From positions 1,440,001 through 1,504,000 of the forward strand of contig CAVWVI010000003.1 of assembly GCA_963758495.1 (NCBI GenBank): a DNA stretch of 64,000 nucleotides, read 5' to 3'. Positions within the stretch are counted from its first letter, which is position 1; every line of letters starts with the position of its first letter. Source of the stretch: Oligoflexia bacterium. Lineage in GTDB: Bacteria > Bdellovibrionota > UBA1018. Below are positions 1 through 64,000 of this stretch, in pieces. The notes beneath the pieces were generated by a model. The model searched no databases, was not told where the DNA came from, and was given only the letters and a program-made list of their open reading frames with translations. The translations under genes and the position numbers were made by a program.

Positions 1-1
1 A

Positions 2-1402
2 ATTCATCTTCGTGAAACGCTCCTGAACCATGTCGATGATCTTGTGACTTTGATTTCAGAAGAAAATGGGAAGCCCAATTACGAAGCAATGGTAAATGAA
101 ATTTTGCCCTGCCTTGATATGCTGACCCACTTTGCCAAACGAGCTCCAAAGTTACTCCAAAATCGCACTATCCCCTTGACCTTAATGAAACATCGAAAGA
201 GCTACCTAAACTACTGGCCATTGGGAGTGGTCGCCATCATTTCTCCTTGGAATTATCCTTTCTTGCTTCCTTTTGCGGAAATTCTCATGGCGATCGTGAG
301 TGGTAACGCGGTTGTCTTTAAACCCAGTGAAGCAACTCCTTTAATTGGGCTTAAGATACAAGAGCTCTGCAATGAAGCAGGTCTACCTCCCTATGTGCTT
401 CAGACCGTTATCGGGGATGGTTCCATCGGCGCTGCCATCATACAACAAAAACCCAATAAAATATTTTTTACTGGAAGTGTGGCAACAGGGAAAAAGATTA
501 TGGCTGCAGCCGCAGAATATCTCATTCCTGTCAATCTTGAACTTGGCGGAAAAGATGCCATGATTGTCCTTCCTGACGCTGATTTAGATTACGCTACCAG
601 TGCCGCCCTTTGGGGCGGCTTCAGCAACTCAGGACAAGTTTGCGCATCTACCGAGCGAATTTTGGTTCATGAACGAATTGCTCGCCCCTTTCTCGAACAA
701 CTGAAACTGAAAGTAGAAACCCTTCGCCAAGGTCCTTCACTCGATCGAAATAACGACCTAGGCCCACTCACCTACGAAAAACAAAAAGAAATCTACTCAC
801 GACAGTTGAACGAGGCTAAATCAAAACATGCACAGATTACTACCGGTGGCGACTTTTCTTCGAATCAGCGTTACCTTAAACCTACAATTGTGACTGGCTC
901 CGATATTGAAAAACTAGAAGTTTATAATGAAGAAACTTTTGGACCAGTGGTAGCCGTTTCGACGTTTAAATCCATTGCAGAAGCCATTGAGAAAGCCAAT
1001 AACAATAGATACGGGCTTTTGGCGAGTGTCATTACTAAAAACCTACCTCTCGGCGAGTCAATTGCAAAACAACTTGCAGTAGGAACAGTGACCATCAACG
1101 AAGTCGTTTATACTGCAGGATTAGGAGAAACACCCTGGGGAGGTGTGAAAGAGAGTGGATTTGGCCGTACTCACTCGGATATCGGAATTTATGAATTTGT
1201 GAACATACGGCACATACACAAACCCAAGTCTCAACTCTTTGTATTTAAATCTTTGTGGTGGTTTCCTTACACATCTTTTCAATACTCTACATTTAGACAC
1301 TTCCTTGAACTCTACAGAACAAGCTGGTGGCTTAAACTCAAAGCACTGCCCCACTTTTTATGGAATTTCGCAAATTTCATCAAACACGAAAAAAGAGTTT
1401 AG
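2..1402 (+). CDS. Aldehyde dehydrogenase family protein (5' truncated by window)
   Basis: ISPWNYP, FTGS, LELGGKD, catalytic Cys in GQVC, EETFGP and GGVKESGFGR motifs; frame is open back to base 2. Confidence 0.95.
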   Translation: MHLRETLLNHVDDLVTLISEENGKPNYEAMVNEILPCLDMLTHFAKRAPKLLQNRTIPLTLMKHRKSYLNYWPLGVVAIISPWNYPFLLPFAEILMAIVSGNAVVFKPSEATPLIGLKIQELCNEAGLPPYVLQTVIGDGSIGAAIIQQKPNKIFFTGSVATGKKIMAAAAEYLIPVNLELGGKDAMIVLPDADLDYATSAALWGGFSNSGQVCASTERILVHERIARPFLEQLKLKVETLRQGPSLDRNNDLGPLTYEKQKEIYSRQLNEAKSKHAQITTGGDFSSNQRYLKPTIVTGSDIEKLEVYNEETFGPVVAVSTFKSIAEAIEKANNNRYGLLASVITKNLPLGESIAKQLAVGTVTINEVVYTAGLGETPWGGVKESGFGRTHSDIGIYEFVNIRHIHKPKSQLFVFKSLWWFPYTSFQYSTFRHFLELYRTSWWLKLKALPHFLWNFANFIKHEKRV

Positions 1403-1422
1403 GCTCCACCAATAAACGCTTT

Positions 1423-2848
1423 TTACAATAGATTTTGTATCGCCTCTACAGCTTCTCGAATGACTGGATCATGATCCATGCCTGCTTCAATTTTACTACA
1501 TGCGTGTAAAATGGTGGTGTGATCTTTGCCGCCAAAATAACTACCAATCTCCTTGAAGCCAAGACCCGTGTACTTTCGCATGAGATACATCGCAATTTGT
1601 CTCGGAAGTGCTACAGCTCGAATTCGAGTAACAGACTTTAGGTCTTGAATTCTCAAATGGTAGTGCTTCGCCACTGCTTGTTGAATCGATTCGATTGTAA
1701 AATTAGACCCTTCATCAGGAACGGCCGTTTTCAACTCATGTTTTGCCATCTCGAGAGAAATTTCAGCTCCAGTCAATGATGCTTGAGCTTGAAGCCGAAT
1801 TAAAACACCTTCTAACTCACGAACATTAGACTTAATATAAGAAGCTAAAAAAGTCGCGACATCATCTGGAAGATAGATATCATCTCGCTCTGCTTTCGCT
1901 TTAAGAATCGCAATTCTGAGTTTCAATTTCGGGAGGGCTAATATCGGCGACTAAACCCCACTCAAATCGAGTCCTCACACGCTCTTCCAATCCTTCAATT
2001 TCCTTCGGAGGCCGATCACTTGAAACCACGATTTGCCTCTTTGAGCTATGGAGTGCATTAAAAGTATGAAAAAACTCTTCCTCACTGGTGTTTTTGCCTG
2101 CAATAAATTGAATATCGTCGATCAAAATCATGTCGTAACTGTCGCGATACTTCGCTCTAAATTGTGGCATCCGCCTATGCTGTAAAGAATCAATGAGCTC
2201 ATTCACAAATTTTTCAGCTGAAAGGTAGGCCACCCGTGCATTTGGGTTTTGTGCGAGCAAGCGATTTCCAATTGCATGAAGTAAATGCGTTTTTCCTAAT
2301 CCAGGAGGGCTATAAAGGAAAAGGGGATTGTATTGGCGTGCAGGCTGTTCAGCTACCGCAACTGCAGTTGCATGCGCAAATTGATTACTCGCACCCACAA
2401 CGAAACTATCAAAAGTATATCGAAGATCCGGATAATCGTTACCCGATCGAAGACTGGTATGCACTACCCCAGGCGCTGAAGTGACTAATGGAGTGCCGCC
2501 TGAGGACTGAGGGGCGGATATCTGAAAGTCTTGTTCGATCAGGTTAAATTTAAAATCCTTTATAATTTCTTTCACTTGAAGCTGTAGCTCACAGGGTGAG
2601 CCTGCCACTTGTGCAAGAGCGCCCTCAATGGCTTTTTGATAATGATCTCGCACCCATTGGGCCGAAAAGTCATTAGGGGCAGCCATGACTGCTTTATGGC
2701 CATTTTGAACTTGCTCTATCTCCAGCAATTCCAATGGATAGATCCACGCATGGAACTGGTTGGGTACCACCGTCTGCTCTAAAAGACGACAAGCAGCCTG
2801 CCATAATTCGGGCAGTTGCCCTGTGTTGAAGTGAATTGAATTATTCAT
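1423..2848 (-). CDS. dnaA: Chromosomal replication initiator DnaA, split by a +1 frameshift near 1918-1921
   Basis: YNPLFLY..PGLGKTHL Walker A, LIDDIQF Walker B, EEFFHTFN in ORF 1901..2890; SNVRELEG and FGGKDHTT in ORF 1423..1926; ATG at 2848 taken as start. Confidence 0.95.
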
Positions 2849-2946
2849 AGCCGAACTAATTGAACTAACATGAGGGCTTCTACTTGACAATGAGCCTTCT
2901 CTCCGATAATTCCTTTTGATCTTATTTTTTTGGAGCTTTATTTAAT

Positions 2947-3096
2947 ATGAAAAGAACTCTTCAGCCTAGCAGAACAAAACGTCGTCGTCGGCACGGCTTT
3001 CGCGCCCGTATGAAAACAGCCACTGGACAGCAAGTCTTAAATAGACGCAGAGCCAAAGGCCGTAAACGCTTAACTGTATCAGTTGCAGGCAAGTAA
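2947..3096 (+). CDS. rpmH: 50S ribosomal protein L34
   Basis: Manual translation [49 protein letters not shown]; divergent from dnaA. Confidence 0.97.
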
Positions 3097-3464
3097 TTAC
3101 GACTTCTCAAGTTCGCTCTCAAGCCTTAACTACTCAGCGACGACTCCATTACTCATGGGAGTACAAGCTTTTTTTTAACCAGAGTCAGGTTTTTAGACTT
3201 TCTGAATGCACTGTATTTAGAATTAAGAACAATCTGAGCCACTTCCGGTTAGGAATTACTTTAAAAGCTCGAGGTTCGTCCGTAGATAGGAATAAGGTTA
3301 AAAGGCAAATTCGGGAATCATTCCGAATCCAAGGTGAATCTCTGGGATCATTTGATTATAATGTGGTCATCCCAGGCACTAAGAAAATGGGGTTTCCTTA
3401 TCCGAATCGCCTGGGAAAGTGTTTGCGAGGGCAGTTGATCCATGCGGTCTCCTCAAGCCGTTAG
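3096..3464 (+). CDS. rnpA: Ribonuclease P protein component (no canonical start codon seen; ATT at 3096 proposed)
   Basis: Manual translation contains [28 protein letters not shown] (RNR motif region); lies between rpmH and yidD. Confidence 0.88.
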
Positions 3465-3753
3465 GTCCTTTGTCCTGAGAAGGATTTTCGGCATTTATCA
3501 GCTTGTTATTTCACCTCTTTTTCATCTCATTTCTGGCCCCTCTATGGGCTGCCGTTTTGTTCCCTCTTGCAGTCAATATGGAGAAGAAGCGCTCCGGACT
3601 CATGGTTTTTTTAAGGGGATGGGGCTCCTCATAAAAAGAATTTCTCGATGCCAACCGTTTGCTAGGGCTGGCTTTGACCCCGTACCTCATGTTATAGCGA
3701 AGTTTCACTTAAACCCCAATCCTGAGTTAGGGAAGGTAAAGCATGGATCGTAA
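3442..3753 (+). CDS. yidD: Membrane protein insertion efficiency factor YidD
   Basis: [32 protein letters not shown]; synteny. Confidence 0.95.
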
Positions 3754-5302
3754 GACCATTTTAGCAGTTGTATTATGTTTTCTTATTTATACGGGTTGGC
3801 AAAAGTTTATTCTTGAGCCAAGATTTCCTCATCAGACGCAACTTGCTCCAGTCACAAGTCAAAATGAAAGCGTATCTGATCAGGCGATCACAAGCCATTC
3901 TAAGACGGTCGAAGCGACACAGCCTGAACCCATCCGCCACGCACCTCAATCTGTGACCTTGCCTACATCGATTGGACAGGCTGTTCTAGGTGATGCGGGT
4001 CAGTTTTTTGTGGGTTGGAATCTAAAGGGCTATAAACTCAATATTTCTAAAAATGCTGCAGCCGTGGACATGCACTCGGTTACAAATGAACAAGGTGAAA
4101 TGAGCCTGGCTTTTGATGAACCCAGCTTCGCTTACCTCAATGACGTACAAGGCACTCTCACTTCCACTCCACAAGGGGCAAAATGGACTTTTGATGATGC
4201 CAATGTAAAACTCTCTCGAGAAATCGTATCCTCGGAACAAAAGCCTTATATAGATATGGTTGTTAAAGCAGAATTTAAAGGCAAACGGCCTAAATTTGCT
4301 TTTATTTCCCTTTCAGGCCAAGGGATCGATAAAGATCCAGAAGCTCAAGATCGCCAACTCTCCTACTGGACTAATCAATCTCTTGAACGGGTACCTCTTA
4401 AAGACACCCTCAGCCAAAAGGAAGTTGCAACTCCTGTTAAGTATATTGCTGCTACCAACCGTTACTTCATCATGTCTGTCCTTTCACAGACTCAAACTGA
4501 ACCTAACGGACTCATTCAGCCTTTAGGGTTCAATGCCGGTCGCATCAGTCTAGTTTATTCCGTATCCGAAAATTCAATTACTATTCCTTTGCGTGTCTAT
4601 TTCGGCCCAAAGGAACTCGATCTTCTTCGACAAGTCGATTCTTCTCTCGATCACACCGTCGACTTTGGGTGGTTTACGATTTTTGCTTATCCCTTACTTA
4701 AAATTCTGAAGTGGCTTTATCAGTTTGTCCAAAACTACGGTGTTGCAATTATATTCTTAACGCTCATGCTCAAAATCGTTACCTATCCACTCACTTACAA
4801 GAGCATGAAAAGCATGAAGAAAATGGCTAAACTTCAGCCACAGCTACAAAAAATTCGCGAAAAGCATAAAGACGATAAAGAAGCATTGAATCGCGAAATG
4901 CTCACCATCATGAAAACCCATGGCTACAACCCAATGGCGGGTTGTCTTCCTATGCTCATTCAGATGCCTATCTTTTTTGCTCTCTATCGAGTTCTTTATA
5001 GCTCAATTGAGCTTTATCATGCTCCTTTTGCTTTATGGATTCAGGATTTGTCCAGTCGTGACCCTTTTTATGTCACGCCCATTCTTCTGTCTTTGACCAT
5101 GTTTGTCCAACAGAAATTGACGCCGAATACAGCAACTGACCCTGCACAAGCCAGAATGATGCAGTTCATGCCCCTCATTTTTGGAGCATTCATGATTGCC
5201 CTCCCTTCAGGCCTCACTATTTATATGTTGGTGAATGCTCTCGCAAGTATTGTGCAGCAGATGATTCTGAACAAAAAGCTTGATGTTACGCCAGCGAGAT
5301 AA
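3743..5302 (+). CDS. yidC: Membrane protein insertase YidC
   Basis: [33 protein letters not shown] motifs. Confidence 0.97.
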
Positions 5303-6707
5303 GTCGGGATATCTATCAGAAGACACGATTGCGGCTATCGCAACCGAAGTCGGGGGAGCCATTTCAATTGTAAGAGTAAGTGGTCCCCTAGCCTTCTCTT
5401 CTCTAGATCGAGTGACTCAATCCACTCTTTCTAGTCTTTCCGAACCTCGCAAACTCATTCGCTCTCATCTCTTTCTTGAGACGGGTGAACCCCTAGACGA
5501 CGCGTTGTTTACACGTTTTGTGCAACCGCAAAGTTATACAGGCGAAGACCTGGTTGAATACCATCTTCACGGAAGCCCTTTTATTGCTCAACGCTTGATG
5601 GAAACCCTGGCTTCATTCCAAGTGCGTCAAGCCCTCCCTGGTGAGTTCAGCTTTCGAGGGGTGCGTAATGGCAAAATGACTTTGCTTCAAGCAGAAGCTG
5701 TTGCGGATCTAATTTCTTCTTCAAATGAAGGTGCGGTTTCACTCGCCTTAGAGAAGATGTCGGGCTCACAGAATCAACTCTTAGAGGAATTAGCAGCTAC
5801 TTTACGAAAGATGGCGGTCCTAAGCGAGGTAGGAATTGACTTCTCAGATCAAGACATTGAAGAAGTTTCACTTCCTCATTTAAAAAAGAAAATTGAACCC
5901 ATCATTCTGCTCTTAAAAAACTTGCATGGCAGTTATTCGCGTGGTTTCCGACTCCAAGATGGAATTAGAATCGCATTTATAGGTCTCCCCAATGTAGGAA
6001 AATCCAGTTTCTTTAACGCGATTTTAGGCGAAGATCGATCCATTGTATCAGACATTGCAGGAACCACTCGAGACGTAGTCCGAGAACGCCTCACCCTTCG
6101 TGGAAAGAAAAAAACAGTCACACTCCGGCTTGAAGATACTGCAGGCCTTCGAATGACTGATCATCCAATTGAAAAAATGGGCATTGATCGTACCCATAAA
6201 GCCATTCAAGAAGCAGATCTCATTCTCTTTATGGTGGACCCTACTTCTTCTTTCGAAGCGACAAAAGAGCAATGGCTTCTCCTAACACAATCCGCAACTC
6301 AAACTCTTGTTCCAAAAACTCTCGGTGTCCTCACTAAATGTGACTGCGTCAGTTCAGAGCAACTGACTCAATTCCTCCAAAAGACCCAGATCTTTGGTAT
6401 TCAAAAATGGGTTTCAACTTCATCTCTCACAGGCATGGGCATTCAAGAAGCCATAGAGACCGTCATTGAACTCTGTGAGCAATGGACACATCGAGCCCCA
6501 GGAGAGATTCTTCTCACTCGACTCGATCATCTCACTGCAGTCAGTGCTGCACTTGAGCATCTACAAAGAGCTCAGCTGACTTCAGAAATAGACTTATTTG
6601 CGGCTGATATTCGCCAAGCACTCCACGAGTTGAGCATTCTTATTGGAGACACCCCCCCAGATGATATTTTAGGAAAGATTTTTTCTGATTTTTGTATTGG
6701 AAAATAG
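5280..6707 (+). CDS. mnmE: tRNA modification GTPase MnmE (TrmE)
   Basis: DTIAAIAT, SYTGED, GLPNVGKSS, GTTRD, DTAG, C-terminal FCIGK. Confidence 0.97.
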   Translation: MMLRQRDKSGYLSEDTIAAIATEVGGAISIVRVSGPLAFSSLDRVTQSTLSSLSEPRKLIRSHLFLETGEPLDDALFTRFVQPQSYTGEDLVEYHLHGSPFIAQRLMETLASFQVRQALPGEFSFRGVRNGKMTLLQAEAVADLISSSNEGAVSLALEKMSGSQNQLLEELAATLRKMAVLSEVGIDFSDQDIEEVSLPHLKKKIEPIILLLKNLHGSYSRGFRLQDGIRIAFIGLPNVGKSSFFNAILGEDRSIVSDIAGTTRDVVRERLTLRGKKKTVTLRLEDTAGLRMTDHPIEKMGIDRTHKAIQEADLILFMVDPTSSFEATKEQWLLLTQSATQTLVPKTLGVLTKCDCVSSEQLTQFLQKTQIFGIQKWVSTSSLTGMGIQEAIETVIELCEQWTHRAPGEILLTRLDHLTAVSAALEHLQRAQLTSEIDLFAADIRQALHELSILIGDTPPDDILGKIFSDFCIGK

Positions 6708-6754
6708 CTTGGTTTTTGGGCAAATGGATTCGCAGTAACTTAAAGGGGTGCTCT

Positions 6755-7615
6755 ATGACGCTTGATGGTATTCAAATTGGTATTCTAGGAGCTGGACAAA
6801 TGGGCGCTGGAATCGCTCAAACAGCATCTCAATTTGGTTTTAATGTGCTTTTGGCAGATATGAATTCTGAAATCACAGAAAAGGCTAAAAAAGGGATTGA
6901 AGCTCAACTTCAGAAGCAAATTGAAAAGGGAAAGCTTTCAGAAAAAGAAAAGCCGCTCATTTTAGATAGAATACAGACCGTCAAAGGAATGAAGGACCTA
7001 TCTCAGGCAGGACTCGTGATTGAAGCAGTAACGGAGAAACCTGACTTGAAGTTTCAGCTATTTCGTCAACTGGATGAAATTTGTTCGCCTCAGACCCTCC
7101 TGGCGTCAAATACCTCTTCAATTAGCATTACAGCCATCGCCGCTCAAACGAAGCGCCCTGAAATGGTAGCAGGAATTCACTTTATGAATCCGGTACCGAT
7201 CATGAAGCTAGTAGAAGGAATTCGGGGGCTTCAAACATCTGATGAAACATTTAAAATAGTCAGATCCGTGGCTGAAAAAATGGGAAAAGTATTTATTGAA
7301 GCCAAAGATCAACCTGGTTTTGCAGTGAATCGCATTTTAATGCCCATGATCAATGAAGCAATCACGGCTCTGAACGAAGGAATCGCTTCTGCCGAAGATA
7401 TTGATACCGCCATGAAACTAGGCACCAACCAACCCATGGGGCCCTTGGCTTTAGCAGACTTTATTGGCTTAGATACTTGTTTAGCCATTATGGAAGTCTT
7501 ACACCAAGGATTAGGCGATTCGAAATACCGTCCCTCTCCCCTTTTGAAACAATATGTCGCAGCTCATTGGCTCGGTCGAAAAACCAAACGAGGATTTTAT
7601 CGCTATGACACTTAA
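6755..7615 (+). CDS. hbd: 3-hydroxybutyryl-CoA / 3-hydroxyacyl-CoA dehydrogenase
   Basis: GAGQMGAGIA, ASNTSSISIT, HFMNPVP, PMGPLALADFIGLD. Confidence 0.92.
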   Translation: MTLDGIQIGILGAGQMGAGIAQTASQFGFNVLLADMNSEITEKAKKGIEAQLQKQIEKGKLSEKEKPLILDRIQTVKGMKDLSQAGLVIEAVTEKPDLKFQLFRQLDEICSPQTLLASNTSSISITAIAAQTKRPEMVAGIHFMNPVPIMKLVEGIRGLQTSDETFKIVRSVAEKMGKVFIEAKDQPGFAVNRILMPMINEAITALNEGIASAEDIDTAMKLGTNQPMGPLALADFIGLDTCLAIMEVLHQGLGDSKYRPSPLLKQYVAAHWLGRKTKRGFYRYDT

Positions 7616-8393
7616 TCATCTCATTCTAGAAGCCGTACAACCAGGAATTCGGATTATTAAAATTTCAAGACCTCACGCTCTGAATGCTTTAAACACAGAA
7701 GCTCTAAAGGAATTGAAAGAAGTTTTGATTCAAGAATCCCACGATCCGACTACAAGAGTGATTATTTTAACGGGTGATGGCGAGAAAGCATTTATTGCAG
7801 GAGCAGACATTACAGAAATGAGCGGAAAATCCGTCCGTGAGGGAGTTGAATTTGCTCAACTCGGTCATGAAGTGACCAAACTTCTAGAATTGATGCCCAA
7901 ACCTACGATCGCGGCTGTGAATGGCTTTGCCTTAGGTGGAGGCACGGAAATGGCAATCGCCTGTGATTTTATCCTAGCGAGTGATACTGCTATCTTTGGC
8001 CAACCTGAAGTGGGTTTAGGAATTATCCCAGGTTTTGGGGGCACTCTTCGACTTGCTAAATTTATTGGCCTACCCCGCGCAAAAGAACTGATTTTTTCTG
8101 CTCGAAGAGTTAAGGCTGAAGAGGCTTTCGCGATTGGCTTAGTCAGTCATGTTTTTCCTCAGCAAGAATTTATGGCTCGAGTCTTAGATTTGGCAAAAAC
8201 AATCAGTTCTCAATCGATAACAGCGATTGCGAGAGCAAAACAGTTGCTCAATGAATTCTCTGAGTCTGCTGGTCTTAATTTTAAATTAGACGCAGAAGCT
8301 CAAGCATTTGGAAGACTGTTCGAAAGTCCTGACCAGAGTGAAGGCATGACTGCATTTATTGAAAAACGTAAACCGCATTTTCAGGGATTATAA
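7605..8393 (+). CDS. Enoyl-CoA hydratase (crotonase)
   Basis: AFIAGADI, AVNGFALGGGTE, FGQPEVGLGIIPGFGG. Confidence 0.93.
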   Translation: MTLNHLILEAVQPGIRIIKISRPHALNALNTEALKELKEVLIQESHDPTTRVIILTGDGEKAFIAGADITEMSGKSVREGVEFAQLGHEVTKLLELMPKPTIAAVNGFALGGGTEMAIACDFILASDTAIFGQPEVGLGIIPGFGGTLRLAKFIGLPRAKELIFSARRVKAEEAFAIGLVSHVFPQQEFMARVLDLAKTISSQSITAIARAKQLLNEFSESAGLNFKLDAEAQAFGRLFESPDQSEGMTAFIEKRKPHFQGL

Positions 8394-8395
8394 TT

Positions 8396-9559
8396 ATGAT
8401 GCTCTATGGATGGCCAGAAACCGACGAATCAAAAAAACTTCTTATTGAACAAGTGCGATCTTTCGCTCAGGAAAAAATACTTCCTCAAGCCAAAGAACTC
8501 GATGAGACTGGCACATTCCCGACCGAAATTATAAAGCAACTAGGTGAGATGGGAATGATGGGAATGATGGTACCTGAACAATGGGGTGGTTCCGGTATGG
8601 ATACCGTCTCTTATGCGATTGCCCTGGAAGAAATCGCGGCTGCTTGTGCATCCACCGCAGTCATTATGTCAGTAAATAACTCGTTGGTTTGCTCCCCCAT
8701 CCTCAAATTTGGAAATGACTACCAAAAACAGAAATTTCTAACTCCTCTCGCAAAAGGGGAGAAATTAGGCTGTTTTGCTCTTTCTGAGCCAGGTCATGGT
8801 TCAGACCCTGCCGGCCTCGAATGCCAAGCAACACCTGTTTCAGGAGGCTACACGCTTCGTGGAACTAAAAATTGGATTACCAGCGGCAAAGAAGCAGACT
8901 ATTGTATAGTTTTCGCAACCGTAGATAAAAACCTGGGTCATAAAGGAATTTGTGCCTTTATCGTAGATACTCATTCAGAAGGTTTTCAAGTTTCAAAGCT
9001 CGAAGACAAATTAGGAATTACGGCTTCCTCTACAGCACAACTGTTTTTCGATGACGTATGGGTTCCTAACGAATGTTTATTAGGAAAAGTAGGCGAAGGA
9101 TTTAAAATCGCTCTTTCAACTTTGGATGGAGGACGAATCGGTATTGCATCACAAGCCTTAGGTATTGCGAGATCTGCATTTGACGCATCGAAAAAATTTG
9201 CATTAGAGCGCGAACAATTTGGAGCACCCATTGCAAAACTTCAAGCCATCCAGTGGTTTATTGCTGATATGGCAACTCGCCTTCAAAGCGCGCGCCTTCT
9301 CACTTGGGCAGCAGCCAAAGGACGAGATTCTGGATCTCCGTATACAAAAGAAGCTGCAATGGCTAAATTAGCCGCATCTGAAGCCGCAATGTGGATCACA
9401 ACCAAAGCGATCCAAGTGCATGGCGGTTATGGTTACACGAAAGAGTATGTTGTAGAGAGAAACTTTCGCGACGCAAAAATTACTGAGATCTACGAAGGAA
9501 CATCGGAAATTCAAAGAATCGTCATTGCCGCTCAAGAATTTGCTGAAACCGCTCGCTAG
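8396..9559 (+). CDS. Short-chain acyl-CoA (butyryl-CoA-type) dehydrogenase
   Basis: GCFALSEPGHGSD, KNWIT, LDGGRIGIA, IQVHGGYGY, IYEGTSEIQR. Confidence 0.95.
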   Translation: MMLYGWPETDESKKLLIEQVRSFAQEKILPQAKELDETGTFPTEIIKQLGEMGMMGMMVPEQWGGSGMDTVSYAIALEEIAAACASTAVIMSVNNSLVCSPILKFGNDYQKQKFLTPLAKGEKLGCFALSEPGHGSDPAGLECQATPVSGGYTLRGTKNWITSGKEADYCIVFATVDKNLGHKGICAFIVDTHSEGFQVSKLEDKLGITASSTAQLFFDDVWVPNECLLGKVGEGFKIALSTLDGGRIGIASQALGIARSAFDASKKFALEREQFGAPIAKLQAIQWFIADMATRLQSARLLTWAAAKGRDSGSPYTKEAAMAKLAASEAAMWITTKAIQVHGGYGYTKEYVVERNFRDAKITEIYEGTSEIQRIVIAAQEFAETAR

Positions 9560-9611
9560 GAAAAGGGACGGCGCAGCATCCTCCCTAGGTACTCAACTTC
9601 ACCAGAAACCG

Positions 9612-9640
9612 TTTTGATATCCCAATTTGGGATATCAAAA
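9612..9640. repeat. Perfect 29-bp palindrome TTTTGATATCCCAA-T-TTGGGATATCAAAA, same family as the array at 20626-21119
   Basis: 14-bp arms read directly; + frame reads LISQFGISKMESHGERQNPPF, resembling the ORF6N LxSQFxxSxxxHGGRR region. Confidence 0.85.
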
Positions 9641-9925
9641 ATGGAATCTCACGGTGAACGACAAAACCCCCCTTTCTTCAGACGGGTAAGAACAAGTACT
9701 TAAACGAACTACGCAAAGAGAGTAGTTTAGCCTCTAAAGTCTACGACTTCCACCGCCTTAAATGACACTTTAAGTATGTTCAAAAAGTATCTTTGCGACC
9801 TTATTAAATTCATACAAATTAGTCAAATATCCAATTTAAAATCAGATAAATTTAGTCAACAATTTATTACAAAAATCGCCTTAACTTCGAAAATACTAAA
9901 AATTATTACTCAGGTACCGTTTTTT

Positions 9926-10410
9926 TGTGGATAAGTCTGTGGATAAGTGTGTGGATAACTTTTCGTCAAAAAACTTATCCACAAGTTATCCACAGGGTTA
10001 TCCACAAGTTATCCACATCTTACACAAGATGTTTGTCTATAATATCAATACCTTATAAAGTTATCCACATCTTACACAATTTCTATCCCGAATGGAATAT
10101 TTGATTAGTTAACTTTATTACTAGGTCTTTGTGGATAACTCTAAAAAATGACCTCAAAAAATGGCTGTTTTTAGTCAATACATGACTACCCATATCAGGT
10201 AAAAAAGTTATCCACAAAATCGTGTGGATAAGTGTGTGGATAACTTTTTTTTAGGGGTAAAATAAAGTTATCCACAAAATTGAAAAAGTTATCCACAGAC
10301 TTATCCACAAAGTTATCCACATGGTTTCTATATTAATTTCAATAAGTTAAGTGAGTTATCCACTTATCCACACGCCCTACTACTACTACTGTCTTAATAT
10401 ATATATAATT
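9926..10410. promoter_or_regulatory. oriC: Chromosomal replication origin oriC
   Basis: 17 perfect TTATCCACA/TGTGGATAA boxes counted between 9926 and 10372; last box followed by CGCCC, TACTACTACTACT trios (10378-10390) and an AT-rich run; directly upstream of dnaN. Confidence 0.95.
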
Positions 10411-10551
10411 CTTAAGAGGGGGGCCGGGATAAAACGTTAAAAAATTGATCACAAATAAAACCCAACTCTTTTCTAACGCTATCAAGAGTATGTAGATTAC
10501 AAACTAGAAATGGGCTAAGATAAGCACCGATAAGAAAGGACTGCCTGAGCC

Positions 10552-11658
10552 ATGAACTTTTCAATTGATCGCTCACCGCTATTAGAAGCACTTCAAAAAG
10601 TGCAAACCGTGGTTGAGAAAAAAAATACAATACAAATTCTTGGCAGCATTCTTTGCACAGTGAAAAATCAAGAGTTATCTCTTTGTGCAACAGACTTAGA
10701 AGTCGGGATTAAAGTGAATCTCCCAGTAGAGGCTCAGCAGGAGGGAAAGATTACTCTCTCAGCAAAGCACTTTCTAGATATTGTCAAAGAACTTCCAGAG
10801 AAGAAGCTGACCATTACGAGAAAGGACAATAGTTGGATTGAAATCAACTGTGGGAAATCCCGCTTTAATATAGTGAGTCTTTCAGCGGATCAGTTTCCGT
10901 CCCTTCCTGGGTTTGAAGATAAGATTTATTTTGAGGCACAAACCAAGTCTTTAATTGATATGATTGATCGGACACAGTTCGCTGCTTCTACGGACACAAC
11001 ACGGTATCACATTAACGGGGTATTCTTTGAACACCTTGAAAACAGCGTCATGAGAATGACCGCAACAGACGGTCATCGATTGTCCTTTGTAGATCAAGAA
11101 GTCTTTTTGAATAACCCTGATCTTAAACGGGGGATTATTATCCCGAAAAAAGGGTTAGCAGAATTTAGAAAAATTTTAGATGAAGGTAGTCAAACTATCG
11201 GTCTTTCTTTTGAGAGAGGCTATATTTTTGCAAAGTTGGAAAGTACTTATTTGTTTATTCGTTTGATCGATGGCGAATATCCTGATTATAGACCTGTGAT
11301 TCCCAAGGCCGTTGATCGGTTGGTGAAAATTGATCGACAAACTTTTAATTCTGCGCTCAAACGAGTCAGCTTACTCGCAAACGAGAAAAGCAGAGGAATC
11401 AAACTGACTCTACAAGCAGGTTCTCTTGTTATTTCTTCCAGTAATCCAGATATGGGAGAAGCACATGAAGAACTTGAAGTTGAGTATACAGGTGAATCCA
11501 TGGAGATTGGTTTTAACTCTAAATACTTGCTTGAGAGTTTAGCTGTCATGAAGTCAGAAAAACTAGAATTTCATCTTAAAGACCGATTGAGTCCTGGAAT
11601 TCTGCGAGAAGTGGATCACCAAAACCATACTTACGTTATTATGCCTATGCGAATTTAG
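10552..11658 (+). CDS. dnaN: DNA polymerase III beta sliding clamp
   Basis: ATDLE, ATDGHRL, GEYPDY, IGFNSKYL, C-terminal VIMPMRI. Confidence 0.98.
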   Translation: MNFSIDRSPLLEALQKVQTVVEKKNTIQILGSILCTVKNQELSLCATDLEVGIKVNLPVEAQQEGKITLSAKHFLDIVKELPEKKLTITRKDNSWIEINCGKSRFNIVSLSADQFPSLPGFEDKIYFEAQTKSLIDMIDRTQFAASTDTTRYHINGVFFEHLENSVMRMTATDGHRLSFVDQEVFLNNPDLKRGIIIPKKGLAEFRKILDEGSQTIGLSFERGYIFAKLESTYLFIRLIDGEYPDYRPVIPKAVDRLVKIDRQTFNSALKRVSLLANEKSRGIKLTLQAGSLVISSSNPDMGEAHEELEVEYTGESMEIGFNSKYLLESLAVMKSEKLEFHLKDRLSPGILREVDHQNHTYVIMPMRI

Positions 11659-11666
11659 TCAATTTA

Positions 11667-15339
<3,673 letters not shown>

Positions 15340-15373
15340 GAATTGTAGCTATAAAGGCGGATAAGTAAAGATC

Positions 15374-17941
15374 ATGAGTGAAACACTGCCTCAGGAAAAA
15401 AATGTAATTGTTGTTAATATTGAAGATGAAATGCGTGGAGCCTACCTCGATTACGCCATGAGTGTCATCGTAGGTCGAGCGTTACCAGACGTTCGTGACG
15501 GTTTGAAGCCAGTTCACCGACGAGCGCTCTATGCAATGTATGATTTAGGTAACGTTCACAATAAACCTTATAAAAAATCAGCCCGTGTCGTGGGTGACGT
15601 TATTGGTAAATACCATCCGCACGGAGATGTACCAGTCTATGAAACCATTGTCCGAATGGCACAAGGCTTCTCGCTTCGATATCCGTTGATTGATGGACAA
15701 GGAAATTTCGGCTCCATCGACGGTGATTCTCCGGCAGCCATGAGGTATACCGAGATTCGAATGGCAAAGATCACAGATGAACTTCTGGCTGATCTGGATC
15801 GCGAAACAGTAGATTTCACACCCAATTACGATGATAGTTTAACGGAACCTTCCGTTCTTCCAGCTAAAATTCCAAATTTACTCATTAACGGTTCAACAGG
15901 AATTGCAGTTGGAATGGCAACTAATATTCCTCCACATAATTTGTCAGAAGTGATTCAAGCAACGATTGCTCTGATTGATAATCCCAAGTTAATTGCGGAT
16001 GAACTCACACAGTATGTAAAGGGACCTGATTTTCCGACAGGTGGTTTTATATTTGCAGGACAAGGACTAAAAGATGCCTATCGAACTGGACGTGGCGCAA
16101 TCACGCTCCGAGCGAAGGTAGAAATAGAAATTTGGAAAGGCGATCGAGAGAGGATTATTGTTACCGAGCTTCCTTATCAAGTGAATAAAGCAAAGCTGAT
16201 CGAAAAGATTGCTGATTTAGTGAAGGATAAGAAAATAGAAGGCATTTCAGACTTAAGAGATGAGTCTGATCGTACGGGGATGAGAATTGTAATTGAAATT
16301 AAAAAGGGTACGAATTCAAATGTACTTTTGAACCAGCTTTATAAGCTGACTCAGCTTCAAGATAGTTATGGAATTAATTTGCTGGGAATTCATCAAAATC
16401 GTCCCAAGCTCTTTAATTTAAGAGATTTGCTTTGGGCGTTCATTGAACACCGCAAAGATGTTGTCGTTCGTCGGACCCTCTATGACTTAAAAAAAGCTGA
16501 GGCCAGAGCTCATATTTTAGAAGGATTGAAGAGAGCGGTTGAGTATATTGATGAAGTCATTTCATTAATTAAGCAGGCAGGAAACCCTGAAGAGGCTCGT
16601 TCCGGATTAATGGGACGTTTCGAGTTTTCAGAATTACAAGCACAGGCAATTTTAGAAATGCGTTTACAACGGCTCACTGGCCTTGAGCGCGATAAAATTG
16701 TGGATGAATATAAGCAGATTTTACTTTCAATTGAAGCCTTGAAGAAGATTTTATCAAGTGAAGCTCTTGTATTTGAGGTGATTAAAAAAGAACTTTTAGA
16801 AATACAAAAGAATTATGGTGATAAAGATAAGAGACGTACTGAAATTATCCTGGGGGGATTGAATGATTTTGAAGTGGAAGATCTCATCTCTGACGAGGAT
16901 ACGTTAGTTTCAATTACGCATGCAGGTTATATTAAGAGAGCTGATCCTAATTTATTTCGAAGTCAGCATCGTGGCGGACGTGGAATTCGGGGCGTAAGCA
17001 CGGGAGATGAAGATTTTGTTACGGCAATCTACCGAACAAACACTCTGAGTTACCTACTCTGTTTTACGGATAAGGGAAGATTGTATTGGCTCAAAGTTTA
17101 TAAAGTTCCAGAAGCGAGCCGAATTGCTAAAGGTAAAGCGATTGTAAACTTAGTGGCCCTTTCTCCTTCAGAGAAGATAAAAGCCATTCTTCCCGTTCGA
17201 GAATTTAGTGACCATGAATTTGTGGTGATGGTCACCCGTGCGGGAGTTATTAAAAGGACCGCATTAAGTGAATTTAAAAATGTCAGAGCGGCTGGACTAA
17301 CTGCGATCTCAACAGATGAAGGGGATGAACTCGTCAGTGCAAAATTGACTAAAGGTAATAATGATATTTTCCTTTGTTCCAGAGATGGAATGAGTATTCG
17401 CTTTAATGAGCAAGACGTAAGGGTGGTTGGACGCACTGCTCGCGGTGTAGCGGGAATGAATCTTTCCGATGATGACCGTGTGGTAGCGATGGAAGTTTTG
17501 GATATTTCTGATGGAACTCCACAACAAGAATATGAAATTCTCACTGTGACCGAAAACGGTTATGGAAAGAGAACTCCTGTGAGTGAATATCGTATTCAAA
17601 GTCGTGGAGGGGTCGGCGTTATTACGATGAAGACGAATGACAGGAATGGAACCATTATGGGTTCTCGTCAAGTATTGCCTAAAGATGATGTCATGTTGGT
17701 ATCGAGCAAAGGGCAAATGATTCGTATTCATGTAGGTGAAATCTCTGAGCAAGGACGAAACACCCAAGGGGTTCGACTCATTTCCTTGTCACCTGCAGAA
17801 AAGCTAGTTTCATTTGAATACCTGGCAGAAAATGCAATTGAAGCTGTAGTAGAGCTCACAAGTGAACAGCTTGTGCCGGAACCCGTCTTAGAGGGAGAAG
17901 TTTTCATTGACGGAGCAGAAGGTGATGGAGGTCTCAGCTGA
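15374..17941 (+). CDS. gyrA: DNA gyrase subunit A
   Basis: [23 protein letters not shown], GyrA-box-like QHRGGRG. Confidence 0.98.
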
Positions 17942-17955
17942 CGAGGACAGCCAGC

Positions 17956-18798
17956 TTGAGATCTTTAACGCAATGGACCCGGGCGTTAAATCCGCTATTG
18001 ATAAGTGGTTTGCTAGTGATTTCAAACAGTGCATGTAGTGTGGATAGCGCCCGAAGTCACTACGTTCTAGCTGAGAAGCTTTGGACTGATCAAAAATATA
18101 CTGAGGCAGTTTCAGAGTTTGAGAAAGTCATGAGTAAAGATTCCCATGGAAAGCTTGGCCTTCAAGCGATCTACCGTGCGGCTATGACTCAGTTTTTATT
18201 TCTTTCTCAATATAACGATGCTGTCCGAAAGTTTAGGGCGTATGCTCAAGAAAGTACGGATCAGAAGTCAGCTTGGATAGCGCAGTTGCAAATCGGTGAG
18301 ATTTTATTTTCAAAAACTGAACAATACGATCAGGCTATTCTTCACTACCAGTCCATGCTTAAACTGGATCCTTTAGCTCCAGAAGCACCTGAGCTTTTAT
18401 TTAGAGTTGGAAAAAGTTTTTTTTATCTCTTTCAATTTAAGGAGGCCGTGAGTACCTACGAAGACTTAATTAAGAAATATCCTCAGTCGGCTTGGGCTGA
18501 AAAGGCGATGTTTGAGATTGGGTCCACTTATTTCACTCAAGGAGAGCAAAACTCTGACGTTGGAATGGAAGCCTATCAGGTAGCGATCCATGCCTATGAA
18601 AGGTTTATTAAGCACTATCCTCAGAGTACTCGAGTGGTAGAAGCTCATTTTGGAATGGCCTCTTGCTTGGAGGAGTTAAATCAACTCAGTGAAGCTTGTC
18701 GAGCCTATGAAGCTTTAAAAGGGATTTATCCGTCCCCTCACGTGATTGAGGTCAAACTCCTGCGAATTCACAAACGAATCGCTCAACGGAATCGGTAA
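17956..18798 (+). CDS. TPR-repeat putative lipoprotein (BamD/CpoB-like)
   Basis: Repeated helical YxxAxxxY..LIKKYPQS patterns; N-terminal hydrophobic stretch with SAC. Confidence 0.7.
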   Translation: MRSLTQWTRALNPLLISGLLVISNSACSVDSARSHYVLAEKLWTDQKYTEAVSEFEKVMSKDSHGKLGLQAIYRAAMTQFLFLSQYNDAVRKFRAYAQESTDQKSAWIAQLQIGEILFSKTEQYDQAILHYQSMLKLDPLAPEAPELLFRVGKSFFYLFQFKEAVSTYEDLIKKYPQSAWAEKAMFEIGSTYFTQGEQNSDVGMEAYQVAIHAYERFIKHYPQSTRVVEAHFGMASCLEELNQLSEACRAYEALKGIYPSPHVIEVKLLRIHKRIAQRNR

Positions 18799-18992
18799 TG
18801 GATTGGAAAAAACTAGGCTTATTTACGGCTATCTTGACTGAATTTATTGCATACTCTGGCGCTGGGTTTGGCTTAGGATACCTGGTTTGGGCTAAGTGGG
18901 GGGCTCCCTGGTGGGTGCTTGGAATTTTCAGTTTAAGTGGGTTGAGTCTAGGAATTTACAAAATCTATCAGCTTTCCCAGAAAGAACTTTAA
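18798..18992 (+). CDS. AtpZ/AtpI-family small membrane protein
   Basis: 64 aa, two hydrophobic helices with GFGLGYLVWAKWGAPWW; upstream of atpB. Confidence 0.7.
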   Translation: MDWKKLGLFTAILTEFIAYSGAGFGLGYLVWAKWGAPWWVLGIFSLSGLSLGIYKIYQLSQKEL

Positions 18993-19142
18993 CGAAATTC
19001 TGGAAAAGAGAAGAGGACGACAGGACCCATTCCAGAGAATTTGCCCGAGAAGTTGGTCGAGCCGCAAAGCTCGCGGTTGACGGCAGGGCTAACCAAGTGT
19101 ACAAACGAAAAACGCCTATGGAACCGATGAGGGTATTATCTA

Positions 19143-19856
19143 ATGCATGAGGAGCATGGTTTTAATTTACTGTCTTATATTCCTCTTTTGAAGGAACTTC
19201 CCAATCATGTCGCAATGACCATTGTGGTATGTCTGGTTTTGGTTGCAACTACGTTCATTGCAAAGCTTCAGTTAGTTCGCGCAATGCAAGGACCGGATGG
19301 CGGTTTAGTTCCTGATGTAAAACTGACTTATAAAAACTTTTTTGAAATTATTGCGGAAAGTCTCTTTAAGTTGACTGAGTCTGTAATTGGACATCACGAT
19401 GCCCCTCTTTATTTCCCTATCATCGGATCGCTTTTTGCTTTGATTTTTACCTGCAACATTGTGGGGCTTGTTCCAGGTCTTTTGCCTCCTACAGATAATC
19501 TAAATACTACTTTGGCTTTAGGTATCTTTGTTTTTATTTATTACAATTACGTTGGATTCAAAGCCCATGGGTTGGCTTATTTGAAGCAGTTTCTAGGACC
19601 AGTTCTTTGGTTAGCGCCCTTGATGATCATCATTGAATTAGCTTCCCACCTTTTTAGACCACTTTCCCTTGCGTTTCGTTTACGCGGGAATATTATGGGC
19701 GATCACGTCGTCCTCGGAGTTTTTAGCACATTGGTACCCTACCTCTTACCTGTAATTTTTTATGGGCTGGGAGTGTTCGTGGCCTTTATACAGGCCTTCG
19801 TCTTTTGTTTGATGACGATGGTCTATATTTCCCTGTCGACATCACATGATCATTGA
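19143..19856 (+). CDS. atpB: ATP synthase F0 subunit a
   Basis: [29 protein letters not shown]. Confidence 0.96.
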
Positions 19857-19876
19857 GAAGAAAGGATGAATTGAAA

Positions 19877-20185
19877 ATGAATTTTCGTAAGACCCTGTTA
19901 TTAATTGGGACTTTAGTAATGACTTTTGGCGCTTCGTTCGCTTTTGCTGATGAAGCAGCAGCGGCACATGGAGCAGGTATGGGTTCACTTGGAGCCGCAT
20001 TAGCTATCGGTATTGCAGCATTCGGTGGAGCTCTCGGACAAGGTAAAACAGCTGCAGCAGCCTTGGAAGGGATTGGACGTAATCCATCTGCTCAAAATAA
20101 AATTTTCGTACCTATGATTATCGGTCTTGCCTTGATCGAATCTCTTGTTTTGTACGCATTCGTTATCGCTTTCGTCAAATACTGA
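19877..20185 (+). CDS. atpE: ATP synthase F0 subunit c with N-terminal extension
   Basis: GGALGQG, EGIGRNP loop, LALIESL. Confidence 0.96.
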
Positions 20186-20351
20186 GATCTGTATATATGT
20201 AAGTTCTCGACGACATCTGCGGGGTTAATCATTTTTTGTGACCCCACAAATGTTGTTGAGAACTTTTTTTTCAAACACTTTCCTCTCCCTTTTTAAATTC
20301 CCTTTTTCCTCCTCATATTTTTGTAACTTTTCTAAAACCTGAATCAAGTGT

Positions 20352-20423
20352 AAGCACTACGCGGAGTCCTGTTGCGCCGGGAATCCAAATCTTTACGGCA
20401 CAACAGGACTCCGTGTAGTGCTT
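20352..20423. repeat. 72-bp GC-rich inverted repeat (28-bp arms, 2 mismatches, 16-nt loop)
   Basis: AAGCACTACGCGGAGTCCTGTTGCGCCG ... CGGCACAACAGGACTCCGTGTAGTGCTT. Confidence 0.9.
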
Positions 20424-20480
20424 GTCAACAGCCCTAAAGGAATTACTTACGATCAAGTGAAGTGTGACATGGCTTCCTCG

Positions 20481-20570
20481 TTTAAGGACGCAATTTGCGA
20501 CCTTAAAGAAAAGTGAACATGGTAACTATCAGAAATACTTATCTTTTACGGAGATGAGTATGATTCTTTA
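20481..20570 (+). pseudogene. Decayed ORF6N-domain fragment containing a palindrome (20481-20507)
   Basis: TTTAAGGACGCAA-T-TTGCGACCTTAAA; frame from 20482 reads LRTQFATLKKSEHGNYQKYLSFTEMSMIL*, resembling LNSQFPISSTEHGGRRYLPYIFTEHGATML in the downstream gene. Confidence 0.65.
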
Positions 20571-20625
20571 AGGTCGCTGATGTGCCGTCAGATAGCGAAA
20601 TGAGAGAGTTGTGAATTGTTCTCCA

Positions 20626-21119
20626 AACTTGAGGTCGCAAATTGCGACCTCAAGTTGCGATGCGTTATTTATAGTCTTAGATATCAAAACTTGAGATGCC
20701 AATTTGGCATCTCAAGTTGTAATTTTCTCGGCGTTCATTGGGTTTTACATTTAAAATCAACTAGTTATATAGGAAATCTTGAGATGCCAATTTGGCATCT
20801 CAAGTTAGATTTACCTAAATTTGCCTACCAATTTTTATTTTAAAATTCATATATACATAAACTTGAGGTCGCAAATTGCGACCTCAAGTTGCGATGCGTC
20901 ATTTGTTATTTCGGGTACAACTTGAGGCGCCAAATTGGTACCTCAAGTTGTAAGATTCTAAAATTTAATAAAAATTCACATTTAAAATCAATTAGTTAGA
21001 TAATAAAACTTGAGGTGCTAAATTGGTACCTCAAGTTTTATAAGCTTTGGAAGTTCAAGTTTTGGGGTGTTAATTTAAGATTTCAAAAAACTTGAGGTCG
21101 CAAATTGCGACCTCAAGTT
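20626..21119. repeat. Array of seven 31-bp palindromes (consensus AACTTGAG-N4-CAA-W-TTG-N4-CTCAAGTT) with 28-57 bp AT-rich spacers
   Basis: Copies start at 20626, 20688, 20776, 20860, 20919, 21007 and 21089; spacers 31, 57, 53, 28, 57 and 51 bp. Confidence 0.95.
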
Positions 21120-21184
21120 ACAGAAGTAAATTTTACTATGATTTAATATGGTGCGAGATTCTAAAAGGGTGTAGATCGCATGCC

Positions 21185-22102
21185 ATGCAATTAACAATTA
21201 GCGAAATTAGGCGACGGATCTACTTTATGCGTGGTCAGCGTGTAATGCTGGATGTCGACTTAGCAAAATTCTACGAAATTTCAACTAAGCGTTTAAATGA
21301 GCAGGTAAAGAGAAATATCAGTCGGTTTCCGGAAGATTTTAGATTTCGACTTACAGAAAATGAATGTGATGAATTGAATTCACAATTTCCAATTTCAAGC
21401 ACTGAGCATGGAGGAAGGCGATATTTACCTTATATTTTTACGGAGCATGGTGCCACAATGTTAGCAAGTGTTTTGAATACTGACCGGGCCATTCAAGTAA
21501 ATGTAACTATTGTTCGTGCTTTTGTTCAAATCCGTGAGTCCTCAATCCAAAAAGAGCTAGCATTAAAAGTAATGACACTAGAGAAACAGTACACTGAGGT
21601 CTCGAAAGTTATCTCCGATGTTCATTTAAAACTTATGGCCCTGACTTCGCTACAAAAGACTAATTCTTTTAAAACTCGTTACAATAAAGCTGACTTAAAA
21701 GAGCAAGAACATGTCTCGCTTGATACTAAGTTAGAGACACTGACTCTCGTTACAAAGGAAGCTAAAAGAGATTTCAATAACGCTAACGCTATCAATGAAG
21801 TGCCTCACAATCTTATAATCGGCGAAATTCAAAAAGCTGTAGCAAGATATTATAATGTAAAAATTCAGGATTTACGAAGTACAACTCGCATCAAGGTAAT
21901 CGCATTGGCCAGACAAATCGCGATGTATTTAGTCCGAAAACATACGGGGATGAGTTTTAAAGACATTGGAACTCATTTCGGTGGTAAAGATCACACAACA
22001 ATTATGCATGCTTGTAGTAAGGTTGAAGTGAGTATAAAAATAGATGCTTCAATTCGGAACGCTATAGAGTCGATTGAAGGGGTTTTGTCAAAAAATATTT
22101 AA
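21185..22102 (+). CDS. ORF6N (KilA-N-like) domain protein fused to a DnaA C-terminal (domain IV) HTH
   Basis: N-terminal IYFMRGQRVMLDVDLAKFYEISTKRLNEQVKRNISRFPEDF..GGRRYLPYIFTEHGATMLASVL; C-terminal 87 aa align gap-free to this window's DnaA domain IV (53/87 identical by hand); alternative TTG start at 21092. Confidence 0.9.
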   Translation: MQLTISEIRRRIYFMRGQRVMLDVDLAKFYEISTKRLNEQVKRNISRFPEDFRFRLTENECDELNSQFPISSTEHGGRRYLPYIFTEHGATMLASVLNTDRAIQVNVTIVRAFVQIRESSIQKELALKVMTLEKQYTEVSKVISDVHLKLMALTSLQKTNSFKTRYNKADLKEQEHVSLDTKLETLTLVTKEAKRDFNNANAINEVPHNLIIGEIQKAVARYYNVKIQDLRSTTRIKVIALARQIAMYLVRKHTGMSFKDIGTHFGGKDHTTIMHACSKVEVSIKIDASIRNAIESIEGVLSKNI

Positions 22103-22248
22103 ATTATTAAAGTTTATACTCTAAACGATTTTCAGTTGTCTAAAATATAAACACTATTTTCTTAAAACACCCATAAAAACAGCATAATTCCAATACTTTG
22201 TCGTCGGCACCATTGTTGCTTAAGGTAAATCCTACGAAGGATGGAGTT

Positions 22249-22443
22249 ATGATAAGTAAGTCTTCTGCAGGTTTAGATGAAATATTAGAAATACTAGATC
22301 TATTCAGATATGATATGAGTGATTCTGAATACGATCACGCTCGAAAAGTGATCTTATCTAAGGGGAATGGTTTATCAGCTGAATTTGATTTAGCTGTCAG
22401 GGCTGATCAACAGAAAGTCATTGAATTCTTCAGGGAATTATAA
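22249..22443 (+). CDS. Small hypothetical protein
   Basis: ORF with GGAG upstream of ATG 22249; no recognised motif. Confidence 0.45.
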   Translation: MISKSSAGLDEILEILDLFRYDMSDSEYDHARKVILSKGNGLSAEFDLAVRADQQKVIEFFREL

Positions 22444-22477
22444 TGAATTCATATTTTATCGTATATGAATTCATTAT
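22440..22477. repeat. Perfect 15-bp inverted repeat with 8-nt spacer (operator-like)
   Basis: ATAATGAATTCATAT-tttatcgt-ATATGAATTCATTAT. Confidence 0.8.
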
Positions 22478-22493
22478 GTATTTTTAAGTAATT

Positions 22494-23387
22494 ATGAATA
22501 AATTAACTAAATATAGCTATAAGCTAATGGTAATTAATTTCTGGACTTTATTGATAGCGCTCGGTCTGAGCCCATCATGGGTACTTGCATGTAATTCACT
22601 TTTTATTGACGAAGGTACGATTAAAAAAATACCGAGCGTTATTAAGGCAACTGAAAATAGTTCCAATAATTTTCAGGCTTATATTGATGCCTATGAATCA
22701 GCATGTAAGGAACAAAATGAACTCATGACGAGGATCTTAGGCCAAATGGCACCTCATGATCCAACAAAAGACGCTCAAGATCATGAGGTTGTCGTGATCG
22801 ATAATACTCTCTTATCCATTAAAAAAATGATTGAATCCAATTACAGCTTTGAAGAAAGCTGGAACAATAATAGCAGCAGAATAAATACAAACCCGTTTGA
22901 TTATCTTTATCAGGAAGTGTGTCAAGGTAGAATTACTCATTCTTATATACAGTATTCTATATCTAAACTAAGAGAATCTATTTTTAATGGAGGATCTACT
23001 CAATTCAGTACTCAAGAAAATGCTTATCCGCAATTAATAACAGTATTTGAAGGAAAAAAGTTGGTGGGTCTTGCATTTTATGAGTATCACGGTAGAGACG
23101 GCTTCACGGAAGATTCTGTGGTTATTGATTTAATCTGTGTTGCAAAGGGAAAGCAGCTTGGAGAAAAAATAATTACTAGTTTAGAAAATAAAAATCTTAA
23201 AGCCACAAATGCAAATCCAGGTTCTCTGAAGAGAAGAAAAATTACTTTAAACTCTATCGCTAACCCGAAGACATTTAGTTTTTATGAACGAATGTCATTT
23301 AAGGTAGACATGTCTGGAAATTCAGAAGAAGGTATTCCAATGATTAAGGAAATTGAATTCAACCTTACCCAGAGAATTCTCAATTAA
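22494..23387 (+). CDS. Hypothetical exported protein with C-terminal GNAT-like region
   Basis: Signal-like N-terminus; KLVGLAFY..IDLICVAKGKQLGEKII..FSFYERMSF resembles GNAT motifs A and B. Confidence 0.55.
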   Translation: MNKLTKYSYKLMVINFWTLLIALGLSPSWVLACNSLFIDEGTIKKIPSVIKATENSSNNFQAYIDAYESACKEQNELMTRILGQMAPHDPTKDAQDHEVVVIDNTLLSIKKMIESNYSFEESWNNNSSRINTNPFDYLYQEVCQGRITHSYIQYSISKLRESIFNGGSTQFSTQENAYPQLITVFEGKKLVGLAFYEYHGRDGFTEDSVVIDLICVAKGKQLGEKIITSLENKNLKATNANPGSLKRRKITLNSIANPKTFSFYERMSFKVDMSGNSEEGIPMIKEIEFNLTQRILN

Positions 23388-23509
23388 AGAGAACATGCGT
23401 GCGTAAATAATTAACAAATATAATTTAATTAAATTGTATAATACTTAGACAGTTGTTAACGTAATTCAAGTCGCCTTTCTTTTTTTAATCCCATAACCTA
23501 CTGTTTGTA

Positions 23510-24088
23510 TTGATGAAAGCGATGGCATCTGAATTGCTTTTACTATCATTAACTATGATAATAAAAAGCACAAATTTAAAAAATAATACATTAAATACTT
23601 TAATCGCCGGTATCGTGGTCACCACTTTAGTTGCTCTATTCGCCGTTACAGAAAACTCTTCTTATGCTCACTCTCAAAGAGGCGAAATTGCAAGTGCTAG
23701 TGCTCATGTATCAGTTACAGTGGTAACCCCACTCGGTATGGATACAAAGAAGAATTTTACTTTGAATGAAGTGACTCAAGGTTCAAAACCCCAAGTGATA
23801 CAGCCTACTGATCAGGGTGCTACTCAATTTTATGCAACTGGAGAGAAAGATCATCTGATTACACTCTCATTTGATTCTCAAGTTTCCTTAAATGATGGGG
23901 CTGGTAACCAGATTGGTTTTAATCATATCAGATCGAATGTAGGCGATGGAAGTTCTGGAAATAGTACTAAGTTAAATGCTGCAGGAGTCAAAGGTTTTCA
24001 GTTGGGAGGAAGCAGAGCTGCTTTTTCCAAGAATCAGGTAGTCGGGATGTATTTAGGCTTTCTAAAAGCAACTGTTGTTTACCAATAA
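23510..24088 (+). CDS. Secreted beta-rich protein, DUF4402-like
   Basis: Signal-like segment, ASASAHVSVTVVTPL, FQLGG..GMYLG..ATVVYQ pattern. Confidence 0.55.
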   Translation: MMKAMASELLLLSLTMIIKSTNLKNNTLNTLIAGIVVTTLVALFAVTENSSYAHSQRGEIASASAHVSVTVVTPLGMDTKKNFTLNEVTQGSKPQVIQPTDQGATQFYATGEKDHLITLSFDSQVSLNDGAGNQIGFNHIRSNVGDGSSGNSTKLNAAGVKGFQLGGSRAAFSKNQVVGMYLGFLKATVVYQ

Positions 24089-24127
24089 AGTGGAAATATT
24101 CCGTTTTAAGGATATTCTATTTTTAAA

Positions 24128-24451
24128 ATGGAGGTCGTCGTGACGAAAGCATTCTTTTATCTGATTCCAATCTTTATATTGTCTGCCTGCGCTTCGCCTC
24201 GGGTGGGTAATATGGGTCTTCTCTATACGGATACAGAAACGGGTCTAGCTGTGACTCAAAACCTTGCCGGAACTCGAGTCGGCGAGGCATGTTTACAGTC
24301 CTATTTAGGATTGATCTCAACTGGAGATGCGAGTATTGAAACCGCGCGACGTACAGGAGGAATTACCTCTATTACGTCTGTAGACGAGAAATCCACGGGT
24401 ATTCTAGGTTTTATTTATCGAAAATATTGTACCGTTGTTCGTGGAAGATAA
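24128..24451 (+). CDS. TRL-like small lipoprotein
   Basis: Lipobox LSAC; GEACLQSYLGLISTGDASIETA..GGITSITSVD..CTVVRG. Confidence 0.8.
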   Translation: MEVVVTKAFFYLIPIFILSACASPRVGNMGLLYTDTETGLAVTQNLAGTRVGEACLQSYLGLISTGDASIETARRTGGITSITSVDEKSTGILGFIYRKYCTVVRGR

Positions 24452-24459
24452 GCCGGGTT

Positions 24460-27120
24460 TTATTCAAGGTAAGATTTTAAAAATCTTCCGGTATGACTCG
24501 CCTTGTTTTTAACTACTTCTTCAGGGGTTCCAATAGCGATAATAGAACCACCCGCTGTTCCTCCGTCCGGCCCTAGGTCAATAATATGATCTGCGACTTT
24601 AATGATGTCTAAATTATGTTCAATGATGATGACGGTGTTTCCTTGGTCTACCAGAGCTTGTAAGATGGCAATCAGTTTATTGATGTCATCAAAGTGTAAC
24701 CCTGTAGAAGGCTCATCTAGTATGTAGACAGTTCGACCTGTACTACGACGAGAAAGTTCTTTAGAGAGCTTAATTCTTTGTGCTTCACCCCCAGAAAGAG
24801 TGGTGGAACTTTGCCCGAGATGAAGATAGCCTAGGCCTACTTCATTAAGGATCTTGAGTTTGGCTTTGATGTGAGGGATTGCCTCAAAGAACGGATAGGC
24901 TTCGGCGCCAGTCATTTCAAGAACGTCCGCAATATTTTTCCCTTTATAGCGAATCTCCAGGGTCTCTCGATTGTATCTGCGGCCTTTACAGATGTCACAT
25001 TGAACATAGACGTCAGGGAGAAAGTGCATTTCAATTTTTGTGGTGCCATCGCCTGCACATGCTTCGCAGCGTCCTCCTTTTACATTGAAGGAATATCTTC
25101 CTGGACCGTACCCCCGAACTTTGGATTCAGGAAGTTGCGCGAAAAGTTCTCTAATGAAGCTGAAAAGGCCAGTGTAGGTGGCGGGATTGGAACGTGGAGT
25201 TTTTCCAATCGGGCTTTGATCAATGTCGATCACTTTATCAATATGGTTCATGCCGTGAATTTTACGGACATGAAGATCGCCATAATTAATCTTATAGAGA
25301 GATTGAATTAAGGAGCGATAAAGGGTGTCAATAATGAGAGTGCTTTTACCGCTTCCAGAAACTCCGGTGACGCAAGTCAGGACACCTAGTGGCACATCCA
25401 CATGGATGTTCTTTAAATTATTTTGAGTAGCCCCTTCCATTCGTAGAGCGCGGTCAGACGTCCATGGGCGTCTGACTTTGGGAATTGCAATTTTTAAGTC
25501 ACCTCGCAAATAGCGACCGGTTAAACTTTTCTTAGATTTTAAAATATCTTTGACGGTGCCAGCTGCAACAATATGTCCACCTAAGTTGCCTGCTCCTGGT
25601 CCTAAATCTAAAACCCAATCTGCTCGTTCAATTGTTTCTCGGTCGTGTTCGACAACGAGTACTGTGTTCCCTAAGTCACGAAGGCGGGAGAGGGTGGAAA
25701 TGAGCTTTTCATTGTCGCGTTGATGGAGACCAATACTTGGCTCGTCCAGAACATAAATGACACCTACCAGGGAGCTTCCGATCTGAGTCGCTAATCGAAT
25801 TCTTTGTGCTTCTCCACCGGAAAGGGTTTGAGCAGAGCGACCTAGGCTGAGGTAACCGACACCGACTTCATTGAGGAAATGGAGACGTTCCTTGATTTCC
25901 TTTAAGATTCGATCGGCAATCATTTTTTCACGATCTTTCAAATTTAGAGTTTCGAAAAAACGTGCGACTTCTAGGATGGAAAAGCTACAGATTTCGGCAA
26001 TATTTTTATTTACGAGTTTGAAACTTAAGCTTTCTTTACGGAGTCGTGTTCCGAGACAGGATGGACACGCATCTGTTTCTGCAGTGATTTCACGGGGAGC
26101 TATGATTTCATCACGTTCGTTTTCACGTTCAGTTTTAAGAAGAGCTTCTTCATCTTCTTTGTCCTTTGCTTGACTCTTTGCTGGATCAATTCCCAGACCA
26201 TCACATTGAGGACAAGCTCCCATGGGGCTGTTGAATGAAAACGTTCTGGGTTCAGGCTCTGGATAGCTGATATGACAATTCACACAAGAAAACTTTTCTG
26301 ACATGAGAGTTTCTTTGCGGACAGAATTTTCTTGAGTTTCGAGCAGGAGAAGACCTTCACCTAGTTTCAAAGCAAGTTCTACGGAATCGCTGACACGAGT
26401 GCCAAACATTCCCAGATCGTCTTTATTCGTTGAAGGACTAGCGGCTGGATTAATTATAGGTATAATTAAACGATCAATGTAGACTGAAATATCATGTTTT
26501 TTGTTTTTATCTAAAGAAATATCCTGTGAAAGGTCGAGGACCTCTTGATCTACTTTCACCCGAACAAATCCCCTTTGGCGAAGCTGCTGCAGTTCCTTTT
26601 GGTATTCTCCCTTTCGTCCACGAACGATAGGAGCGAGAACGGATATGCGTGTTCCCTGAGGAGAGGAGAGGATATGATCCACAATCTGTTGAGGGGATTG
26701 CGATTGGATGGGCATTCCACATTTCCAGCAGAAAGGCTTTGCTATTCTAGAGTAAAGCAGTCGTAGGTAGTCATAGATTTCGGTAACAGTTCCTACCGTG
26801 GATCGAGGATTGTAGCTCGTGGTTCGTTGCTCGATTGATATCGTAGGGCTTAATCCAGAAATGGATTCAACATCTGGCTTTCCTAACTGTTCTAGAAATT
26901 GCCTGGCATATGCAGAGAGGCTTTCCACATAACGACGTTGACCCTCGGCATAAATAGTATCAAATGCGAGTGACGACTTGCCAGAACCCGATGGCCCCGT
27001 GATCACGGTGAGTCGATCTCTCGGAATGACAGCATCAATATTTTTAAGATTGTGCACTCGAGCGCCTCGCACGACGATGGCTTCGTCATTATTAAGAGGT
27101 GCACGACGTTTTGTTGTCAT
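24460..27120 (-). CDS. uvrA: Excinuclease ABC subunit A
   Basis: GARVHNLKN, two Walker A motifs (GSGKS), LSGGEAQRI twice, Zn-finger cysteines. Confidence 0.98.
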
Positions 27121-27145
27121 AAAATCAACTTTCCCTCGGTGGCCT

Positions 27146-28579
27146 TTAGTGGCTTGCAGATGTGCGAAGATCTAATGGCTTGTGTCCAATTGTTTTTCCA
27201 GCACTGATCAAAGCACTTTCTACAATGTGTCTGACTTCTTGTAAACGTTGAGAAGTAGAGGCTTCAAAACGTAAAACGAGTACCGGTTGGGTATTAGAAG
27301 CGCGGACTAGTCCCCAGCTATCTCCGAAATCAACGCGGACTCCATCAATGTCTATGATTTTGTACTGGGCAGCCAGGCGGCTTTTTGTTTCATCCACCAA
27401 TTTAAATTTCTTGTCCTCCTCGCATTCCACTCGAATTTCAGGAGTGGATTCGGTGTGAGGTAAATCAACTAAAAGTGAAGAAAGAGGTTCCGGGGTATCT
27501 GATGCAATTTCATAGACACGAAGTGCAGCATAGATGGCATCATCATATCCAAAATACCGGTCTGCAAAAAAGATGTGGCCTGACATTTCTCCGGCGAGGG
27601 CTGCCCCAGTTTCTTTCATCTTTGACTTAATGAGCGAGTGACCTGTTTTCCACATGATGGGTTTGCCTCCCCTCGCTGCAATATCATTATAAAGCTTATG
27701 ACTTGATTTAACTTCAGAGATAATGGTGGCACCAGGATTGGTTTTTAAGATACTGCGAGAGAAAAGAACCATCAATTCGTCACCAAATAGAATTCTTCCA
27801 GTCTCGTCTACTAAGCCAATTCGATCCGAGTCACCATCGAACGCGATTCCAAAGTCTGCTTTGTGTCGAATGACGGCCGCTACCAGGTCTTTGAGATTTT
27901 CGGGTACGGTAGGATCAGGGTGGTGATTCGGGAAGCTTCCGTCTAGCTCACAAAAAAGAGGAATCACTTCTGCTCCGAGTCGTGTAAACAACTCAGGAGC
28001 AACGGTGCTTGCTGTACCGTTTCCCGCATCTAGAACAATTTTTTTTCGTTTTAATGGTTTTGCATTTTTCACAAGGTAGTTGAGATATTGAGGAATGACT
28101 TCAAAATCTGAAACTTCACCCGTTTTCTGTTTAAAAACAAAGCCCGAGCTTAGTTTTTCCATTAATACTCGAATTTCCTGTATCTGTTTTCCATAAATTG
28201 TATCTTTGCCAATGCAGATTTTAAAGCCATTGTAGGTGCCAGGATTATGGGAGCCGGTAACCATGATTCCACCATCTAGATTTTGATCGAAGGTGCTGAA
28301 GTAAGTGAGGGGTGTCGGACAGATGCCTAAGCGAATGACATTTAGCCCTCCTTGGGTTAATCCAGAAATCAGGGCTGTTCTATAGCTTTCGCTGGAGAGT
28401 CGACAATCCCATCCTACAGAAACAGTCAAAGTTTTGCGCGAAGCTACAGGTGATCGGTCTGATATATAAAGCGCATAAGCTCTGCCCAGGCATTCAGCAA
28501 ATTCTGGTGTCAATTCTGTGTCTGCAAGACCTCGAATATCATATTCACGAAAGATGGAAGATGGAATTTTTAATGTCAT
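27146..28579 (-). CDS. Phosphomannomutase/phosphoglucomutase
   Basis: [34 protein letters not shown]. Confidence 0.96.
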
Positions 28580-28584
28580 TTTAT

Positions 28585-29676
28585 TTAACCTGCGTTTCTC
28601 TTTTGGATAAACCGAGTTGCTAACTTGATAGCGGCCAGGAGGCTAGATGGGTTCGCTATACCCTTCCCTGCGATATCAAATCCAACGCCATGATCTACCG
28701 AAGTTCGAATGATCGGTAGACCCAACGTTACATTGACGGTATTGTGGAAATCAAGCAGCTTCACAGGGATTAATCCCTGATCATGGTACATACATACGAC
28801 GGCGTCAAATCGATTTTGAACAGGAGTAAGAAGCTGTTTTGCAAAGAATGTATCGGCCGGAAAAGGGCCCGATACTTGGAACTGCCCTTGTGAGGCTTGA
28901 TTTAAACTTTGAATTTCTGGTTCAATAATGTCGATTTCTTCTTTTCCAAAAAGTCCATTTTCGCCAGCATGCGGATTGAGGGCCGTAACAGCGATTTTGG
29001 GTCTATCGAGACCCCAAAAACTTTTAAGGCCCTGAATGGTTTGCATCACCGCTCGTTTAATTTTTCCCCGAGTGATGGAAGCAGAAACCTCGTGTATTCC
29101 TAAATGAGTAGTGACTAGAGAAACGCGGAGGAGTTCATTTGCCAGCATCATTGTTACTTCGGGAGTACCACCGGGAATGTTATCTGAGTTGCTAGCTGAA
29201 TTGGTACCCACATTGCTACCCACATTGCTACAAAGATGAGCCAGAAACTCCGTATGACCTGGATAATGATAGCCACCCTTTTGTAAATGATCTTTGCTGA
29301 TAGGGCCTGTGACCAGAGCAGAAGCAAACCCATTTAACACAAGTCGCGTTGCATGTTGAATCGACCAACCCGATTGAAAACCTTCTAGAGACAGACCAGG
29401 AGGAGCTTTGTGGGGTGCGGGTAAAAGCCAAACCGTGGAATGGGTTCCTGGTGGAGGCTCAAAAGTATCCGCGTCAATAGGAACCTCTTTTATCGGTGCT
29501 TGGAGTGCTTCAAAAGGTTCTCGAGCACCGATGCATAACAAAGCTATGTTTTCTTGATCGAGCAGACCTGAACGAATGGCTTTCCATGTAATTTCGGGCC
29601 CTATTCCTTTGGGGTCACCTGGTGTAATCACAAGAATTGATTTTTTCGTCATAAGAATATCCAGGGAAATATCCAA
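28585..29676 (-). CDS. pdxA: 4-hydroxythreonine-4-phosphate dehydrogenase
   Basis: GDPKGIGPE, PGHTE, LNPHAGE, MYHDQGL, RTSVDHG. Confidence 0.96.
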   Translation of the reverse strand: MDISLDILMTKKSILVITPGDPKGIGPEITWKAIRSGLLDQENIALLCIGAREPFEALQAPIKEVPIDADTFEPPPGTHSTVWLLPAPHKAPPGLSLEGFQSGWSIQHATRLVLNGFASALVTGPISKDHLQKGGYHYPGHTEFLAHLCSNVGSNVGTNSASNSDNIPGGTPEVTMMLANELLRVSLVTTHLGIHEVSASITRGKIKRAVMQTIQGLKSFWGLDRPKIAVTALNPHAGENGLFGKEEIDIIEPEIQSLNQASQGQFQVSGPFPADTFFAKQLLTPVQNRFDAVVCMYHDQGLIPVKLLDFHNTVNVTLGLPIIRTSVDHGVGFDIAGKGIANPSSLLAAIKLATRFIQKRNAG

Positions 29677-29683
29677 GCAAAGG

Positions 29684-30706
29684 TCAAGGAGCAGCTCGAT
29701 GAATGGATACGGTTTGTCTCTGTCTGTCTAGCCAAAGTGAAATTTGGTGTTGATATTCGGCAGCATTCAACTGATTTCTAATTTCTTCTTTCATTTTGTT
29801 GAGACGCTCACTGTCATCTGATTTCACATCGACTAATTTTAAAATGTAATTTCGCTTGGATAAGCTATCCGTAAAGACGTCACTGACTTCCCCAATCTTG
29901 AGTTTTTTTGCGTGCTCTCGAATCACTGGGTGCATCTGATCTTCAGTGAGCACACCTAAATCTCCTCCAGAGGTGGAAGACGCATCATCGCTGACGCGCT
30001 TTGCTACTTCTTCAAAAGACTCGCCCCCTTTGATATCTTTTAGAGCTTGAATGGCTACTTTATTTGCGGCGGCAAAGGTTTTATAGCTTTTAGGTGATAT
30101 TGTAATAATTTCTAAATGAAAGGCGCGAGAAGAGAAGGAAGATTCTCGAGCGTAGTGATTATAAAAATAATTTTTTATATCATCATCTGAAATGCTGACT
30201 TTAGTTCTGATATCCCGGTCAATGAGATCTCTTTTACTTCCTGAATCTCGAATAAGATCGAAGTAATCTGAGAATTTAAATCCTTCTCTTGTAAGGGCTT
30301 CTTTTAAAGCAGCCCGATCCAGATGATTAGTGGCTTGAATCGAATTGATTTCTTGTTCAACCTCTCCGTCTGTTTTTGGAAATTGTTGAGAAATGATACG
30401 CTCATCAATTAGAAAATCGACAATTTCCTGGGTAGGTGCATCACTTCCCTTGGCAGCAACTGGAGTTCCCGCAAATAGAGGATCAAGCTGAGATCTCAAT
30501 TTTACTATTTCCCGGAATTTGGAAACATCAGACGTTAAAATGAGGGAGGAGTTCACAGATGCCTCAAGTCGATCCAAAATGACTCTCGCTTGAAGTTGTC
30601 TTTCTGAAAATGACGCTAATGCAACAAACGACGTGAGTCCAGTTAATATAAATAATGGAAATCTATGCATACTGAGTAAGTTTTTGCATATTCTGTCGAA
30701 AATCAC
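29684..30706 (-). CDS. surA: SurA-like parvulin chaperone/PPIase
   Basis: SurA-type N-terminal domain, FEEVAKRVSDD..GGDLG rotamase motif; between mfd and pdxA. Confidence 0.85.
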   Translation of the reverse strand: MIFDRICKNLLSMHRFPLFILTGLTSFVALASFSERQLQARVILDRLEASVNSSLILTSDVSKFREIVKLRSQLDPLFAGTPVAAKGSDAPTQEIVDFLIDERIISQQFPKTDGEVEQEINSIQATNHLDRAALKEALTREGFKFSDYFDLIRDSGSKRDLIDRDIRTKVSISDDDIKNYFYNHYARESSFSSRAFHLEIITISPKSYKTFAAANKVAIQALKDIKGGESFEEVAKRVSDDASSTSGGDLGVLTEDQMHPVIREHAKKLKIGEVSDVFTDSLSKRNYILKLVDVKSDDSERLNKMKEEIRNQLNAAEYQHQISLWLDRQRQTVSIHRAAP

Positions 30707-30715
30707 TACTAGAAA

Positions 30716-33700
30716 TCAGGAAAACTCCTTAAATAGGCTTTCGAGTCCAAAGAAAAGATCGCGGGGTGAGGTCGTCGCTATTTTTGCGATCAGTTTAGAG
30801 TCTGGCTTCAATTGGTACCGATCGGGGTATGCAGAAAGCAAGGCTATGGTTCGAATGGGATTCAGGAGACTATGAGGTCCTGGCAAAAGAGAAACCTTTT
30901 CTGGACCTACGGTGAGTGCATCAATTCTACATTTTTTTAAAAGGATTTTAATACGAATTAACCAAAGTAAATTCTGTGCTTCAATGGGAGGATTTCCAAA
31001 GCGGTCTCTCATTTCTTCTTCGAGATGATCAATTTCTGTCTCTTGGGATGCTGCTGAAAAGCGGCGGTAGAGCGAAAGTCTTTGGTGAACATCGGGGACA
31101 TAAGCTTCCGCCAAAAAAGAGGGGAAGGGAATTTTAATTTCGGGTTCTCTACTGGATTCTAGAGTGGCCGAATCCTGACCTTGAAGCTCTTGGATTGCTT
31201 CTTCAAGAATTTCCGTATAAAGATCAAACCCAACAGCTGCAATACTCCCAGATTGCTGTGGACCTAAAATATCACCCCCCCCTCGAATTTCGAGGTCATG
31301 TGAGGCAATGCTAAAACCACTTCCAAGTTCGACAAATTTTTGAATGACTTCGAGACGACGTTTAGCATCTTCCGTGATTCGTTTTTCATGTGGAATCAAA
31401 AGATATGCATAAGCTCTTTGCTGTGATCGCCCGACTCGGCCACGAATTTGGTAAAGCTGTGCTAACCCCAAGGTATCTGCACGGTCTATAATAATGGTAT
31501 TTGCAGATGGAAGGTCTATTCCTGATTCTATAATTGTTGTGCATATAAGAACATTGCTCTTCTTATGATAAAATGAGTCCATTGCAGTTTCCAGTTCCCG
31601 TTCAGGCATTTGTCCATGGGCAACAAGAATTTGTGCGGCAGGTACTAACTCCTGAACTCGAGAAGCCGTTTTATAAATAGAGTGCACTTTATTATGGAGA
31701 AAAAATACCTGACCTCCTCTAGAGAGTTCAAACTCAATGGCGCGTTTGATTACGGCGTCATCATATTGTGAAATATAAGTTCGTATAGGCAGACGGTCTA
31801 TAGGTGGAGTATTGATTAGACTAATGTCTCGAAGGCCGGAGAGCGCCATGTGCAAAGTTCGAGGAATAGGCGTAGCTGTCAAAGTCAAGACATGGGTATT
31901 TGTTCTTAGCGTTTTTAAACGCTCTTTATGTTCAACCCCAAAGCGGTGTTCTTCGTCTACTATGATAAGGCCCAGATCATGAAAAATGACATCTTTTGAG
32001 AGAAGTCTATGCGTCCCTATAATAATATCCACGCGACCCTTCTTAACGGCTTCAAGCAGACTTTTTTGGTTTTTAGGTGTTTTAAATCGCGAAATGGTTT
32101 CAATGATGAGTGGATAATCTTTCAAGCGGGATTTAAAGGATTGTTCATGCTGTTGAGCTAAAATAGTAGTAGGAACCAGAACCGCCACTTGCTTTCCATC
32201 GGAGACAGCTCGAAAGGCAGCACGAATTGCGACTTCAGTCTTTCCGTATCCCACGTCTCCACAGATTAAACGATCCATGACTCGTCCCGCTTCCATATCT
32301 GCAAGAGCAGCGTCAATGGCTTTGAGTTGATCAGGAGTTTCATCAAAGGGAAATTTTGCTTCGAACTCCCGAAAATCTGCATCACGAGGAGAAAATTGAA
32401 TGCCCGTACTTATTTTGCGTTTTGCATAGAGTTGGACTAAGTCAAAAGCAAGTCTTTTTACGCTTTCTCGTACTTTCTCCTTTGTTTTTGCGAACTGTTG
32501 GCTTCCAAGGCGGTCCAGTGCGATGCTATCTCCCATGCCAATATACTTTTGAATGACGTTGAGTCGATAAACAGGAAGATAAAGTTTATCTTTATTGGCG
32601 TATTCTAATGAGAGGAAATCACTGAGCGCACCCGAAAGGTCGAGACGAATAATGCCCTGGTATCGTCCAATCCCATGGTCGACATGAACAATAGCATCAC
32701 CTATTTCTAAGTCTGATAAAGCTTGTAGTCCAGACCAGTCTTTCGCTGCGGAGCCACTTTCAAGAGTGGATACTTTACGTTGTTTTCTGAGATGTTTGGC
32801 CCCTAGAATTTCTCCTTCTGTTAATATAACTAATCCTTCATCTGCCCAACGGAATCCTTCTGATAGAGAGCCAATACTTAATGTTATGTTGGAAGGCTGT
32901 AACAGCCCCTCTTGTTTGCATGAAAGTCCTCTCCCCTCTAATAGAAAGCGAATGCGCTCTAGCTGACTTTGAGTAGAGGCAAGGATCAGAACTCTAAAAC
33001 CTTGTTTGATCCAAACTCGAAATTCAGGTTCTAGCTCCCCCAATGAATGGCGAGAACCATGAGAAAGATGAGTATTGGGATGGATAGAGACGCGATGCGA
33101 ATTTGGGGAATCATCTGATGTCGCAGATGCTAACTCCATTCGATCCATAAAAATGTGTGAGTGGTCCTGAATGGTCTTTTTTAAGGAAGGGCTCCAATGA
33201 AAAAGAGCTTCAATTGTGGGCGCAATGACCTCAGACTGTGCCGCTTCTGCTGAGCGTTTATTTTGTTCCTCTTGAAATCGATCCCATTCCTGTTGGCAAC
33301 TGAATGCGTCATTCCAAATCGTCCTATAGTCTACTGGAAGGTAATGCCAAAAGTGAGCAGGTTTGTCGTAAACAAAAGGTGCCCAAGAATCGCTATGACT
33401 TGGATAAATACCATCTCGGACGGAAGCAAGAAGAGGGTCTCGAATGGCACGAGAGATTCCCATGTCATCTGCTCGGCTTTTGATGCGTTCTCTGAGAATG
33501 CAAGACGTTGTTTTGTTAATCAGAACCTCTCGAGCAGGAGGAATAAAGACTTTTAAATAGAGTGCTTGTTCATGAGCGACTGCTCGTTGGGTGCTGGGAT
33601 CAAAAGAGCGTATTCGTTCGACGGTATCGCCAAAAAGCTCAATTCGGATAGGCCGGACTTGGTCGGGAGGAAAAATATCGATGATTTCACCCCTCACTGC

Positions 33701-34273
33701 AAAAGTTCCAGGGTCTTCTACAGGGTCTACCCTCAGGTATCCAGATTCCAGGAGTCTGGTAATAAAAGTTTCGCGTGAACCCAAACTTTGTTCTATTTGG
33801 ATGAGGAGAGACGACTGGAGAAAGTAGTTTTTCGTAAGAGTGGCTTGAGAAGATGCAGCAGGAGTCGTGATAATGATGTGTGGGAACTCATTTTTTGCCA
33901 AAGCGCTTAAAACTTTGATTCTTGCAAGCCGAGTTTGAAGCGAAAGAGAGATGGGGCTGTATGGAGATTGTTCCCAAGTAGGAAAATGGTAAACATTCAA
34001 ACTTTTTCCCTCTACTGTGGTAGCTAGACATTCTAAGTCCGCACAAAATTCACTAGCGATGTCATCATTAGGGCAAAGTACGACAAGGGGCCCCTGTTTT
34101 TCAGTCTGTTGTGTACGGACTAAGGAATAGCGTGCGACAATTAAGGCACGAGTGGATGCAGTGGTTCCCAGTATATGAGTAGGTGCAGCCTGTTCAGTGA
34201 TAGAACGGAGAAGCGAATCAATATTGCAGGAAACCATAGGTTGCAATCTACTTACCTTGACACAAAATTTCAA
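30716..34273 (-). CDS. mfd: Transcription-repair coupling factor
   Basis: [10 protein letters not shown] (CarD/RID), [31 protein letters not shown] motif. Confidence 0.98.
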
Positions 34274-34305
34274 CTTCAGTAACCTTTTCGCAAACTATCG
34301 GAGAT

Positions 34306-34734
34306 ATGCTAATCATGAGGAGTTGGGATTCCTATTATATCGTATTTTTGGCTGCAATTCTATCGCTGGGGATTCCGGCTAGCCTAGCTGCGATTTCATA
34401 TGTCTTTTTTAATAAAAATAGAGGCAAAGCCTTCAATCTACCTAAAGTTCAAGGCGCTAAACCTAACCGAACGATTCTAGGCCAAAGAATAAATGTCCGC
34501 TTTTTTTTGGCGGCTAATGCCGCATTGATCTTGATTACATTAGCATTAGAGCTGATACCTTGTGCAATTACCCTTAAATCTGAGAATCGAGAGGGATTAA
34601 TAAAAGGCTTAGTCGCAATAGTGACTCTAGCGGGATTTGCTGTATTAGGGTTACTCTACTCAGTGAGGAAGGGTGATATGGGTTGGTTGAGTTCATTTCA
34701 AATGGAAATTCGAAAAGAAAAGAAGAGCGATTAG
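34306..34734 (+). CDS. Divergent NuoA-like subunit
   Basis: Three hydrophobic segments, RINVRFF, C-terminal RKGDMGW; first gene of the operon. Confidence 0.7.
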   Translation: MLIMRSWDSYYIVFLAAILSLGIPASLAAISYVFFNKNRGKAFNLPKVQGAKPNRTILGQRINVRFFLAANAALILITLALELIPCAITLKSENREGLIKGLVAIVTLAGFAVLGLLYSVRKGDMGWLSSFQMEIRKEKKSD

Positions 34735-34737
34735 TTC

Positions 34738-35211
34738 ATGAAAGGATCCTTTTATTTATCAACCGTGGGTAGGCTTTTGAAATGGGCGAGTTCTCGTTCT
34801 CTTTGGTATTTGTCAACGGGGGGTGGGTGTTGCGCAGATGAGGTATTGAGCGCTATGGGTTGCAGATATGATTTGGAGAGATTCGGATGTCTACCCCAGG
34901 TCGATCCGCGACAAGCAGATTTGCTCATAGTTTGTGGGATGGTTTCCTATAAAGTGGCTCCGCATTTGAAGAGTCTTTATGATGCCATGCTTGCTCCGAA
35001 ATATGTTTTAGCGGTGGGGGCATGTGCGAATTGTGGTGGAGCATTCTCTCCCGAGTTCAGTTATTCGGTCGTTCCAGGTGTAGATCGGGTTATTCCTGTG
35101 GACGTCTATGTGCCCGGCTGTCCGCCTAGACCAGAAGCAATTATGAATGGGTTAATAGCCTTACAGGAAAAAATTTGTGGACAAGAATTCTCTCATCGCG
35201 AAGTTAAATAA
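34738..35211 (+). CDS. nuoB: NuoB-like Fe-S subunit (divergent set)
   Basis: GCCADE, RYDLERFG, PRQADL, GACANCGG, PGCPPRP. Confidence 0.92.
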   Translation: MKGSFYLSTVGRLLKWASSRSLWYLSTGGGCCADEVLSAMGCRYDLERFGCLPQVDPRQADLLIVCGMVSYKVAPHLKSLYDAMLAPKYVLAVGACANCGGAFSPEFSYSVVPGVDRVIPVDVYVPGCPPRPEAIMNGLIALQEKICGQEFSHREVK

Positions 35212-35719
35212 AACAGTTCCAGGGGCTATCCTTGAAAGTAGACGTTTTGGGCGCTCTGACCTTTCATCGATTTGGATTGAAGGGCAAGTGATCCAGAAGG
35301 TTGCTTTTGCCTTAAAGTCCTGGGTTGAAGTCAAGATAGACTGGTTGGAGAATTTATCTGTAGTAGAGTTTGATAAAGTATTGGTTATTACCTATTTCGT
35401 TCGTTCAACTTCTACAGGAGATAGTTTAGTGATACGAGCCTCTGCAGTTCCAGAGAGTTCAGAAAGTAGAGTCTTGTTTCCATCCATTCGCTCGATTTGG
35501 CCCATGGGAGAGCCAATGGAGCAAGAGGCTGAAGAAATGTTTGGAATTCAATTTCGATTGAATGAAGAAGATGGGGATTTACGAAAGATGAATCGGCTTC
35601 CTGAGGATTGGGACGGATTTCCATTACGAAAGAGTTATCTGTTTCCTGAAAGTTTTTTGGGAATAACGCATGCACGTACCTTGGATCGAACAAATCCAAA
35701 GAAGTTTTCTTCCTCATGA
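35177..35719 (+). CDS. nuoC: NuoC-like subunit (divergent set)
   Basis: PSIRSIWP..EQEAEEMFGIQF..PEDWDGFPLRK. Confidence 0.85.
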   Translation: MDKNSLIAKLNKTVPGAILESRRFGRSDLSSIWIEGQVIQKVAFALKSWVEVKIDWLENLSVVEFDKVLVITYFVRSTSTGDSLVIRASAVPESSESRVLFPSIRSIWPMGEPMEQEAEEMFGIQFRLNEEDGDLRKMNRLPEDWDGFPLRKSYLFPESFLGITHARTLDRTNPKKFSSS

Positions 35720-36852
35720 AACAGAACTCGAGGGACGCCCTAAAAACGGATTTAACTACTTGGGAAATTGGCCCCTACCACGGAGCGTTGCCTGCGCCGA
35801 TGAGGTTGCAGTTGAGTTTAGATGGTGAGATTATTGCGTCTTGTAAAGTTGAAACAGGATTTTTGCATAGAGGTTTAGAAAAGGCATGTGAGCTACATAC
35901 TTGGCATTCTACAGTGGCCTATGCAGATCATTTGGATCCGGAGGTTTCATTATTTGGAGAGCTTGCTGTTTGCTTAGCTGTTGAGGAAATCGCGAATATT
36001 GAAGTTCCTAAAAGAGCACAAAATATTCGACTTATTTTATCTGAGCTTACACGAATGTCCGCCCATCTTTATTACATGGTGCGAATGGCCAAATCCGTAG
36101 GTTCTGAAACTATTATTCACTATGTACTGAGAGACCGTGAGAAAATTTTGGATTTGTTTGAGTTACTCACCGGTGCTCGGTTTTCATTAAACTTCCTCCG
36201 TTTCGGAGGCGTGAGTGCCGACGTAACTGATGGTTTTATTGAACGAGTTTTAGAGACGTGCGAAATAATTCGAATTCGCATGAAAGAATATAACGATTTA
36301 TTTACTTTTAATCATATTTTTTTAAAGAGAACCGCTTATGTCGGGACCTTGCCTGCAAACTTGGTTCGTTCCTGTGGCATTACAGGTCCCAATGCTCGAG
36401 CCTCAGGAATTTCAAATGATGTTAGAAAAAGCAATCCTTATATGGGCTATGATCAAATAGAATTTACAATCCCTTTAGGAAGAGGCGAAGAAGGATATCT
36501 GGGTGATGTTCATGATCGATTCATCTTACGGCTGAGAGAGTTAACGCAAAGTATAGAAATTCTTAAACAGTTGGTAAATGCAGTTCCAGGCGGAGCATTT
36601 CTTAATCGAGAATTAGGAAAAGAATATGTGGTCCCAGCAGGCGAAGCTTACTCAAGGATCGAGAGTTCTAGGGGTTTGTTAGGATGCCATGTAGTGTCAG
36701 ATGGAAGAGAGTGTCCGAGTAGAATTCAGTTTCGAACACCTACTGTTGCCGTTCTAATGGCTATTCCAAAGTTAATTACAGGAATTAGGATTGAAGATCT
36801 TCCCGTTGTTTTGGCAAGTTTGGATTTAGGAATTGCAGAGGCAGATCGATGA
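35716..36852 (+). CDS. nuoD: NuoD-like subunit (divergent set)
   Basis: GFLHRGLEK, TGARF, GPNARASG, GEAYSRIESSRG, terminal EADR; no NiFe CxxC motifs. Confidence 0.9.
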   Translation: MKQNSRDALKTDLTTWEIGPYHGALPAPMRLQLSLDGEIIASCKVETGFLHRGLEKACELHTWHSTVAYADHLDPEVSLFGELAVCLAVEEIANIEVPKRAQNIRLILSELTRMSAHLYYMVRMAKSVGSETIIHYVLRDREKILDLFELLTGARFSLNFLRFGGVSADVTDGFIERVLETCEIIRIRMKEYNDLFTFNHIFLKRTAYVGTLPANLVRSCGITGPNARASGISNDVRKSNPYMGYDQIEFTIPLGRGEEGYLGDVHDRFILRLRELTQSIEILKQLVNAVPGGAFLNRELGKEYVVPAGEAYSRIESSRGLLGCHVVSDGRECPSRIQFRTPTVAVLMAIPKLITGIRIEDLPVVLASLDLGIAEADR

Positions 36853-37928
36853 CAAATCCGACGGTTTCCTGGATGGTTGCTTGGTGTGGTCTTTTTGGAA
36901 TTCGTACTGATTTGCCTGAAGCAGTTTATACTTTACTTGCTTTAATTTGCACCTATTGTTTTGTGGTAGTGCCCTCTGGTGGGGTGATGCTTTATTTGGA
37001 GCGTAAATTAAGTGCTGATCTTCAAGCCCGCGTGGGTCCAAAAAGAAGCGGCCCAGTGGGGATGCTACAACCCCTTGTCGATTTATTAAAATTATTACAA
37101 AAGGAAACTCGTGAAGAATGGAGTTGGCAAGAGAATGTCTGGTTGAGTATTTATACCATGGCGCTCTATTCAACGGTTGCAGTCATGCCGTTGGGTTCGT
37201 TAGCTCTTTTAGTAAATACTGAAATGAGTTCATTCATTCCTTTTTGGGCTGCTTTAGTTTTAGCCCTGGGCACGATGTTGTTAGGCTTGAGTCAAGGTTC
37301 GGTTCCTGGATGGTTTGGGGGAATTCGAGTTGCCGCGCAAACTCTTGCAGGATCATTCCCTGCTCTGATTGCATTTATCTGTACAGGTGTTCGCGCTAGT
37401 AGTTTTCGTTGGAGCGTGCTTGCAGAATCGCAAAGATTTGCCCCTTGGCACTGGACTCTTTTTTCTAATCCCTTTCAGACTTTGGCGTTTATTATTTTTG
37501 TGTTGAGTGGACTCGTATTGTTAGCGGTACCTCCTTTGGATGGAGGTCTTTCGATGTCTGATATTCATGGAGGAGTTTCATCTCATCTTTATGGGAGGCG
37601 ACTCAGCTTATTCAGGTTTGGAAGATTTTATGGTTTTTTCTTTTGGTCAGTGATCACCGTTGTTTTATTTCTAGGGGCATGGGCTTTACCTTTTGGCCTT
37701 TCAGAATGGCTGAAAAGAAATGAATTATTTGCCCCATTAGGGTTTTTAGAATTGATTTGGTTATTATTGAAGACGTTTGCTCTCATGCTCCTTGTGATTT
37801 GGATTGCACGAGTGAACTCTAGAAGTCGAGTCGATCAGATTACAGATTTTTCCTGGAAGGTTTTGAGTCCATTTTCTCTAGTCGCTCTAATAGGTGCAAG
37901 TTTATGGGCAGGATGGAGGGCTTTTTAA
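36849..37928 (+). CDS. nuoH: NuoH-like subunit (divergent set)
   Basis: LERKLSADLQARVGP..GMLQPLVDLLKLLQKE, RSRVDQ..WK. Confidence 0.88.
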   Translation: MTNPTVSWMVAWCGLFGIRTDLPEAVYTLLALICTYCFVVVPSGGVMLYLERKLSADLQARVGPKRSGPVGMLQPLVDLLKLLQKETREEWSWQENVWLSIYTMALYSTVAVMPLGSLALLVNTEMSSFIPFWAALVLALGTMLLGLSQGSVPGWFGGIRVAAQTLAGSFPALIAFICTGVRASSFRWSVLAESQRFAPWHWTLFSNPFQTLAFIIFVLSGLVLLAVPPLDGGLSMSDIHGGVSSHLYGRRLSLFRFGRFYGFFFWSVITVVLFLGAWALPFGLSEWLKRNELFAPLGFLELIWLLLKTFALMLLVIWIARVNSRSRVDQITDFSWKVLSPFSLVALIGASLWAGWRAF

Positions 37929-38461
37929 TGAAAACTTCCATTTTTTCAATCATAAGAGCCTATGTCCGAAATGTTTGTTTAGGAGCATGGTCAATTGCAG
38001 GGTCTTGTATGACTGCATTTCCTTATATATTTAGATGGGGTGATCTTCGTAAAGAGGTAACAGAAGGTTATCCAGATCCTGTTTCCTCTAAAACGGCGGA
38101 TGATTTGCCTCAACGAAGTCGTGGCTTATTATTCAATGACATTGATCGGTGCACCGGTTGCAAGGCATGTGAAACCATTTGTCCGGCTCAATGCATTCGG
38201 GTGGAAGAAGAACCTGGAGCCGATACCTCTAAAACTTGGGTTTCTACTTTTGATATTGATTTTTCAAGGTGTATTTTTTGTGGACTTTGTGTAGAGACGT
38301 GCCAACCTGGATCTTTAATTCATACTCGCCAGTACGAAGGAGCAGCTTATAATCTAACGGATTTAGTGGCAAATTTTGGAAGAGGCCAAGTGACTCCTGA
38401 GCAACGAGAGAAGTGGGCTGCTTTAAGGCAACTCAGTGAGAACGATGAGGCAACTTTATGA
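37928..38461 (+). CDS. nuoI: NuoI-like 2x[4Fe-4S] subunit (divergent set)
   Basis: CTGCKACETICP and CIFCGLCVETCQP. Confidence 0.92.
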   Translation: MKTSIFSIIRAYVRNVCLGAWSIAGSCMTAFPYIFRWGDLRKEVTEGYPDPVSSKTADDLPQRSRGLLFNDIDRCTGCKACETICPAQCIRVEEEPGADTSKTWVSTFDIDFSRCIFCGLCVETCQPGSLIHTRQYEGAAYNLTDLVANFGRGQVTPEQREKWAALRQLSENDEATL

Positions 38462-38952
38462 TGGAGTGGATTTTCGCAGGAATGACTATCTTTGCTGTCG
38501 TTTTGGCTACGTTTGCGAGACACACTCGCCATGCCATTCTAGCTCTTTGGGTGGCAGGACTCGGTGTGGGCGGGATGTATTTAATTTTAGGAGCAGAATT
38601 TCTAGCTATTATTCAGTGGATTGTCTCTACACTAGTGACGATTGCATTTATCTTTTTTTCCGTAATGTTTGGCGAGTATAATTCACCTGCCCCACGGGCT
38701 ATCGGTAATGGCTTATTGCTCACGCTCTTGTCAGTGGTCATCGGAGTTGGTTTTACGGTGGTCATTTGGTTAGGTGTTAAAGAATTACCCACAAGCTCCT
38801 TCATAGTAGAATCGGGTAGTAATGACTTGGAGCTCATGGGTCAAATGTTAACGCAAGAAAATTTACTTTCTTTAGAGGTTTTAGCACTGACTCTCTTCTT
38901 AGTTTTAGTAGGAGGAGGCGTAATCGCACGATTAGAAGGGAGTAATGAATGA
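38458..38952 (+). CDS. nuoJ: NuoJ-like subunit (divergent set)
   Basis: LGAEFLAIIQ, five hydrophobic segments, position in operon. Confidence 0.82.
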   Translation: MMEWIFAGMTIFAVVLATFARHTRHAILALWVAGLGVGGMYLILGAEFLAIIQWIVSTLVTIAFIFFSVMFGEYNSPAPRAIGNGLLLTLLSVVIGVGFTVVIWLGVKELPTSSFIVESGSNDLELMGQMLTQENLLSLEVLALTLFLVLVGGGVIARLEGSNE

Positions 38953-39239
38953 TGATGCTAGTGGCCGGCCTAATCGGTGGATTAGGTTTAGTATGCATGA
39001 TTTCTCGTAAAAGCTTATTAGGTCTTCTTATCGGAGTTCAGCTTCTTATTTTGGGATCTACAATGATGTTCGTCATAGCTGGAATATTTTCGGGCTTACG
39101 AATTCAAGGTCATATTTTTGGTTTATTTATTACGCTTGGGGGAATAGCACAGTTAGTAGTGGGATACTCACTTGCCATCCGGTTATTTTTCTTAAAAAAG
39201 GGGATATCCATGAATAAAGTACAGGCGCTCAAACAATGA
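38949..39239 (+). CDS. nuoK: NuoK-like subunit (divergent set)
   Basis: 96 aa, three hydrophobic segments, GHIFGLFIT; position in operon. Confidence 0.78.
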   Translation: MMMLVAGLIGGLGLVCMISRKSLLGLLIGVQLLILGSTMMFVIAGIFSGLRIQGHIFGLFITLGGIAQLVVGYSLAIRLFFLKKGISMNKVQALKQ

Positions 39240-41179
39240 CGATCCTTGAAAGTTCACCTACTCTTCTTACTATTTGTATTCTTTTCCTACTTTTTTTTGG
39301 GATCGTGATTATTTGTCTAGGAAAGGATCTCCCTGGCAAAGGAAGTTGGCTGGTTTGGGGTGGGATACTAGCAATTATCGCTTGTGTCGGCTTTGATTCC
39401 GGATTTTTTTTAAAACAAGCATTTAAAACTAAAATTTGGTCAGTGGGCTGGATTGGATTTCGGGGCGACACGGGTGCAATCACTGTGGGTATATTCGAAG
39501 ATCCAGTCGCTCTTGCAATGACTACTTTGGCGGCTCTTGTAACTTCGGGACTACTTTTGAATCATGGGGTGCTGTTACGGGAGTCTCGACCCGAGAGGAT
39601 TTATGCTGCGCTTGCAATTTCCACTTCAGGAGTTGCGCTCGCATGGAATTCACTCACTCCCTGGCTGATGTTCTCAGGGTTGAGTTTAACTCTTCTGGGT
39701 GGATTCGTTGCAATTGGATCAAGATGGGAAGTGAATTCAGAAGCACACTTAGGGATAAAGTTTATATTGGAACGGTCAGCAGGATTCTTGCTAGCTTTTT
39801 TTGGTACTTGTATTCTTGCTGCAAATCGTTCAGCGTTAACTTTAAACCAACCTCAAGTGTGGGAGGCTACTGCTGATCATTTGGGGTCAACATGGATTGG
39901 TTCTATTCTGCTTGTGGCGGGTTTATTTATACAAATGCAACCCTTTCCCTTCACGAGTGGGACAGCTACAAATTCACAAATCTATCCTCCGATTAAGGTC
40001 TTATTAAATCAGATATTCCCTGCTTGGGCGGTTTTTCCTTTATTGCTTCGATTGGAGCCTTTTTTTGTCAATCTAGGACTTTTTCCTCATTTTGGATGGA
40101 TCGCTCTAGGCTCCTCTATCCTGATTATTTTTTCAGGTCTTTTTCAAAATAAGTGGAGACAAACACTTGGAGCCTGGCTGGCCGCCGGTTTATCACTCTC
40201 TTGTGCCTTTCTTGCATTTGCGGGTCCTCTTGCAGCAATGGCATTGTTGTTAGGGGTGAGCTTAGGCGCTCTTTGTTTATCTGCTGCAGGGAGTGGGTTG
40301 GAAGATGAATGTCCTCAGAGCCATGGAAATAAAAAGCGTGCAGCTTGGGTTAAGGTAGGCGCATTTTTAGGGGCAGCGGCTGGGACTGGTGTGGTCGGTT
40401 TTATATCGGCGACAGGAGCAGTCCGGTGGATTGTCCAATCCATTAATTTTCCTGGTGTGATGACCTTTTTTCTTTTGGTATTTTTTCTATATGTATTGCT
40501 GAGTTGGAAATTAACTTGGAGCATTAATAAATTACGTAAATTTTCAAAAGTCTCGTGGTTGTCAATACTTTCTCTTTTTTTATGGGTATTACTCTCTTTA
40601 GGAGTAATTTGGACAGGATCTGTTACCGGAAGTGTTTTTCCCGGTGATTCTGATCGATTCCTAGGTTCTTTTTTTGATGAGTTCTTTGTGACAAAGTCAG
40701 TTGAACTTACCCCGTCTAGCGATTTTCTACTGGCCTCCAGTTTGTATTGGGGGACGTGGTTATTTGCTTTTGTTGCAGCTTATTGGACTGCGGGTAGAAA
40801 GGAAGATGTATGGGCCACTCTCGGTAAAGCGATCCCAAAAACAAGTAAATTTATCTCACAAGGCTATGGAATAACCGGGGCCATGCGCAGAGTACTTATT
40901 GGAGTTAAATGGGCTGGAGAGTGCGCAGAAGGTCTAATTGATCGAAGAATTTGGAATAATTGGATTCCTCGGGGATTATTTACGGGGATAAAAATTATTT
41001 CTGAACGAGTGAGTCAGATGGATGTTAGGTTATCTTTTGTATTAGGTAATGTCTTAAGAAAATCCGTCGAGATTCCTGCTAAAATTCTTCAATTGGTCCA
41101 AACAGGAGATCTGCAGTGGTATTTAGTTTTTGCTTTGGGTTCAGGGTTCGCGTTGTTGTCTCATTTTATAAAACTATAA
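39236..41179 (+). CDS. Highly divergent NuoL-like antiporter-type subunit
   Basis: Multi-TM protein with C-terminal QTGDLQWY like NuoL; position between K and M. Confidence 0.75.
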   Translation: MTILESSPTLLTICILFLLFFGIVIICLGKDLPGKGSWLVWGGILAIIACVGFDSGFFLKQAFKTKIWSVGWIGFRGDTGAITVGIFEDPVALAMTTLAALVTSGLLLNHGVLLRESRPERIYAALAISTSGVALAWNSLTPWLMFSGLSLTLLGGFVAIGSRWEVNSEAHLGIKFILERSAGFLLAFFGTCILAANRSALTLNQPQVWEATADHLGSTWIGSILLVAGLFIQMQPFPFTSGTATNSQIYPPIKVLLNQIFPAWAVFPLLLRLEPFFVNLGLFPHFGWIALGSSILIIFSGLFQNKWRQTLGAWLAAGLSLSCAFLAFAGPLAAMALLLGVSLGALCLSAAGSGLEDECPQSHGNKKRAAWVKVGAFLGAAAGTGVVGFISATGAVRWIVQSINFPGVMTFFLLVFFLYVLLSWKLTWSINKLRKFSKVSWLSILSLFLWVLLSLGVIWTGSVTGSVFPGDSDRFLGSFFDEFFVTKSVELTPSSDFLLASSLYWGTWLFAFVAAYWTAGRKEDVWATLGKAIPKTSKFISQGYGITGAMRRVLIGVKWAGECAEGLIDRRIWNNWIPRGLFTGIKIISERVSQMDVRLSFVLGNVLRKSVEIPAKILQLVQTGDLQWYLVFALGSGFALLSHFIKL

Positions 41180-41188
41180 GGGAATGAT

Positions 41189-42688
41189 GTGAGTAATCAT
41201 TTAATCAGTTTGATGGTATTTTTCCCAACACTGGGTGCAATTCTACAGGCATTTTTACCTCCTACTCGAAGTCGGTGGGCTGCGCTAGGTGCGAGTATTG
41301 TTGCAAGCATATTTGCGATTTTTCTAGTTGCTTCATTGCAGACGCAGACTGCGGATTTGCAAGCTACTGAGTTTTTGGGTTGGGTAGGTTCCTATGCCAT
41401 TAGTTATGAAATGGGAATTGACGGACTCAATGTTTTGCTCGTTTTACTCATCGCAATTCTTTTTCCCGTTCTCATTGCTTGCGAGTGGAATCAAAAGACA
41501 GGTGCACGAGGTATGCATGGTCTTTTTTTAATTTTACAGACGTCGTTATTTGGAGCAGTTTGTGCGCAAGACTTATTCTTACAGTTTTTCTTTTGGGGTT
41601 TAAGCGCTTTACCTTTTTACTTTCTTGTCGGGATTTGGGGAGGAGAGGGTCGAGAAAGTGCTTCATTTAGATCGATGGTGACGGCCTCATTGGGCGATGC
41701 ATTCATTTTTGCAGCCCTGATTCTTGTTTATTATTCAGTTGATCCTCACAGCTTTTCTTTAAGAGAATTAGCGGGAGGAAGACTTGTAGGGAAGACATTT
41801 GATTTACTCGGCTATGAGCTTCCTGTTTCGGGGGTGTCTTTTGTCTTAATGAGCATGGGTTTATCTTTGCGAGCACCTGTCTGGCCTTTTCATGGTTGGT
41901 TTACAGAGGTTGCGCAAGAAGCACCTTCTTCAGTTTTTGTTGCCCTTTGTGCCGGGACTGTTCCAGTAGCAATGTATATCTTTGTGAAAGACTGTTATCT
42001 CTTATTTCCTGAAACTTTAGGTTATACGGGTAAGATTATAGTGATCGTGGGCGCCATTAATCTGATTATGGGTGGTATTTGCGCAGTTTCTCAAAAAGGC
42101 CTCCGTAAATTGCTTGCGTTTATTTGCATTGGCGAAGTGGGTTTGGTTTTAATGGGCATGGGTTCACTGAGTCCGCTAGGTGTTGTAGGGGCAATTTACC
42201 AACAGTTAATTTTAGGTTTAGGATTAGCTGGGTTTGGACTTTTTTCTGGTATTCTAGCTCATAGGACAGGCCATTCTGATTTTTTAAGTGAAGACAATGA
42301 GCGCATTTTTGGTGGTATTGCAACTCAGGCTCCTGCAATGGCCGTCATAGCGGGGATTGTGGTTGCATCGTTACTGGGTTTTCCCGGTTTAGGTGGATTT
42401 GTAGGGCATGCATTAGTCATCATTGGAACTTATTCGATTCATCCTATGGCAGTTGTAGTATCCGGCTTTGCACTCCTGCTTGCATCCTATTATTTATTTA
42501 CAATGTATCGTTGTATATTCTTGGGTAACTCTGGTGTAAATTCACATTCTTTTGAAGACTTAACTTATAGAGAACGTGCCTATATGTTGCCAGTTGTATT
42601 TGGACTTTTGTTTTTCGGGCTTTATCCAAAGCCTTTGCTTGAATGGATTAGACCTACTGTGCTGACTTTGCTGTCGACGATCAAATGA
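41189..42688 (+). CDS. nuoM: NuoM-like subunit (divergent set)
   Basis: GIDGLN, LVGIWGG, PFHGW, LGFPGLGGFVG, DL..RE..GLYPKP. Confidence 0.88.
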   Translation: MSNHLISLMVFFPTLGAILQAFLPPTRSRWAALGASIVASIFAIFLVASLQTQTADLQATEFLGWVGSYAISYEMGIDGLNVLLVLLIAILFPVLIACEWNQKTGARGMHGLFLILQTSLFGAVCAQDLFLQFFFWGLSALPFYFLVGIWGGEGRESASFRSMVTASLGDAFIFAALILVYYSVDPHSFSLRELAGGRLVGKTFDLLGYELPVSGVSFVLMSMGLSLRAPVWPFHGWFTEVAQEAPSSVFVALCAGTVPVAMYIFVKDCYLLFPETLGYTGKIIVIVGAINLIMGGICAVSQKGLRKLLAFICIGEVGLVLMGMGSLSPLGVVGAIYQQLILGLGLAGFGLFSGILAHRTGHSDFLSEDNERIFGGIATQAPAMAVIAGIVVASLLGFPGLGGFVGHALVIIGTYSIHPMAVVVSGFALLLASYYLFTMYRCIFLGNSGVNSHSFEDLTYRERAYMLPVVFGLLFFGLYPKPLLEWIRPTVLTLLSTIK

Positions 42689-42721
42689 TCGTTTAAGCTT
42701 GAGAAAAGAGGAGGAAGGCCT

Positions 42722-44191
42722 TTGAAAGAGTTTTTTTTGATTATGCCCGAAATCTTTCTGGCCTTAACTTTAGCTTTTGTAATTATAGGAGAAATCACCT
42801 ATTTTGGTGAACAAATCCGACTCATCACTGCCACTTCCCTTCTGGGTTTAGCAGGCGCTTTTGTTCAGACTATTATTTCGTATGAATATGGAGCAGCACA
42901 AGTATTTGGAGGAACTCTTTCTGTAGATGGGTTTTCTTTATTTTTTAAATTACTTTTTATTACGCTAGCGATGCTTTCTATTTTCTCAGTTTCGCAATCT
43001 CAGGAAATTGCTGCAAGTAGAAGAACTGAGTATTGCGCTTTGATTCTAGCCTCGGCTTTGGCGATGTGTTTGGTCGCCTCTGCTGCCGATCTGACACTGA
43101 TCTTTTTGTCGCTCTTATTTTTGAATGTGATCGGGTATTTTCTTGCCGCATATGGGTGGCGCTCTCTATTGTCCACCGAGGCAGCTGTAAAATATTTGGC
43201 TTTTGGGGCGGTCGCCACCGCGTTGTTGCTTTATTCTCTAGCCATTCTTTTTGCATTCACTCATACATTGAATATTTACCAAATGCATAAAGCCCTCGAG
43301 CTGGCGCCCTTATCCTACAATGTCATGTTGGTTCTGTTTACTTTGTGTTTTTTGGCTTTTAGTTTTCAAATAGGCGCGTTTCCTATGTATCTCTTAGTTC
43401 CTGATATACTAGAAGGTGCACCTACGCCGGTCTCTGCGTTTTTATCTTTTGGGGCTCGAGCCGCGGGGTTTGCAGCTGCAATTCGATTCCTTATTGTGGT
43501 TTTTGCCAAGCCTGGGACTGCTCCTGGGCAATGGGAAGTACTCGGGCAATTTGATTGGACTCAAATTGTTTCATTCGTCTCAGGCATGACTATGTTGGTG
43601 GGAGCATTGCTCGCCTTTCTTCAAAAGGGGGCAAAGCGTCTGGTAGGCTATCTCGTCGTAGCTGAAACAGGCTTTTTGTTGATGGGCTTGCTTGTTCTAG
43701 ATCAAGTTGGAATTGCAGCTTTACTTTATAATTTAGTGATAGAGCTTTTTGCTTTAATGGGGAGCTTTTATCTTTTATCTTTTATTTTTGACGAGCTCAA
43801 ATCAGACCGCCTTGAAGACTTAAAAGGAATGTTGAAACGAGCTGTACCTGAGTGCGTTTGTTTAGTTATATTCCTCCTCTGTCTAGTAGGAAGCCCACCT
43901 ATGCCGGGATTTATTGGAAAATTTGCATTGATAGGTGTTGCTATTCGGCACCATCGGATTGTTTTGGCAATGATCGGTATAGTTTCAATGGTTATTTCTA
44001 CCGGAGCAGTGATCCGACTGGCGTTTAACTTAGTTGGAAACTTCCAGGAATCTACGGGCCCAGTCATGACTGCAAGTTTTTCAAGAAAAGCTTACTTAAC
44101 TATTCTAGTCGTTCCCATGGTTCTTGTCGGAATCTTTGCTGATTTCGTATTTAGATGGGCCGGGCAATCACTTGGCTTTATTTTCTGGTAG
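42722..44191 (+). CDS. nuoN: NuoN-like subunit (divergent set)
   Basis: STEAAVKY, PDILEGAPTPVSAF, GSPPMPGFIGKF. Confidence 0.88.
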   Translation: MKEFFLIMPEIFLALTLAFVIIGEITYFGEQIRLITATSLLGLAGAFVQTIISYEYGAAQVFGGTLSVDGFSLFFKLLFITLAMLSIFSVSQSQEIAASRRTEYCALILASALAMCLVASAADLTLIFLSLLFLNVIGYFLAAYGWRSLLSTEAAVKYLAFGAVATALLLYSLAILFAFTHTLNIYQMHKALELAPLSYNVMLVLFTLCFLAFSFQIGAFPMYLLVPDILEGAPTPVSAFLSFGARAAGFAAAIRFLIVVFAKPGTAPGQWEVLGQFDWTQIVSFVSGMTMLVGALLAFLQKGAKRLVGYLVVAETGFLLMGLLVLDQVGIAALLYNLVIELFALMGSFYLLSFIFDELKSDRLEDLKGMLKRAVPECVCLVIFLLCLVGSPPMPGFIGKFALIGVAIRHHRIVLAMIGIVSMVISTGAVIRLAFNLVGNFQESTGPVMTASFSRKAYLTILVVPMVLVGIFADFVFRWAGQSLGFIFW

Positions 44192-44224
44192 CACCTAGCT
44201 GCGCGTAGAGTTATAAAAAGTAAC

Positions 44225-44584
44225 ATGAGCTATATCCCTGTCTTAATTCTCATGTTGGTGGGACTGACCATTGGTGGAGCTATTCTTGTGCTTTCTACGT
44301 TATTGGGAAAGGGAATTCCTAATAAAAGAAAGAATATGGCATTTGAATGTGGTGTTCCTTCGTTTGGTTCCGCACGCCACAGAATCTCTGTCCGGTTTTA
44401 TTTGGTTGCGATTCTTTTTCTTTTATTTGATGTCGAGGGGATTTTCTTTTACCCTTGGGCAGTCGTTTATAAAAAATATCTCACTATTAATTCCTTTATT
44501 TTCATTGAGATGGCGTTTTTTGCTGCGATTTTATTAGTGGGATATCTTTACGTTTTGAAAAAAGGCGCTCTTGAATGGGAGTGA
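44225..44584 (+). CDS. nuoA: NADH-quinone oxidoreductase subunit A
   Basis: FECG, RFYLVAILFLLFDVE, KGALEWE. Confidence 0.96.
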   Translation: MSYIPVLILMLVGLTIGGAILVLSTLLGKGIPNKRKNMAFECGVPSFGSARHRISVRFYLVAILFLLFDVEGIFFYPWAVVYKKYLTINSFIFIEMAFFAAILLVGYLYVLKKGALEWE

Positions 44585-44629
44585 CTTTTGCCGATAGTCG
44601 TCGGAGCAGTTTCTTGAAAGGTAAGTATT

Positions 44630-45254
44630 ATGGGTAAAGATGGATCAGTAGGATTTTTAACTACACGCTTGGATGCGTTTGTAAATTGGGGTCGTAAGAA
44701 TGCTCTCTGGCCCCTTCCCTTTGGGACGAGCTGCTGTGGAATTGAGATGATGGCTACACTTTGTTCAGATTACGATATGTCCCGATTTGGAGCTGAAGTA
44801 GTCGGTTTTCTCCTAGGCAGAGTGATTTACTCATTGTTGCCGGGATCATTAATCTAAAGATGGCGCCTGTATTGAAGACGCGTCTATGACCAAATGAGCG
44901 ATCCAAAGTTTGTGATGTCGTTTGGCGCTTGTGCTTCTTCGGGTGGCATTTTCAATGTTTATAGTGTGCTTACAAGGGATTGATACTATGATTCCTGTAG
45001 ATGTGTATGTACCCGGATGTCCTCCGGCTCCAGAAGGAGTTATTCACGCTCTGATGAGGCTTCAAGATATGGTAGCCAAAGGTGAAACTCATTCGCAGAG
45101 GCAGCTTGCTCAGCGTAAAAAACGGTGCAAACGCTTAAGGTTTGAAATCGAAAAAGAGGTAATGAGAATGGATATTAGACACCCATTCCAACGAATGGCG
45201 GCGATTGGTTACAAAGTTTGGAGATATTATGGAAAAAACAAACCGCCAAATTAA
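44630..45254 (+). CDS. nuoB: NADH-quinone oxidoreductase subunit B (about 3 frameshifts; 3' end uncertain)
   Basis: SCCGIEM, then [15 protein letters not shown] and PGCPPAP in changing frames; indels near 44803, 44875 and 44970. Confidence 0.88.
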
Positions 45255-45730
45255 AGAAAAATTTGGGGCAGCGATCGAAGAAATTCGGATGCCCGACGAA
45301 TATCCAACAGATGTGCCAATTATTTATGTGAAAAAAGAGTCAATTGTGAGGTATTAAGGGTTTTAAAAGAAGAAGCGGAATTTGAGTATGGGTTCCTTTC
45401 TGATATTACAGCGACCGATGAAGAAATTGAGCCGCGCTTTGAGGTTGTTTACAATCTCTTTTCTCATCTTCATCGAGCTAGAATTCGGATAAAAGTGCGA
45501 GTACCCGAAGGTGAAGAAGTTCCTACCGTTACTCCTGTTTGGAAAGGTGCGGACTGGGCAGAGCGAGAAGTTTACGACATGTTTGGTGTTAAGTTTACTG
45601 GTCACCCCGATCTTCGCAGAATCCTCATGGATTCTCGTTGGGTAGGACATCCGTTGCGTAAGGATTACCCTTTAAGAGGATACCAAATCTTTACAGATGC
45701 AGAACCCATTGATCCAACCTTTTGGAGTGA
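45229..45730 (+). CDS. nuoC: NADH-quinone oxidoreductase subunit C (frameshifted)
   Basis: [44 protein letters not shown]; indel near 45348 and probably near 45720. Confidence 0.88.
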
Positions 45731-45740
45731 GAAGGAATCC

Positions 45741-46992
45741 ATGATTGAAAGAATTGAAGCTCAGCCAAAGAAATTTGATTTGCCCGATAGCTATCAGGTC
45801 GAGCATGATCCAGACGATCTATGGGGCGATTCACGTTTTATAGTGAATATTGGCCCGACTCACCCTGCGATGCACGGCGCATTAAGAATGGTAGCGAAGC
45901 TCAATGGAGAAACTATCGAAAAATCTTACTGTGAATTTGGTTTTACCCATCGGGCTAAAGAGAAGTTGGGTGAAAATCGAACTTTTCACAATTTCATCGT
46001 TTATACTGATCGACTTAATTATTGCTCAGCTCTTCTGAATAATGTGGTTTACGCCATGTCAGTTGAGCGATTGATGGGCGTAGAAGTTCCTGATCGTTGT
46101 ATTTGGATTCGGATGATTTGTTGTGAGCTAGCACGAGTCATTGATCATCTGATCTGTATTGGAATTAATGCAGTTGACCTAGGGGCTTTTTCCTTCTTTC
46201 TTTATGGATTTCATCAAAGAGAAGAAGCGTATACTTTGATTGAAAAGCTGTGCGGAGCTCGTCTGACAACCTCTTATACTCGTATTGGGGGGTTGATGGC
46301 GGATGCTCCTGAGGGCTTTGAAAAAGAGCTGAAAGTCTGGATTACCAAAACCAGAAAAGTAATCGATGAGATGGATGAGCTTCTGACCAATAATAAGATT
46401 TGGCGTAAGCGAACGGTAGGTGTGTCGGTATTTAATAAGGAAAATTGTCTTCAGTTATAGCTATTCAGGTCCGAATGCGCGGGCAGCGGGGATTGATTTG
46501 GATCTTCGCAGGGACCAACCTTGCATGTTCTATAAGGATGTCGAGTTTGATGTTCCTGTGACTCAAAATGGGGATGTTTATGATCGATATATGATTCGGT
46601 TGGCAGAGATTAGACAATCCTTAAATATTTTAAGTCAATGCGCTGATCGCATTAAAAAGGGCCCTATTTGGTCAGAAGATAAAAGAGTTCGAATTCCAGA
46701 TAAAGACGTTGTTCATAATACAATGGAAGGAATGATTCATCATTTTAAATTCTTTATGACTGGTTTTGAAGTTCCTGAAGGTGAAGCCTATACTCAGTTT
46801 GAAGCTGCTAATGGGGAGTTGGGATTTTACATTGTGAGTAAAGGTTCGCCTCGTGCCCATCGGATGAGGATTCGGGGACCGTCGGTTTGGCATTATCAAG
46901 GTCTTTCGACGATGGTTCAAGGAGAGAAGATCGCAGATATGGTTGCCGGGCTTGGAAGTATCAATGTAATTGCCGGTGAGCTCGATCGCTAA
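45741..46992 (+). CDS. nuoD: NADH-quinone oxidoreductase subunit D (frameshift near 46449)
   Basis: [27 protein letters not shown], terminal GELDR. Confidence 0.93.
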
Positions 46993-47001
46993 AAAGAGGC
47001 T

Positions 47002-47487
47002 ATGTTAAAGATGGAAACCAAAATTCTTTCGAAAAAATTCTATGACCAGATGGCAAAATTGGAGCCACGCTATCCAACAAAAGTAGCGCTTCTTTTGCCC
47101 GCTCTCCATGCGGCTCAAGATGAATTCGGCTGGCTTCCGCCAGAGGTGATGGATGAAGTCGCTCGTTATATTGGAATTCACCCGGCGCAAGTTCGAGAAG
47201 TCGCTAGTTTTTATACAATGTATAATTTAAAAAGTGTGGGTAAATATCACTTAAAATTTTGTACAAATGTTGCCTGCTGCCTCAGAGGTTCTGATGAACT
47301 TTTGGAGCATTGCGAGAAAAAATTCGGAATTAAATGTGGTGAAACTACCAAAGATAAGAAATTCACACTGATGGAAGAAGAATGTTTGGGCGCTTGTGGT
47401 ACGGCGCCTGCGATGATGCTCAATAATGACTATCATGAAAAACTAAACATTCAGACCCTTGATCAGCTGCTAAATAGCTTGGAGTAA
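47002..47487 (+). CDS. nuoE: NADH-quinone oxidoreductase subunit E
   Basis: VASFYTMY, CTNVAC, ECLGACGTAP. Confidence 0.96.
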   Translation: MLKMETKILSKKFYDQMAKLEPRYPTKVALLLPALHAAQDEFGWLPPEVMDEVARYIGIHPAQVREVASFYTMYNLKSVGKYHLKFCTNVACCLRGSDELLEHCEKKFGIKCGETTKDKKFTLMEEECLGACGTAPAMMLNNDYHEKLNIQTLDQLLNSLE

Positions 47488-47490
47488 TTT

Positions 47491-48769
47491 ATGGTGGATG
47501 ATTTTGATACTCTTTATATCCAGCATTTCAATGAGGAAGCACGCCCTCTTAATTATTATTTGAAGAGCATGGCGGGTTATACGGCCTCTAAAAAAGCTCT
47601 GGGTATGCCTCAAGACGAAATCATTGCAGAAGTGAAGAAATCCAATTTGCGAGGCCGAGGAGGCGCTGGGTTTCCAACGGGGATGAAGTGGGGATTCATT
47701 CCAAAGCAATCGAGTAAGCCAAAGTATTTGGTTTGCAATGCAGATGAATCGGAACCGGGTACTTTTAAAGATCGTGATATTATGAGGTACACCCCTCACC
47801 TTTTAATTGAGGGGATGATTATTGGTGCCCATGCTATTGGCGCAAATGTGGGCTATATTTATATTCGTGGTGAATATACTCGCGAAGCAAAACTTTTAGA
47901 TCAAGCTATTGATGAAGCCTATCTGAATGGGTATTTAGGTAAGAATATTCAAGGCTCAGGGTTTCACTTTGATCTCACCGTGCATCGTGGGGCGGGTGCT
48001 TATATTTGTGGTGAAGAAACTGGCATTATTGAACTCACTCGAAGGAAAGCGAGGAGAGCCTCGCGTGAAGCCACCTTTTCCTGCGCAGGCAGGAGCATTT
48101 GGTGGACCCACGATCGTGAATAATGTGGAAACTTTAGCAGCAATCCCATTTATTATGAATCGCGGAGGCGAGTGGTTTTCAAAATTAGGTAAGCTCGAAA
48201 AATCAGGTGGAACTCGCCTTTTTTGTGTCTCTGGACATGTGAAAAAGCCGGGCGTTTATGAATTGCCTGCAGGAAGTGTCACTCTGAGGCAACTGATTTA
48301 TGATTACTGTCATGGAATCTTAGATGATAAAAAACTTAAAGCGGTGATTCCTGGAGGATCTTCGGCTCCTGTCCTGACAGCGGATGAGATTGACGTCATA
48401 GTAGACATTGAACCGCTGATGAAGATCGGAACCATGTTGGGTTCAGCCGGAATTATGGTTGTAAGTGAAGACTATTGTGTCGTTAAACTCATTAAAAGAA
48501 TCACCAAGTTTTATGCTCATGAGTCCTGTGGGCAATGCACGCCCTGTCGAGAAGGCTGTAGATGGATGGAAGATATATTAGAGAGAATTGAACACGGCAA
48601 AGGGCGCGAGCAAGATTTGGCTCTGCTTTTGGAGATTGCAGATAATATTAATGGCAAAACTCTTTGTGCATTGGGAGATGCGGCAGCAGGTCCAGTAACA
48701 AGCTTTGTTAAGAAATTTCGAGCAGATTTTGAAGCTCATATTCGAGGTGGAAAATGCCCAAATGCGTGA
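47491..48769 (+). CDS. nuoF: NADH-quinone oxidoreductase subunit F (frameshift near 48022)
   Basis: [41 protein letters not shown]. Confidence 0.95.
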
Positions 48770-50175
48770 TTGATGGACGTGAAGTAGAGTTTACGCCAGG
48801 ACAAAATATCATTGAGGTCGCAAAGAAGGCTGGAGTATCCATTCCTTACTTTTGTTATCACCCAGGGCTTTCTGTAGTTGCTCAGTGTCGGATGTGCGCG
48901 GTTGAAGTGGAGAAAATGCCTAAGCTTCAGACAGCATGTTCCACTGTAGCCACCGAAGGAATGGTGATTAAAACGACCTCTCCTCGGTCTCTCCAAAATC
49001 AAAAATCAACCATGGAATTCTTACTCATTAATCATCCCTTGGATTGTCCTATCTGCGATAAGTCCGGGGAATGTGATCTCCAAGATTTCTCATTTCAGTA
49101 TGGTGATTCTTATTCCCGTTATACTGAAGAGCGACGCACTTACATGGACTTAGATATGGGTCCGGTAATTAAAAAGAATATGAATCGCTGTATTCATTGT
49201 ACACGATGTATTCGGTTTGGTGAAGAAGTTGCTGGTATTCATGAAATGGTGGCTGTGAAGCGAGGTAACAATACTGAGATTACCACCATAGATGGTAGGG
49301 CATTGGAAACAGATTACGCAGGTAATTATGCAGATATTTGTCCAACCGGTTCTTTAACTTTAAATGATTTCAGATTTAAAAAGCGAGTTTGGTATCTTAA
49401 AAAGACGCCCACAGTGTGTGAGGGCTGCTCCAAGGGCTGTAATATGGATATTCATCAGGATGCCGACCTGATTCACCGCTGTACTCCACGTGAAAATATG
49501 GAGATTAATAAATATTGGATGTGTGATGAAGGACGGATGAACTTTCATTACGTGAATAATAAAGAGCGCGTGATCGAACCTTCTGTTGGAAAAGAGTTAA
49601 ATTTAAGTGCTTCAGATTGGGGAGCTTCAATTGACTTTGTGAAGCATGCCGTTGCAGGAAAAAAAGTCACCGTATTAGTGGGATCCGATCTGACTCAAGA
49701 AGAGGGAGCTCTTTTGCTTCAGTTCCTGCCAAAGCATCTGCCTCATTCTTCAATGTATCATTTTGGAACTCCGGGGGTTGTTTTCGCTGAGGATGATGCT
49801 GCAGCAGATAAGATATTAAAAAGAAAAAGCAAGACCTCCAATCTTCATGGTTTTGAAAAACTAGGCATTAAAGGTTTTGAAAAAATGCCAACAGATACAG
49901 ATGTCGTCTTGGTGATTCGGGGCGGGCGTGCTGTAGTCCCTGATCTCAATGGTCTTAAAGCAATTGGATTAGGTGTATTTATGAGGTCAGATGTGGAGCG
50001 CTTTTTAGCGATTTTACCTGGAACCTCATTTGCTGAAAAAGACGGAACGGTTTTGAATTACGAAGGACGCGAGCAGAAAATCCGACGGGCTATTCTCCCA
50101 CCTGGAGCGTGTAAACCGCTATCCGAAATTTTAATGATGTGGGCAAATCGCAAGACTTCGTCTGGAGCAGCTTAA
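48754..50175 (+). CDS. nuoG: NADH-quinone oxidoreductase subunit G (short form)
   Basis: CYHP..CRMC, HPLDCPICD..C, RCIHCTRC, CEGCSKGC. Confidence 0.94.
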   Translation: MPKCVIDGREVEFTPGQNIIEVAKKAGVSIPYFCYHPGLSVVAQCRMCAVEVEKMPKLQTACSTVATEGMVIKTTSPRSLQNQKSTMEFLLINHPLDCPICDKSGECDLQDFSFQYGDSYSRYTEERRTYMDLDMGPVIKKNMNRCIHCTRCIRFGEEVAGIHEMVAVKRGNNTEITTIDGRALETDYAGNYADICPTGSLTLNDFRFKKRVWYLKKTPTVCEGCSKGCNMDIHQDADLIHRCTPRENMEINKYWMCDEGRMNFHYVNNKERVIEPSVGKELNLSASDWGASIDFVKHAVAGKKVTVLVGSDLTQEEGALLLQFLPKHLPHSSMYHFGTPGVVFAEDDAAADKILKRKSKTSNLHGFEKLGIKGFEKMPTDTDVVLVIRGGRAVVPDLNGLKAIGLGVFMRSDVERFLAILPGTSFAEKDGTVLNYEGREQKIRRAILPPGACKPLSEILMMWANRKTSSGAA

Positions 50176-50178
50176 CCT

Positions 50179-51294
50179 ATGGATACTTTTAGCTGGATTG
50201 CATTAGGAGCGAAAGCTGGGTTTTTGGTATTAGTTCTTCTTCAAGTTGTGCCGATTATGGCTTGGGTAGAGCGTCGAGGTTCTGCGCTTTTGCAAAACCG
50301 TCTAGGTCCCAACCGGGTAGGGCCGTTAGGAATCATTCAATCTCTTGCAGATGCAATTAAATTTATTTGGAAGGAAGATCCAGTCCCCGGTCATGTTACG
50401 CCCTTTTATTATATTATTGCGCCGCTGGTTTCTCTCATCCCCGCTTTTATGACCTTTGCGGTGATCCCATTCGCAAGTTCTATTACGATAGAGGGTCGTG
50501 TTGTAAATTTTCAAGTGGCGGAACTGAATGTTGGATTATTATACGTATTTTCGATCGCCTCCCTGGGTGTTTACGGAATTATCATGGCGGGTTGGGCATC
50601 CAATAGTAAGTACACGATGTTGGGAAGTCTTCGCAGTGCCTCGCAAATGATTAGTTATGAATTATCAATGGGACTCTCTGTAGTGGGTCTTATCATGGCG
50701 TTCTCGAGTATCAAATTGGGAGATATCGTTCGACAGCAAGGTGAACTTCTGACTTCCTTAGGGCCCATTCCGATTTCATCTGCATTGCAAATTCCTAAAT
50801 GGGGAATTTTTATTCAGCCGCTTGGGTTTTTAATTTTTCTGGTTTCTGTATTTGCTGAAACCAACCGATTGCCCTTTGACTTGCCTGAAGGTGAATCGGA
50901 AATTGTGGCAGGATATCATCTTGAGTACGGCTCAATGAAATTCGCCATGTTCATGATGGCGGAATACATCAATATGATGACCGCTTCAGGTCTTCTCGCT
51001 ACCTTGTTTTTTGGGGGTTGGCAGCTGCTTCCTGGAATGGGCTTGATGCTTCATGGGGTTCAGGGGTTTTTTCAACAAACAGAGATGGCAGCAGAGTGGA
51101 CCCGAGTTATTTTTGAAATGATTTCATTCTGGCTTAAAGTCGGCTTTTTCATGTGGTTCTTTGTTTGGGTACGTTGGACCTTGCCTCGCTTCAGGTATGA
51201 TCAGCTGATGGATTTGGGATGGAAAGTGATGCTTCCACTTGCTTTGGCTAATGTGGTGGGCACAGGTATTTTTGTTTATTATGGGTGGATTTAA
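50179..51294 (+). CDS. nuoH: NADH-quinone oxidoreductase subunit H
   Basis: RLGPNRVGP, QMISYE, ETNRLPFDLPEGESE, PRFRYDQLM. Confidence 0.97.
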   Translation: MDTFSWIALGAKAGFLVLVLLQVVPIMAWVERRGSALLQNRLGPNRVGPLGIIQSLADAIKFIWKEDPVPGHVTPFYYIIAPLVSLIPAFMTFAVIPFASSITIEGRVVNFQVAELNVGLLYVFSIASLGVYGIIMAGWASNSKYTMLGSLRSASQMISYELSMGLSVVGLIMAFSSIKLGDIVRQQGELLTSLGPIPISSALQIPKWGIFIQPLGFLIFLVSVFAETNRLPFDLPEGESEIVAGYHLEYGSMKFAMFMMAEYINMMTASGLLATLFFGGWQLLPGMGLMLHGVQGFFQQTEMAAEWTRVIFEMISFWLKVGFFMWFFVWVRWTLPRFRYDQLMDLGWKVMLPLALANVVGTGIFVYYGWI

Positions 51295-51297
51295 TTT

Positions 51298-51741
51298 ATG
51301 CTATTGAAAAAGAAAAAAGGGGTTTTGCAGGAGCTTTACCTTTTAGAGATTATAAAAGGGCTCTGGATTACAATTAAAAACTTTTTCTTTGCGCCTAAGG
51401 TAACGATTCAATTCCCAGAAGAGCGTAGAGTTTATTCGGAGCGGTTTCGGGGTGCTCATTATATCAAAGCGACCAATGGCGTAGAGAATTGTACCGCTTG
51501 TATGCTTTGTCCTACGGTTTGCCCTGCCGAATGTATTCATATTGAAGCTGGGGAGCGACCTGATAAGGAAAAATACCCTGTGAAATTTGAAATAGATTTA
51601 CTCCGGTGTTGCTTTTGCGGGATGTGCGAAGAGGCTTGTCCAAAGGATGCAATTAAATTGAGTACCATTTATGAAATGAGCACCACTACTCGTGAAGTTT
51701 ATGACAAAGAATTTTTACTCGAACAAAGGGGTGGTAAATAA
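51298..51741 (+). CDS. nuoI: NADH-quinone oxidoreductase subunit I
   Basis: RFRG, CTACMLCPTVCP, CCFCGMCEEACP. Confidence 0.96.
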   Translation: MLLKKKKGVLQELYLLEIIKGLWITIKNFFFAPKVTIQFPEERRVYSERFRGAHYIKATNGVENCTACMLCPTVCPAECIHIEAGERPDKEKYPVKFEIDLLRCCFCGMCEEACPKDAIKLSTIYEMSTTTREVYDKEFLLEQRGGK

Positions 51742-52277
51742 TGGATATATCCCCGGTCTTTTTTTATGGGTTTGCTGGACTTGCTCTAGCTTGTTCTATG
51801 CTTGTGATCTTGAAAAAGAATCCTGTTTCGAGTGCATTTAGTTTAGTGATGGTATTCTTCGCATTTGCGGGAATTTATGCAATGCTGGACGCCCATTTGA
51901 TTGCTGCATTACAGATCTTTGTTTATGCAGGTGCGATCATGGTTCTTTTTATTTTCGTGATTATGTTGCTCAATGCTGATGTTCCTTCTTTCGACCTTGG
52001 CAGGTCACATATTTTAGTTCGCCTCTTATCCGGATTCCTGTGTGCGGCATTATTGGGAGTCTTTATTTGGGCTTTTAAAGAGAGTCATATGGGTGCTCCT
52101 ATCGGAGAGTTCACTCCAGAAAATATTGAAGCGGCAGGTGGCAATTCGCAAGTGATCTCCGAGCTGATGTTCTCCGAATATATCTTGCCGTTTGAGCTGA
52201 CGTCGGTACTTTTGTTGGCGGCAATAGTTGGGGCAGTTGCTATTGCCAAGAGAAAACTCTCCAGTGTGAGGTCTTAG
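51741..52277 (+). CDS. nuoJ: NADH-quinone oxidoreductase subunit J
   Basis: QIFVYAGAIMVLFIFVIMLL, YILPFE. Confidence 0.96.
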   Translation: MDISPVFFYGFAGLALACSMLVILKKNPVSSAFSLVMVFFAFAGIYAMLDAHLIAALQIFVYAGAIMVLFIFVIMLLNADVPSFDLGRSHILVRLLSGFLCAALLGVFIWAFKESHMGAPIGEFTPENIEAAGGNSQVISELMFSEYILPFELTSVLLLAAIVGAVAIAKRKLSSVRS

Positions 52278-52586
52278 ATGATGCAAGTTGAACCGTGGGT
52301 TGTTTTATCCTTTTGTGCTGCTATCTTTTTTATCGGATTTACGGGTGTGCTCATTCGTAGAAATATTCTGGTAATTTTGATGAGTATCGAATTGATGCTG
52401 AACGCAGTGAATCTTACCTTTGTTACTTTTTCTAAGCAATTGCACCACATGGGTGGGCAAATGTCAGTTTTTTTCATTATCACTGTAGCTGCTGCTGAGT
52501 CAGCTGTGGGTCTGGGGTTGGTCATCGCGATGTTTCGAACATTGCGAAGTGTAGACACGGACGAAATTCAGTTATTAAGGGAGTAA
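52278..52586 (+). CDS. nuoK: NADH-quinone oxidoreductase subunit K
   Basis: RRNIL..MSIELMLNA, VAAAESAVGL. Confidence 0.96.
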   Translation: MMQVEPWVVLSFCAAIFFIGFTGVLIRRNILVILMSIELMLNAVNLTFVTFSKQLHHMGGQMSVFFIITVAAAESAVGLGLVIAMFRTLRSVDTDEIQLLRE

Positions 52587-52589
52587 CTT

Positions 52590-54596
52590 ATGTTGGCCCT
52601 GATCCCCGTATTTCCGCTTTTGGGTTTTTTGGTGAATGGTCTTTGGTATGCATTTGGGCAAGCCCCTGCTGGCAAGAAAAAGGCAAGCGCCCAGGTGACT
52701 GGATGGATAGCGACAGTATTTATCTTTCTGTCGTTTATTGTATCTTTGATGTTCTTTCTGAAGCTCTTTGGCTTGGAAGGCGAACATCGAGTTTTTGAAG
52801 AAGTGATCTACCCATGGATGACAGTGGGTCCGCTTCATCTGGATATGGCGTTTCGAGTCGATTCTCTTTCAACGCTTTTCACCTTGGTCATTACGGGTGT
52901 CGGGACTTTGATTCATATTTATTCTATCGGATATATGTCTCATGATGAGTCACCTGGAAAATTTTTCGCATATTTAAATCTATTTTGTTTTGCAATGCTG
53001 ATGCTTGTTTTAGGTGCATCCTTGCCTATTTTATTTTTAGGTTGGGAAGGCGTAGGGCTTTGCAGTTACTTGCTGATTGGCTTTTGGTATGCCGATGAAG
53101 AGAAGGCTAAAGCAGGAAAGAAAGCATTCATTGTAAATCGTATTGGAGATTTTGGTTTTTTATTAGGAATGTTCATTATCTTTTCCGTATTTGGGACTCT
53201 AGATTTTGAGGCACTGCGTATCGCGGTGACGCATTTAGGGGAAAATTCTGCTTTAGTGAGTAATGGAGTGATCACCACTATTTGTCTTATGCTCTTTGTT
53301 GGATGTATGGGGAAGTCTGCCCAAATTCCACTCTATGTCTGGTTGCCCGATGCAATGGCGGGGCCCACTCCTGTTTCAGCATTGATCCATGCGGCGACTA
53401 TGGTGACATCTGGAATTTACATGGTTTCAAGACTGAACTTTCTCTACAGTCTTTCACCTACTGCGCTGAGCGTTGTAGCGAGTGTGGGAGCTTTTACCGC
53501 TTTTTTTGCGGCGACAATCGCGTTGGTACAAAAAGATATTAAAAAGGTTTTAGCTTATTCCACAGTTTCGCAACTCGGTTACATGTTTTTGGGATGTGGT
53601 GTAGGTGCCTATTCAGCAGGAGTATTCCACGTGATTACCCATGCCTTCTTCAAAGCACTTCTGTTTTTAGGTGCGGGCAGTGTGATTCATGGAATGAGTG
53701 GAGAACAAGACATTTGGAAAATGGGCGGGTTGAAATCAAAAATGCCGAAGACCTTTCTAACCTTTGCATTAGGATGGTTGGCTATTTGTGGAATTCCTCC
53801 CTTCTCCGGATTTTTTTCCAAAGATGAAATTTTATGGCAAGCCTTTAGTTCACCGCAGGGTTCTACCTTCTTGTGGATTATGGGTATGCTCACGGCTGTT
53901 ATGACAGCATTTTACATGACTCGATTATTTTATCTGACGTTTTTAGGTGCTCCTCGGTTTAAATCCGAAGAAAGCCATGACTCTCATCACAGTCATCAAA
54001 ATCATCACCAGGGTACTGCGAGTGATCATACTAAAGAACACGCCATACATGTGCACGAGTCTCCTTCAGTGATTACCATACCTCTCCAGATTTTAGCTGT
54101 TTGCAGCGCGATTGCTGGTTTTATAGGTATGCCTCATTTGAATTGGCTTGAACATTGGCTAGAGCCGGTAATTCCAGTTCATGAAGGGATGGGCTCTGTG
54201 GTGCCTCCCCATATGGAGTGGGCACTCATGGCCCTGAGTGTGGTGGGTGCGGCTTTTGGTATTGGCGTGGCATTTTTCAGTTATGGTAATTTGAAACAAA
54301 TTCAGGCCAATGCAAAACGGTTTAGTTTATTACATCGGTTATTAGAAAATAAATGGTATGTCGATGAGATTTACGAAGCTCTCCTAGTTCGTCCGATTCA
54401 CAGACTCTCACAGGCACTCTGGAAAGGGTTTGATGTCGCCTTTATTGATCGAATAGTCTTAGGAGTCGGTATGATTTCTGAGCGGACTGGACGAACAGTA
54501 CGCCTCATTCAAACGGGTTCGATTCAAATTTATGCAGTGATGCTTCTTATTGGGCTTGTTGCGACAGCGGGGTATTTAGTTTATGGCTGGACTTGA
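52590..54596 (+). CDS. nuoL: NADH-quinone oxidoreductase subunit L
   Basis: GWEGVG, GKSAQIPL..WLPDAMAGPTP, THAFFKAL, FSKDE. Confidence 0.97.
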   Translation: MLALIPVFPLLGFLVNGLWYAFGQAPAGKKKASAQVTGWIATVFIFLSFIVSLMFFLKLFGLEGEHRVFEEVIYPWMTVGPLHLDMAFRVDSLSTLFTLVITGVGTLIHIYSIGYMSHDESPGKFFAYLNLFCFAMLMLVLGASLPILFLGWEGVGLCSYLLIGFWYADEEKAKAGKKAFIVNRIGDFGFLLGMFIIFSVFGTLDFEALRIAVTHLGENSALVSNGVITTICLMLFVGCMGKSAQIPLYVWLPDAMAGPTPVSALIHAATMVTSGIYMVSRLNFLYSLSPTALSVVASVGAFTAFFAATIALVQKDIKKVLAYSTVSQLGYMFLGCGVGAYSAGVFHVITHAFFKALLFLGAGSVIHGMSGEQDIWKMGGLKSKMPKTFLTFALGWLAICGIPPFSGFFSKDEILWQAFSSPQGSTFLWIMGMLTAVMTAFYMTRLFYLTFLGAPRFKSEESHDSHHSHQNHHQGTASDHTKEHAIHVHESPSVITIPLQILAVCSAIAGFIGMPHLNWLEHWLEPVIPVHEGMGSVVPPHMEWALMALSVVGAAFGIGVAFFSYGNLKQIQANAKRFSLLHRLLENKWYVDEIYEALLVRPIHRLSQALWKGFDVAFIDRIVLGVGMISERTGRTVRLIQTGSIQIYAVMLLIGLVATAGYLVYGWT

Positions 54597-56160
54597 AAAA
54601 TATTTGCTCACTTTTACAGTTTTTTTACCTCTTCTATGGGCATTTGTAGGCTTTCTTATTTTTCCGAATGAGAAGAAGGGTAAAGCCGCACTCCCCATTT
54701 GGAGTTTATTAGGATCATTGGCTACATTTGTTTTGTCTTTGATGCTTTATTTACAATTTAATTCGGCAGGTCCAGATTTTCAGTTTCTCGAAAAAGTAGA
54801 TTGGCTGCCGGTGCTCGGAATTAGCTACTCGGTAGGGATTGATGGCATTAGTCTTTGGCTAATCCTCTTAACAACCTTTTTGATGCCAGTTGCGATTCTT
54901 TGCTCCTTTCGTGCTGTTGAAAATAGAGTCAAAGAATACTATTTTCTTCTCCTTGCCCTTGAGACCGCAATGTTAGGTGCATTTGTCGCAATTGATATGT
55001 TTCTATTTTATGTTTTTTGGGAAGCAATGCTCATCCCTATGTATTTCCTCATCGGAATTTGGGGTGGAAAAGAACGCATTTATGCTGCAACGAAGTTTTT
55101 TCTTTATACTTTGGTAGGCTCCCTCTTGATGTTAGTGGCGATTTTCTTTCTTGCTTACCAGCATAAAGTGCAAATGGGGACTTATTCCACGGCTCTCTTA
55201 GATCTTTATCAGGTCAAAATAGCAAGCGGTGGATTATGGAGTCCTCAAAATCTCCTGTTTCTCGCATTTGCGTTAGCATTTGCAATCAAAGTCCCTCTCT
55301 TTCCATTGCACACTTGGCTACCTGACGCACACGTGCAAGCTCCTACAGCCGGCAGTGTAATATTAGCAGCTGTATTATTGAAAATGGGTGGATACGGATT
55401 CATGCGTTTTAGCTTCCCTCTTTTTCCCCAAGCAGTAGCGTACTTTCAATATCCATTTATGATTTTAGGCGCGATTGCTATTATTTATGGCGCATGGGTC
55501 GCGATGGTACAGCCGGATATTAAGAAACTCGTGGCCTACTCGTCAGTGAGTCATATGGGGTATGTCATTCTTGGATTATTTTCACTCAATGAAGTCGCTG
55601 TTACGGGATCTGTTTACCAAATGCTCAATCATGGGATCTCTACCGGGGCTCTCTTTCTTTTAGTCGGAATGATTTACGAGAGGCGGCACACAAGAGATAT
55701 CGCTGCGTTTGGGGGTATAACAAAAGTTATGCCTTTGTTTGCTGTGGCGTTTATGATTGTGACCCTTTCCTCTGTGGGACTTCCTGGCACAAATGGATTT
55801 GTGGGAGAATTTTTGATTCTTCTAGGTACATGGAAAGTAAATCCGGCTCTGACCGCTCTTGGTGCTTTGGGTGTCATCTTTGGTGCCGTTTATATGTTGT
55901 GGATGTATCAGCGAGTGATGTTTGGGCCAATTAAGCATTCGGAAAATGAAAAATTAACGGATCTTTCTTTGAGAGAAATGATTGTACTAGCCCCTCTTTT
56001 GTTGGCGATTTTTGTAATGGGGATTTTTCCAAATTTCTTTTTTGAAAAAATGGAACCCTCCATTCAGAGATTTTTGACTCGGAGTTCAATTGGCTTAGTG
56101 ACGCAATCAGAAAAAAGTGTGATTCCAACTGCGGAGATCGCTCTTATTAGAGGAAATTAA
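54583..56160 (+). CDS. nuoM: NADH-quinone oxidoreductase subunit M
   Basis: FWEAM, IKVPLFPLHTWLPDAH, LLKMG, GFVGEF. Confidence 0.97.
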   Translation: MAGLEKYLLTFTVFLPLLWAFVGFLIFPNEKKGKAALPIWSLLGSLATFVLSLMLYLQFNSAGPDFQFLEKVDWLPVLGISYSVGIDGISLWLILLTTFLMPVAILCSFRAVENRVKEYYFLLLALETAMLGAFVAIDMFLFYVFWEAMLIPMYFLIGIWGGKERIYAATKFFLYTLVGSLLMLVAIFFLAYQHKVQMGTYSTALLDLYQVKIASGGLWSPQNLLFLAFALAFAIKVPLFPLHTWLPDAHVQAPTAGSVILAAVLLKMGGYGFMRFSFPLFPQAVAYFQYPFMILGAIAIIYGAWVAMVQPDIKKLVAYSSVSHMGYVILGLFSLNEVAVTGSVYQMLNHGISTGALFLLVGMIYERRHTRDIAAFGGITKVMPLFAVAFMIVTLSSVGLPGTNGFVGEFLILLGTWKVNPALTALGALGVIFGAVYMLWMYQRVMFGPIKHSENEKLTDLSLREMIVLAPLLLAIFVMGIFPNFFFEKMEPSIQRFLTRSSIGLVTQSEKSVIPTAEIALIRGN

Positions 56161-56162
56161 AA

Positions 56163-57669
56163 ATGGAATCTTTAAAAATAATTCGCCCTGAATTACTGAG
56201 TTTGAGTCAAAGCCAAATTCATGCTTTAATGCCTTATTTTTGGACTTTTGGCGGTACTTTGGTGGCGGTTTTAGCAAGTGTGTCTCGATTGCTAAAACCA
56301 AAGTGGCCTGTATTTATTATTACAGTTTTAACCTGTATTGCAGGCATTTTCTTCTCGTTGGATCTGGTACCTCAAAGCCCTGTTTCACTGTTTAATGGGA
56401 TGATGATTTCTGATCCTTACTCAAATATCTTCAATATCGTTTTCTTATCCTCGGTTTGTCTCACTTCTTTTTCTTCGTTACGCTATCTCGATAAGGAGAA
56501 GTTACAACATCCAGAATATTATATTTTGATGCTGTTTTCTGCATTGGGTATGATGTTGATGGTTTCCTCACTGGATCTCATTGTGATCTTTATTGCGTTA
56601 GAGCTCATGTCTCTCGCTGTTTATGTATTAGTAGGATTTCGAAGGGCCGACCGGAAATCTAATGAAGCCTCAATGAAGTACTTTATTTTAGGATCGGCAG
56701 CTTCTGCGGTCCTTCTCTATGGGGCAGCCCTTCTTTATGGGTGCAGTGGCTCTACGGGCATCAAGTCTATTTTTTCTGTAATTCAGTCTCATCCTGAAAA
56801 TGTGAGCCCTGTTTTTATTTTAGGAGCAGCGTTAGTGCTTTTTGGATTTTTATTTAAGATTGCAGCGGTGCCTTTTCACATGTGGATGCCTGATGTTTAT
56901 GAGGGTGCTCCTACCCCGATTACAGGATTTATGACGACTGGCTCTCAAAGCCGCTGCGATTGCTACGTTAGTTCGAGTCTTTATCGCTTTAGGGTATGGA
57001 GCGGGTCTTTCGGAGTCGTTCCAGAGTCATATTCATGACGTATTATGGGTATGCGCTATTGCCACACTTGTAGTAGGCAATTTTGTCGCACTGACTCAAA
57101 CCAATTTGAAGAGAATGTTGGCTTTTTCATCCATTGCTCATACAGGGTATCTCTTAATCGGAATTATTTCCGGCTCAAAGAGTGAACTTGGATTTGCGCC
57201 TGTTGTTTTTTATATTATCGTTTATGCCATAATGAATTTAGGTGCTTTCGTCGTGCTCACTCTTTTGGCAGGGCGAGAAGATACTGGACTCAATCTTCAT
57301 GATTTTTCAGGAATTTCACGGAGGCATCCTTGGTTAGCATTTGCGATGGCGGTCCTTTTGCTGTCTATGGCGGGAATTCCACCGACTGCTGGGTTTACCG
57401 CTAAATATATCCTTTTTTACTCAGCTATTCAGGCAAATGAAATTATACTGGTAGTGATTGGCGTGCTTTGTAGTGCTGTTTCAGTATATTATTATCTCAG
57501 GGTCTTGGTTTACATGTACATGCGTGATCCGATTGGTAGTCCAGCAACTCTACGTGTGTCAGTTTGGTCCGGTTTCGCTTTAGCTGCAATGGTTCTATTA
57601 ACTTTCCAGTTCGGTATTTTGCCAGCTTGGATAGTTGACATAGCAAAAAAAGCTGTGACCAGCTTGTAA
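56163..57669 (+). CDS. nuoN: NADH-quinone oxidoreductase subunit N (frameshift near 56943)
   Basis: IALELMS, FKIAAVPFHMWMPDVYEGAP in the first ORF; KRMLAFSSIAH, GIPPTAGF in the second. Confidence 0.93.
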
Positions 57670-57704
57670 AAACAGGGATCCTGCCTCCAGGGAGGGCGGC
57701 CAGG

Positions 57705-60700
57705 ATGGAGCTGAACAAAAAGCAGACCTATAAAATTAAGTTATCATCGGGTCGAATATTAGGTCCTTTGGATCTCGAACGGATTCAGCTTCTTATTTTA
57801 AAGAATCAAATCGTAGGTACAGAGGTTGCCCGAGAATATCCTCAAGGCGATTGGCAAAATATTAATCAAATACCCAAAATCGCTGAATTATTGATTAGCA
57901 AAATTGAAAAAGATTTAGGGCAAAGCATTCTTGATAAGCCAATCGATGCCACTCAAGGATTAAGTTTCCAAACAAAAACTGCAGTGCTACCTGGAGCAAC
58001 CCAAGTCCTTACTACAAATTCATGGGGTTCTTTACCTTCCCTCGAGACGAATAGTCAATTAGATGAGCAAAAAGTCGAAGGTATTGGACCCAATTCAGAA
58101 GAAGATCAGGACAGGACACTCGTGGGGAGTTTAGAGCCTCTGTTGGAAATCATAGCTCAGCCCGAAGATCAGGAGCAAAAAACCCGTATTTCGAGTGAGA
58201 GTGCTGAAGTAGTTTTAGATCATGTAGTTTTGGAAAATAATAGTGACAGGGATGTCTTTAAACAGGCTTTGGGGGGGGCTAATCGTCAAATCTCTCAAGA
58301 AAAGACCATTGTTTTTCAAGGGAAGCCTCGGGGTGTTGACGGTACTGGGGCTAAGAAATCAAAAGTGAGAGAAATGGTGGTGGGGCTGATTCTCGCTCTT
58401 GTTTTAGGTACCTTGGGTTACGATCTTTTATTGCCTGAGCCGGAGAGTTCGCAAATAGTACGGATGGCTCCCATAAGACCCCAGCTTCCTGGTTATATCC
58501 AGGGGCGATCTGATCCGGCCAAAAGTGTTCAAATCTACAATGAGGCAATGAAATTTTATGTGGCAGATACTGTGCAAGGATACAAAATCGCGGCCGATAA
58601 GCTCAGGTTATCAGCATCCTATGATATTAATAATGTGAAGTCGCTTGCCATGCTCGCATCAAGCTATTTGAATCTAATTGATTCTTCCAATAAGGATGAA
58701 AATTATTTCTCAGTTATTTCAAAATTAATTGAAATGTCCAGGGCTAAGGCTATTGATTTGGCGGAAGCTGTAGTTGCAGATGTAGAGTTTTATATCGTTG
58801 TAAACAAACCAGAAGCTGCACAAAATCGACTTGTAGAATACACGAAGTCTCACCAAAATTATGGACCAGAGATGTTCTATTATCTTGCGCTCACATTTTT
58901 TTCCAGGGGTGATGCAGGAAATGGAGCGAAGTATTTAGCGGATATTCCCGATAATAAAGTATATAGCTCAAAAATATTTTATTTGAGAGGAATGATAGCA
59001 GAAAATTTGAATGATTTTGATTCAGCGATGAGAGAATATCAAAAAGCAATTAAGTTCAATCCGAGTCATGTAAAATCTCGGCTTAAATTAGCTAGTTTGA
59101 TGAGTAAAAATGGCAAATTGAGTGATGCCGCTAGCCATCTTGAATTTATTCTCGGGCATCAAAATTTGATCTCTTCAAAGGAGTTGGGATTGGCTTATTA
59201 TCTCTATGCTCAATTTGAAGAGATCGGTAAAAAATGGAATTTAGCATTAGGCGATGTAGAACGCGCAGTTAAACTGGATCCTGATAACCATAATTATCTT
59301 TTGGAATTGTATACCTTGAGAGCAAAAGCGGGAGAATCCATTCAGGCTGCTCAGAAACAGGCACGAATGTATTACTATTTAGGCGAGGGTGAGAAGCTGA
59401 TTCAGCTGGGAAAATTCCAAGATGCGCTTGTCCCTCTTCTTCAAGCACGAGAGTCAAATACTGAATCCCCACTTCCTTTAGTGAAGATAGGGGATATGTT
59501 TAATTATTTGCACAATATAGAAAATGCGAGAGTGAATTATAAACTTGCCGCAGAGCGCGCTCCGAAGGATATTCAGGTTTGGTCTAAATATATAGAAAGT
59601 CTAATTGATACTTTTGAATGGGAAGAAGCCAGTCAGGCAATGGATAAATTTCGAAAACTTCCTGTAAGTCAAAGTTCAATTGATAAGGCAGCCGCCGATA
59701 TGTATCAAAAGCAGGGTTATTTTATCGAAGCCCAGACTTTTTACAAAAAAGCTATGGCTCGTGATTCCATTGATCCAGACGTTTATATTGCCTATGCCAA
59801 GAGTCTCATGTCGATAAAAAACTTTAAAGATGCCCCCTTCTTTTTTGCGCTGGCACTTCGATTCGATCCACTCAATATAGATGCTATCATTAATACAAGC
59901 AAATGTGTCGCAGAGACTGAATCCATTGATAAAGCGATCAGTATGTTGCAAGAGGAGCTTCAGAAAGGGGCGGGCGCTCGCGCAGAGTATTTAGCGGCAA
60001 TTGCGGAATTTCAGATTCAAAGGGGGGATTGGCAACAAGCCCAGCAAAACATAGATCAAGCTATGCAGGTCAATCCTGATTATGCATATACATGGAAACT
60101 CCAAGCTCAGATTTTTATGAATCAGGAACAGACTGACAAAGGGGCTTTGGATAAAGCGCAATTAGCATTCAAGTCCTATTCAGATAGAAATCCATCAGAT
60201 CCGTCGGGCTATTTAGAGCGGTATAAAATTTTTATAAAAAAAGCAGATTTCGAAAAAGCGAAAGAAGAGTTAAATCGAATTTTTGCAATTTATCCAAAAT
60301 ATCCAAATTTGCATTTTTATTTAGGAACCTTATATTCAGTCCAAGGAAATCATAATATTGCAGCGGAAGAGTTTAAAAAAGAATTACAAAATAATTCAAA
60401 TAACTTACAAACGGTTCTCTCTTATGGCAAAGAGCTTTTAGAAATGAATCATCCACAGGATGCGCTGACGCAATTCAGCAAAGCAATGCAGATTCTTCCG
60501 ACTTCATCCGATGCGAAACAAAACGCGGCTTGGGCAAATTATCGGTTAAAAAACTATCAGGCTGCAGTCATGCTTATGAAGACGGCGATTACTCTCGATG
60601 TAGCCAATCCGACGCTTTATAAACGGTTAGGTATTATCTATCGGGATACGGCTGACCTTGGAAACGCTTGCGGAGCGTTTAAAAAATATCTCGAGATGGA

Positions 60701-60743
60701 ACCTGATGCGCCGGATAAGAATGAATATCAATCTTGTTTTTGA
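57705..60743 (+). CDS. Large membrane-anchored TPR protein with GYF_2-like N-terminus
   Basis: YKIK..GRILGP..GDW N-terminus, low-complexity linker, one TM segment, many TPR-like repeats. Confidence 0.75.
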   Translation: MELNKKQTYKIKLSSGRILGPLDLERIQLLILKNQIVGTEVAREYPQGDWQNINQIPKIAELLISKIEKDLGQSILDKPIDATQGLSFQTKTAVLPGATQVLTTNSWGSLPSLETNSQLDEQKVEGIGPNSEEDQDRTLVGSLEPLLEIIAQPEDQEQKTRISSESAEVVLDHVVLENNSDRDVFKQALGGANRQISQEKTIVFQGKPRGVDGTGAKKSKVREMVVGLILALVLGTLGYDLLLPEPESSQIVRMAPIRPQLPGYIQGRSDPAKSVQIYNEAMKFYVADTVQGYKIAADKLRLSASYDINNVKSLAMLASSYLNLIDSSNKDENYFSVISKLIEMSRAKAIDLAEAVVADVEFYIVVNKPEAAQNRLVEYTKSHQNYGPEMFYYLALTFFSRGDAGNGAKYLADIPDNKVYSSKIFYLRGMIAENLNDFDSAMREYQKAIKFNPSHVKSRLKLASLMSKNGKLSDAASHLEFILGHQNLISSKELGLAYYLYAQFEEIGKKWNLALGDVERAVKLDPDNHNYLLELYTLRAKAGESIQAAQKQARMYYYLGEGEKLIQLGKFQDALVPLLQARESNTESPLPLVKIGDMFNYLHNIENARVNYKLAAERAPKDIQVWSKYIESLIDTFEWEEASQAMDKFRKLPVSQSSIDKAAADMYQKQGYFIEAQTFYKKAMARDSIDPDVYIAYAKSLMSIKNFKDAPFFFALALRFDPLNIDAIINTSKCVAETESIDKAISMLQEELQKGAGARAEYLAAIAEFQIQRGDWQQAQQNIDQAMQVNPDYAYTWKLQAQIFMNQEQTDKGALDKAQLAFKSYSDRNPSDPSGYLERYKIFIKKADFEKAKEELNRIFAIYPKYPNLHFYLGTLYSVQGNHNIAAEEFKKELQNNSNNLQTVLSYGKELLEMNHPQDALTQFSKAMQILPTSSDAKQNAAWANYRLKNYQAAVMLMKTAITLDVANPTLYKRLGIIYRDTADLGNACGAFKKYLEMEPDAPDKNEYQSCF

Positions 60744-60762
60744 TAGTTTTCAGCAGACCCAA

Positions 60763-61662
60763 TTATTTAGGGAGAATGTGTTTTAGAACTTCACATTCTT
60801 CAGCAGTTTCATCTGGCGTGTTCACTTTAAGAACAAAAAGATGCACTCCTTTAGACTTTTTGAAAGTTTGAATCATATTTTTAATATTTATGGCAGAATC
60901 ATCAGCAAAAAAGATACAGTCGTAGTCGAGTAATTCATGAGGATTTGATTTTTTAAGATAGTCTAAAAAAGCTTGGAATACTCTGCCTTTATTCTGTCCT
61001 GAAACTGATAATACCCCATTTGAAAAACTGAGCATTCCCTTCATATCCTCACAAGATTTTATTCTTAAAAACGTATCATCTTGGTCTGCAAGCTCAAGTT
61101 TGGGAGGGTGACTGGAGTAAAAAAAATATGGATTTTTGTGCGTCAGATTAAAGGTAAATGCCTCGGAAGCTTTAGCGGATTTTAAAGCTGAATTGAGAGC
61201 TTTATAAGTTTCTAATTGATCTTTTTTTAGAATAAAATCCTTGGCCCTATGATTTTTCTTATAATTTTCACATATTTTATAATATTTGTTCATGATTGTA
61301 GGTTGAGGCCATATAGATTCATCAAAAAGGAGAGCAGCCCTGGCGGTTAAACCTAAGGTGGTAAACCTGTGCTTTTCTAATTTTTCCCAGTAAGTGGGGC
61401 TATTTCTTATAGGTATTACGCTTCCCGGTAAAAGAGTAGTGAGGATGGTGTCATCAATATCAAAAATGGCCAGCTTATTTTTACAACTCACTTGATCTAT
61501 CATTTTGATGACGTCGTCTATTTCAATATGAGGTGAATTGACACCGCATTTCAAATTGGTCGCCTTAGATCCAGAACTCCCGGATAGTGCACTTTGGGAA
61601 GTAAATAAAATAAAAATATAAAATAGGATCAAAGAAGATTGAAATAGGCAGTTTCTAGTCAT
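60763..61662 (-). CDS. Putative exported HAD-superfamily protein
   Basis: Signal-like N-terminus, IFDIDDT, LTAR, NKG, FFADDS. Confidence 0.65.
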   Translation of the reverse strand: MTRNCLFQSSLILFYIFILFTSQSALSGSSGSKATNLKCGVNSPHIEIDDVIKMIDQVSCKNKLAIFDIDDTILTTLLPGSVIPIRNSPTYWEKLEKHRFTTLGLTARAALLFDESIWPQPTIMNKYYKICENYKKNHRAKDFILKKDQLETYKALNSALKSAKASEAFTFNLTHKNPYFFYSSHPPKLELADQDDTFLRIKSCEDMKGMLSFSNGVLSVSGQNKGRVFQAFLDYLKKSNPHELLDYDCIFFADDSAINIKNMIQTFKKSKGVHLFVLKVNTPDETAEECEVLKHILPK

Positions 61663-61774
61663 AGTTTATATGATAATGTATAATTTATAAAATCTATATA
61701 AATTCAAATGCTAGAATGAATTTTGCTTGCGGTTGTGCCTGGCGTTAAAAGAGAAAAAGGATTTATTTTTTTTC

Positions 61775-62266
61775 TCAAGGGGTTAGGATTGTACCAATGG
61801 GGTTTTCTAGATCCTTGGGTTCAGTCTGGGGGCTAAATCGCTCTACTACATTTCCATGGCGGTCAATTAGGAACTTAGTAAAGTTCCACTTGATTGCTTG
61901 GGTACCCAGGATTCCCTTTTTCTCATTTTTTAAATACTCGTAAAGAGGATGGGCATCAGCCCCATTTACTTCAATTTTAGAAAACATTGGAAAAGTCACG
62001 TTGTAATTCAGGCTGCAGAAATTTTTAATCTCTTCTTCATTGCCGGGCTCTTGATTTCCGAATTGATCACAAGGGAATCCGAGGACGACTAATCCTTTGT
62101 CTTTGTTTTTTTGGTAAAGCGCTTCAAGTCCTGCATATTGATTTGTAAATCCGCATTTACTGGCCACATTTACAATCAATAAAGCCTTATTTTTATATTC
62201 AGCAAGAGTGGTTGTTTTTCCCTCAATTGTTTTTACTTGGAATGAATATAGTTTTGAGTCGTTCAT
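61775..62266 (-). CDS. Glutathione peroxidase
   Basis: VNVASKCG, GFPCDQFGNQEP, KWNFTKFL. Confidence 0.96.
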   Translation of the reverse strand: MNDSKLYSFQVKTIEGKTTTLAEYKNKALLIVNVASKCGFTNQYAGLEALYQKNKDKGLVVLGFPCDQFGNQEPGNEEEIKNFCSLNYNVTFPMFSKIEVNGADAHPLYEYLKNEKKGILGTQAIKWNFTKFLIDRHGNVVERFSPQTEPKDLENPIGTILTP

Positions 62267-63771
62267 TGAGTTCTTCTTTCATTTTTATATACGTCATTTT
62301 TTGGTGATGCGAGTACTACAAGCCATTTTGCAAAGGAGGTTCTAATGGACCTAATTTCAAGCGTTCTACCTTCGCAAAAGGTTGCTGGCAATGGTTTATT
62401 TTCAGAAACAATCGCCAGAGGCAGTTGACTATAATTTGGATGGTCACAGATTGCCCAAGGATGATCCCGGCCGATCGTGCCACTTCTTCCAATAAAAAGC
62501 ATCCTTTGGGGATAAGGGCCGTCGTCACTGACCAGGTGATAGGAGTGGGGGATCAGTGCGTTAGCCTTTTCGCCCATTTTCCAAAAGTCTACGTGCCAAT
62601 AATGAGAATCACGAGCCCAAGTCCATACGTTAAGTCGGATATTATAAATGACTCCCCAAATTAAAAGGATGAATAGAAAGCGATGAAGGGCAAGATGTTT
62701 TTGGGTCCTTGCCAATACGCGGGTCATAAGTAAAAGTGAAAATAAGCAAGTGCCTATAAAATAGTAACTGTGAACCGCTATATGTGTTCCATCTAGGCAA
62801 ATTGCCGCAATCAAAGCCAATAGATAAAGTAGGAGTGGAATCCATTCTCGACTTAAGAGTGCAACTACCACCCAAATCCATCCTACAAACATAGGAAGTC
62901 CGCCTTGATTCAGTTGATCTTTCATTAAGCCGAGGACTCCAGTAAGTCCGACCTCTTTCAGTTGAGTCAGGGGGTCAAAATGAGCGAGTGCAAAAATTTG
63001 CGGACCTTGAGCAAAGCTTAAAATATTTTTTGCATGAACGGTGTACCAGTAAGCAGGTAGTACAATGCTCATGAGCGTAGCCATTACATACCGAAGAGAA
63101 TATTTACGGTTTTCTTTAATAATTAAGAGAGCAATGACACCTGCGAGCGTAATAATCAGGGTAGGTTTTACAGCGACCCCTAGATTACAAAAGAGAATCC
63201 CTAAAAGGGATTGATTCCACTTTTGAGGAGCGCGTAGAATAAGACAAATTCCAATGATCATTAAAGGAAAAGCCAGGCCTTCAGGCATAATAGTGTTGGT
63301 TTGCTGAGCGAGTGTGGGTGCTGCAAACCAAAGCAACATTCCCATTTTTCCATCGATTTCCACTTTCCAAAACCGGAGCAGGCGAGGTAAATAATGGTAA
63401 GATGTATATAGATTAAGTAAGAGTATAAAAAGCGAGGAAAGAAACACACCCATCCACGGGGAGCCAAAGAGATAGAAAGGCCCCGTTATTACATTGAGGA
63501 GTGGAAATTCAGATGCATTGATTCCATCAGATAGACCTTTTTGAAGAACCTGAGGGTAGATGATAAAATCTAGTGCAGCAATACCACGTGTTTGAAGTTC
63601 TTGCGCAAACATCATCGACATTCCAATGGTGTCAGATTGTCTATAGGTGTGAGCGCCACTCGGATGAATTGAAAATCTTTGCAATGATGTTGCAACAAAA
63701 ATACTGATGAGGATAATAATGATTTGTGCAAGACGCTTTGGAGAAGTCATAATATAAAAATTTTTTATCAT
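62263..63771 (-). CDS. GT-C (ArnT/PMT-like) membrane glycosyltransferase
   Basis: HTYRQSDT, EFPL, MPE, VKP motifs; about 10 or more hydrophobic segments. Confidence 0.65.
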   Translation of the reverse strand: MIKNFYIMTSPKRLAQIIIILISIFVATSLQRFSIHPSGAHTYRQSDTIGMSMMFAQELQTRGIAALDFIIYPQVLQKGLSDGINASEFPLLNVITGPFYLFGSPWMGVFLSSLFILLLNLYTSYHYLPRLLRFWKVEIDGKMGMLLWFAAPTLAQQTNTIMPEGLAFPLMIIGICLILRAPQKWNQSLLGILFCNLGVAVKPTLIITLAGVIALLIIKENRKYSLRYVMATLMSIVLPAYWYTVHAKNILSFAQGPQIFALAHFDPLTQLKEVGLTGVLGLMKDQLNQGGLPMFVGWIWVVVALLSREWIPLLLYLLALIAAICLDGTHIAVHSYYFIGTCLFSLLLMTRVLARTQKHLALHRFLFILLIWGVIYNIRLNVWTWARDSHYWHVDFWKMGEKANALIPHSYHLVSDDGPYPQRMLFIGRSGTIGRDHPWAICDHPNYSQLPLAIVSENKPLPATFCEGRTLEIRSIRTSFAKWLVVLASPKNDVYKNERRTQ

Positions 63772-63867
63772 TTCTCAGCAGAGTAGCGGATTAATTTTAG
63801 TGAGTAAATAGTCCAACTTTGACCTATCATTGAGTCTTCAATTTAATATTTGGGAGGTTTAGATTCA

Positions 63868-64000
63868 ATGCATACACCCAGTTCTTCTGCTCCATCTGTG
63901 TCCAATCGAGTTGACAACGAAACCATACTTCTCGTTGAAGATGAAACCCAGCTTCGCGTGCTTGTCGCAAGTGGTTTGCGTCGGCATGGTTATCAGGTGC
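63868..64000 (+). CDS. Response-regulator receiver domain protein (3' truncated by window)
   Basis: GGAGG upstream; translation ..ETILLVEDETQLRVLVASGLRRHGYQV. Confidence 0.8.
   Translation, partial: MHTPSSSAPSVSNRVDNETILLVEDETQLRVLVASGLRRHGYQV

Follow-up and report, generated by a model that had tools for sequence, protein, structure and literature searches.

The question raised by this locus is whether a gene that joins an ORF6N domain to the DNA-binding domain IV of DnaA, and that is preceded by an array of palindromes, has a functional tie to the nearby replication origin. The locus lies in a window of 64,000 nucleotides from an Oligoflexia bacterium (contig CAVWVI010000003.1), to which all coordinates refer. 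Its features are as follows:

20482 to 20506, no strand assigned: eighth upstream palindrome, with a TCGC core on one arm
20553 to 20576, forward strand: probable ORF6N coding relic of only eight residues, ending within a left half-palindrome
20629 to 21116, no strand assigned: array of seven 25-bp palindromes; three have a TCGC core and are predicted to be cognate, the other four belong to the R class
21185 to 22102, forward strand: fusion gene (ORF6N, coiled coil, linker, DnaA domain IV) of 305 aa, supported by Pfam, an AlphaFold model and a family of 106 members
21185 to 21532, forward strand: winged-helix-like ORF6N head (Pfam, conservation, model), with residue E39 in the predicted recognition helix
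21374 to 21398, forward strand: decayed in-frame family palindrome inside the fusion gene (8 of 12 pairs)
21482 to 21673, forward strand: long predicted helix (residues 100-163) that probably forms a coiled coil; the linker after it has low confidence in the AlphaFold model
21815 to 22099, forward strand: DnaA domain IV head with the equivalents of R399, D433, H434, T435 and H439 intact, without AAA+

Both domains are encoded in a single frame (Pfam: ORF6N, E-value 1e-33; Bac_DnaA_C, E-value 8e-30), and the ORF6N (PF10543) match reaches 116 bits against a curated cut-off of 27.8. The original prediction of an ORF6N domain combined with a close copy of the host DnaA domain therefore holds for the presence of both domains, but "close copy" was an overstatement, as the identity to the host DnaA is 60% over 90 residues. 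In the AlphaFold model (mean pLDDT 88.9) domain IV superposes on the domain IV-DnaA box complex 1j1v with an rmsd of 0.8, and its recognition helix exhibits the DHTT-H pattern together with the R399 equivalent. R399 and T435 are assigned roles in DnaA box binding (PMC5742627) and domain IV alone is reported to achieve sequence-specific box binding (PMC5835720). The domain IV of the fusion in all likelihood binds DnaA boxes. We infer that the protein dimerises, with the helix of residues 100-163 as the coiled coil. Neither the AAA+ domain III nor domain I was detected among the Pfam matches, at the NCBIfam cut-offs (DnaA model: 110 bits, cut-off 344) or in the structure model. Translation most likely starts at the ATG at 21185, the position where the homologues begin; a 336-aa variant starting at the TTG at 21092 corresponds to the last palindrome read in frame and was rejected as a palindrome by-product, as was a 75-aa frame at 20616. 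Rfam gave zero matches in 9400-24500, and a promoter scan of the locus performed no better than chance.

The combination of PF10543 with DnaA domain IV is not a one-off: among 265 proteins examined, 106 contain both domains, every pair being at most 70% identical. The R399 equivalent is retained in 106 of 106 members, H434 in 102 and D433 in 95. Pairwise dN/dS, calculated also for the same-slot orthologues G070/G071, amounts to 0.10-0.24 for ORF6N (9 of 11 pairs unsaturated) and 0.11-0.27 for domain IV (8 of 11 pairs unsaturated), i.e. purifying selection was found in both domains where neutral evolution would have spoken against a system. With both domains intact and each under selection, the proposal of a two-headed DNA binder is supported as a prediction. 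The domain IV shares 57-58% identity with other DnaAs of the order, and these values, together with the 60% identity to the host and the tree, rule out a recent copy of the host domain; the likeness to the host DnaA is a clade trait and not a sign of a tailored system. In the tree (94 columns) the domain IV sequences of all fusions fall, with weak support (80/14), together with DnaA of this order, and in a second, unrelated lineage the domain was imported and not derived from the host DnaA. Weak domain IV matches in the second lineage proved to be transposase-like and were discarded.

The seven palindromes reported directly upstream of the gene are indeed present as seven 25-bp cores and form a duplicated three-site unit of ~234 bp plus one site; the decayed palindrome inside the gene had been overlooked. 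The upstream palindromes are copies of the coding palindrome of ORF6N itself. The array units can be read as variants of the in-frame ORF6N motif; the spacers are out of frame, one unit carries a stop, and an ORF6N profile search of the array gave zero matches. A strict genome-wide scan returned 13 matches, of which 9 fall in the window, 3 lie at a second fusion gene and 1 is unrelated, as compared with 0-3 matches in each of 15 shuffled genomes.

A single residue of the ORF6N helix matches the core of the site in 57 of 58 genes, and 6 of the 7 genes without an internal site have a site of the cognate class alongside. The two fusion paralogues of this genome differ at this residue, and own-class sites make up 4 of 8 and 6 of 7 called sites at the two genes. 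Non-coding sites follow the helix class of the adjoining gene. The ORF6N head very probably binds a family palindrome of its own class, and by this covariation the fusion locus is predicted to carry repeated cognate sites. An intact palindrome inside the coding sequence is found in 47/52 unfused ORF6N genes vs 13/19 fusions; the fusion of the window is not among the latter (8 of 12 pairs) and has cognate-class sites upstream instead. Palindromes do accompany homologous genes, as originally expected, but large arrays are not general, and the majority of homologous loci carry one or two sites. Two observations count against a tether: the in-frame motif is kept in 32/100 fusions vs 98/108 unfused proteins (with flanking DNA for a minority), and the class of four of the seven array sites, as well as of the lone palindrome described below, is not predicted to be readable by any ORF6N protein of this genome.

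The features of the origin region are:

1423 to 2890, reverse strand: host dnaA, inverted and located 7 kb to the left of oriC; a one-base frameshift near 1905 splits the gene
9614 to 9638, no strand assigned: perfect family palindrome, 288 bp from the first DnaA box on its outer side; its TCCC core places it in the R class, which is predicted to be non-cognate
9793 to 9803, forward strand: TCGC-class half-site, beginning 133 bp ahead of the first DnaA box
9926 to 10372, no strand assigned: oriC upstream of dnaN, with 17 perfect DnaA boxes
10552 to 11658, forward strand: dnaN, the origin marker in relatives

The cumulative GC-skew minimum of the contig is at window position 6658, and the frameshift in dnaA is probably an assembly error. 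The 17 perfect DnaA boxes claimed for oriC were recovered (11 + 6), but they cannot be taken as part of a tailored system, being a clade trait present in three fusion-less relatives. Carriers have 17, 17 and 17 perfect boxes, whereas the median of 45 non-carriers is 4; carriers of the second lineage have 9-21 consensus boxes vs a median of 3, a link confounded by kinship. Further family members were located where the original prediction had them, near 20481 (20482-20506) and next to oriC (9614-9638); the latter, however, is not supported as a bridging site, because by the helix-to-site pattern its class is absent from both fusions of this genome. It is probably the relic of a lost fusion gene, since the relatives G112 and G070 have an intact fusion at this position; left of oriC no coding relic of ORF6N or domain IV was detected. 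Near oriC only the half-site at 9793 fits the predicted class of the window fusion; its pattern has 7 further matches in the genome outside the array, and its occurrence in this flank has a chance probability of ~7e-4, for a site identified post hoc.

Carriers account for 5 of 75 genomes in the first lineage and 5 of 21 in the second, usually with several copies; the second gene of this genome, 46 kb left of oriC, had been missed. In the first lineage, where 9 of 12 fusion genes could be mapped, 7/9 lie within 60 kb of oriC vs 0/14 unfused ORF6N genes (14 of 51 such loci mappable; some belong to more distant families, a bias towards "far" calls). In the second lineage, in which dnaA does not adjoin oriC, 5/7 fusion genes are within ~75 kb. 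Most of these distances are synteny inferences from fragmented assemblies. Counted as independent slots, 4/6 are near oriC, or 3/5 after removal of the discovery slot (Fisher p 0.01, on few slots). The suspected non-random placement near oriC is thus borne out in two lineages, with exceptions that count against a tether, namely two of the nine mappable genes that are not near oriC on a strict test and, in the second lineage, two of the seven, whose neighbours are off the oriC contig. A family gene or palindrome lies 224-288 bp outside the boxes in 3/3 carriers with an assembled oriC and in 0/22 non-carriers.

All fusion loci seen are chromosomal. No prophage genes were found beside them, nor, at most loci, a transposase or integrase. 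No full-length fusion was identified in viral loci (the best 80 of at least 506, 80 of 96 and 2 of 2), in 52 further genomes from the class or in 343 genomes sampled from the phylum, excluding the family (best six candidates per genome), and no fusion in 85 plasmid and 39 phage records or in a first search of 40 relatives. Empty slots occur in G008 and G070. The atpE-uvrA slot also receives other low-GC genes.

The clustering around oriC, seen in two bacterial groups that are unrelated to each other, suggests that the protein links its own locus with the origin. On balance we favour, with slightly better than even confidence, a two-headed tether, which would form a loop between its locus and oriC and compete there with DnaA. 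The accessory gene, moving horizontally, would encode a protein whose ORF6N head grips a palindrome of its own class within or beside the gene, probably with autorepression as well, while the captured domain IV, placed beyond the coiled coil and a flexible linker, would bind DnaA boxes. A dimer anchored at the locus could thereby reach the box cluster of oriC, a short distance favouring contact; we infer this looping and any effect on initiation. At oriC the fusion would merely occupy boxes, and because domains I-III are missing it should neither unwind DNA nor load a helicase. Because the contact would be made in cis, copies would gather and be replaced within tens of kb of oriC, by guided insertion, selective retention or both. 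A more tentative extension, which we consider possible, is a selfish origin-homing gene that grips its own DNA with the palindrome reader and the host origin with the captured DnaA domain: incoming or excised copies would ride with oriC and land beside it, residents would hold initiation, and one residue would retune the reader. As the DnaA box is nearly universal, such homing may function in different phyla. EBNA1, LANA and E2 are viral episome tethers, of which an origin-homing fusion would be the bacterial counterpart.

If the fusion acted in trans, as a defence or addiction module whose domain IV blocks DnaA-box origins (host oriC, plasmids, prophages) under restraint by its own palindromes, like that of BstA by aba, its closeness to oriC would be secondary. 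The ORF6N half matches the PADLOC candidate PDC-S05 (E-value 2e-48, N-terminal half only), one representative of which reportedly lowered T7 and T5 plating ~1,000-fold (bioRxiv 10.1101/2024.09.26.614923), and the fusion is patchy, multicopy and of quick turnover; BstA itself is described as containing a KilA-N-like domain and blocking the replication of phage DNA, with a DNA element of its own locus acting as suppressor (PMC8585504). We nevertheless regard this explanation as unlikely: the PDC-S05 protein assayed in the same preprint has Virulence_RhuM and not ORF6N, clustering at oriC is not expected of an effector that acts in trans, and the neighbours of the fusion genes are mainly housekeeping or unrelated genes. 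The position might also be historical, the fusion having arisen at an encounter of an ORF6N gene with the 3' terminus of dnaA by oriC, followed by short-range copying; it would then say nothing of contact with oriC. In this clade dnaA is inverted away from oriC. The weak grouping of domain IV with DnaA of this order would fit, as would the G112 copy, which sits at the canonical dnaA-end position and points at oriC, and the closeness of the carriers to this genome by dnaN identity. What makes this history rather improbable is that in the second lineage an imported fusion sits by oriC and not by its own dnaA, that within-genome paralogues are ~42% identical with saturated dS, that the G070 copy faces away from oriC, and that domain IV remains under selection in place.

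We give little credence to a domesticated initiation regulator that holds oriC closed during a phase without replication, the array serving as a datA-like, dosage-timed sink: although datA is reported to act via its position near oriC (PMC5742627) and carrier origins are box-rich in both lineages, the box-count link suffers from the kinship noted above, and the fusion is rare in both lineages, lacking in close relatives with the same 17-box origin, found in differing slots and in part pseudogenised. Mere coincidence, or palindromes that act not as binding sites but as recombination sites or spare coding cassettes, could draw on the in-frame motif variants, the one coding relic of the array region and the receptive atpE-uvrA slot, but is hardly credible given the out-of-frame spacers, the stop, the lack of an ORF6N profile match in the array, the agreement of non-coding sites with the adjoining helix class and the failure of unfused ORF6N genes to cluster at oriC.

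Compared with ORF6N (PF10543)/PDC-S05 proteins, the fusion has the same head, 25-bp palindrome family and helix-to-site pattern, but DnaA domain IV replaces the C-terminal tail, an internal site is often lacking, and the genes cluster near oriC, which unfused genes do not. For the single-protein DNA tethers pSK1 Par, RacA, RocS and R388 StbA, a winged-helix head, central coiled coil and distal module are described (PMC11500499), along with NTPase-free binding of sites in their own locus (StbA preprint). The fusion model suggests a similar layout, with the difference that the membrane or pole anchor is replaced by a predicted sequence-specific binding domain for DnaA boxes; the similarity of the ORF6N head to the DNA-binding domain of pSK1 Par (Z 5.0, rmsd 2.1, 53 residues) is weak and may reflect a common fold, and sequence comparison with Par gave no match. 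BstA, too, has a KilA-N-like head, a link to replication and, within the locus that encodes it, a cognate DNA element (aba), but this 63-bp element is not called a palindrome in the text consulted (PMC8585504), BstA is prophage-encoded and without a DnaA domain, and no BstA model was among the PADLOC and NCBIfam matches of the fusion. With DnaA the fusion shares the box-reading residues of domain IV, but not AAA+ and domain I; datA, for which position near oriC is likewise reported to matter, binds DnaA, whereas the fusion locus is predicted to encode a rival binder. REP-associated tyrosine transposases are also accessory proteins with a DnaA-like helix-turn-helix tail, but that tail is highly diverged (E-value ~1e-4 to 1e-8) and without the box-reading motif, while the fusion has no nuclease domain.

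We found no paper on an ORF6N-DnaA domain IV fusion and no described accessory gene with an intact DnaA-box reader that gathers around the origin; what is new is a family of such fusions, selected in both domains and clustered near oriC. If the tether is true, a non-essential gene can address oriC directly, as a hitch-hiker, insertion guide or initiation brake, and a chromosomal position would be explained by protein-DNA contact. The uncharacterised but widespread ORF6N family would also gain its first testable output, namely a domain with known loss-of-binding mutants and a one-residue site code. The DnaA box consensus is the same as in E. coli.

The gene at 21185-22102 (+) encodes a protein carrying both an ORF6N and a DnaA domain IV (Bac_DnaA_C) domain. 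Its AlphaFold model (mean pLDDT 88.9, from a 92-sequence alignment) comprises a winged-helix-like head, a single helix (residues 100-163), a low-confidence linker and domain IV, which matches the E. coli domain IV-DnaA box complex (1j1v) with rmsd 0.8 and Z 19.0. Profile searching of 1.84 billion representatives, together with an initial homologue search (best 150 and best 120 matches), yielded a set of 265 proteins, at least 106 of which combine ORF6N with domain IV, so the fusion is not a one-off; among the matches listed, no pair exceeds 70% identity. The ESM Atlas contains a 68-member cluster with the same architecture, mostly Bdellovibrionota among the 20 members of known phylum. Among the matches listed, the equivalent of E. 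coli R399 is kept in all 106 fusions, H434 in 102 and D433 in 95, while the position of T435 holds T in 79 and S in 21 of the 106. R399A and T435M are reported to abolish box binding by E. coli DnaA (PMC5742627), and domain IV alone achieves specific box binding (PMC5835720). Neutral evolution, named by the original prediction as evidence against itself, is not seen: dN/dS in the unsaturated pairs is 0.10-0.24 for ORF6N (9 of 11) and 0.11-0.27 for domain IV (8 of 11). Two relatives' genomes (G070 and G071) have fusions in one slot with a domain IV dN/dS of 0.20 (p 2e-4, approximate counts); domain IV is therefore under selection while resident. The homologue set also includes P0202 (673 aa), with five tandem domain IV-like repeats, and in a 108-aa derivative (L380:2856-3182) the first residues of the fusion and its domain IV remain but the whole ORF6N head is gone.

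Seventeen perfect DnaA boxes lie at 9926-10372 upstream of dnaN, and the cumulative GC-skew minimum of the contig is 3 kb from the cluster; thus this region is oriC, in agreement with the original prediction. Box-rich origins are also seen in carriers of the fusion, but in four non-carriers as well, and kinship confounds the link. The relevant loci are:

1423-2890 of the window (-), host dnaA, split by a one-base frameshift with the break near 1905
22198-24451 of the window, remainder of the atpE-uvrA slot, with four low-GC genes encoding an unknown 81-aa protein and GNAT-like, DUF4402-like and TRL-like proteins
L001:7654-8586, source genome G000:C3 (-), second intact fusion (paralogue), 42% identical to the focal one, 46 kb left of oriC
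L002:5790-5981, source genome G000:C3, truncated domain IV remnant, 86 kb right of oriC

The labels atpE, uvrA, serS, leuS, lepA, prfB, metK and purB are ones we take to be correct from the translations, not from tool output. The dnaA frameshift is likely an assembly error, because only 2 of 25 orthologous loci tested show a frame change. No ORF6N or palindrome was seen beside the domain IV remnant; a transposase-like pair of genes lies about 4 kb from it. The atpE-uvrA slot is empty in the relatives G008 and G070.

Relative to oriC, the three non-dnaA domain IV loci of the source genome are 11 kb to the right, 46 kb to the left and 86 kb to the right, and this closeness is not a one-off. In the relative G112, 224 bp lie between the end of an intact fusion and the first DnaA box; in G070 the box cluster is followed by a palindrome, then a domain IV pseudogene, then an intact fusion, and the palindrome has the same sequence as the site of that genome's other fusion, 50 kb away. 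A family element occupies the oriC flank in 3/3 carriers with an assembled origin vs 0/22 non-carriers, each with at least 1.2 kb of flank (p 4e-4). With neighbours placed on the source genome, 7 of the 9 fusion genes that could be mapped (out of 12, two being the source genome's own) fall within 60 kb of oriC vs none of 14 mappable unfused ORF6N genes (of 51, some from more distant families). Counted by independent slot, 4/6 are near oriC (p 0.003), or 3/5 without the discovery slot (p 0.01); the wider neighbourhoods of the two misses map at 58 and 134 kb. In a second lineage (a Myxococcales/Myxococcaceae family) 5 of 7 fusions are near oriC (binomial p 4e-5): one starts 2.5 kb after dnaN and another has its neighbours 4.7 kb ahead of that gene; for three more, the closest assemblies place the neighbours at about 32, 37 and 64-73 kb, while those of the remaining two are off the oriC contig. 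In that lineage dnaA usually sits on a different contig or 91 kb from oriC; the fusion genes therefore follow the box cluster, not dnaA. Across these comparisons most distances are synteny-based, and gene order is no longer conserved in the most distant reference.

The seven palindromes that the original prediction names directly upstream of the fusion gene were found; an eighth is at 20482, and the ninth, beside oriC, is at 9614. Scanned strictly, the 3.66-Mb genome has 13 matches, against 0-3 in each of 15 shuffled versions, and 12 of the 13 are at these sites or at the second fusion gene. In frame, the palindromes encode an LRSQIATSS-type motif, as found inside ORF6N coding sequences: among 71 ORF6N loci, an internal palindrome occurs in 47/52 unfused genes and 14/19 fusions, counting the decayed copy of the focal gene. 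Among the matches listed, 32/100 fusions retain the in-frame motif vs 98/108 unfused proteins, the latter chosen for likeness to the focal protein. For 58 genes with a parsed helix and an internal site, helix residue 39 corresponds to the site core (E: TCGC, 19/20; Q: TCAC, 22/22; K: TTCC, 7/7; R: TGCC, TACC or TCCC, 8/8; L: 1/1), in a table derived from these same genes, which include non-independent kin. Genes lacking an internal palindrome provide a better test: 6/7 have a cognate non-coding site beside them (one, CGCC, taken as R class by extension).

The focal protein is of E type and TCGC occurs in four of its eight upstream sites; the other four and the oriC-side palindrome are R class, and the source genome has no R-type reader. 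The proposal that ORF6N reads the palindromes is supported for half of the upstream sites, as predicted cognate sites, and is not supported for the site beside oriC. Since an R-type fusion occupies the same atpE-uvrA slot in a relative, the array consists of a three-site unit in duplicate with one extra site, and an ORF6N-like stretch of eight codons remains at 20553, the R-class sites are probably best read as relics. The second fusion, of Q type, is flanked by TCAC-type palindromes, two upstream and four downstream, and has none internally (TCAC in 6/7 called sites, the seventh an AT-rich false call). A long hairpin at 20352-20423 (z -8.3), without a match in Rfam, is a REP-like repeat present at about 70 genome places, including 1.3 kb upstream of the second fusion. 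Another retrieved stretch (L375:1-2451) has three tandem ORF6N genes, each of a different site class, at least one being a full fusion and one having a separated domain IV piece.

Both heads have been retained, a plausible target exists for each, and where the gene sits depends on its having domain IV. The simplest account is a two-headed tether that loops its own locus to oriC and competes with DnaA, which we infer to be somewhat more probable than not. A dimer anchored on its own palindromes would reach the oriC boxes via looping, the interaction weakening with distance; because domains I-III are absent, it could only occupy the boxes. The layout recalls single-protein tethers such as pSK1 Par and RacA, with a winged-helix head, coiled coil and distal tail (PMC11500499), and StbA, described as positioning R388 without an NTPase (bioRxiv 10.1101/2022.04.29.490116); the head aligns weakly with pSK1 Par (Z 5.0), perhaps through a shared fold only. 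Domain IV as a trans-acting defence effector would agree with the match of the fusion to PDC-S05 (a PADLOC candidate family with ORF6N proteins) and with the BstA/aba precedent (PMC8585504), but the PDC-S05 protein tested reportedly had a RhuM domain (bioRxiv 10.1101/2024.09.26.614923), and an effector acting in trans leaves the gene position unexplained, which makes this role unlikely. The protein is an ORF6N member by domain, not a DnaA, and not assignable to Par-type tethers or BstA. A literature search (titles and abstract starts, most subscription journals being outside coverage) found neither an ORF6N-domain IV fusion nor an accessory gene aimed at DnaA boxes.

In the first lineage, the family of the source genome, 5/75 genomes have fusions (10 genes and 2 remnants in total), four of the five having at least two genes; searches of 52 other genomes of the class and of 343 sampled from the rest of the phylum found no further case. 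The second lineage has 7 fusions in 5/21 genomes. A search of named records, with a pattern that reaches a single motif variant of the fusions, gave the titles Bdellovibrionia or Oligoflexia and, in a second set, Myxococcales or Myxococcaceae. Because of this patchiness, the pseudogenes and the repeated use of the same slots, we favour an accessory element, for which selection in place suggests that the contact matters after arrival too; it could serve the gene (insertion, inheritance) or the host (brake, defence).

The original prediction regarded domain IV as a close copy of the host's, which is too strong: it shares 60% identity with host DnaA and 57-58% with other DnaAs of the order, and it is not the sister of the host domain in the tree (53 rows, 94 columns, one near-copy omitted, 14 hand-picked outgroup DnaA rows). 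The second-lineage fusion domains form one clade (100/99), separate from their own DnaA (100/99), and group weakly with DnaA of the source genome's order, which points to import into that lineage. Two shorter second-lineage ORF6N genes (L457:4697-5329 and L460:3726-4397) resemble fusions that have eroded; one comes right after dnaN and one has a partial domain IV. Many second-lineage genomes also encode proteins that resemble REP-associated tyrosine transposases and end in a diverged domain IV-like tail (L459:5111-6055, L461:3621-4625), and viral contigs (L023-L102, L212-L291) contain many DnaA domain IV-like proteins without ORF6N (at least 506 stretches, mostly frames below 300 aa).

Follow-up and report, generated by a model that had tools for sequence, protein, structure and literature searches.

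The window analysed here, 64,000 nucleotides of genomic DNA from an Oligoflexia bacterium (contig CAVWVI010000003.1), contains a 1-kb gap between atpE, which ends at 20185, and a gene that starts at 21185 and encodes an ORF6N domain fused to DnaA domain IV. Positions 20626 to 21119 of this gap (494 bp) hold seven 31-bp palindromes of three types, A, B and C, all at the coordinates given beforehand in an earlier note on this DNA (Table 1). Pairing ranges from 13 to 15 of 15, and the three types differ at up to 7 of 31 positions. As the earlier note had described, three arm positions distinguish types A and B, each change being mirrored in the opposite arm; their centre base differs as well. The units also translate to the peptide motif as claimed, the second C copy doing so with a stop in the forward frame. 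The 25-bp core of the ORF6N family, with its invariant CA...TG and an A or T at the centre, is complete in six of the seven units and restricted to one arm in the C copy at 21007. The 3.66-Mb genome contains 15 perfect odd palindromes of 12 pairs, 5 of which lie within these 494 bp.

Table 1. Features of the array, the adjacent gene and the oriC region, in positions of the window.
Feature	Position	Strand	Remarks
Type A, copy 1	20626..20656	.	15/15 pairs; predicted cognate site of the adjacent protein (K35/R36/E39 class)
Type B, copy 1	20688..20718	.	15/15 pairs; R39 class, non-K35
Type B, copy 2	20776..20806	.	14/15 pairs
Type A, copy 2	20860..20890	.	15/15 pairs; opens the duplicated block
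Type C, copy 1	20919..20949	.	Imperfect, 13/15 pairs; K35/R39-like class
Type C, copy 2	21007..21037	.	Imperfect, 13/15 pairs; stop codon in the motif (forward) frame
Type A, copy 3	21089..21119	.	15/15 pairs; 65 bp from its end to the ATG at 21185
Eighth, degenerate A-class palindrome	20482..20506	.	11/12 pairs; beyond the array bounds first given
IHF consensus, perfect match	20755..20767	+	Spacer 2; within the duplicated block
IHF consensus, perfect match	20986..20998	+	Spacer 5; within the duplicated block
ORF6N - linker/long helix - DnaA domain IV fusion, 305 aa	21185..22102	+	PF10543 E 1e-33; PF08299 E 2e-29; 1j1v E 2e-18
Predicted recognition helix, codons 34-43 (K35, R36, E39)	21284..21313	+	Structure model and covariation
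Decayed in-gene palindrome slot (LNSQFPIS)	21374..21398	+	8/12 pairs; 7-11 differences (of 25 positions) from each unit
DnaA domain IV coding part	21824..22024	+	Profile and 1j1v matches
Lone family palindrome, perfect	9612..9640	.	oriC edge, first DnaA box ~290 bp away; surrounding 1.5 kb free of ORF6N genes
oriC	9926..10372	.	DnaA boxes, 17 perfect and 1 near-perfect; the fused domain IV likely has its target here

The unit order A-B-B-A-C-C-A reflects the tandem duplication of a block about 230 bp long, and the two blocks align end to end. Two of the three pairs of corresponding spacers are homologous (spacers 2 and 5, z 8.2; spacers 1 and 4, z 4.4; spacers 3 and 6, z 0.7). The three A copies are identical and perfect despite their strongly diverged spacers. 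The units share no helical phase, their spacing ranging from 5.6 to 8.4 turns. Promoter-like matches in the array region number 8, against 7.7 expected by chance, and the last A copy lies close to the ATG of the gene. Spacers 2 and 5 each hold a perfect match to the IHF consensus. Two or more such matches arose in 34 of 20,000 shuffles, but both represent one duplicated event, and at least one match arose in 1,013 of 20,000 (about 5%). A match of this kind is present at only 4 of 27 loci with palindrome units outside the gene (external units), and we regard it as a weak lead.

CRISPR and REP/RAYT systems likewise consist of short palindromic repeats with unlike spacers; no enzyme of either kind lies near this array. 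A CRISPR array was rejected on the three repeat types, the uneven spacers (28-57 bp) and the homology of pairs 1/4 and 2/5, and also on the position of the genome's single cas1 and 25-repeat array, which has a different repeat and lies more than 900 kb away. That array runs from G000:C3 546,552 onward, with its 25 repeats around cas1. A REP/RAYT element was rejected because 14 of the 15 family members in the genome lie beside two ORF6N genes, so that the family is not dispersed, and because the one PF01797 (Y1 transposase) gene is on another contig and has no family palindrome there. The 15 members comprise eight at this array, six at the paralog described below and one at 9612, and on this distribution the family palindrome accompanies ORF6N genes rather than being scattered through the genome. 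The earlier note had named a match to a known CRISPR repeat or REP family, or the lack of similar arrays at other ORF6N loci, as grounds for abandoning its reading; we found no such match, and similar arrays are present at other ORF6N loci.

Upstream of the array, at positions 20352-20423, lies one of about 54 copies, dispersed over the genome, of a 72-bp hairpin repeat whose arms often show mirrored changes. Another copy lies 1.3 kb upstream of the paralog, and none matched in the flanks of the single Y1 transposase gene. We regard this repeat as MITE- or REP-like and as separate from the palindrome array. The genome has five reverse transcriptase genes, three with frames of 578-579 aa and one about 1.2 kb from the Y1 transposase gene.

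A structure model of the adjacent protein shows a winged-helix-like unit, whose second helix bears K35 and E39, and after it a long helix (residues 100-131). A Foldseek search with the model returned nothing at E 0.001, and the ORF6N part gave no sequence match to solved structures. The winged helices of pSK1 Par, RacA, Mbp1 and Dachshund show a weak likeness to the N-terminal unit (Z 4.1-6.2, middling values, with an unrelated protein at the top). A homodimer prediction for residues 1-161 scored 0.24, against a mark of 0.42, and is uninformative either way. PHROG anti-repressor families match the protein. Its domain IV retains the DHTT signature and the upstream arginine of 1j1v. As the earlier note had read it, the palindrome in the gene's motif slot has decayed. 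The slot folds as RNA no better than shuffled sequences (z 0.12), all seven of its differences from type A fall at G or C positions, and in the model it forms a helix end and a low-confidence loop.

The palindrome inside ORF6N genes and the predicted recognition helix

We compared the motif slot across ORF6N genes for which DNA was available, 54 from relatives, 85 from metagenomes, 21 from viral contigs and one from another genome. This set was ranked by likeness to the adjacent protein, so that kin within it are not independent; removal of near-copies had reduced it from 177 to 161 genes, and genes below 90 bits or with an unparsable helix (three such) were dropped. In 155 of these 161 non-redundant genes, the slot forms a 25-bp palindrome in which 9 or more of the 12 pairs are present. 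In 150 genes at least 10 pairs are formed, a level reached in none of the 161 in a control window of the same genes. The mean in-gene pairing is 11.2 and falls to 5.4 after synonymous recoding of the same peptide, and five genes carry the palindrome in another frame and hence encode a different peptide. Because the palindrome exceeds what synonymous recoding leaves and appears in another frame in these five genes, the conserved element is a DNA palindrome, with the peptide motif as its by-product. The array units spell the motif because the same palindrome family resides inside ORF6N genes. Thus the association between palindrome and motif noticed earlier is real, but its direction has to be reversed. 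The C-G pair of the CA...TG core is kept in all 155 in-gene sites, and the centre base is A in 77 genes and T in 76. In the literature consulted, main texts that are mostly openly accessible, we found no description of a palindrome inside ORF6N genes.

The bases of the in-gene palindrome covary with residues of the predicted recognition helix. Mutual information peaks between residue 39 and base 9 of the half-site (1.41 bits), and a separate signal joins residue 35 to bases 5 and 6 (0.39 and 0.50). Counted over half-sites, E39 goes with G in 109 of 110, Q39 with A in 105 of 116, R39 with C in 45 of 46, K39 with C in 26 of 26 and L39 with T in 10 of 10. Both halves obey this rule in 146 of 155 genes, and the remaining 9 break it. 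Within the E39 class, G at base 6 is found in 37 of 38 genes with K35 and in 4 of 17 without it; within the Q39 class, the corresponding counts are 22 of 22 and 5 of 36. Since the link between K35 and G at base 6 persists inside each residue-39 class, the two channels are independent and combine freely. The left-arm change that separates E from Q genes is synonymous, serine being encoded by TCG in 53 of 53 E genes and by TCA in 50 of 51 Q genes, and all five other-frame genes follow the residue-39 rule. The helix is therefore linked to the DNA and not to the peptide.

A tree built with the helix and the motif masked implies 68 changes of residue 39 and 62 of base 9. Independent pairs on well-supported branches agree in 5/5, 6/6, 4/4 and 1/1 cases, of which only 6/6 reaches p 0.03. 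About 90 bp separate the helix from the site within one gene, so block exchange could add to the covariation. The pairings seen here, when arginine or lysine is read with G and glutamate with C on the opposite strand, and glutamine with A and leucine with T, correspond to the common amino acid-base contacts. In MerR-type domains the second helix enters the major groove (PMC11500499). The sister fusions L301 and P0004 (support 98/90) carry Q and R, respectively, at residue 39, a specificity switch between close relatives. At four loci (L003, L011, L027 and L173), ORF6N genes or domains stand in tandem; they are mostly of unlike helix classes, and each has its own matching in-gene site.

With respect to the array, the outer nine bases of type A have 40 in-gene occurrences, 38 of them in genes with a K-R-x-x-E helix, as in the adjacent protein. 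The adjacent gene has lost its internal copy, and its K35/R36/E39 helix predicts exactly type A. The half-site of type B has three in-gene occurrences, all with G35 and R39. By these correspondences, types B and C are assigned to the R39 class and are predicted to be unfit for the adjacent protein. No R39-class gene or remnant was found in the assembly, which is 92% complete.

External sites, the paralog and the replication origin

For external units we used a final set of 168 genes, in which an external site was scored as matching on base 9 alone. The internal copy is lost in 7 of the 168, and 5 of these 7 have a matching external site, compared with 12 of the 161 that keep the internal copy. 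The two lossy genes without such a site have merely 96 and 2 bp of upstream DNA present; among genes with at least 150 bp of flank on both sides, a matching external site is found in 4 of 4 that lost the internal copy and in 12 of 138 that kept it. A fully matching unit is present at 16 of the 27 genes with external units, against 9.4 after helix shuffling (p 0.002), and absent from 11. In 12 of the 16 the matching site starts no more than 140 bp upstream of the domain start, and 18 of 43 external units fit the neighbour's helix on neither arm. A scan of contigs with the full protein returned 80 loci, one of them ORF6N and the rest DnaA-domain matches; the latter served as a negative control and contained no family palindrome in 410 kb. 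A pattern search over 75 family genomes placed 21 of 23 loci at an ORF6N gene or fragment, and the reversed pattern gave one match.

Loss of the internal copy is concentrated in fusions with DnaA domain IV, where it affects 5 of 9 genes, compared with 2 of 159 stand-alone genes, kin among them not being independent. The motif is degraded in all 8 fusions represented by protein only, and fusions account for 3 of the 5 loci with at least three external units. Four of the 9 fusions keep a single internal site and have none or one external copy. At L312 the array lies mainly or wholly downstream of the gene, as it does at the paralog. This paralog, the only other ORF6N gene of the genome, is also a DnaA domain IV fusion, and its array lies about 57 kb from the one described here. 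It carries R35/V36/Q39, with two Q-type units upstream and four immediately downstream; inside genes, the half-site of this array occurs 11 times, always with Q39 and never with K35. Its internal copy has been lost as well (4/12 pairs).

The oriC region lies in the same window, 3 kb from the GC-skew minimum of the contig, and the two fusions of this genome are 11 and 46 kb from it. Neither array contains a DnaA box, so the target of domain IV should lie elsewhere. A lone, perfect palindrome of the family is found at the oriC edge; its half-site is absent from every in-gene site of the set. In genomes G086 and G118, fusions lie directly beside oriC, within 1 kb of a DnaA-box cluster, where this genome has the lone palindrome only. 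Where position could be judged, which leaves out G087, G096 and L305, four fusion genes in three genomes lie within 50 kb of a box cluster and a fifth at about 52 kb. Fusions are patchy in occurrence, being present in 5 genomes among about 125 of the class. The fused domain IVs do not pair with the DnaA of their own hosts on a tree, and capture of the host's own dnaA by each fusion is unsupported; a single origin of the fused domains is compatible with the tree, though not demonstrated by it (p-AU 0.14). The host dnaA (1423-2890, minus strand) is interrupted near 1,920 and occupies two reading frames, possibly through an assembly error.

Mixed specificity classes recur at other loci. L306 has one E-type and two R-type units upstream. 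In genome G005 (L345 1400-1530), a cluster of E-, L- and half R-type units stands with no ORF6N gene within 1.5 kb, and a suspected tRNA beside it was not found. The same atpE-uvrA interval in G118 holds a K35/R39 fusion of another lineage, in reversed orientation, whose three C-like units face atpE; the tree gave no support for its being an orthologue of the present gene. Taken with the fusions directly beside oriC in G086 and G118, these arrangements suggest that ORF6N genes have turned over at these places, and that B and C were left by, or serve, another specificity class.

Fragments and duplications of related genes were also seen. Between oriC and an intact R39 fusion in G086 (L311 2359-2641), a Q-type palindrome is followed by a stand-alone DnaA domain IV fragment, which looks like the remnant of a deleted fusion gene. 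A truncated domain IV fragment also lies beside a small HTH_3 gene at L314 2096-2481 (G000:C3 ~1,535,600-1,536,000), there without a palindrome. In a fusion gene of G118 (L305 3790-3890), the in-gene palindrome is duplicated in frame, 75 bp apart.

Comparison with known systems and possible roles of the array

The 434 and P22 repressors form repressor-operator pairs for which a recognition-helix code and a helix swap are reported. The present locus resembles them in its palindromic site, in helix residues that track bases and in the several sites placed before the protein's own gene; as in an operator array, dyad-symmetric sites adjoin an HTH-type gene and the site sequence follows the recognition-helix residues. 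It is unlike them in that the standard ORF6N site is located some 200 bp into the gene itself and is translated as part of the protein, in that the array mixes specificity classes, and in that no divergent promoter pair is evident. A comparison can also be drawn with phage HK022 Roi, since Roi, like this protein, matches Phage_pRha weakly and with scores short of the cut-off. HK022 Roi is reported to bind within its own gene, at a site that adjoins one for IHF. However, Roi ends in an ANT domain, the ORF6N alignment showed no profile similarity to it (probability 0.3%), and roi contains no long palindrome. To DnaA domain IV (PF08299, 1j1v) the homology is clear, with the DHTT signature kept, although the fusion lacks an AAA+ domain.

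The single-protein centromere systems offer a further parallel. Both pSK1 Par and RacA combine a MerR-type winged helix with a coiled coil (PMC11500499, PMC4914108), and Bacillus RacA binds clustered palindromes near the origin (PMC4914108). The model of the present protein places a long helix after a unit that is winged-helix-like, and its sites are clustered on the replicon, here 11 and 46 kb from oriC. The structural likeness of the N-terminal unit is weak, both to pSK1 Par (8csh; VIA Z 4.9, rmsd 2.1, 53 residues), which ranks below unrelated structures, and to RacA (5i41; Z 4.1, rmsd 2.6, 56 residues). Unlike in these proteins, the C-terminal part is here a second DNA-binding domain and not a membrane or DivIVA anchor, and the fusion is patchy. 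By analogy, the array would act like a repressor-operator pair with a helix code and some traits of single-protein centromere systems, though it can be assigned to neither class.

On balance, we favour the reading that the type A copies are double-stranded docking sites for the adjacent ORF6N protein, which probably damps its own gene. It builds on three observations, namely that the palindrome is a DNA element conserved inside nearly all ORF6N genes examined, that its bases covary with residues 35 and 39 on the same helix, and that this gene has lost its internal copy and has a helix that predicts type A. The helix would read the site in the major groove, with one protomer of a dimer on each arm, and the external A copies would stand in for the lost internal copy and act as an operator. 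Types B and C may be sites of R39-class proteins, from an earlier resident or from a gene missing from the assembly, and would have been duplicated along with A in the tandem duplication. Template switching, in line with established knowledge, would supply mirrored changes that keep the arms symmetric. The option of a multi-site operator, raised in the earlier note, is thereby supported and made specific, with A fitting the adjacent helix. The arrays of the paralog and of L312, being mainly or wholly downstream, are unlike an operator positioned at a promoter.

A different role, which we consider unlikely on present evidence, is that of a tether resembling a centromere, in which the fusion would hold the array by its ORF6N end and the DnaA boxes of oriC by domain IV. 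The locus might then be looped to the origin, or the protein stored there, with effects on firing, segregation or gene persistence. Such a role would suit the retained domain IV signature, the more frequent loss of the internal copy and the multi-unit loci among fusions, their degraded motif, their proximity to oriC where it could be judged, the absence of DnaA boxes from the arrays and the downstream position of two of these, as well as the weak fold likeness to pSK1 Par and RacA and the IHF-consensus matches. However, patchiness argues against a core function, the genome already has ParB and a parS-like site, the fusions that keep a single internal site have few or no external copies, and the two IHF matches amount to a single event. 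It is improbable that the whole array is a functionless residue of sites from passing ORF6N genes, which slippage would have multiplied and which nothing but template switching would keep symmetric. Inverted repeats with imperfections are corrected by template switching (PMC5941160), which also inverts spacers (PMC8604942). Mirrored changes therefore need no RNA structure, and the nearly equal use of A and T at the centre fits this process. The non-cognate B and C units, the imperfection of C, the lone unit beside oriC, a place taken by a fusion gene in relatives, the mixed cluster in G005 with no ORF6N gene close by and the unrelated R39-class fusion of G118 in the same interval all agree with such an origin. 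The three A copies do not, being identical and perfect amid diverged spacers and matching the resident helix, and neither does the loss of internal sites in the company of matching external ones. A residual origin thus probably holds for C, perhaps for B, and not for A.

Two further explanations assign the units a role other than as double-stranded binding sites for the protein. That they act as hairpins, in the form of RNA, extruded single-stranded DNA or cruciforms recognised by the protein or another factor, we consider very improbable. Each unit folds well as RNA (-16 to -22 kcal/mol, z -7 to -9), but so would any palindrome. The innermost pair of the in-gene palindrome is intact in only 106 of 155 sites, as in a small loop, and mismatches compatible with G-T pairing are in excess on the antisense strand (39 against 19 on the sense strand, 116 distinct sites, p 0.01); this excess, for which we offer no explanation, keeps a DNA hairpin alive as an idea. 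In contrast, in-gene mismatches show no excess of sense-strand G-U pairs, so that the structured-RNA array proposed earlier gains no support from the mismatch pattern. The balance of A and T at the centre indicates no preferred direction, and the mid-stem bases follow the helix residues, which by established knowledge fits a major-groove reading of B-DNA better. A search of Rfam gave 19 matches, all below gathering scores and mostly to miRNA hairpin models. Least credible, and hardly to be expected, is a role of the units as silent donor cassettes from which gene conversion or reverse transcription would rewrite the LNSQFPISS slot. The units do read in frame as motif variants, and the motif varies among relatives. 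Yet a profile built from in-gene flanks gives their 15-base flanks scores of -16 to +2, compared with +12 and +8 for the gene slot, and the units therefore have no homology arms; the slot matches no unit, and one unit has a stop. We likewise rejected a diversity-generating retroelement (DGR) or gene-conversion system, as there is no template homology beyond the variable bases, as the changes between slot and type A at G and C only are the opposite of adenine-specific DGR change, and as the nearest of the five reverse transcriptase genes lies 157 kb away. The place of the slot in the structure model, at a helix end and low-confidence loop, also speaks against a diversified motif, and this suggestion of the earlier note is left unsupported.

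Returning to ORF6N proteins as presumed readers of their own palindrome, a wider scenario can be put forward tentatively. ORF6N proteins would be self-addressed DNA adaptors, every gene carrying the site for its own product under a small, reprogrammable code of helix residues and bases. One lineage would have captured domain IV, moved its address to an array and come to tether the locus to the DnaA boxes of oriC; the mixed array and the lone oriC site would then record a succession of origin-hitchhiking genes that differed in their addresses.

The ORF6N domain is very widespread yet hardly treated in the literature, and we found no described target for it. The covariation provides a testable target for any ORF6N member from two residues and represents a natural two-position recognition code. 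The present locus can be viewed as a natural experiment, in which two paralogs have lost the internal site and have external sites of the type that the helix predicts, so that the role of the DNA is separated from that of the peptide. If the fusion does grip oriC as well, accessory genes would have a new route by which to attach themselves to, or tune, an origin of replication.

Follow-up and report, generated by a model that had tools for sequence, protein, structure and literature searches.

A fusion of an ORF6N domain with the DNA-reading domain of DnaA in an uncultured Bdellovibrionota lineage, and its possible action at the replication origin

A 64,000-nucleotide stretch of an Oligoflexia bacterium contig (CAVWVI010000003.1; hereafter the window) carries a gene that joins an N-terminal ORF6N domain to a C-terminal copy of domain IV, the DnaA-box reader of the replication initiator DnaA. 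The fusion is a real, conserved and apparently undescribed architecture: no ORF6N–DnaA domain IV protein was found described in the literature searched (mostly open literature, with ORF6N papers covered by title and abstract), as an earlier note on this DNA had supposed. The encoded protein is not a DnaA, and any role that it might have in defence is putative. From its sequence it would be a variant of the ORF6N kind, working like an oriC competitor built from the DNA reader of DnaA. The reading that we favor, with confidence about evenly divided for and against, is that the fusion regulates its own gene and binds DNA with two heads, docking on palindromes before that gene and competing with DnaA for the origin boxes. 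The features on which this reading is built are listed in Table 1.

Table 1. Features of the window (nucleotide positions are those of the window; aa, residues of the fusion protein).
Feature	Position	Strand	Remarks
Host dnaA, interrupted near 1918 by a one-base frameshift	2890..1423	-	One extra base
Single perfect palindrome of ORF6N type beside oriC, with GG core	9614..9638	.	Slot is the fusion-gene slot in G042 and G084
Putative oriC, 17 perfect TTATCCACA boxes upstream of dnaN	9926..10372	.	Candidate domain IV target
Array of eight 25-bp odd-centred palindromes	20482..21116	.	AT-rich duplicated spacers
ORF6N–coiled-coil helix–flexible linker–DnaA domain IV fusion gene	21185..22102	+	305 aa; single intact open frame, ATG at 21185 to stop at 22102
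ORF6N domain	aa 11-96 = 21215..21472	+	Matches to Pfam, PADLOC PDC-S05 and PHROG anti-repressor N-termini
Second helix of predicted helix-turn-helix, TKRLNEQVKR, E-type	aa 34-43 = 21284..21313	+	
Decayed internal palindrome	21374..21398	+	Codes LNSQFPIS; relatives LRSQFATS
Long helix, coiled-coil-like (putative dimerisation)	aa 100-165 = 21482..21679	+	Model
Disordered linker, pLDDT <50	aa 171-203 = 21695..21793	+	Variable among homologues
DnaA domain IV, helical	aa 208-304 = 21806..22096	+	Model, alignment
Remaining low-GC insert, atpE–uvrA	22198..24451	+	Three ORFs without Pfam match, one TRL-family gene

Both parts of the fusion are recognized by Pfam within one frame, which bears out the earlier description of the gene. 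Specifically, ORF6N (PF10543) matches residues 11–96 with an E-value of 9.7e-34 (116 bits against a curated cut-off of 27.8), and Bac_DnaA_C (PF08299) matches residues 214–280 with an E-value of 2.1e-29 (101.8 bits against 31.5). Pfam finds neither an AAA nor a Bac_DnaA family in the protein, so the AAA+ domain of DnaA is missing, as the earlier note had also read, and the place of DnaA domain I at the N-terminus is taken by ORF6N. The full-length DnaA model TIGR00362 reaches 109.6 bits, below its cut-off of 343.9, and covers residues 203–298 only. No nuclease or recombinase domain is found by Pfam, and there is no HUH/Y1 nuclease core. The profile of the PADLOC candidate defence family PDC-S05 matches residues 4–142 only, with an E-value of 1.7e-48. 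The AlphaFold model, built on a 122-row alignment with a mean pLDDT of 89, shows the N-terminal domain as compact, with residues 23–30 and 34–43 forming a pair of helices. A homodimer prediction for residues 1–168 scored 0.26, where the mark is 0.42. ORF6N has no sequence relative among solved structures; the fold matches of the N-terminal domain are weak (Dachshund/Ski, Z 6.2-6.4; pSK1 Par, Z 5.1) and name no family.

Domain IV of the fusion retains the fold and the DNA-reading residues of DnaA. Its model superposes on residues 374–467 of E. coli DnaA (PDB 1J1V) with a Z score of 18.3 and a root mean square deviation of 1.1 Å over 94 residues, and this superposition fixes the residue numbering to that of E. 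coli DnaA. Arg235, Arg243, Asp269, and His270 of the fusion are equivalent to Arg399, Arg407, Asp433, and His434, and Thr271, Thr272, His275, and Lys279 to Thr435, Thr436, His439, and Lys443. In the available text of a review, Arg399, Thr435, and the helix 434–451 are the readers of the DnaA box, and the mutations R399A and T435M abolish binding (PMC5742627); all of these elements are present in the fusion. The gapless alignment between the C-terminus of the host DnaA and the residues encoded at 21827–22087, for which 53 identities in 87 positions had been counted by hand, was reproduced with exactly that count, and the motifs RQIAMYL and FGGKDHTTIMHACSK are both there.

We then counted residues in 102 fused domains, four of 106 having been left out as too short. 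The equivalents of Arg399 and Arg407 occur in 102/102; His434 and Thr436 are each kept in 96%, Thr or Ser435 in 95%, Asp433 in 89%, and Lys443 in 87%, and all six of Arg399, Arg407, Asp433, His434, Thr(Ser)435, and Thr436 are present together in 80 of the 102, a set whose retention of these residues is somewhat favored by its having been found with a profile that contains them. Position 401 is basic in only 58% of the fusions. Nine positions that are invariant in 33 DnaA rows of the family (T3, E5, A10, Y45, E73, R83, E87, Q90, and N91) have drifted and are retained in just 9–47% of the fused domains. As the readers are selectively kept while other invariant positions drift, we infer from these sequences that domain IV is maintained for reading DNA and not for contacts inside DnaA. 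In the one orthologous pair compared (G042/G043), the linker has a dN/dS of 0.48, compared with 0.22 in domain IV and 0.24 in ORF6N.

Over the same 87-residue stretch, the fusion and the host dnaA share 64% of their DNA, and only 6 of 18 four-fold degenerate third positions are equal; hence the fusion is not an assembly duplicate of dnaA. In one alignment, the target domain IV is 59.1% identical to the host DnaA, 59.1% to the DnaA of L150, and 58.1% to that of L140, while the median identity between the DnaAs of the family and the host DnaA is 74%. The idea of a copy of the host's own domain IV, taken as recent and host-specific, thus gives way, because other DnaAs of the family are equally near. 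Across the 102 fused domains, the nearest DnaA belongs to the family in 94 cases and to an outgroup of 77 DnaAs in seven, with one tie; the outgroup came from a scan of genome contigs with the fusion alignment, which gave 80 loci, none with ORF6N. The phylogeny proposed as a check gave a divided answer: in both quick trees, which are poorly resolved on 95 columns, the target domain IV falls outside the DnaA group of the family, yet AU tests reject neither a pairing of target and host (p 0.26) nor a single fusion clade (p 0.34). On the ORF6N tree, with the helix columns left in, the fusion label needs four changes. Taken together, domain IV appears to be an old capture from the DnaA of this lineage.

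The same genome (G000) has a second full fusion at C3:1404585-1403654, a paralogue 39% identical to the first, and, at C3:1535846, a fragment of domain IV. When 1.84 billion representatives were searched by profile, 104 of the best 150 matches clustered at 50% had both domains; 103 of these have one ORF6N and one has two, rows of the query included. A 68-member Atlas cluster with both Pfam families bears an automatic name only, its commonest source being Bdellovibrionota, which is also the source label of the homologues P0152 and P0174. Five of the 75 genomes of the family have the fusion, with two copies in G000, three in G084, two each in G053 and G042, and one in G043. Full-length matches are absent from the 41 remaining genomes sampled from the order and from the rest of a 401-genome phylum sample, where up to six candidates were scored per genome. 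A pattern scan of metagenomes gave 64 distinct loci, namely 47 DnaAs, seven fusions, and ten others. Collections of phages (50,697 records) and plasmids (72,556 records) contain no full-length match, a viral scan with the homologue P0004 returned no locus, and no ORF6N accompanies the DnaA-domain-IV-like genes at 107 viral loci (27 plus 80 among the matches listed). Within the genomes sampled, the fusion family is confined to one uncultured Bdellovibrionota lineage. On the results from the phage, plasmid, and viral sets, the phage association suggested earlier from its ORF6N part does not extend to the fusion.

DnaA-domain-IV-like modules were also seen in other settings. Small stand-alone proteins of this kind are encoded on many viral contigs (L189-L295), with 27 and at least 506 matching stretches, and some of them are without the DHTT motif. 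One protein of 673 residues (P0202) consists of five tandem modules. Short frames of 134-176 residues with a domain IV match occur in other families of the order (G098:C58:1369-1638, G027:C184:2295-2555, and G106:C1:25079-25330).

Next to the fusion gene lies a set of palindromes that relate to its ORF6N domain and that the earlier note does not mention. The eight palindromes of the upstream array start at 20482, 20629, 20691, 20779, 20863, 20922, 21010, and 21092; four have GC cores, three GG, and one GG/AG, and the one nearest to the start codon, 68 bp before the ATG, is of the GC type. Genome-wide, this palindrome shape is confined to the array, the surroundings of the paralogue, and the single site at 9614–9638, plus three weak matches at 9 of 12 positions. 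Translated in frame, the palindromes spell LRSQIATS and variants of it, which is an internal segment of ORF6N proteins. At the protein level the segment is present in 120 of 126 parsed plain ORF6N proteins and in 23 of 81 parsed fusions, by a strict pattern that misses some variants and leaves three plain proteins and 25 fusions unparsed. At the DNA level, 30 of 31 plain genes have the internal palindrome versus 8 of 14 fusion genes (Fisher p 0.002).

The core of the palindrome is predicted by residue 6 of the ORF6N helix: Glu goes with GC, Gln with GT, and Arg or Lys with GG. Of the internal half-sites, 59 of 60 from plain genes and 21 of 22 from fusion genes obey this rule; two further plain half-sites go with a Leu helix. 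The target has Glu39 at this position, which makes its GC cores the cognate ones. The helix-matched internal coding palindrome that marks the ORF6N family is decayed in the target, and four GC-core sites are found upstream instead. Among fusions that have no internal site, cognate flanking half-sites number 8/16 for the target, 11/12 for the paralogue (helix Gln, six flanking sites, half-sites of the GT type), 3/4 for L133, and 6/6 for L347, the last two having helix Arg and GG-type arrays. Neither an internal nor a flanking site was seen at two further loci, of which L134 is truncated at the start of its contig and L136 comes from a contig of 2.2 kb. The helix code is followed less strictly by flanking than by internal sites, and scarcely by the flanking sites of plain genes. 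For the GG sites of the target, this genome encodes no matching ORF6N protein of the Arg/Lys type. Cognate sites that persist outside the gene after loss of the coding copy are more in keeping with operators than with spare cassettes, and the array likely gives the ORF6N domain a candidate binding site. The array, its immediate surroundings, and the dnaA–rpmH intergenic region are devoid of perfect DnaA boxes, so no composite site indicates a target there, and matches to sigma-70-like promoters are at chance level (8 versus 7.7). At another locus (L311:114-2451), three tandem ORF6N genes have differing helix types and matching internal palindromes; an intact fusion stands in the middle, between a first gene that is split ahead of its domain IV and a last one that runs off the contig end.

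The window also contains the origin region, which comprises dnaA, yidD-yidC-mnmE, fatty-acid genes, the box cluster, and dnaN-recF-gyrB-gyrA. Outside the origin cluster there are 32 perfect DnaA boxes. The dnaA gene points away from oriC-dnaN at a distance of about 7 kb, with yidD-yidC-mnmE and the fatty-acid genes in between, and G042 and G055 are alike in this respect. The frameshift of dnaA, likewise absent from the earlier note, is probably an assembly error, since at that position the gene is intact in 29 of 29 relatives and 5 of 122 conserved genes tested in this assembly are frameshifted. Frameshifts were noted at about 1918 (dnaA), at about 46451, 48020, and 56960 in a respiratory nuo-like cluster, and at C3:1183230 in a conserved gene. 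A real split of dnaA that the fusion would complement was considered and rejected on the same two counts; it is contradicted as well by fusions beside an intact dnaA in G042, G053, and G084.

The fusion gene is 11 kb from the oriC boxes, inside a low-GC insert between atpE and uvrA, and its neighbors are these two genes and ORFs without a PHROG match. In G042 this slot is empty. The insert ORFs at 22198-24088 (81, 297, and 192 residues) match nothing in Pfam, NCBIfam, PHROG, or PADLOC, and the 192-residue one has a paralogue at C3:1665034. A hairpin repeat at 20350-20455, about 100 bp long with 28-nt arms and REP- or MITE-like, has dozens of copies on all five contigs, one of them 1.3 kb from the fusion paralogue. 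A perfect 51-bp palindrome lies at G000:C4:529984-530034, immediately upstream of an ORF. Rfam has no family at gathering score between 9400 and 24500, and the window contains no tRNA.

We then compared where fusion genes lie with respect to oriC. The atpE-uvrA slot used by the target is occupied in G084 by a fusion of opposite orientation, and a second fusion of that genome ends about 220 bp from the oriC boxes. G042 has one fusion 50 kb away and one at 0.7 kb from oriC; the nearer one lies behind a palindrome and a decayed copy of domain IV. Hence two genera have a fusion gene within 1 kb of the boxes, in opposite orientations. In the present genome, the slot beside oriC holds the lone palindrome; inspection by eye of the six-frame translation around this palindrome showed no evident remnant of either ORF6N or domain IV. 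Of the other copies, the paralogue is 45 kb and the fragment 86 kb from oriC, with a chance of about 0.002 for both to fall within 90 kb. When loci of other assemblies were placed by mapping their best flanking genes onto this genome, six of nine placeable fusion loci lay within 90 kb of oriC and none of ten placeable plain ORF6N loci did (Fisher p 0.003), a comparison in which the unplaceable loci numbered 5 of 14 for fusions and 23 of 33 for plain genes, flank lengths were unequal, kin were non-independent, and the plain genes came from more distant genera. The other three placeable fusion loci are far from oriC.

Because the genes tend to lie near oriC, the most likely role of the proteins is to sit on origin sites and damp initiation. 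In the two-headed mechanism that we favor, we infer the binding steps, the dimer, the autorepression, and the effect on initiation as follows. The ORF6N head, probably as a dimer via the long helix, would bind the GC-core palindromes of the array, which would repress its own gene and form a local sink. The domain IV module on its flexible tether would bind TTATCCACA boxes, above all those at oriC. Lacking the AAA+ and N-terminal domains of DnaA, the protein would not polymerize, unwind DNA, or load helicase, and bound copies would therefore occupy oriC boxes and damp or delay initiation. A gene near oriC would have a higher local concentration of its product and a higher dose just after initiation. 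The net effect would be a self-limited brake. The kept reader residues and the clustering near oriC thus point the same way as the earlier proposal of a DnaA-box binder that would not form the initiation filament. Against such a brake, half of the array sites of the target are non-cognate, and the patchy spread (5/75 genomes) in varied slots and orientations is unlike a core cell-cycle regulator. A more specific version, which we put forward tentatively as possible but doubtful, is a tethered brake made from the reader of DnaA: ORF6N would anchor the protein on an origin-proximal array, from which domain IV would reach oriC, and loading on or release from the array would set the brake, in the cell cycle or in infection. 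If true, the lineage would have a natural mimic of DnaA that is stored on a DNA site of its own, a kind of which no example was found in the literature searched.

Two other explanations are each unlikely in our estimation, and they can hold together. The first is an anti-phage or anti-plasmid effector, which the array would keep inactive in the manner of BstA/aba self-immunity until infection releases it; the released protein would block the DnaA boxes of an invader origin or of oriC, leading to replication arrest or abortive infection. The PDC-S05 match of the ORF6N part speaks for it, and so does the patchy multi-copy spread in variable slots next to toxin-antitoxin-like and unknown genes. 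In the available text on BstA, a KilA-N-like domain and a cognate DNA element belong to a system that blocks phage DNA replication; the aba element there is a 63-bp direct-repeat element, and 'palindrom' does not occur in that text (PMC8585504). A PDC-S05 member lowered plating of T7 and T5 about 1000-fold, but as far as the accessible part of that report goes, the protein tested had Virulence_RhuM and not ORF6N (10.1101/2024.09.26.614923). The fusion was moreover not found in the phage and plasmid records, and defence alone leaves the pull toward oriC unexplained.

The second, to which we assign the same low probability, is an autoregulated transcription factor or a largely selfish gene, whose domain IV would read scattered promoter boxes or anchor the protein to DNA with no real effect on initiation. 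Its nearness to oriC would then result from capture near dnaA followed by local duplication, which is an adequate null for the clustering. The PHROG matches to anti-repressor N-termini, the cognate palindrome just before the ATG, and the 32 boxes outside the origin cluster agree with this explanation, as do decayed fusion copies. DnaA-IV-like modules also recur on unrelated proteins, such as the stand-alone viral ORFs and TnpA_REP of subgroup 2.1.2, which according to the available text is flanked by repeats other than DnaA boxes (10.1101/279083). A domain with intact box readers, however, could hardly avoid an origin of 17 boxes, and the genes directly beside oriC in two genera, in opposite orientations, also speak against this explanation.

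Far less probable is an origin-homing mobile gene, whose protein would link its own palindrome-bearing DNA with DnaA boxes and thereby direct new copies to the neighborhood of oriC, with the palindromes as element ends or exchange cassettes. Tandem and decayed copies and the reuse of slots in opposite orientations (atpE-uvrA in G000/G084, the oriC slot in G042/G084) are what it would predict, but the fusion has no nuclease or recombinase domain, no such Pfam match exists among the insert ORFs, and the sites follow the helix residue even after loss of the internal copy, as binding sites would and cassettes would not. An assembly chimera, which the earlier note had named as its refutation, or a dead pseudogene can be dismissed almost entirely in spite of the frameshifts in 5 of 122 conserved genes tested, because independent assemblies and more than 100 independent homologues share the architecture, the DNA is 64% identical to dnaA with saturated third positions, the frame is intact, and relatives are under purifying selection.

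The two-headed binder combines features of several known systems. It shares the fold and the box-reading residues of DnaA domain IV (PF08299; PDB 1J1V, 3PVP), while its non-reading invariant positions have drifted; unlike DnaA, it is without domain I and AAA+ and has ORF6N joined through a long helix and a disordered linker. Like ORF6N proteins (PF10543) and PDC-S05, it has the N-terminal domain, the long helix that follows, and helix-matched palindromes. It differs from them in its additional DnaA-IV effector, the frequent loss of the internal palindrome, and its position near oriC. With BstA/aba it has in common, as far as the available text of Owen et al. (2021) goes, a small N-terminal DNA-binding domain plus a second domain, a cognate DNA element at its own gene, and a suspected action on replication initiation (PMC8585504). 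This likeness is one of description, not sequence: BstA is prophage-borne, aba is a direct-repeat element, and there is no DnaA domain, the word DnaA being absent from that text (PMC8585504), and no BstA model is among the PADLOC matches of the fusion at an E-value of 0.001. TnpA_REP/TnpA_Y1 of subgroup 2.1.2, with its Bac_DnaA_C-like tail, is likewise a non-initiator, of mobile origin, that has a module resembling DnaA-IV, but that protein is an HUH nuclease, and in the accessible text its authors doubt DnaA-box recognition (10.1101/279083). The fusion has no nuclease, and its domain is close to that of true DnaA.

To our knowledge, the known competitors of DnaA at oriC, such as HP1021 and AdpA, use DNA-binding folds unrelated to that of DnaA. 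The poorly understood ORF6N family gains here a readable effector and a predicted operator, through which ORF6N binding and the replication action of candidate defence proteins become testable together. As the host boxes are the canonical TTATCCACA, the idea is testable at once in E. coli. In its proposed mode the fusion resembles H. pylori HP1021 (PMC4285127) and Streptomyces AdpA (PMC3411110), which in the available texts occupy origin sites and restrain DnaA. It differs from both in that it would compete using DnaA's own reading head, and a family that reuses this head would be a new way of controlling initiation.

Follow-up and report, generated by a model that had tools for sequence, protein, structure and literature searches.

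An ancient second complex I of 11 subunits in the class UBA1018, stripped of quinone-site and proton-axis residues and retaining its iron-sulfur ligands

The window analysed here, a 64,000-nucleotide stretch of an Oligoflexia bacterium genome (contig CAVWVI010000003.1), encodes beside its canonical complex I what appears from sequence to be an ancient second complex I of 11 subunits, descended from the clade of intact NUO11 complexes, which has lost nearly all residues of the quinone site and proton axis and has kept its iron-sulfur ligands. Its genes, residue losses, cysteines, folds, ancestry and selection are read from sequence comparisons and predicted models. Our preferred though tentative interpretation is that the operon may well encode a conduit that is anchored in the membrane, carries electrons through three clusters to a remodelled N2 pocket and is not coupled to pumping. 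The literature searched yielded no description of a stripped second complex I.

Gene content and organization

Eleven intact genes, nuoABCDHIJKLMN, occupy positions 34306-44191 between mfd (30716-34273, minus strand), a conserved, divergent upstream neighbour, and the canonical 14-gene nuoA-N operon (44225-57669, plus strand), which served as context and control. All lie on the plus strand: nuoA-like (34306-34734, 142 aa), nuoB-like (34738-35211, 157 aa), nuoC-like (35177-35719, 180 aa), nuoD-like (35716-36852, 378 aa), nuoH-like (36849-37928, 359 aa), nuoI-like (37904-38461, 185 aa), nuoJ-like (38458-38952, 164 aa), nuoK-like (38949-39239, 96 aa), nuoL-like (39236-41179, 647 aa), nuoM-like (41189-42688, 499 aa) and nuoN-like (42722-44191, 489 aa). 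A preliminary description of this DNA had called the 11 reading frames intact and closely coupled, and all of them indeed overlap or almost touch their neighbours; the canonical copy that it placed next door does adjoin, but in this assembly has frame breaks in nuoB, nuoC, nuoD, nuoF and nuoN. Pfam assigns the expected Nuo families to 10 of the 11 products (with NuoA and NuoJ matching on E-value alone or close to the cut-off), and the 647-aa product, which has no match in Pfam or NCBIfam, aligns with E. coli NuoL at an hhalign probability of 100. No nuoE, nuoF or nuoG lies within 34306-44191, these genes being found in the neighbouring canonical operon only, and the gene content is that of NUO11 (A, B, C, D, H, I, J, K, L, M and N without E, F and G). 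Annotation pipelines label the stripped genes as ordinary nuo subunits.

A conserved spacer on the plus strand (44189-44227, TAGC-N17-TATAAA-N7-ATG), whose pattern precedes canonical nuoA in 21 of 36 loci, is possibly a separate, leaderless promoter of the canonical operon; a general promoter scan gave no excess (15 versus 19.8 expected). Because of this promoter-like spacer, obligate co-transcription of the two operons was not relied on.

Quinone site and proton axis

By alignment to the E. coli Nuo proteins (NuoCD in 596-aa numbering), 24 quinone-site and proton-axis positions were scored, of which the window copy keeps one. Its "core" relatives keep 28 of 768 such cells (26 of these 28 being NuoN K395) and four basal relatives 28 of 87, versus 252 of 252 membrane cells in the intact orthologues and 500 of 501 cells in the canonical copies. 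The systematic loss of quinone-binding and pumping residues proposed in the preliminary description is borne out, but the first loop histidine of NuoD (H220; Thermus H34, window H22) is kept, as it is in 27 of 36 loci.

In NuoD of the window the quinone triad is gone (H224>P at P26, Y273>P at P75, D325>S at S127). Among 36 loci the His and Asp of the equivalent Thermus triad (His38/Tyr87/Asp139) are absent from all and the Tyr is present in 4, and neither H224 nor D325 occurs in any of 120 homologues. D588 (Thermus D401, window D370) is kept here and in 35 of 36 loci. The minimal quinone signature Y87/F146/D401 (PMC4758237) reads Pro, Ile and Asp in the window copy, a match at one of three positions.

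The losses continue through the membrane subunits. NuoA has D79>I77 and E81>L79, with the TM1-2 loop motif gone and neither acid kept in any of 33 sequences. NuoH has lost most of the E-channel and TM5-6 loop acids (E157>S, E216>L, E218>M, E228>H, E241>R; E157 in 0 of 39), and keeps E36, D213 (27 of 39) and a conserved TM1-AH1 docking stretch. TM3 of NuoJ has Y59>S and G61>L (Y59 in 0 of 35), and NuoK has E36>Q and E72>Q, neither Glu being kept in any of 33 sequences. All axis residues of NuoL are lost (E144>S, K229>Q, H254>Q, K342>G, K399>A relative to E. coli NuoL). NuoM has E144>G, K234>R, H248>A, K265>P, H322>E, H348>L and E407>H and keeps H241; NuoN has E133>L, K217>Q, K247>R, H305>E and Y333>E and keeps K158, D229 and K395. 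GluTM5, LysTM7, Lys/HisTM8 and Lys/GluTM12 of NuoL, NuoM and NuoN, the axis residues given in PMC10212512, are represented in the window by NuoN K395 only (1 of 12).

Many substitutions are by non-titratable look-alikes (NuoK E36>Q in 26 of 33, NuoM K234>R in 35 of 35, NuoN K247>R in 25 of 35), which would preserve shape and not proton transfer. Compensating charges along the axis, which the preliminary description had named as a test of its reading, are present in part: the window has charged replacements in NuoM (R228, E316) and NuoN (R246, E315, E341, K400), but among 35 orthologues the NuoN Arg/Glu/Glu/Lys sites are often Gln and the Glu of TM5 has disappeared from almost every sequence, and in NuoL the axis is missing altogether. 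The Arg, Glu and Lys at some axis sites of NuoM and NuoN do not form a conserved titratable chain. NuoB R87 was rejected as a marker of loss since 27 of 27 intact orthologues carry Met there, and many seeming gains relative to the canonical copies were dropped as common to the intact orthologues too. No usable published mutant data on the stripped-site residues were found in the literature searched.

Iron-sulfur clusters and the surroundings of N2

As the preliminary description stated, the iron-sulfur cysteines are kept: NuoB has the four N2 ligands (C31, C32, C96 and C128, tandem Cys included) as well as E35, and NuoI has eight Cys in two CxxCxxCxxxC motifs, so that the ligands of N2, N6a and N6b, read from sequence, are all retained. 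Both NuoI motifs are present in 56 of 57 sequences, and the NuoB cysteines in 34-35 of one set of 35 and 17-18 of another set of 18; one NuoB (L107, family f13) has lost three ligands. Retention could simply reflect a need of NuoB and NuoI for clusters in order to fold. NuoI also carries a clade-specific 5-aa insertion (YPDPVSS motif). CxxC occurs in none of 120 NuoD homologues, in agreement with the earlier remark that [NiFe] cysteine pairs are absent.

Conserved newcomers lie beside the N2 ligands in NuoB (Y24 for an invariant Pro, D34 for Val/Ile) and are found in NuoD (E76, H135, R139); from alignment to Thermus and the known structure, we take these residues to belong to the N2 pocket. 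They are not class-wide: 27 of 35 sequences, but only 7 of 18 distant ones, have Asp at D34, and for H135 the counts are 32 of 36 and 10 of 18.

Predicted folds and subunit conservation

The NuoL-like model (pLDDT 87.8; Foldseek TM ~0.7 to E. coli NuoL and NdhF) has the antiporter fold, the long lateral helix (model residues 546-621) and the last TM helix, and the NuoN model has the NuoN fold (Z 49-52, rmsd ~2 A). NuoN K158 (34 of 35), NuoN D229 (34 of 35) and NuoM H241 (29 of 35), presumably contacts of the lateral helix, are kept. Conserved acids and bases are newly present at NuoN helix ends (E30, R33, E377). The iron-sulfur part is best kept (mean identity 0.56 for NuoB, 0.50 for NuoI, 0.49 for NuoD), with 0.30-0.38 for NuoA, NuoH, NuoJ and NuoK, and NuoL, the sole proton exit in the model of PMC10212512, is the most eroded subunit (0.21), yet its fold and lateral helix persist. 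The nuoC-like gene evolves fast and was not found in the shrunken operons of family f3. A NuoD insert of ~20 aa (E. coli 495-520), typical of 14-subunit enzymes, is missing from the window copy and from intact (30 of 30) and stripped (36 of 36) NuoD alike.

Ancestry

In NuoM and NuoN trees the window copy groups with the intact, mfd-adjacent 11-subunit complex I of other Bdellovibrionota (SH-aLRT 100 and 98; 89/90 under a mixture model; one outgroup only). This 100/98 split rejects a recent tandem duplication of the neighbour, and the origin as a paralog of the canonical copy that the preliminary description implied gives way to an older, separate 11-subunit lineage. The NuoM tree has a long stem (1.48) followed by shorter branches, and the basal lineages are half-stripped, with Y273 and several NuoM residues kept. 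The class preserves a series from intact to half-stripped to shrunken forms. Intact orthologues occur in genomes of family f22, of which 0 of 4 yielded a NuoF.

Selection and distribution

Every unsaturated pair has a dN/dS of 0.03-0.19, family f3 included (0.031-0.039), and the closest pair has 0.050 over 2688 codons; dS between the window copy and its relatives is saturated, and this comparison was left out. Paralog-type NuoI is present in 92 of 95 other sampled UBA1018 genomes, and in 28 of 28 class regions retrieved, canonical nuoA comes immediately after the stripped operon. Purifying selection, wide distribution, fixed synteny and predicted retention of the folds all point to the maintained pseudo-complex I with another role that the preliminary description had suggested, listing several candidate roles and favouring none; the dN/dS near 1 that it associated with decay was not seen. 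The stripped copies evolve about twice as fast as the canonical copies of the same genomes (mean identity 0.26-0.54 versus 0.54-0.72). In family f3 the iron-sulfur subunits and their Cys are intact and the membrane subunits have shrunk to 280-454 aa. A profile search across 1.84 billion representatives returned a few strong clusters, behind which NuoI-like proteins formed a continuum.

Comparison with known systems

Among NUO11 complexes (PMC3144371) the nearest is the intact mfd-adjacent copy of other Bdellovibrionota, with which the window copy shares the 11 subunit types, the site beside mfd and the tree clade; like NUO11, whose NuoD has no [NiFe] cysteine pairs (PMC3144371), both the intact and the window copy are without these cysteines, and both have a short NuoD. 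The intact copy, probably identical with a Peredibacter cluster mentioned in PMC13147790, has nuoAHJKLMN beside mfd and nuoBCDI elsewhere, whereas the window copy is a single operon; the intact orthologues keep all key residues (NuoD His/Tyr/Asp in 30 of 30, in addition to the membrane cells), which the window copy has lost while gaining others. Canonical 14-subunit complex I (E. coli Nuo, Thermus Nqo; PDB 7z7s, 2fug) resembles it in the NuoL and NuoN folds, gene order, tandem-Cys N2 and N6a/N6b ligands, but the window copy is without nuoEFG, the quinone triad, the E-channel and the antiporter axis.

Archaeal Fpo and cyanobacterial NDH-1 (PDB 6hum, 6khj) have an 11-subunit core with a donor other than NADH, as proposed for the window copy, and in structural searches the NuoL and NuoN models match NdhF and NdhB of NDH-1 best. 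Unlike our reading of the window copy, both reduce a membrane carrier and pump, and Fpo keeps Y87/F146/D401 (PMC4758237), of which the window copy has D401 only. In group 4 [NiFe]-hydrogenases, Ehr and MBS the architecture of complex I is likewise turned to another reaction at the N2-proximal site; these complexes keep ion-moving residues of their own. The window copy differs from group 4 [NiFe]-hydrogenases, whose large subunit carries two CxxC motifs, in its lack of NuoD CxxC. Complex I chains score E 1e-73, far above Mbh (1e-42) and somewhat above MBS (1e-59); the trees contained no Ehr or MBS rows, and it is the sequence scores that favour Nuo. Unlike Mrp antiporters, which combine a charged axis in MrpA/MrpD-like subunits with MrpE/F/G, the operon has lost that axis, and its 11 products are all of Nuo type.

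Proposed role and alternatives

If the operon encodes an electron conduit, the stripped subunits would retain the ability to form an L-shaped particle, and NuoI would receive electrons from ferredoxin or flavodoxin as a soluble carrier of low potential, and not from NADH via the NuoEFG of the neighbour. They would pass through N6a, N6b and N2 to the remodelled pocket (NuoB Tyr24/Asp34; NuoD Glu76/His135/Arg139), whose substrate would be either quinone, in an uncoupled reaction, or some acceptor that differs from quinone bound in the normal way. As anchor and scaffold the membrane arm would persist, with no pump; energy would not be conserved, and the probable use would be to balance or to sense redox state. 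Against this reading, 2-oxoacid:ferredoxin oxidoreductase (PF01855) was not found in this 92%-complete genome, so that no donor is apparent; the futalosine MqnA family was not found in it either. The retained membrane genes (L, M, N, J, K and A, ~6 kb) are more than an anchor requires.

The main rival, somewhat doubtful in our view, is a non-catalytic scaffold or regulator (an assembly aid, supercomplex partner or membrane shaper) that pairs with canonical complex I or other respiratory complexes and in which the clusters are structural only. The invariable position before canonical nuoA fits it, but this adjacency is ancestral, as intact orthologues also precede a second membrane-arm cluster, and transcription of the canonical operon probably starts from a promoter of its own. 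The kept residues that presumably contact the lateral helix, the conserved NuoH docking stretch, the new acids and bases at NuoN helix ends and the disappearance of all three published quinone ligands also agree with a scaffold; against it, the best conserved parts are the soluble iron-sulfur subunits and not membrane surfaces, and conserved polar residues have been gained around N2. The Arg/Glu/Lys path through NuoN (R246-E315-E341-K400) and NuoM (R228/H235/E316) would suit a channel or transporter that is gated by redox state and carries a different ion or solute, as would the predicted intact folds of both subunits, the Lys or Arg at NuoN 395 in 33 of 35 sequences and the uniform Arg at NuoM 234. 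Such a channel is nevertheless improbable: 19 of 35 NuoN sequences have Gln at position 305, position 333 is variable (E14, Q10, D4, others), no more than 3 of 35 NuoN and 2 of 35 NuoM sequences retain the TM5 Glu, most path sites are hydrophobic in the second order of the class, and family f3 retains the operon with truncated, almost charge-free membrane subunits.

We regard as very unlikely a working quinone reductase and pump with a variant mechanism and compensating residues elsewhere. NuoD H220 and D588, NuoB E67 and NuoH D213 are kept, the basal lineages preserve Y273 and several NuoM residues, and archaeal Fpo functions without H38 and D139 (PMC4758237, section 6); however, the Y87 retained in Fpo is Pro in the window copy, and NuoA, NuoJ, NuoK and NuoL are without any titratable axis residue, so that the chain described in PMC10212512 is broken at every subunit. 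Slow pseudogenization of a duplicate is scarcely credible: the faster evolution and the gene losses in f3 would fit it, but the low dN/dS and the near-universal NuoI argue that the operon is not decaying, and the former together with the 11 intact reading frames rules out a pseudogene cluster.

In its widest form the conduit reading is more speculative, and holds that UBA1018 may possess a class-wide, near-indispensable pseudo-complex I in which a three-cluster wire and a rebuilt N2 pocket serve a non-quinone membrane redox reaction or redox sensing and the former pump is pure scaffold. If this is true, an entire respiratory machine has been turned into an enzyme of a new kind. Coupling is generally regarded as the purpose of complex I; a complex kept across a bacterial class after coupling was dropped would point to a second function of the architecture. 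The Glu>Gln and Lys>Arg changes of the axis, the half-stripped basal forms and the intact sisters offer a natural mutational series for study of the coupling mechanism. Because annotation treats these genes as ordinary nuo subunits, metabolic models of these metagenome-assembled genomes would count a pump that probably is none.

Gene content of the window

An operon of 11 intact ORFs (34306-44191, + strand), as the preliminary description had it, lies between the divergent mfd gene and a canonical 14-gene nuo operon (44225-57669) that starts 33 nt past its last stop codon. Ten ORFs were recognised by Pfam or NCBIfam as NuoA, B, C, D, H, I, J, K, M and N, mostly under curated cut-offs; the 647-aa ORF matches nothing in either database. 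Its AlphaFold model (32-row alignment, pLDDT 87.8) has structural matches in NuoL/NdhF (TM ~0.7), with a 76-residue helix and a final transmembrane helix at its C-terminal end; the NuoN model (pLDDT 90.8) matched NdhB and E. coli NuoN (Z 49-52, rmsd ~2 Å, 456-475 residues).

Five of the 14 canonical genes (nuoB, C, D, F and N) contain frame breaks or internal stops, whereas the 11-gene operon has none. Comparison of 198 genes (220 kb) with one relative flagged 13 breaks. Four canonical nuo genes account for five of these, and only two of the other eight are frame switches. Invariant sites are unchanged in the intact canonical subunits, and neighbours' canonical copies show no breaks. Misassembly seems a likelier cause than recent loss of the working complex I. 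The break rate of these genes is far above that of the rest of the genome sample, and the breaks lie mostly outside homopolymers. The junction (44189-44227) carries a conserved TAGC-N17-TATA motif, found at 21 of 36 loci, which overlaps the stop codon of the 11-gene operon, often ~7 nt before canonical nuoA, and is possibly a leaderless promoter.

Elsewhere in the window are dnaA (1423-2890, interrupted by a frameshift in the assembled sequence), an ORF6N-domain protein that also carries a DnaA C-terminal helix-turn-helix domain (21092-22102), whose gene shares a low-GC patch (~21-24.5 kb) with a TRL-like gene, and a 1012-aa TPR protein directly 3' of the canonical operon on the same strand (57705-60743).

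Loss of quinone-site and proton-axis residues

Each subunit was aligned to E. coli K-12 Nuo and to orthologues, with three doubly fetched loci taken once, one 4.9-kb fragment excluded and short ORFs removed by length. A tally of 24 positions covers the quinone triad, the E-channel and the NuoM/NuoN axis (a misassigned 331-aa ORF enters the per-site NuoH counts, not the tally). The window copy keeps one (NuoN K395). Core relatives, which are fully stripped, keep 28/768 cells and four half-stripped basal relatives 28/87, against 252/252 in the residue-intact orthologues of other Bdellovibrionota classes and 500/501 in canonical copies. The assignment of catalysis and pumping to these sites follows PMC10212512, PMC7613608 and PMC4758237.

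NuoD H224 and D325 (596-aa numbering; by alignment, Thermus H38 and D139) are missing from all 36 stripped loci, and Y273 is kept in the four basal ones. Among 120 protein-database homologues, proline occupies the H224 position in 113 and the Y273 position in 118, none has Asp at D325, and none has a CxxC, in keeping with the reported lack of NiFe motifs. Look-alike, non-titratable swaps are frequent (NuoK E36>Q, 26/33; NuoN E133>Q, 20/35; NuoM K234>R, 35/35; NuoN K247>R, 25/35); NuoN site 305 is Gln in 19/35 and site 333 is variable. NuoL reads E144>S, K229>Q, H254>Q, K342>G and K399>A against E. coli in an hhalign alignment whose 15% identity allows single-column shifts, and in which no Lys lies near the K342 and K399 sites.

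Conservation of the Fe-S subunits

Of 57 NuoI sequences 56 carry both cluster motifs, and the four NuoB ligands occur in 34-35/35 near and 17-18/18 distant sequences, as the preliminary description had noted for the window copy; one locus (L107) has lost three NuoB ligands. NuoD H220 is kept in 27/36 stripped loci and D588 in 35/36. Relative to 27-30 intact orthologues, new polar residues stand beside the N2 ligands or old quinone site in NuoB (Y24, 29/35; D34, 27/35) and NuoD (E76, 29/36; H135, 32/36; R139, 35/36), and are less widespread among 18 distant sequences. NuoI has a clade-specific insertion with a YPD-x-VS motif (37/57 stripped versus 0/30 intact).

Distribution and origin

Named matches are Bdellovibrionota-type MAGs including UBA1018, FG-1 and FG-2, with vague or other labels in 4 of 72. 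According to PMC13200544, these MAGs belong to class UBA1018, for which the name Bdellonasia is proposed and whose sister is Bacteriovoracia; complex I is not a topic of its section 19. A profile of the paralog's NuoI had matches in 92 of the 95 other class genomes sampled; because its threshold also admits intact orthologues from other classes, matches in the second order (f13, f14) were verified as loci in five genomes. Canonical nuoA follows the paralogous nuoN in 28 of 28 class regions compared for gene order.

Twelve regions of other classes contain nuoAHJKLMN with all residues intact, adjoined by mfd wherever the region extends that far; nuoBCDI is located apart from these membrane genes in both genomes examined. 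Loci L066, L068 and L070-L099 represent this intact nuoBCDI module, separate from its membrane genes. Its NuoI has an ~11-aa insert between the clusters, and Met replaces the usually invariant Arg87 of NuoB. No NuoF was found in four of four f22 genomes tested, and G091 and G213, complete genomes from other families, show a single nuo set each.

The stripped clade joins the intact copies in NuoM and NuoN trees (SH-aLRT 100 and 98). A mixture-model tree of 29 NuoM rows recovers the stripped clade (100/99), its union with intact copies (89/90), and a split of these and a third 11-subunit type from canonical copies (100/98). E. coli was the single outgroup for rooting. Half-stripped basal families (f6, f7) stand at one end of the series; a long stem leads on to the core, which is fully stripped, and then comes f3, whose shrunken operon (L100-L104, L118, L119) encodes B, D, H, I, J, L (~290 aa), M (~330 aa) and N (~450 aa), with A, C and K not recognised.

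The second order has a '2M' version of the stripped layout, in which nuoL and nuoM are separated by a fourth antiporter-like gene (L063 3988-5454, L105 9033-10394, L106 8961-10304, L107 8749-10113, L116 10232-11572) whose closest hhalign match is NuoM (probability 88). Some f1 genomes have a third nuo operon elsewhere (L113, L114, L115), 11-subunit, residue-intact and on its own long branch, and genome G009 has an Ehr-like cluster (L067, 9904-13995: B, fused CD without quinone residues, I, membrane genes).

Full-text searches of papers open without subscription found no complex I stripped of these residues described for this group. In the portions available, PMC13147790 reports that Bdellovibrionota have a nuoAHJKLMN cluster whose site is fixed, but does not analyse its residues; the Bdellovibrio operon is described as split in PMC4758237; PMC4453560 treats two-isozyme genomes with Bdellovibrio unmentioned, PMC3144371 defines the 11-subunit type, and PMC11707229 contains nothing relevant.

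Selection and possible function

The paralog is conserved and under selection. Decay, which would bring dN/dS near 1, is scarcely credible: by the Nei-Gojobori method, dN/dS of the stripped operon is 0.050 for the pair L003/L010 (2688 codons, dS 0.23; canonical copy 0.033, 472 codons), 0.19 for L040/L041 (canonical 0.11) and 0.031-0.039 for three pairs of the f3 operon (~2050 codons), eight other class pairs, including every pair with the window copy, being saturated. Genome for genome, divergence of the paralog is ~2x that of its canonical counterpart, its Fe-S subunits being the best conserved. Pumping as known is not supportable, because subunits A, J, K, N, M and L each interrupt the chain, and NuoL, the sole proton exit proposed in PMC10212512, is eroded most. 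The systematic loss first described holds at all but one of the 24 sites, but the window copy carries other charged residues (NuoN R246, E315, E341 and K400; NuoM R228 and E316), and in the second order the NuoN and NuoM sites charged in the window copy are mostly hydrophobic; a variant pump is very unlikely, and transport of another ion improbable.

The main rival, a purely structural or regulatory role beside the canonical complex I, is a lesser but real possibility. Selection has best preserved the N6a-N6b-N2 wire, along with the folds and interfaces anchoring it to the membrane. In some genomes at least, the ancestor worked without NuoEFG, and the NuoD 495-520 insert, which presumably faces NuoG, is missing in 36/36 stripped and 30/30 intact copies; together these suggest, tentatively, a soluble donor other than NADH. 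In this favoured but tentative reading, its electrons would enter the N6a-N6b-N2 wire and drive an uncoupled reaction at a putatively remodelled N2 pocket. No donor came to light; PF01855 (2-oxoacid:ferredoxin oxidoreductase) was not detected in the window's genome. Judged by its sequence, the paralog is an 11-subunit complex I by descent and not by its defining catalytic residues.
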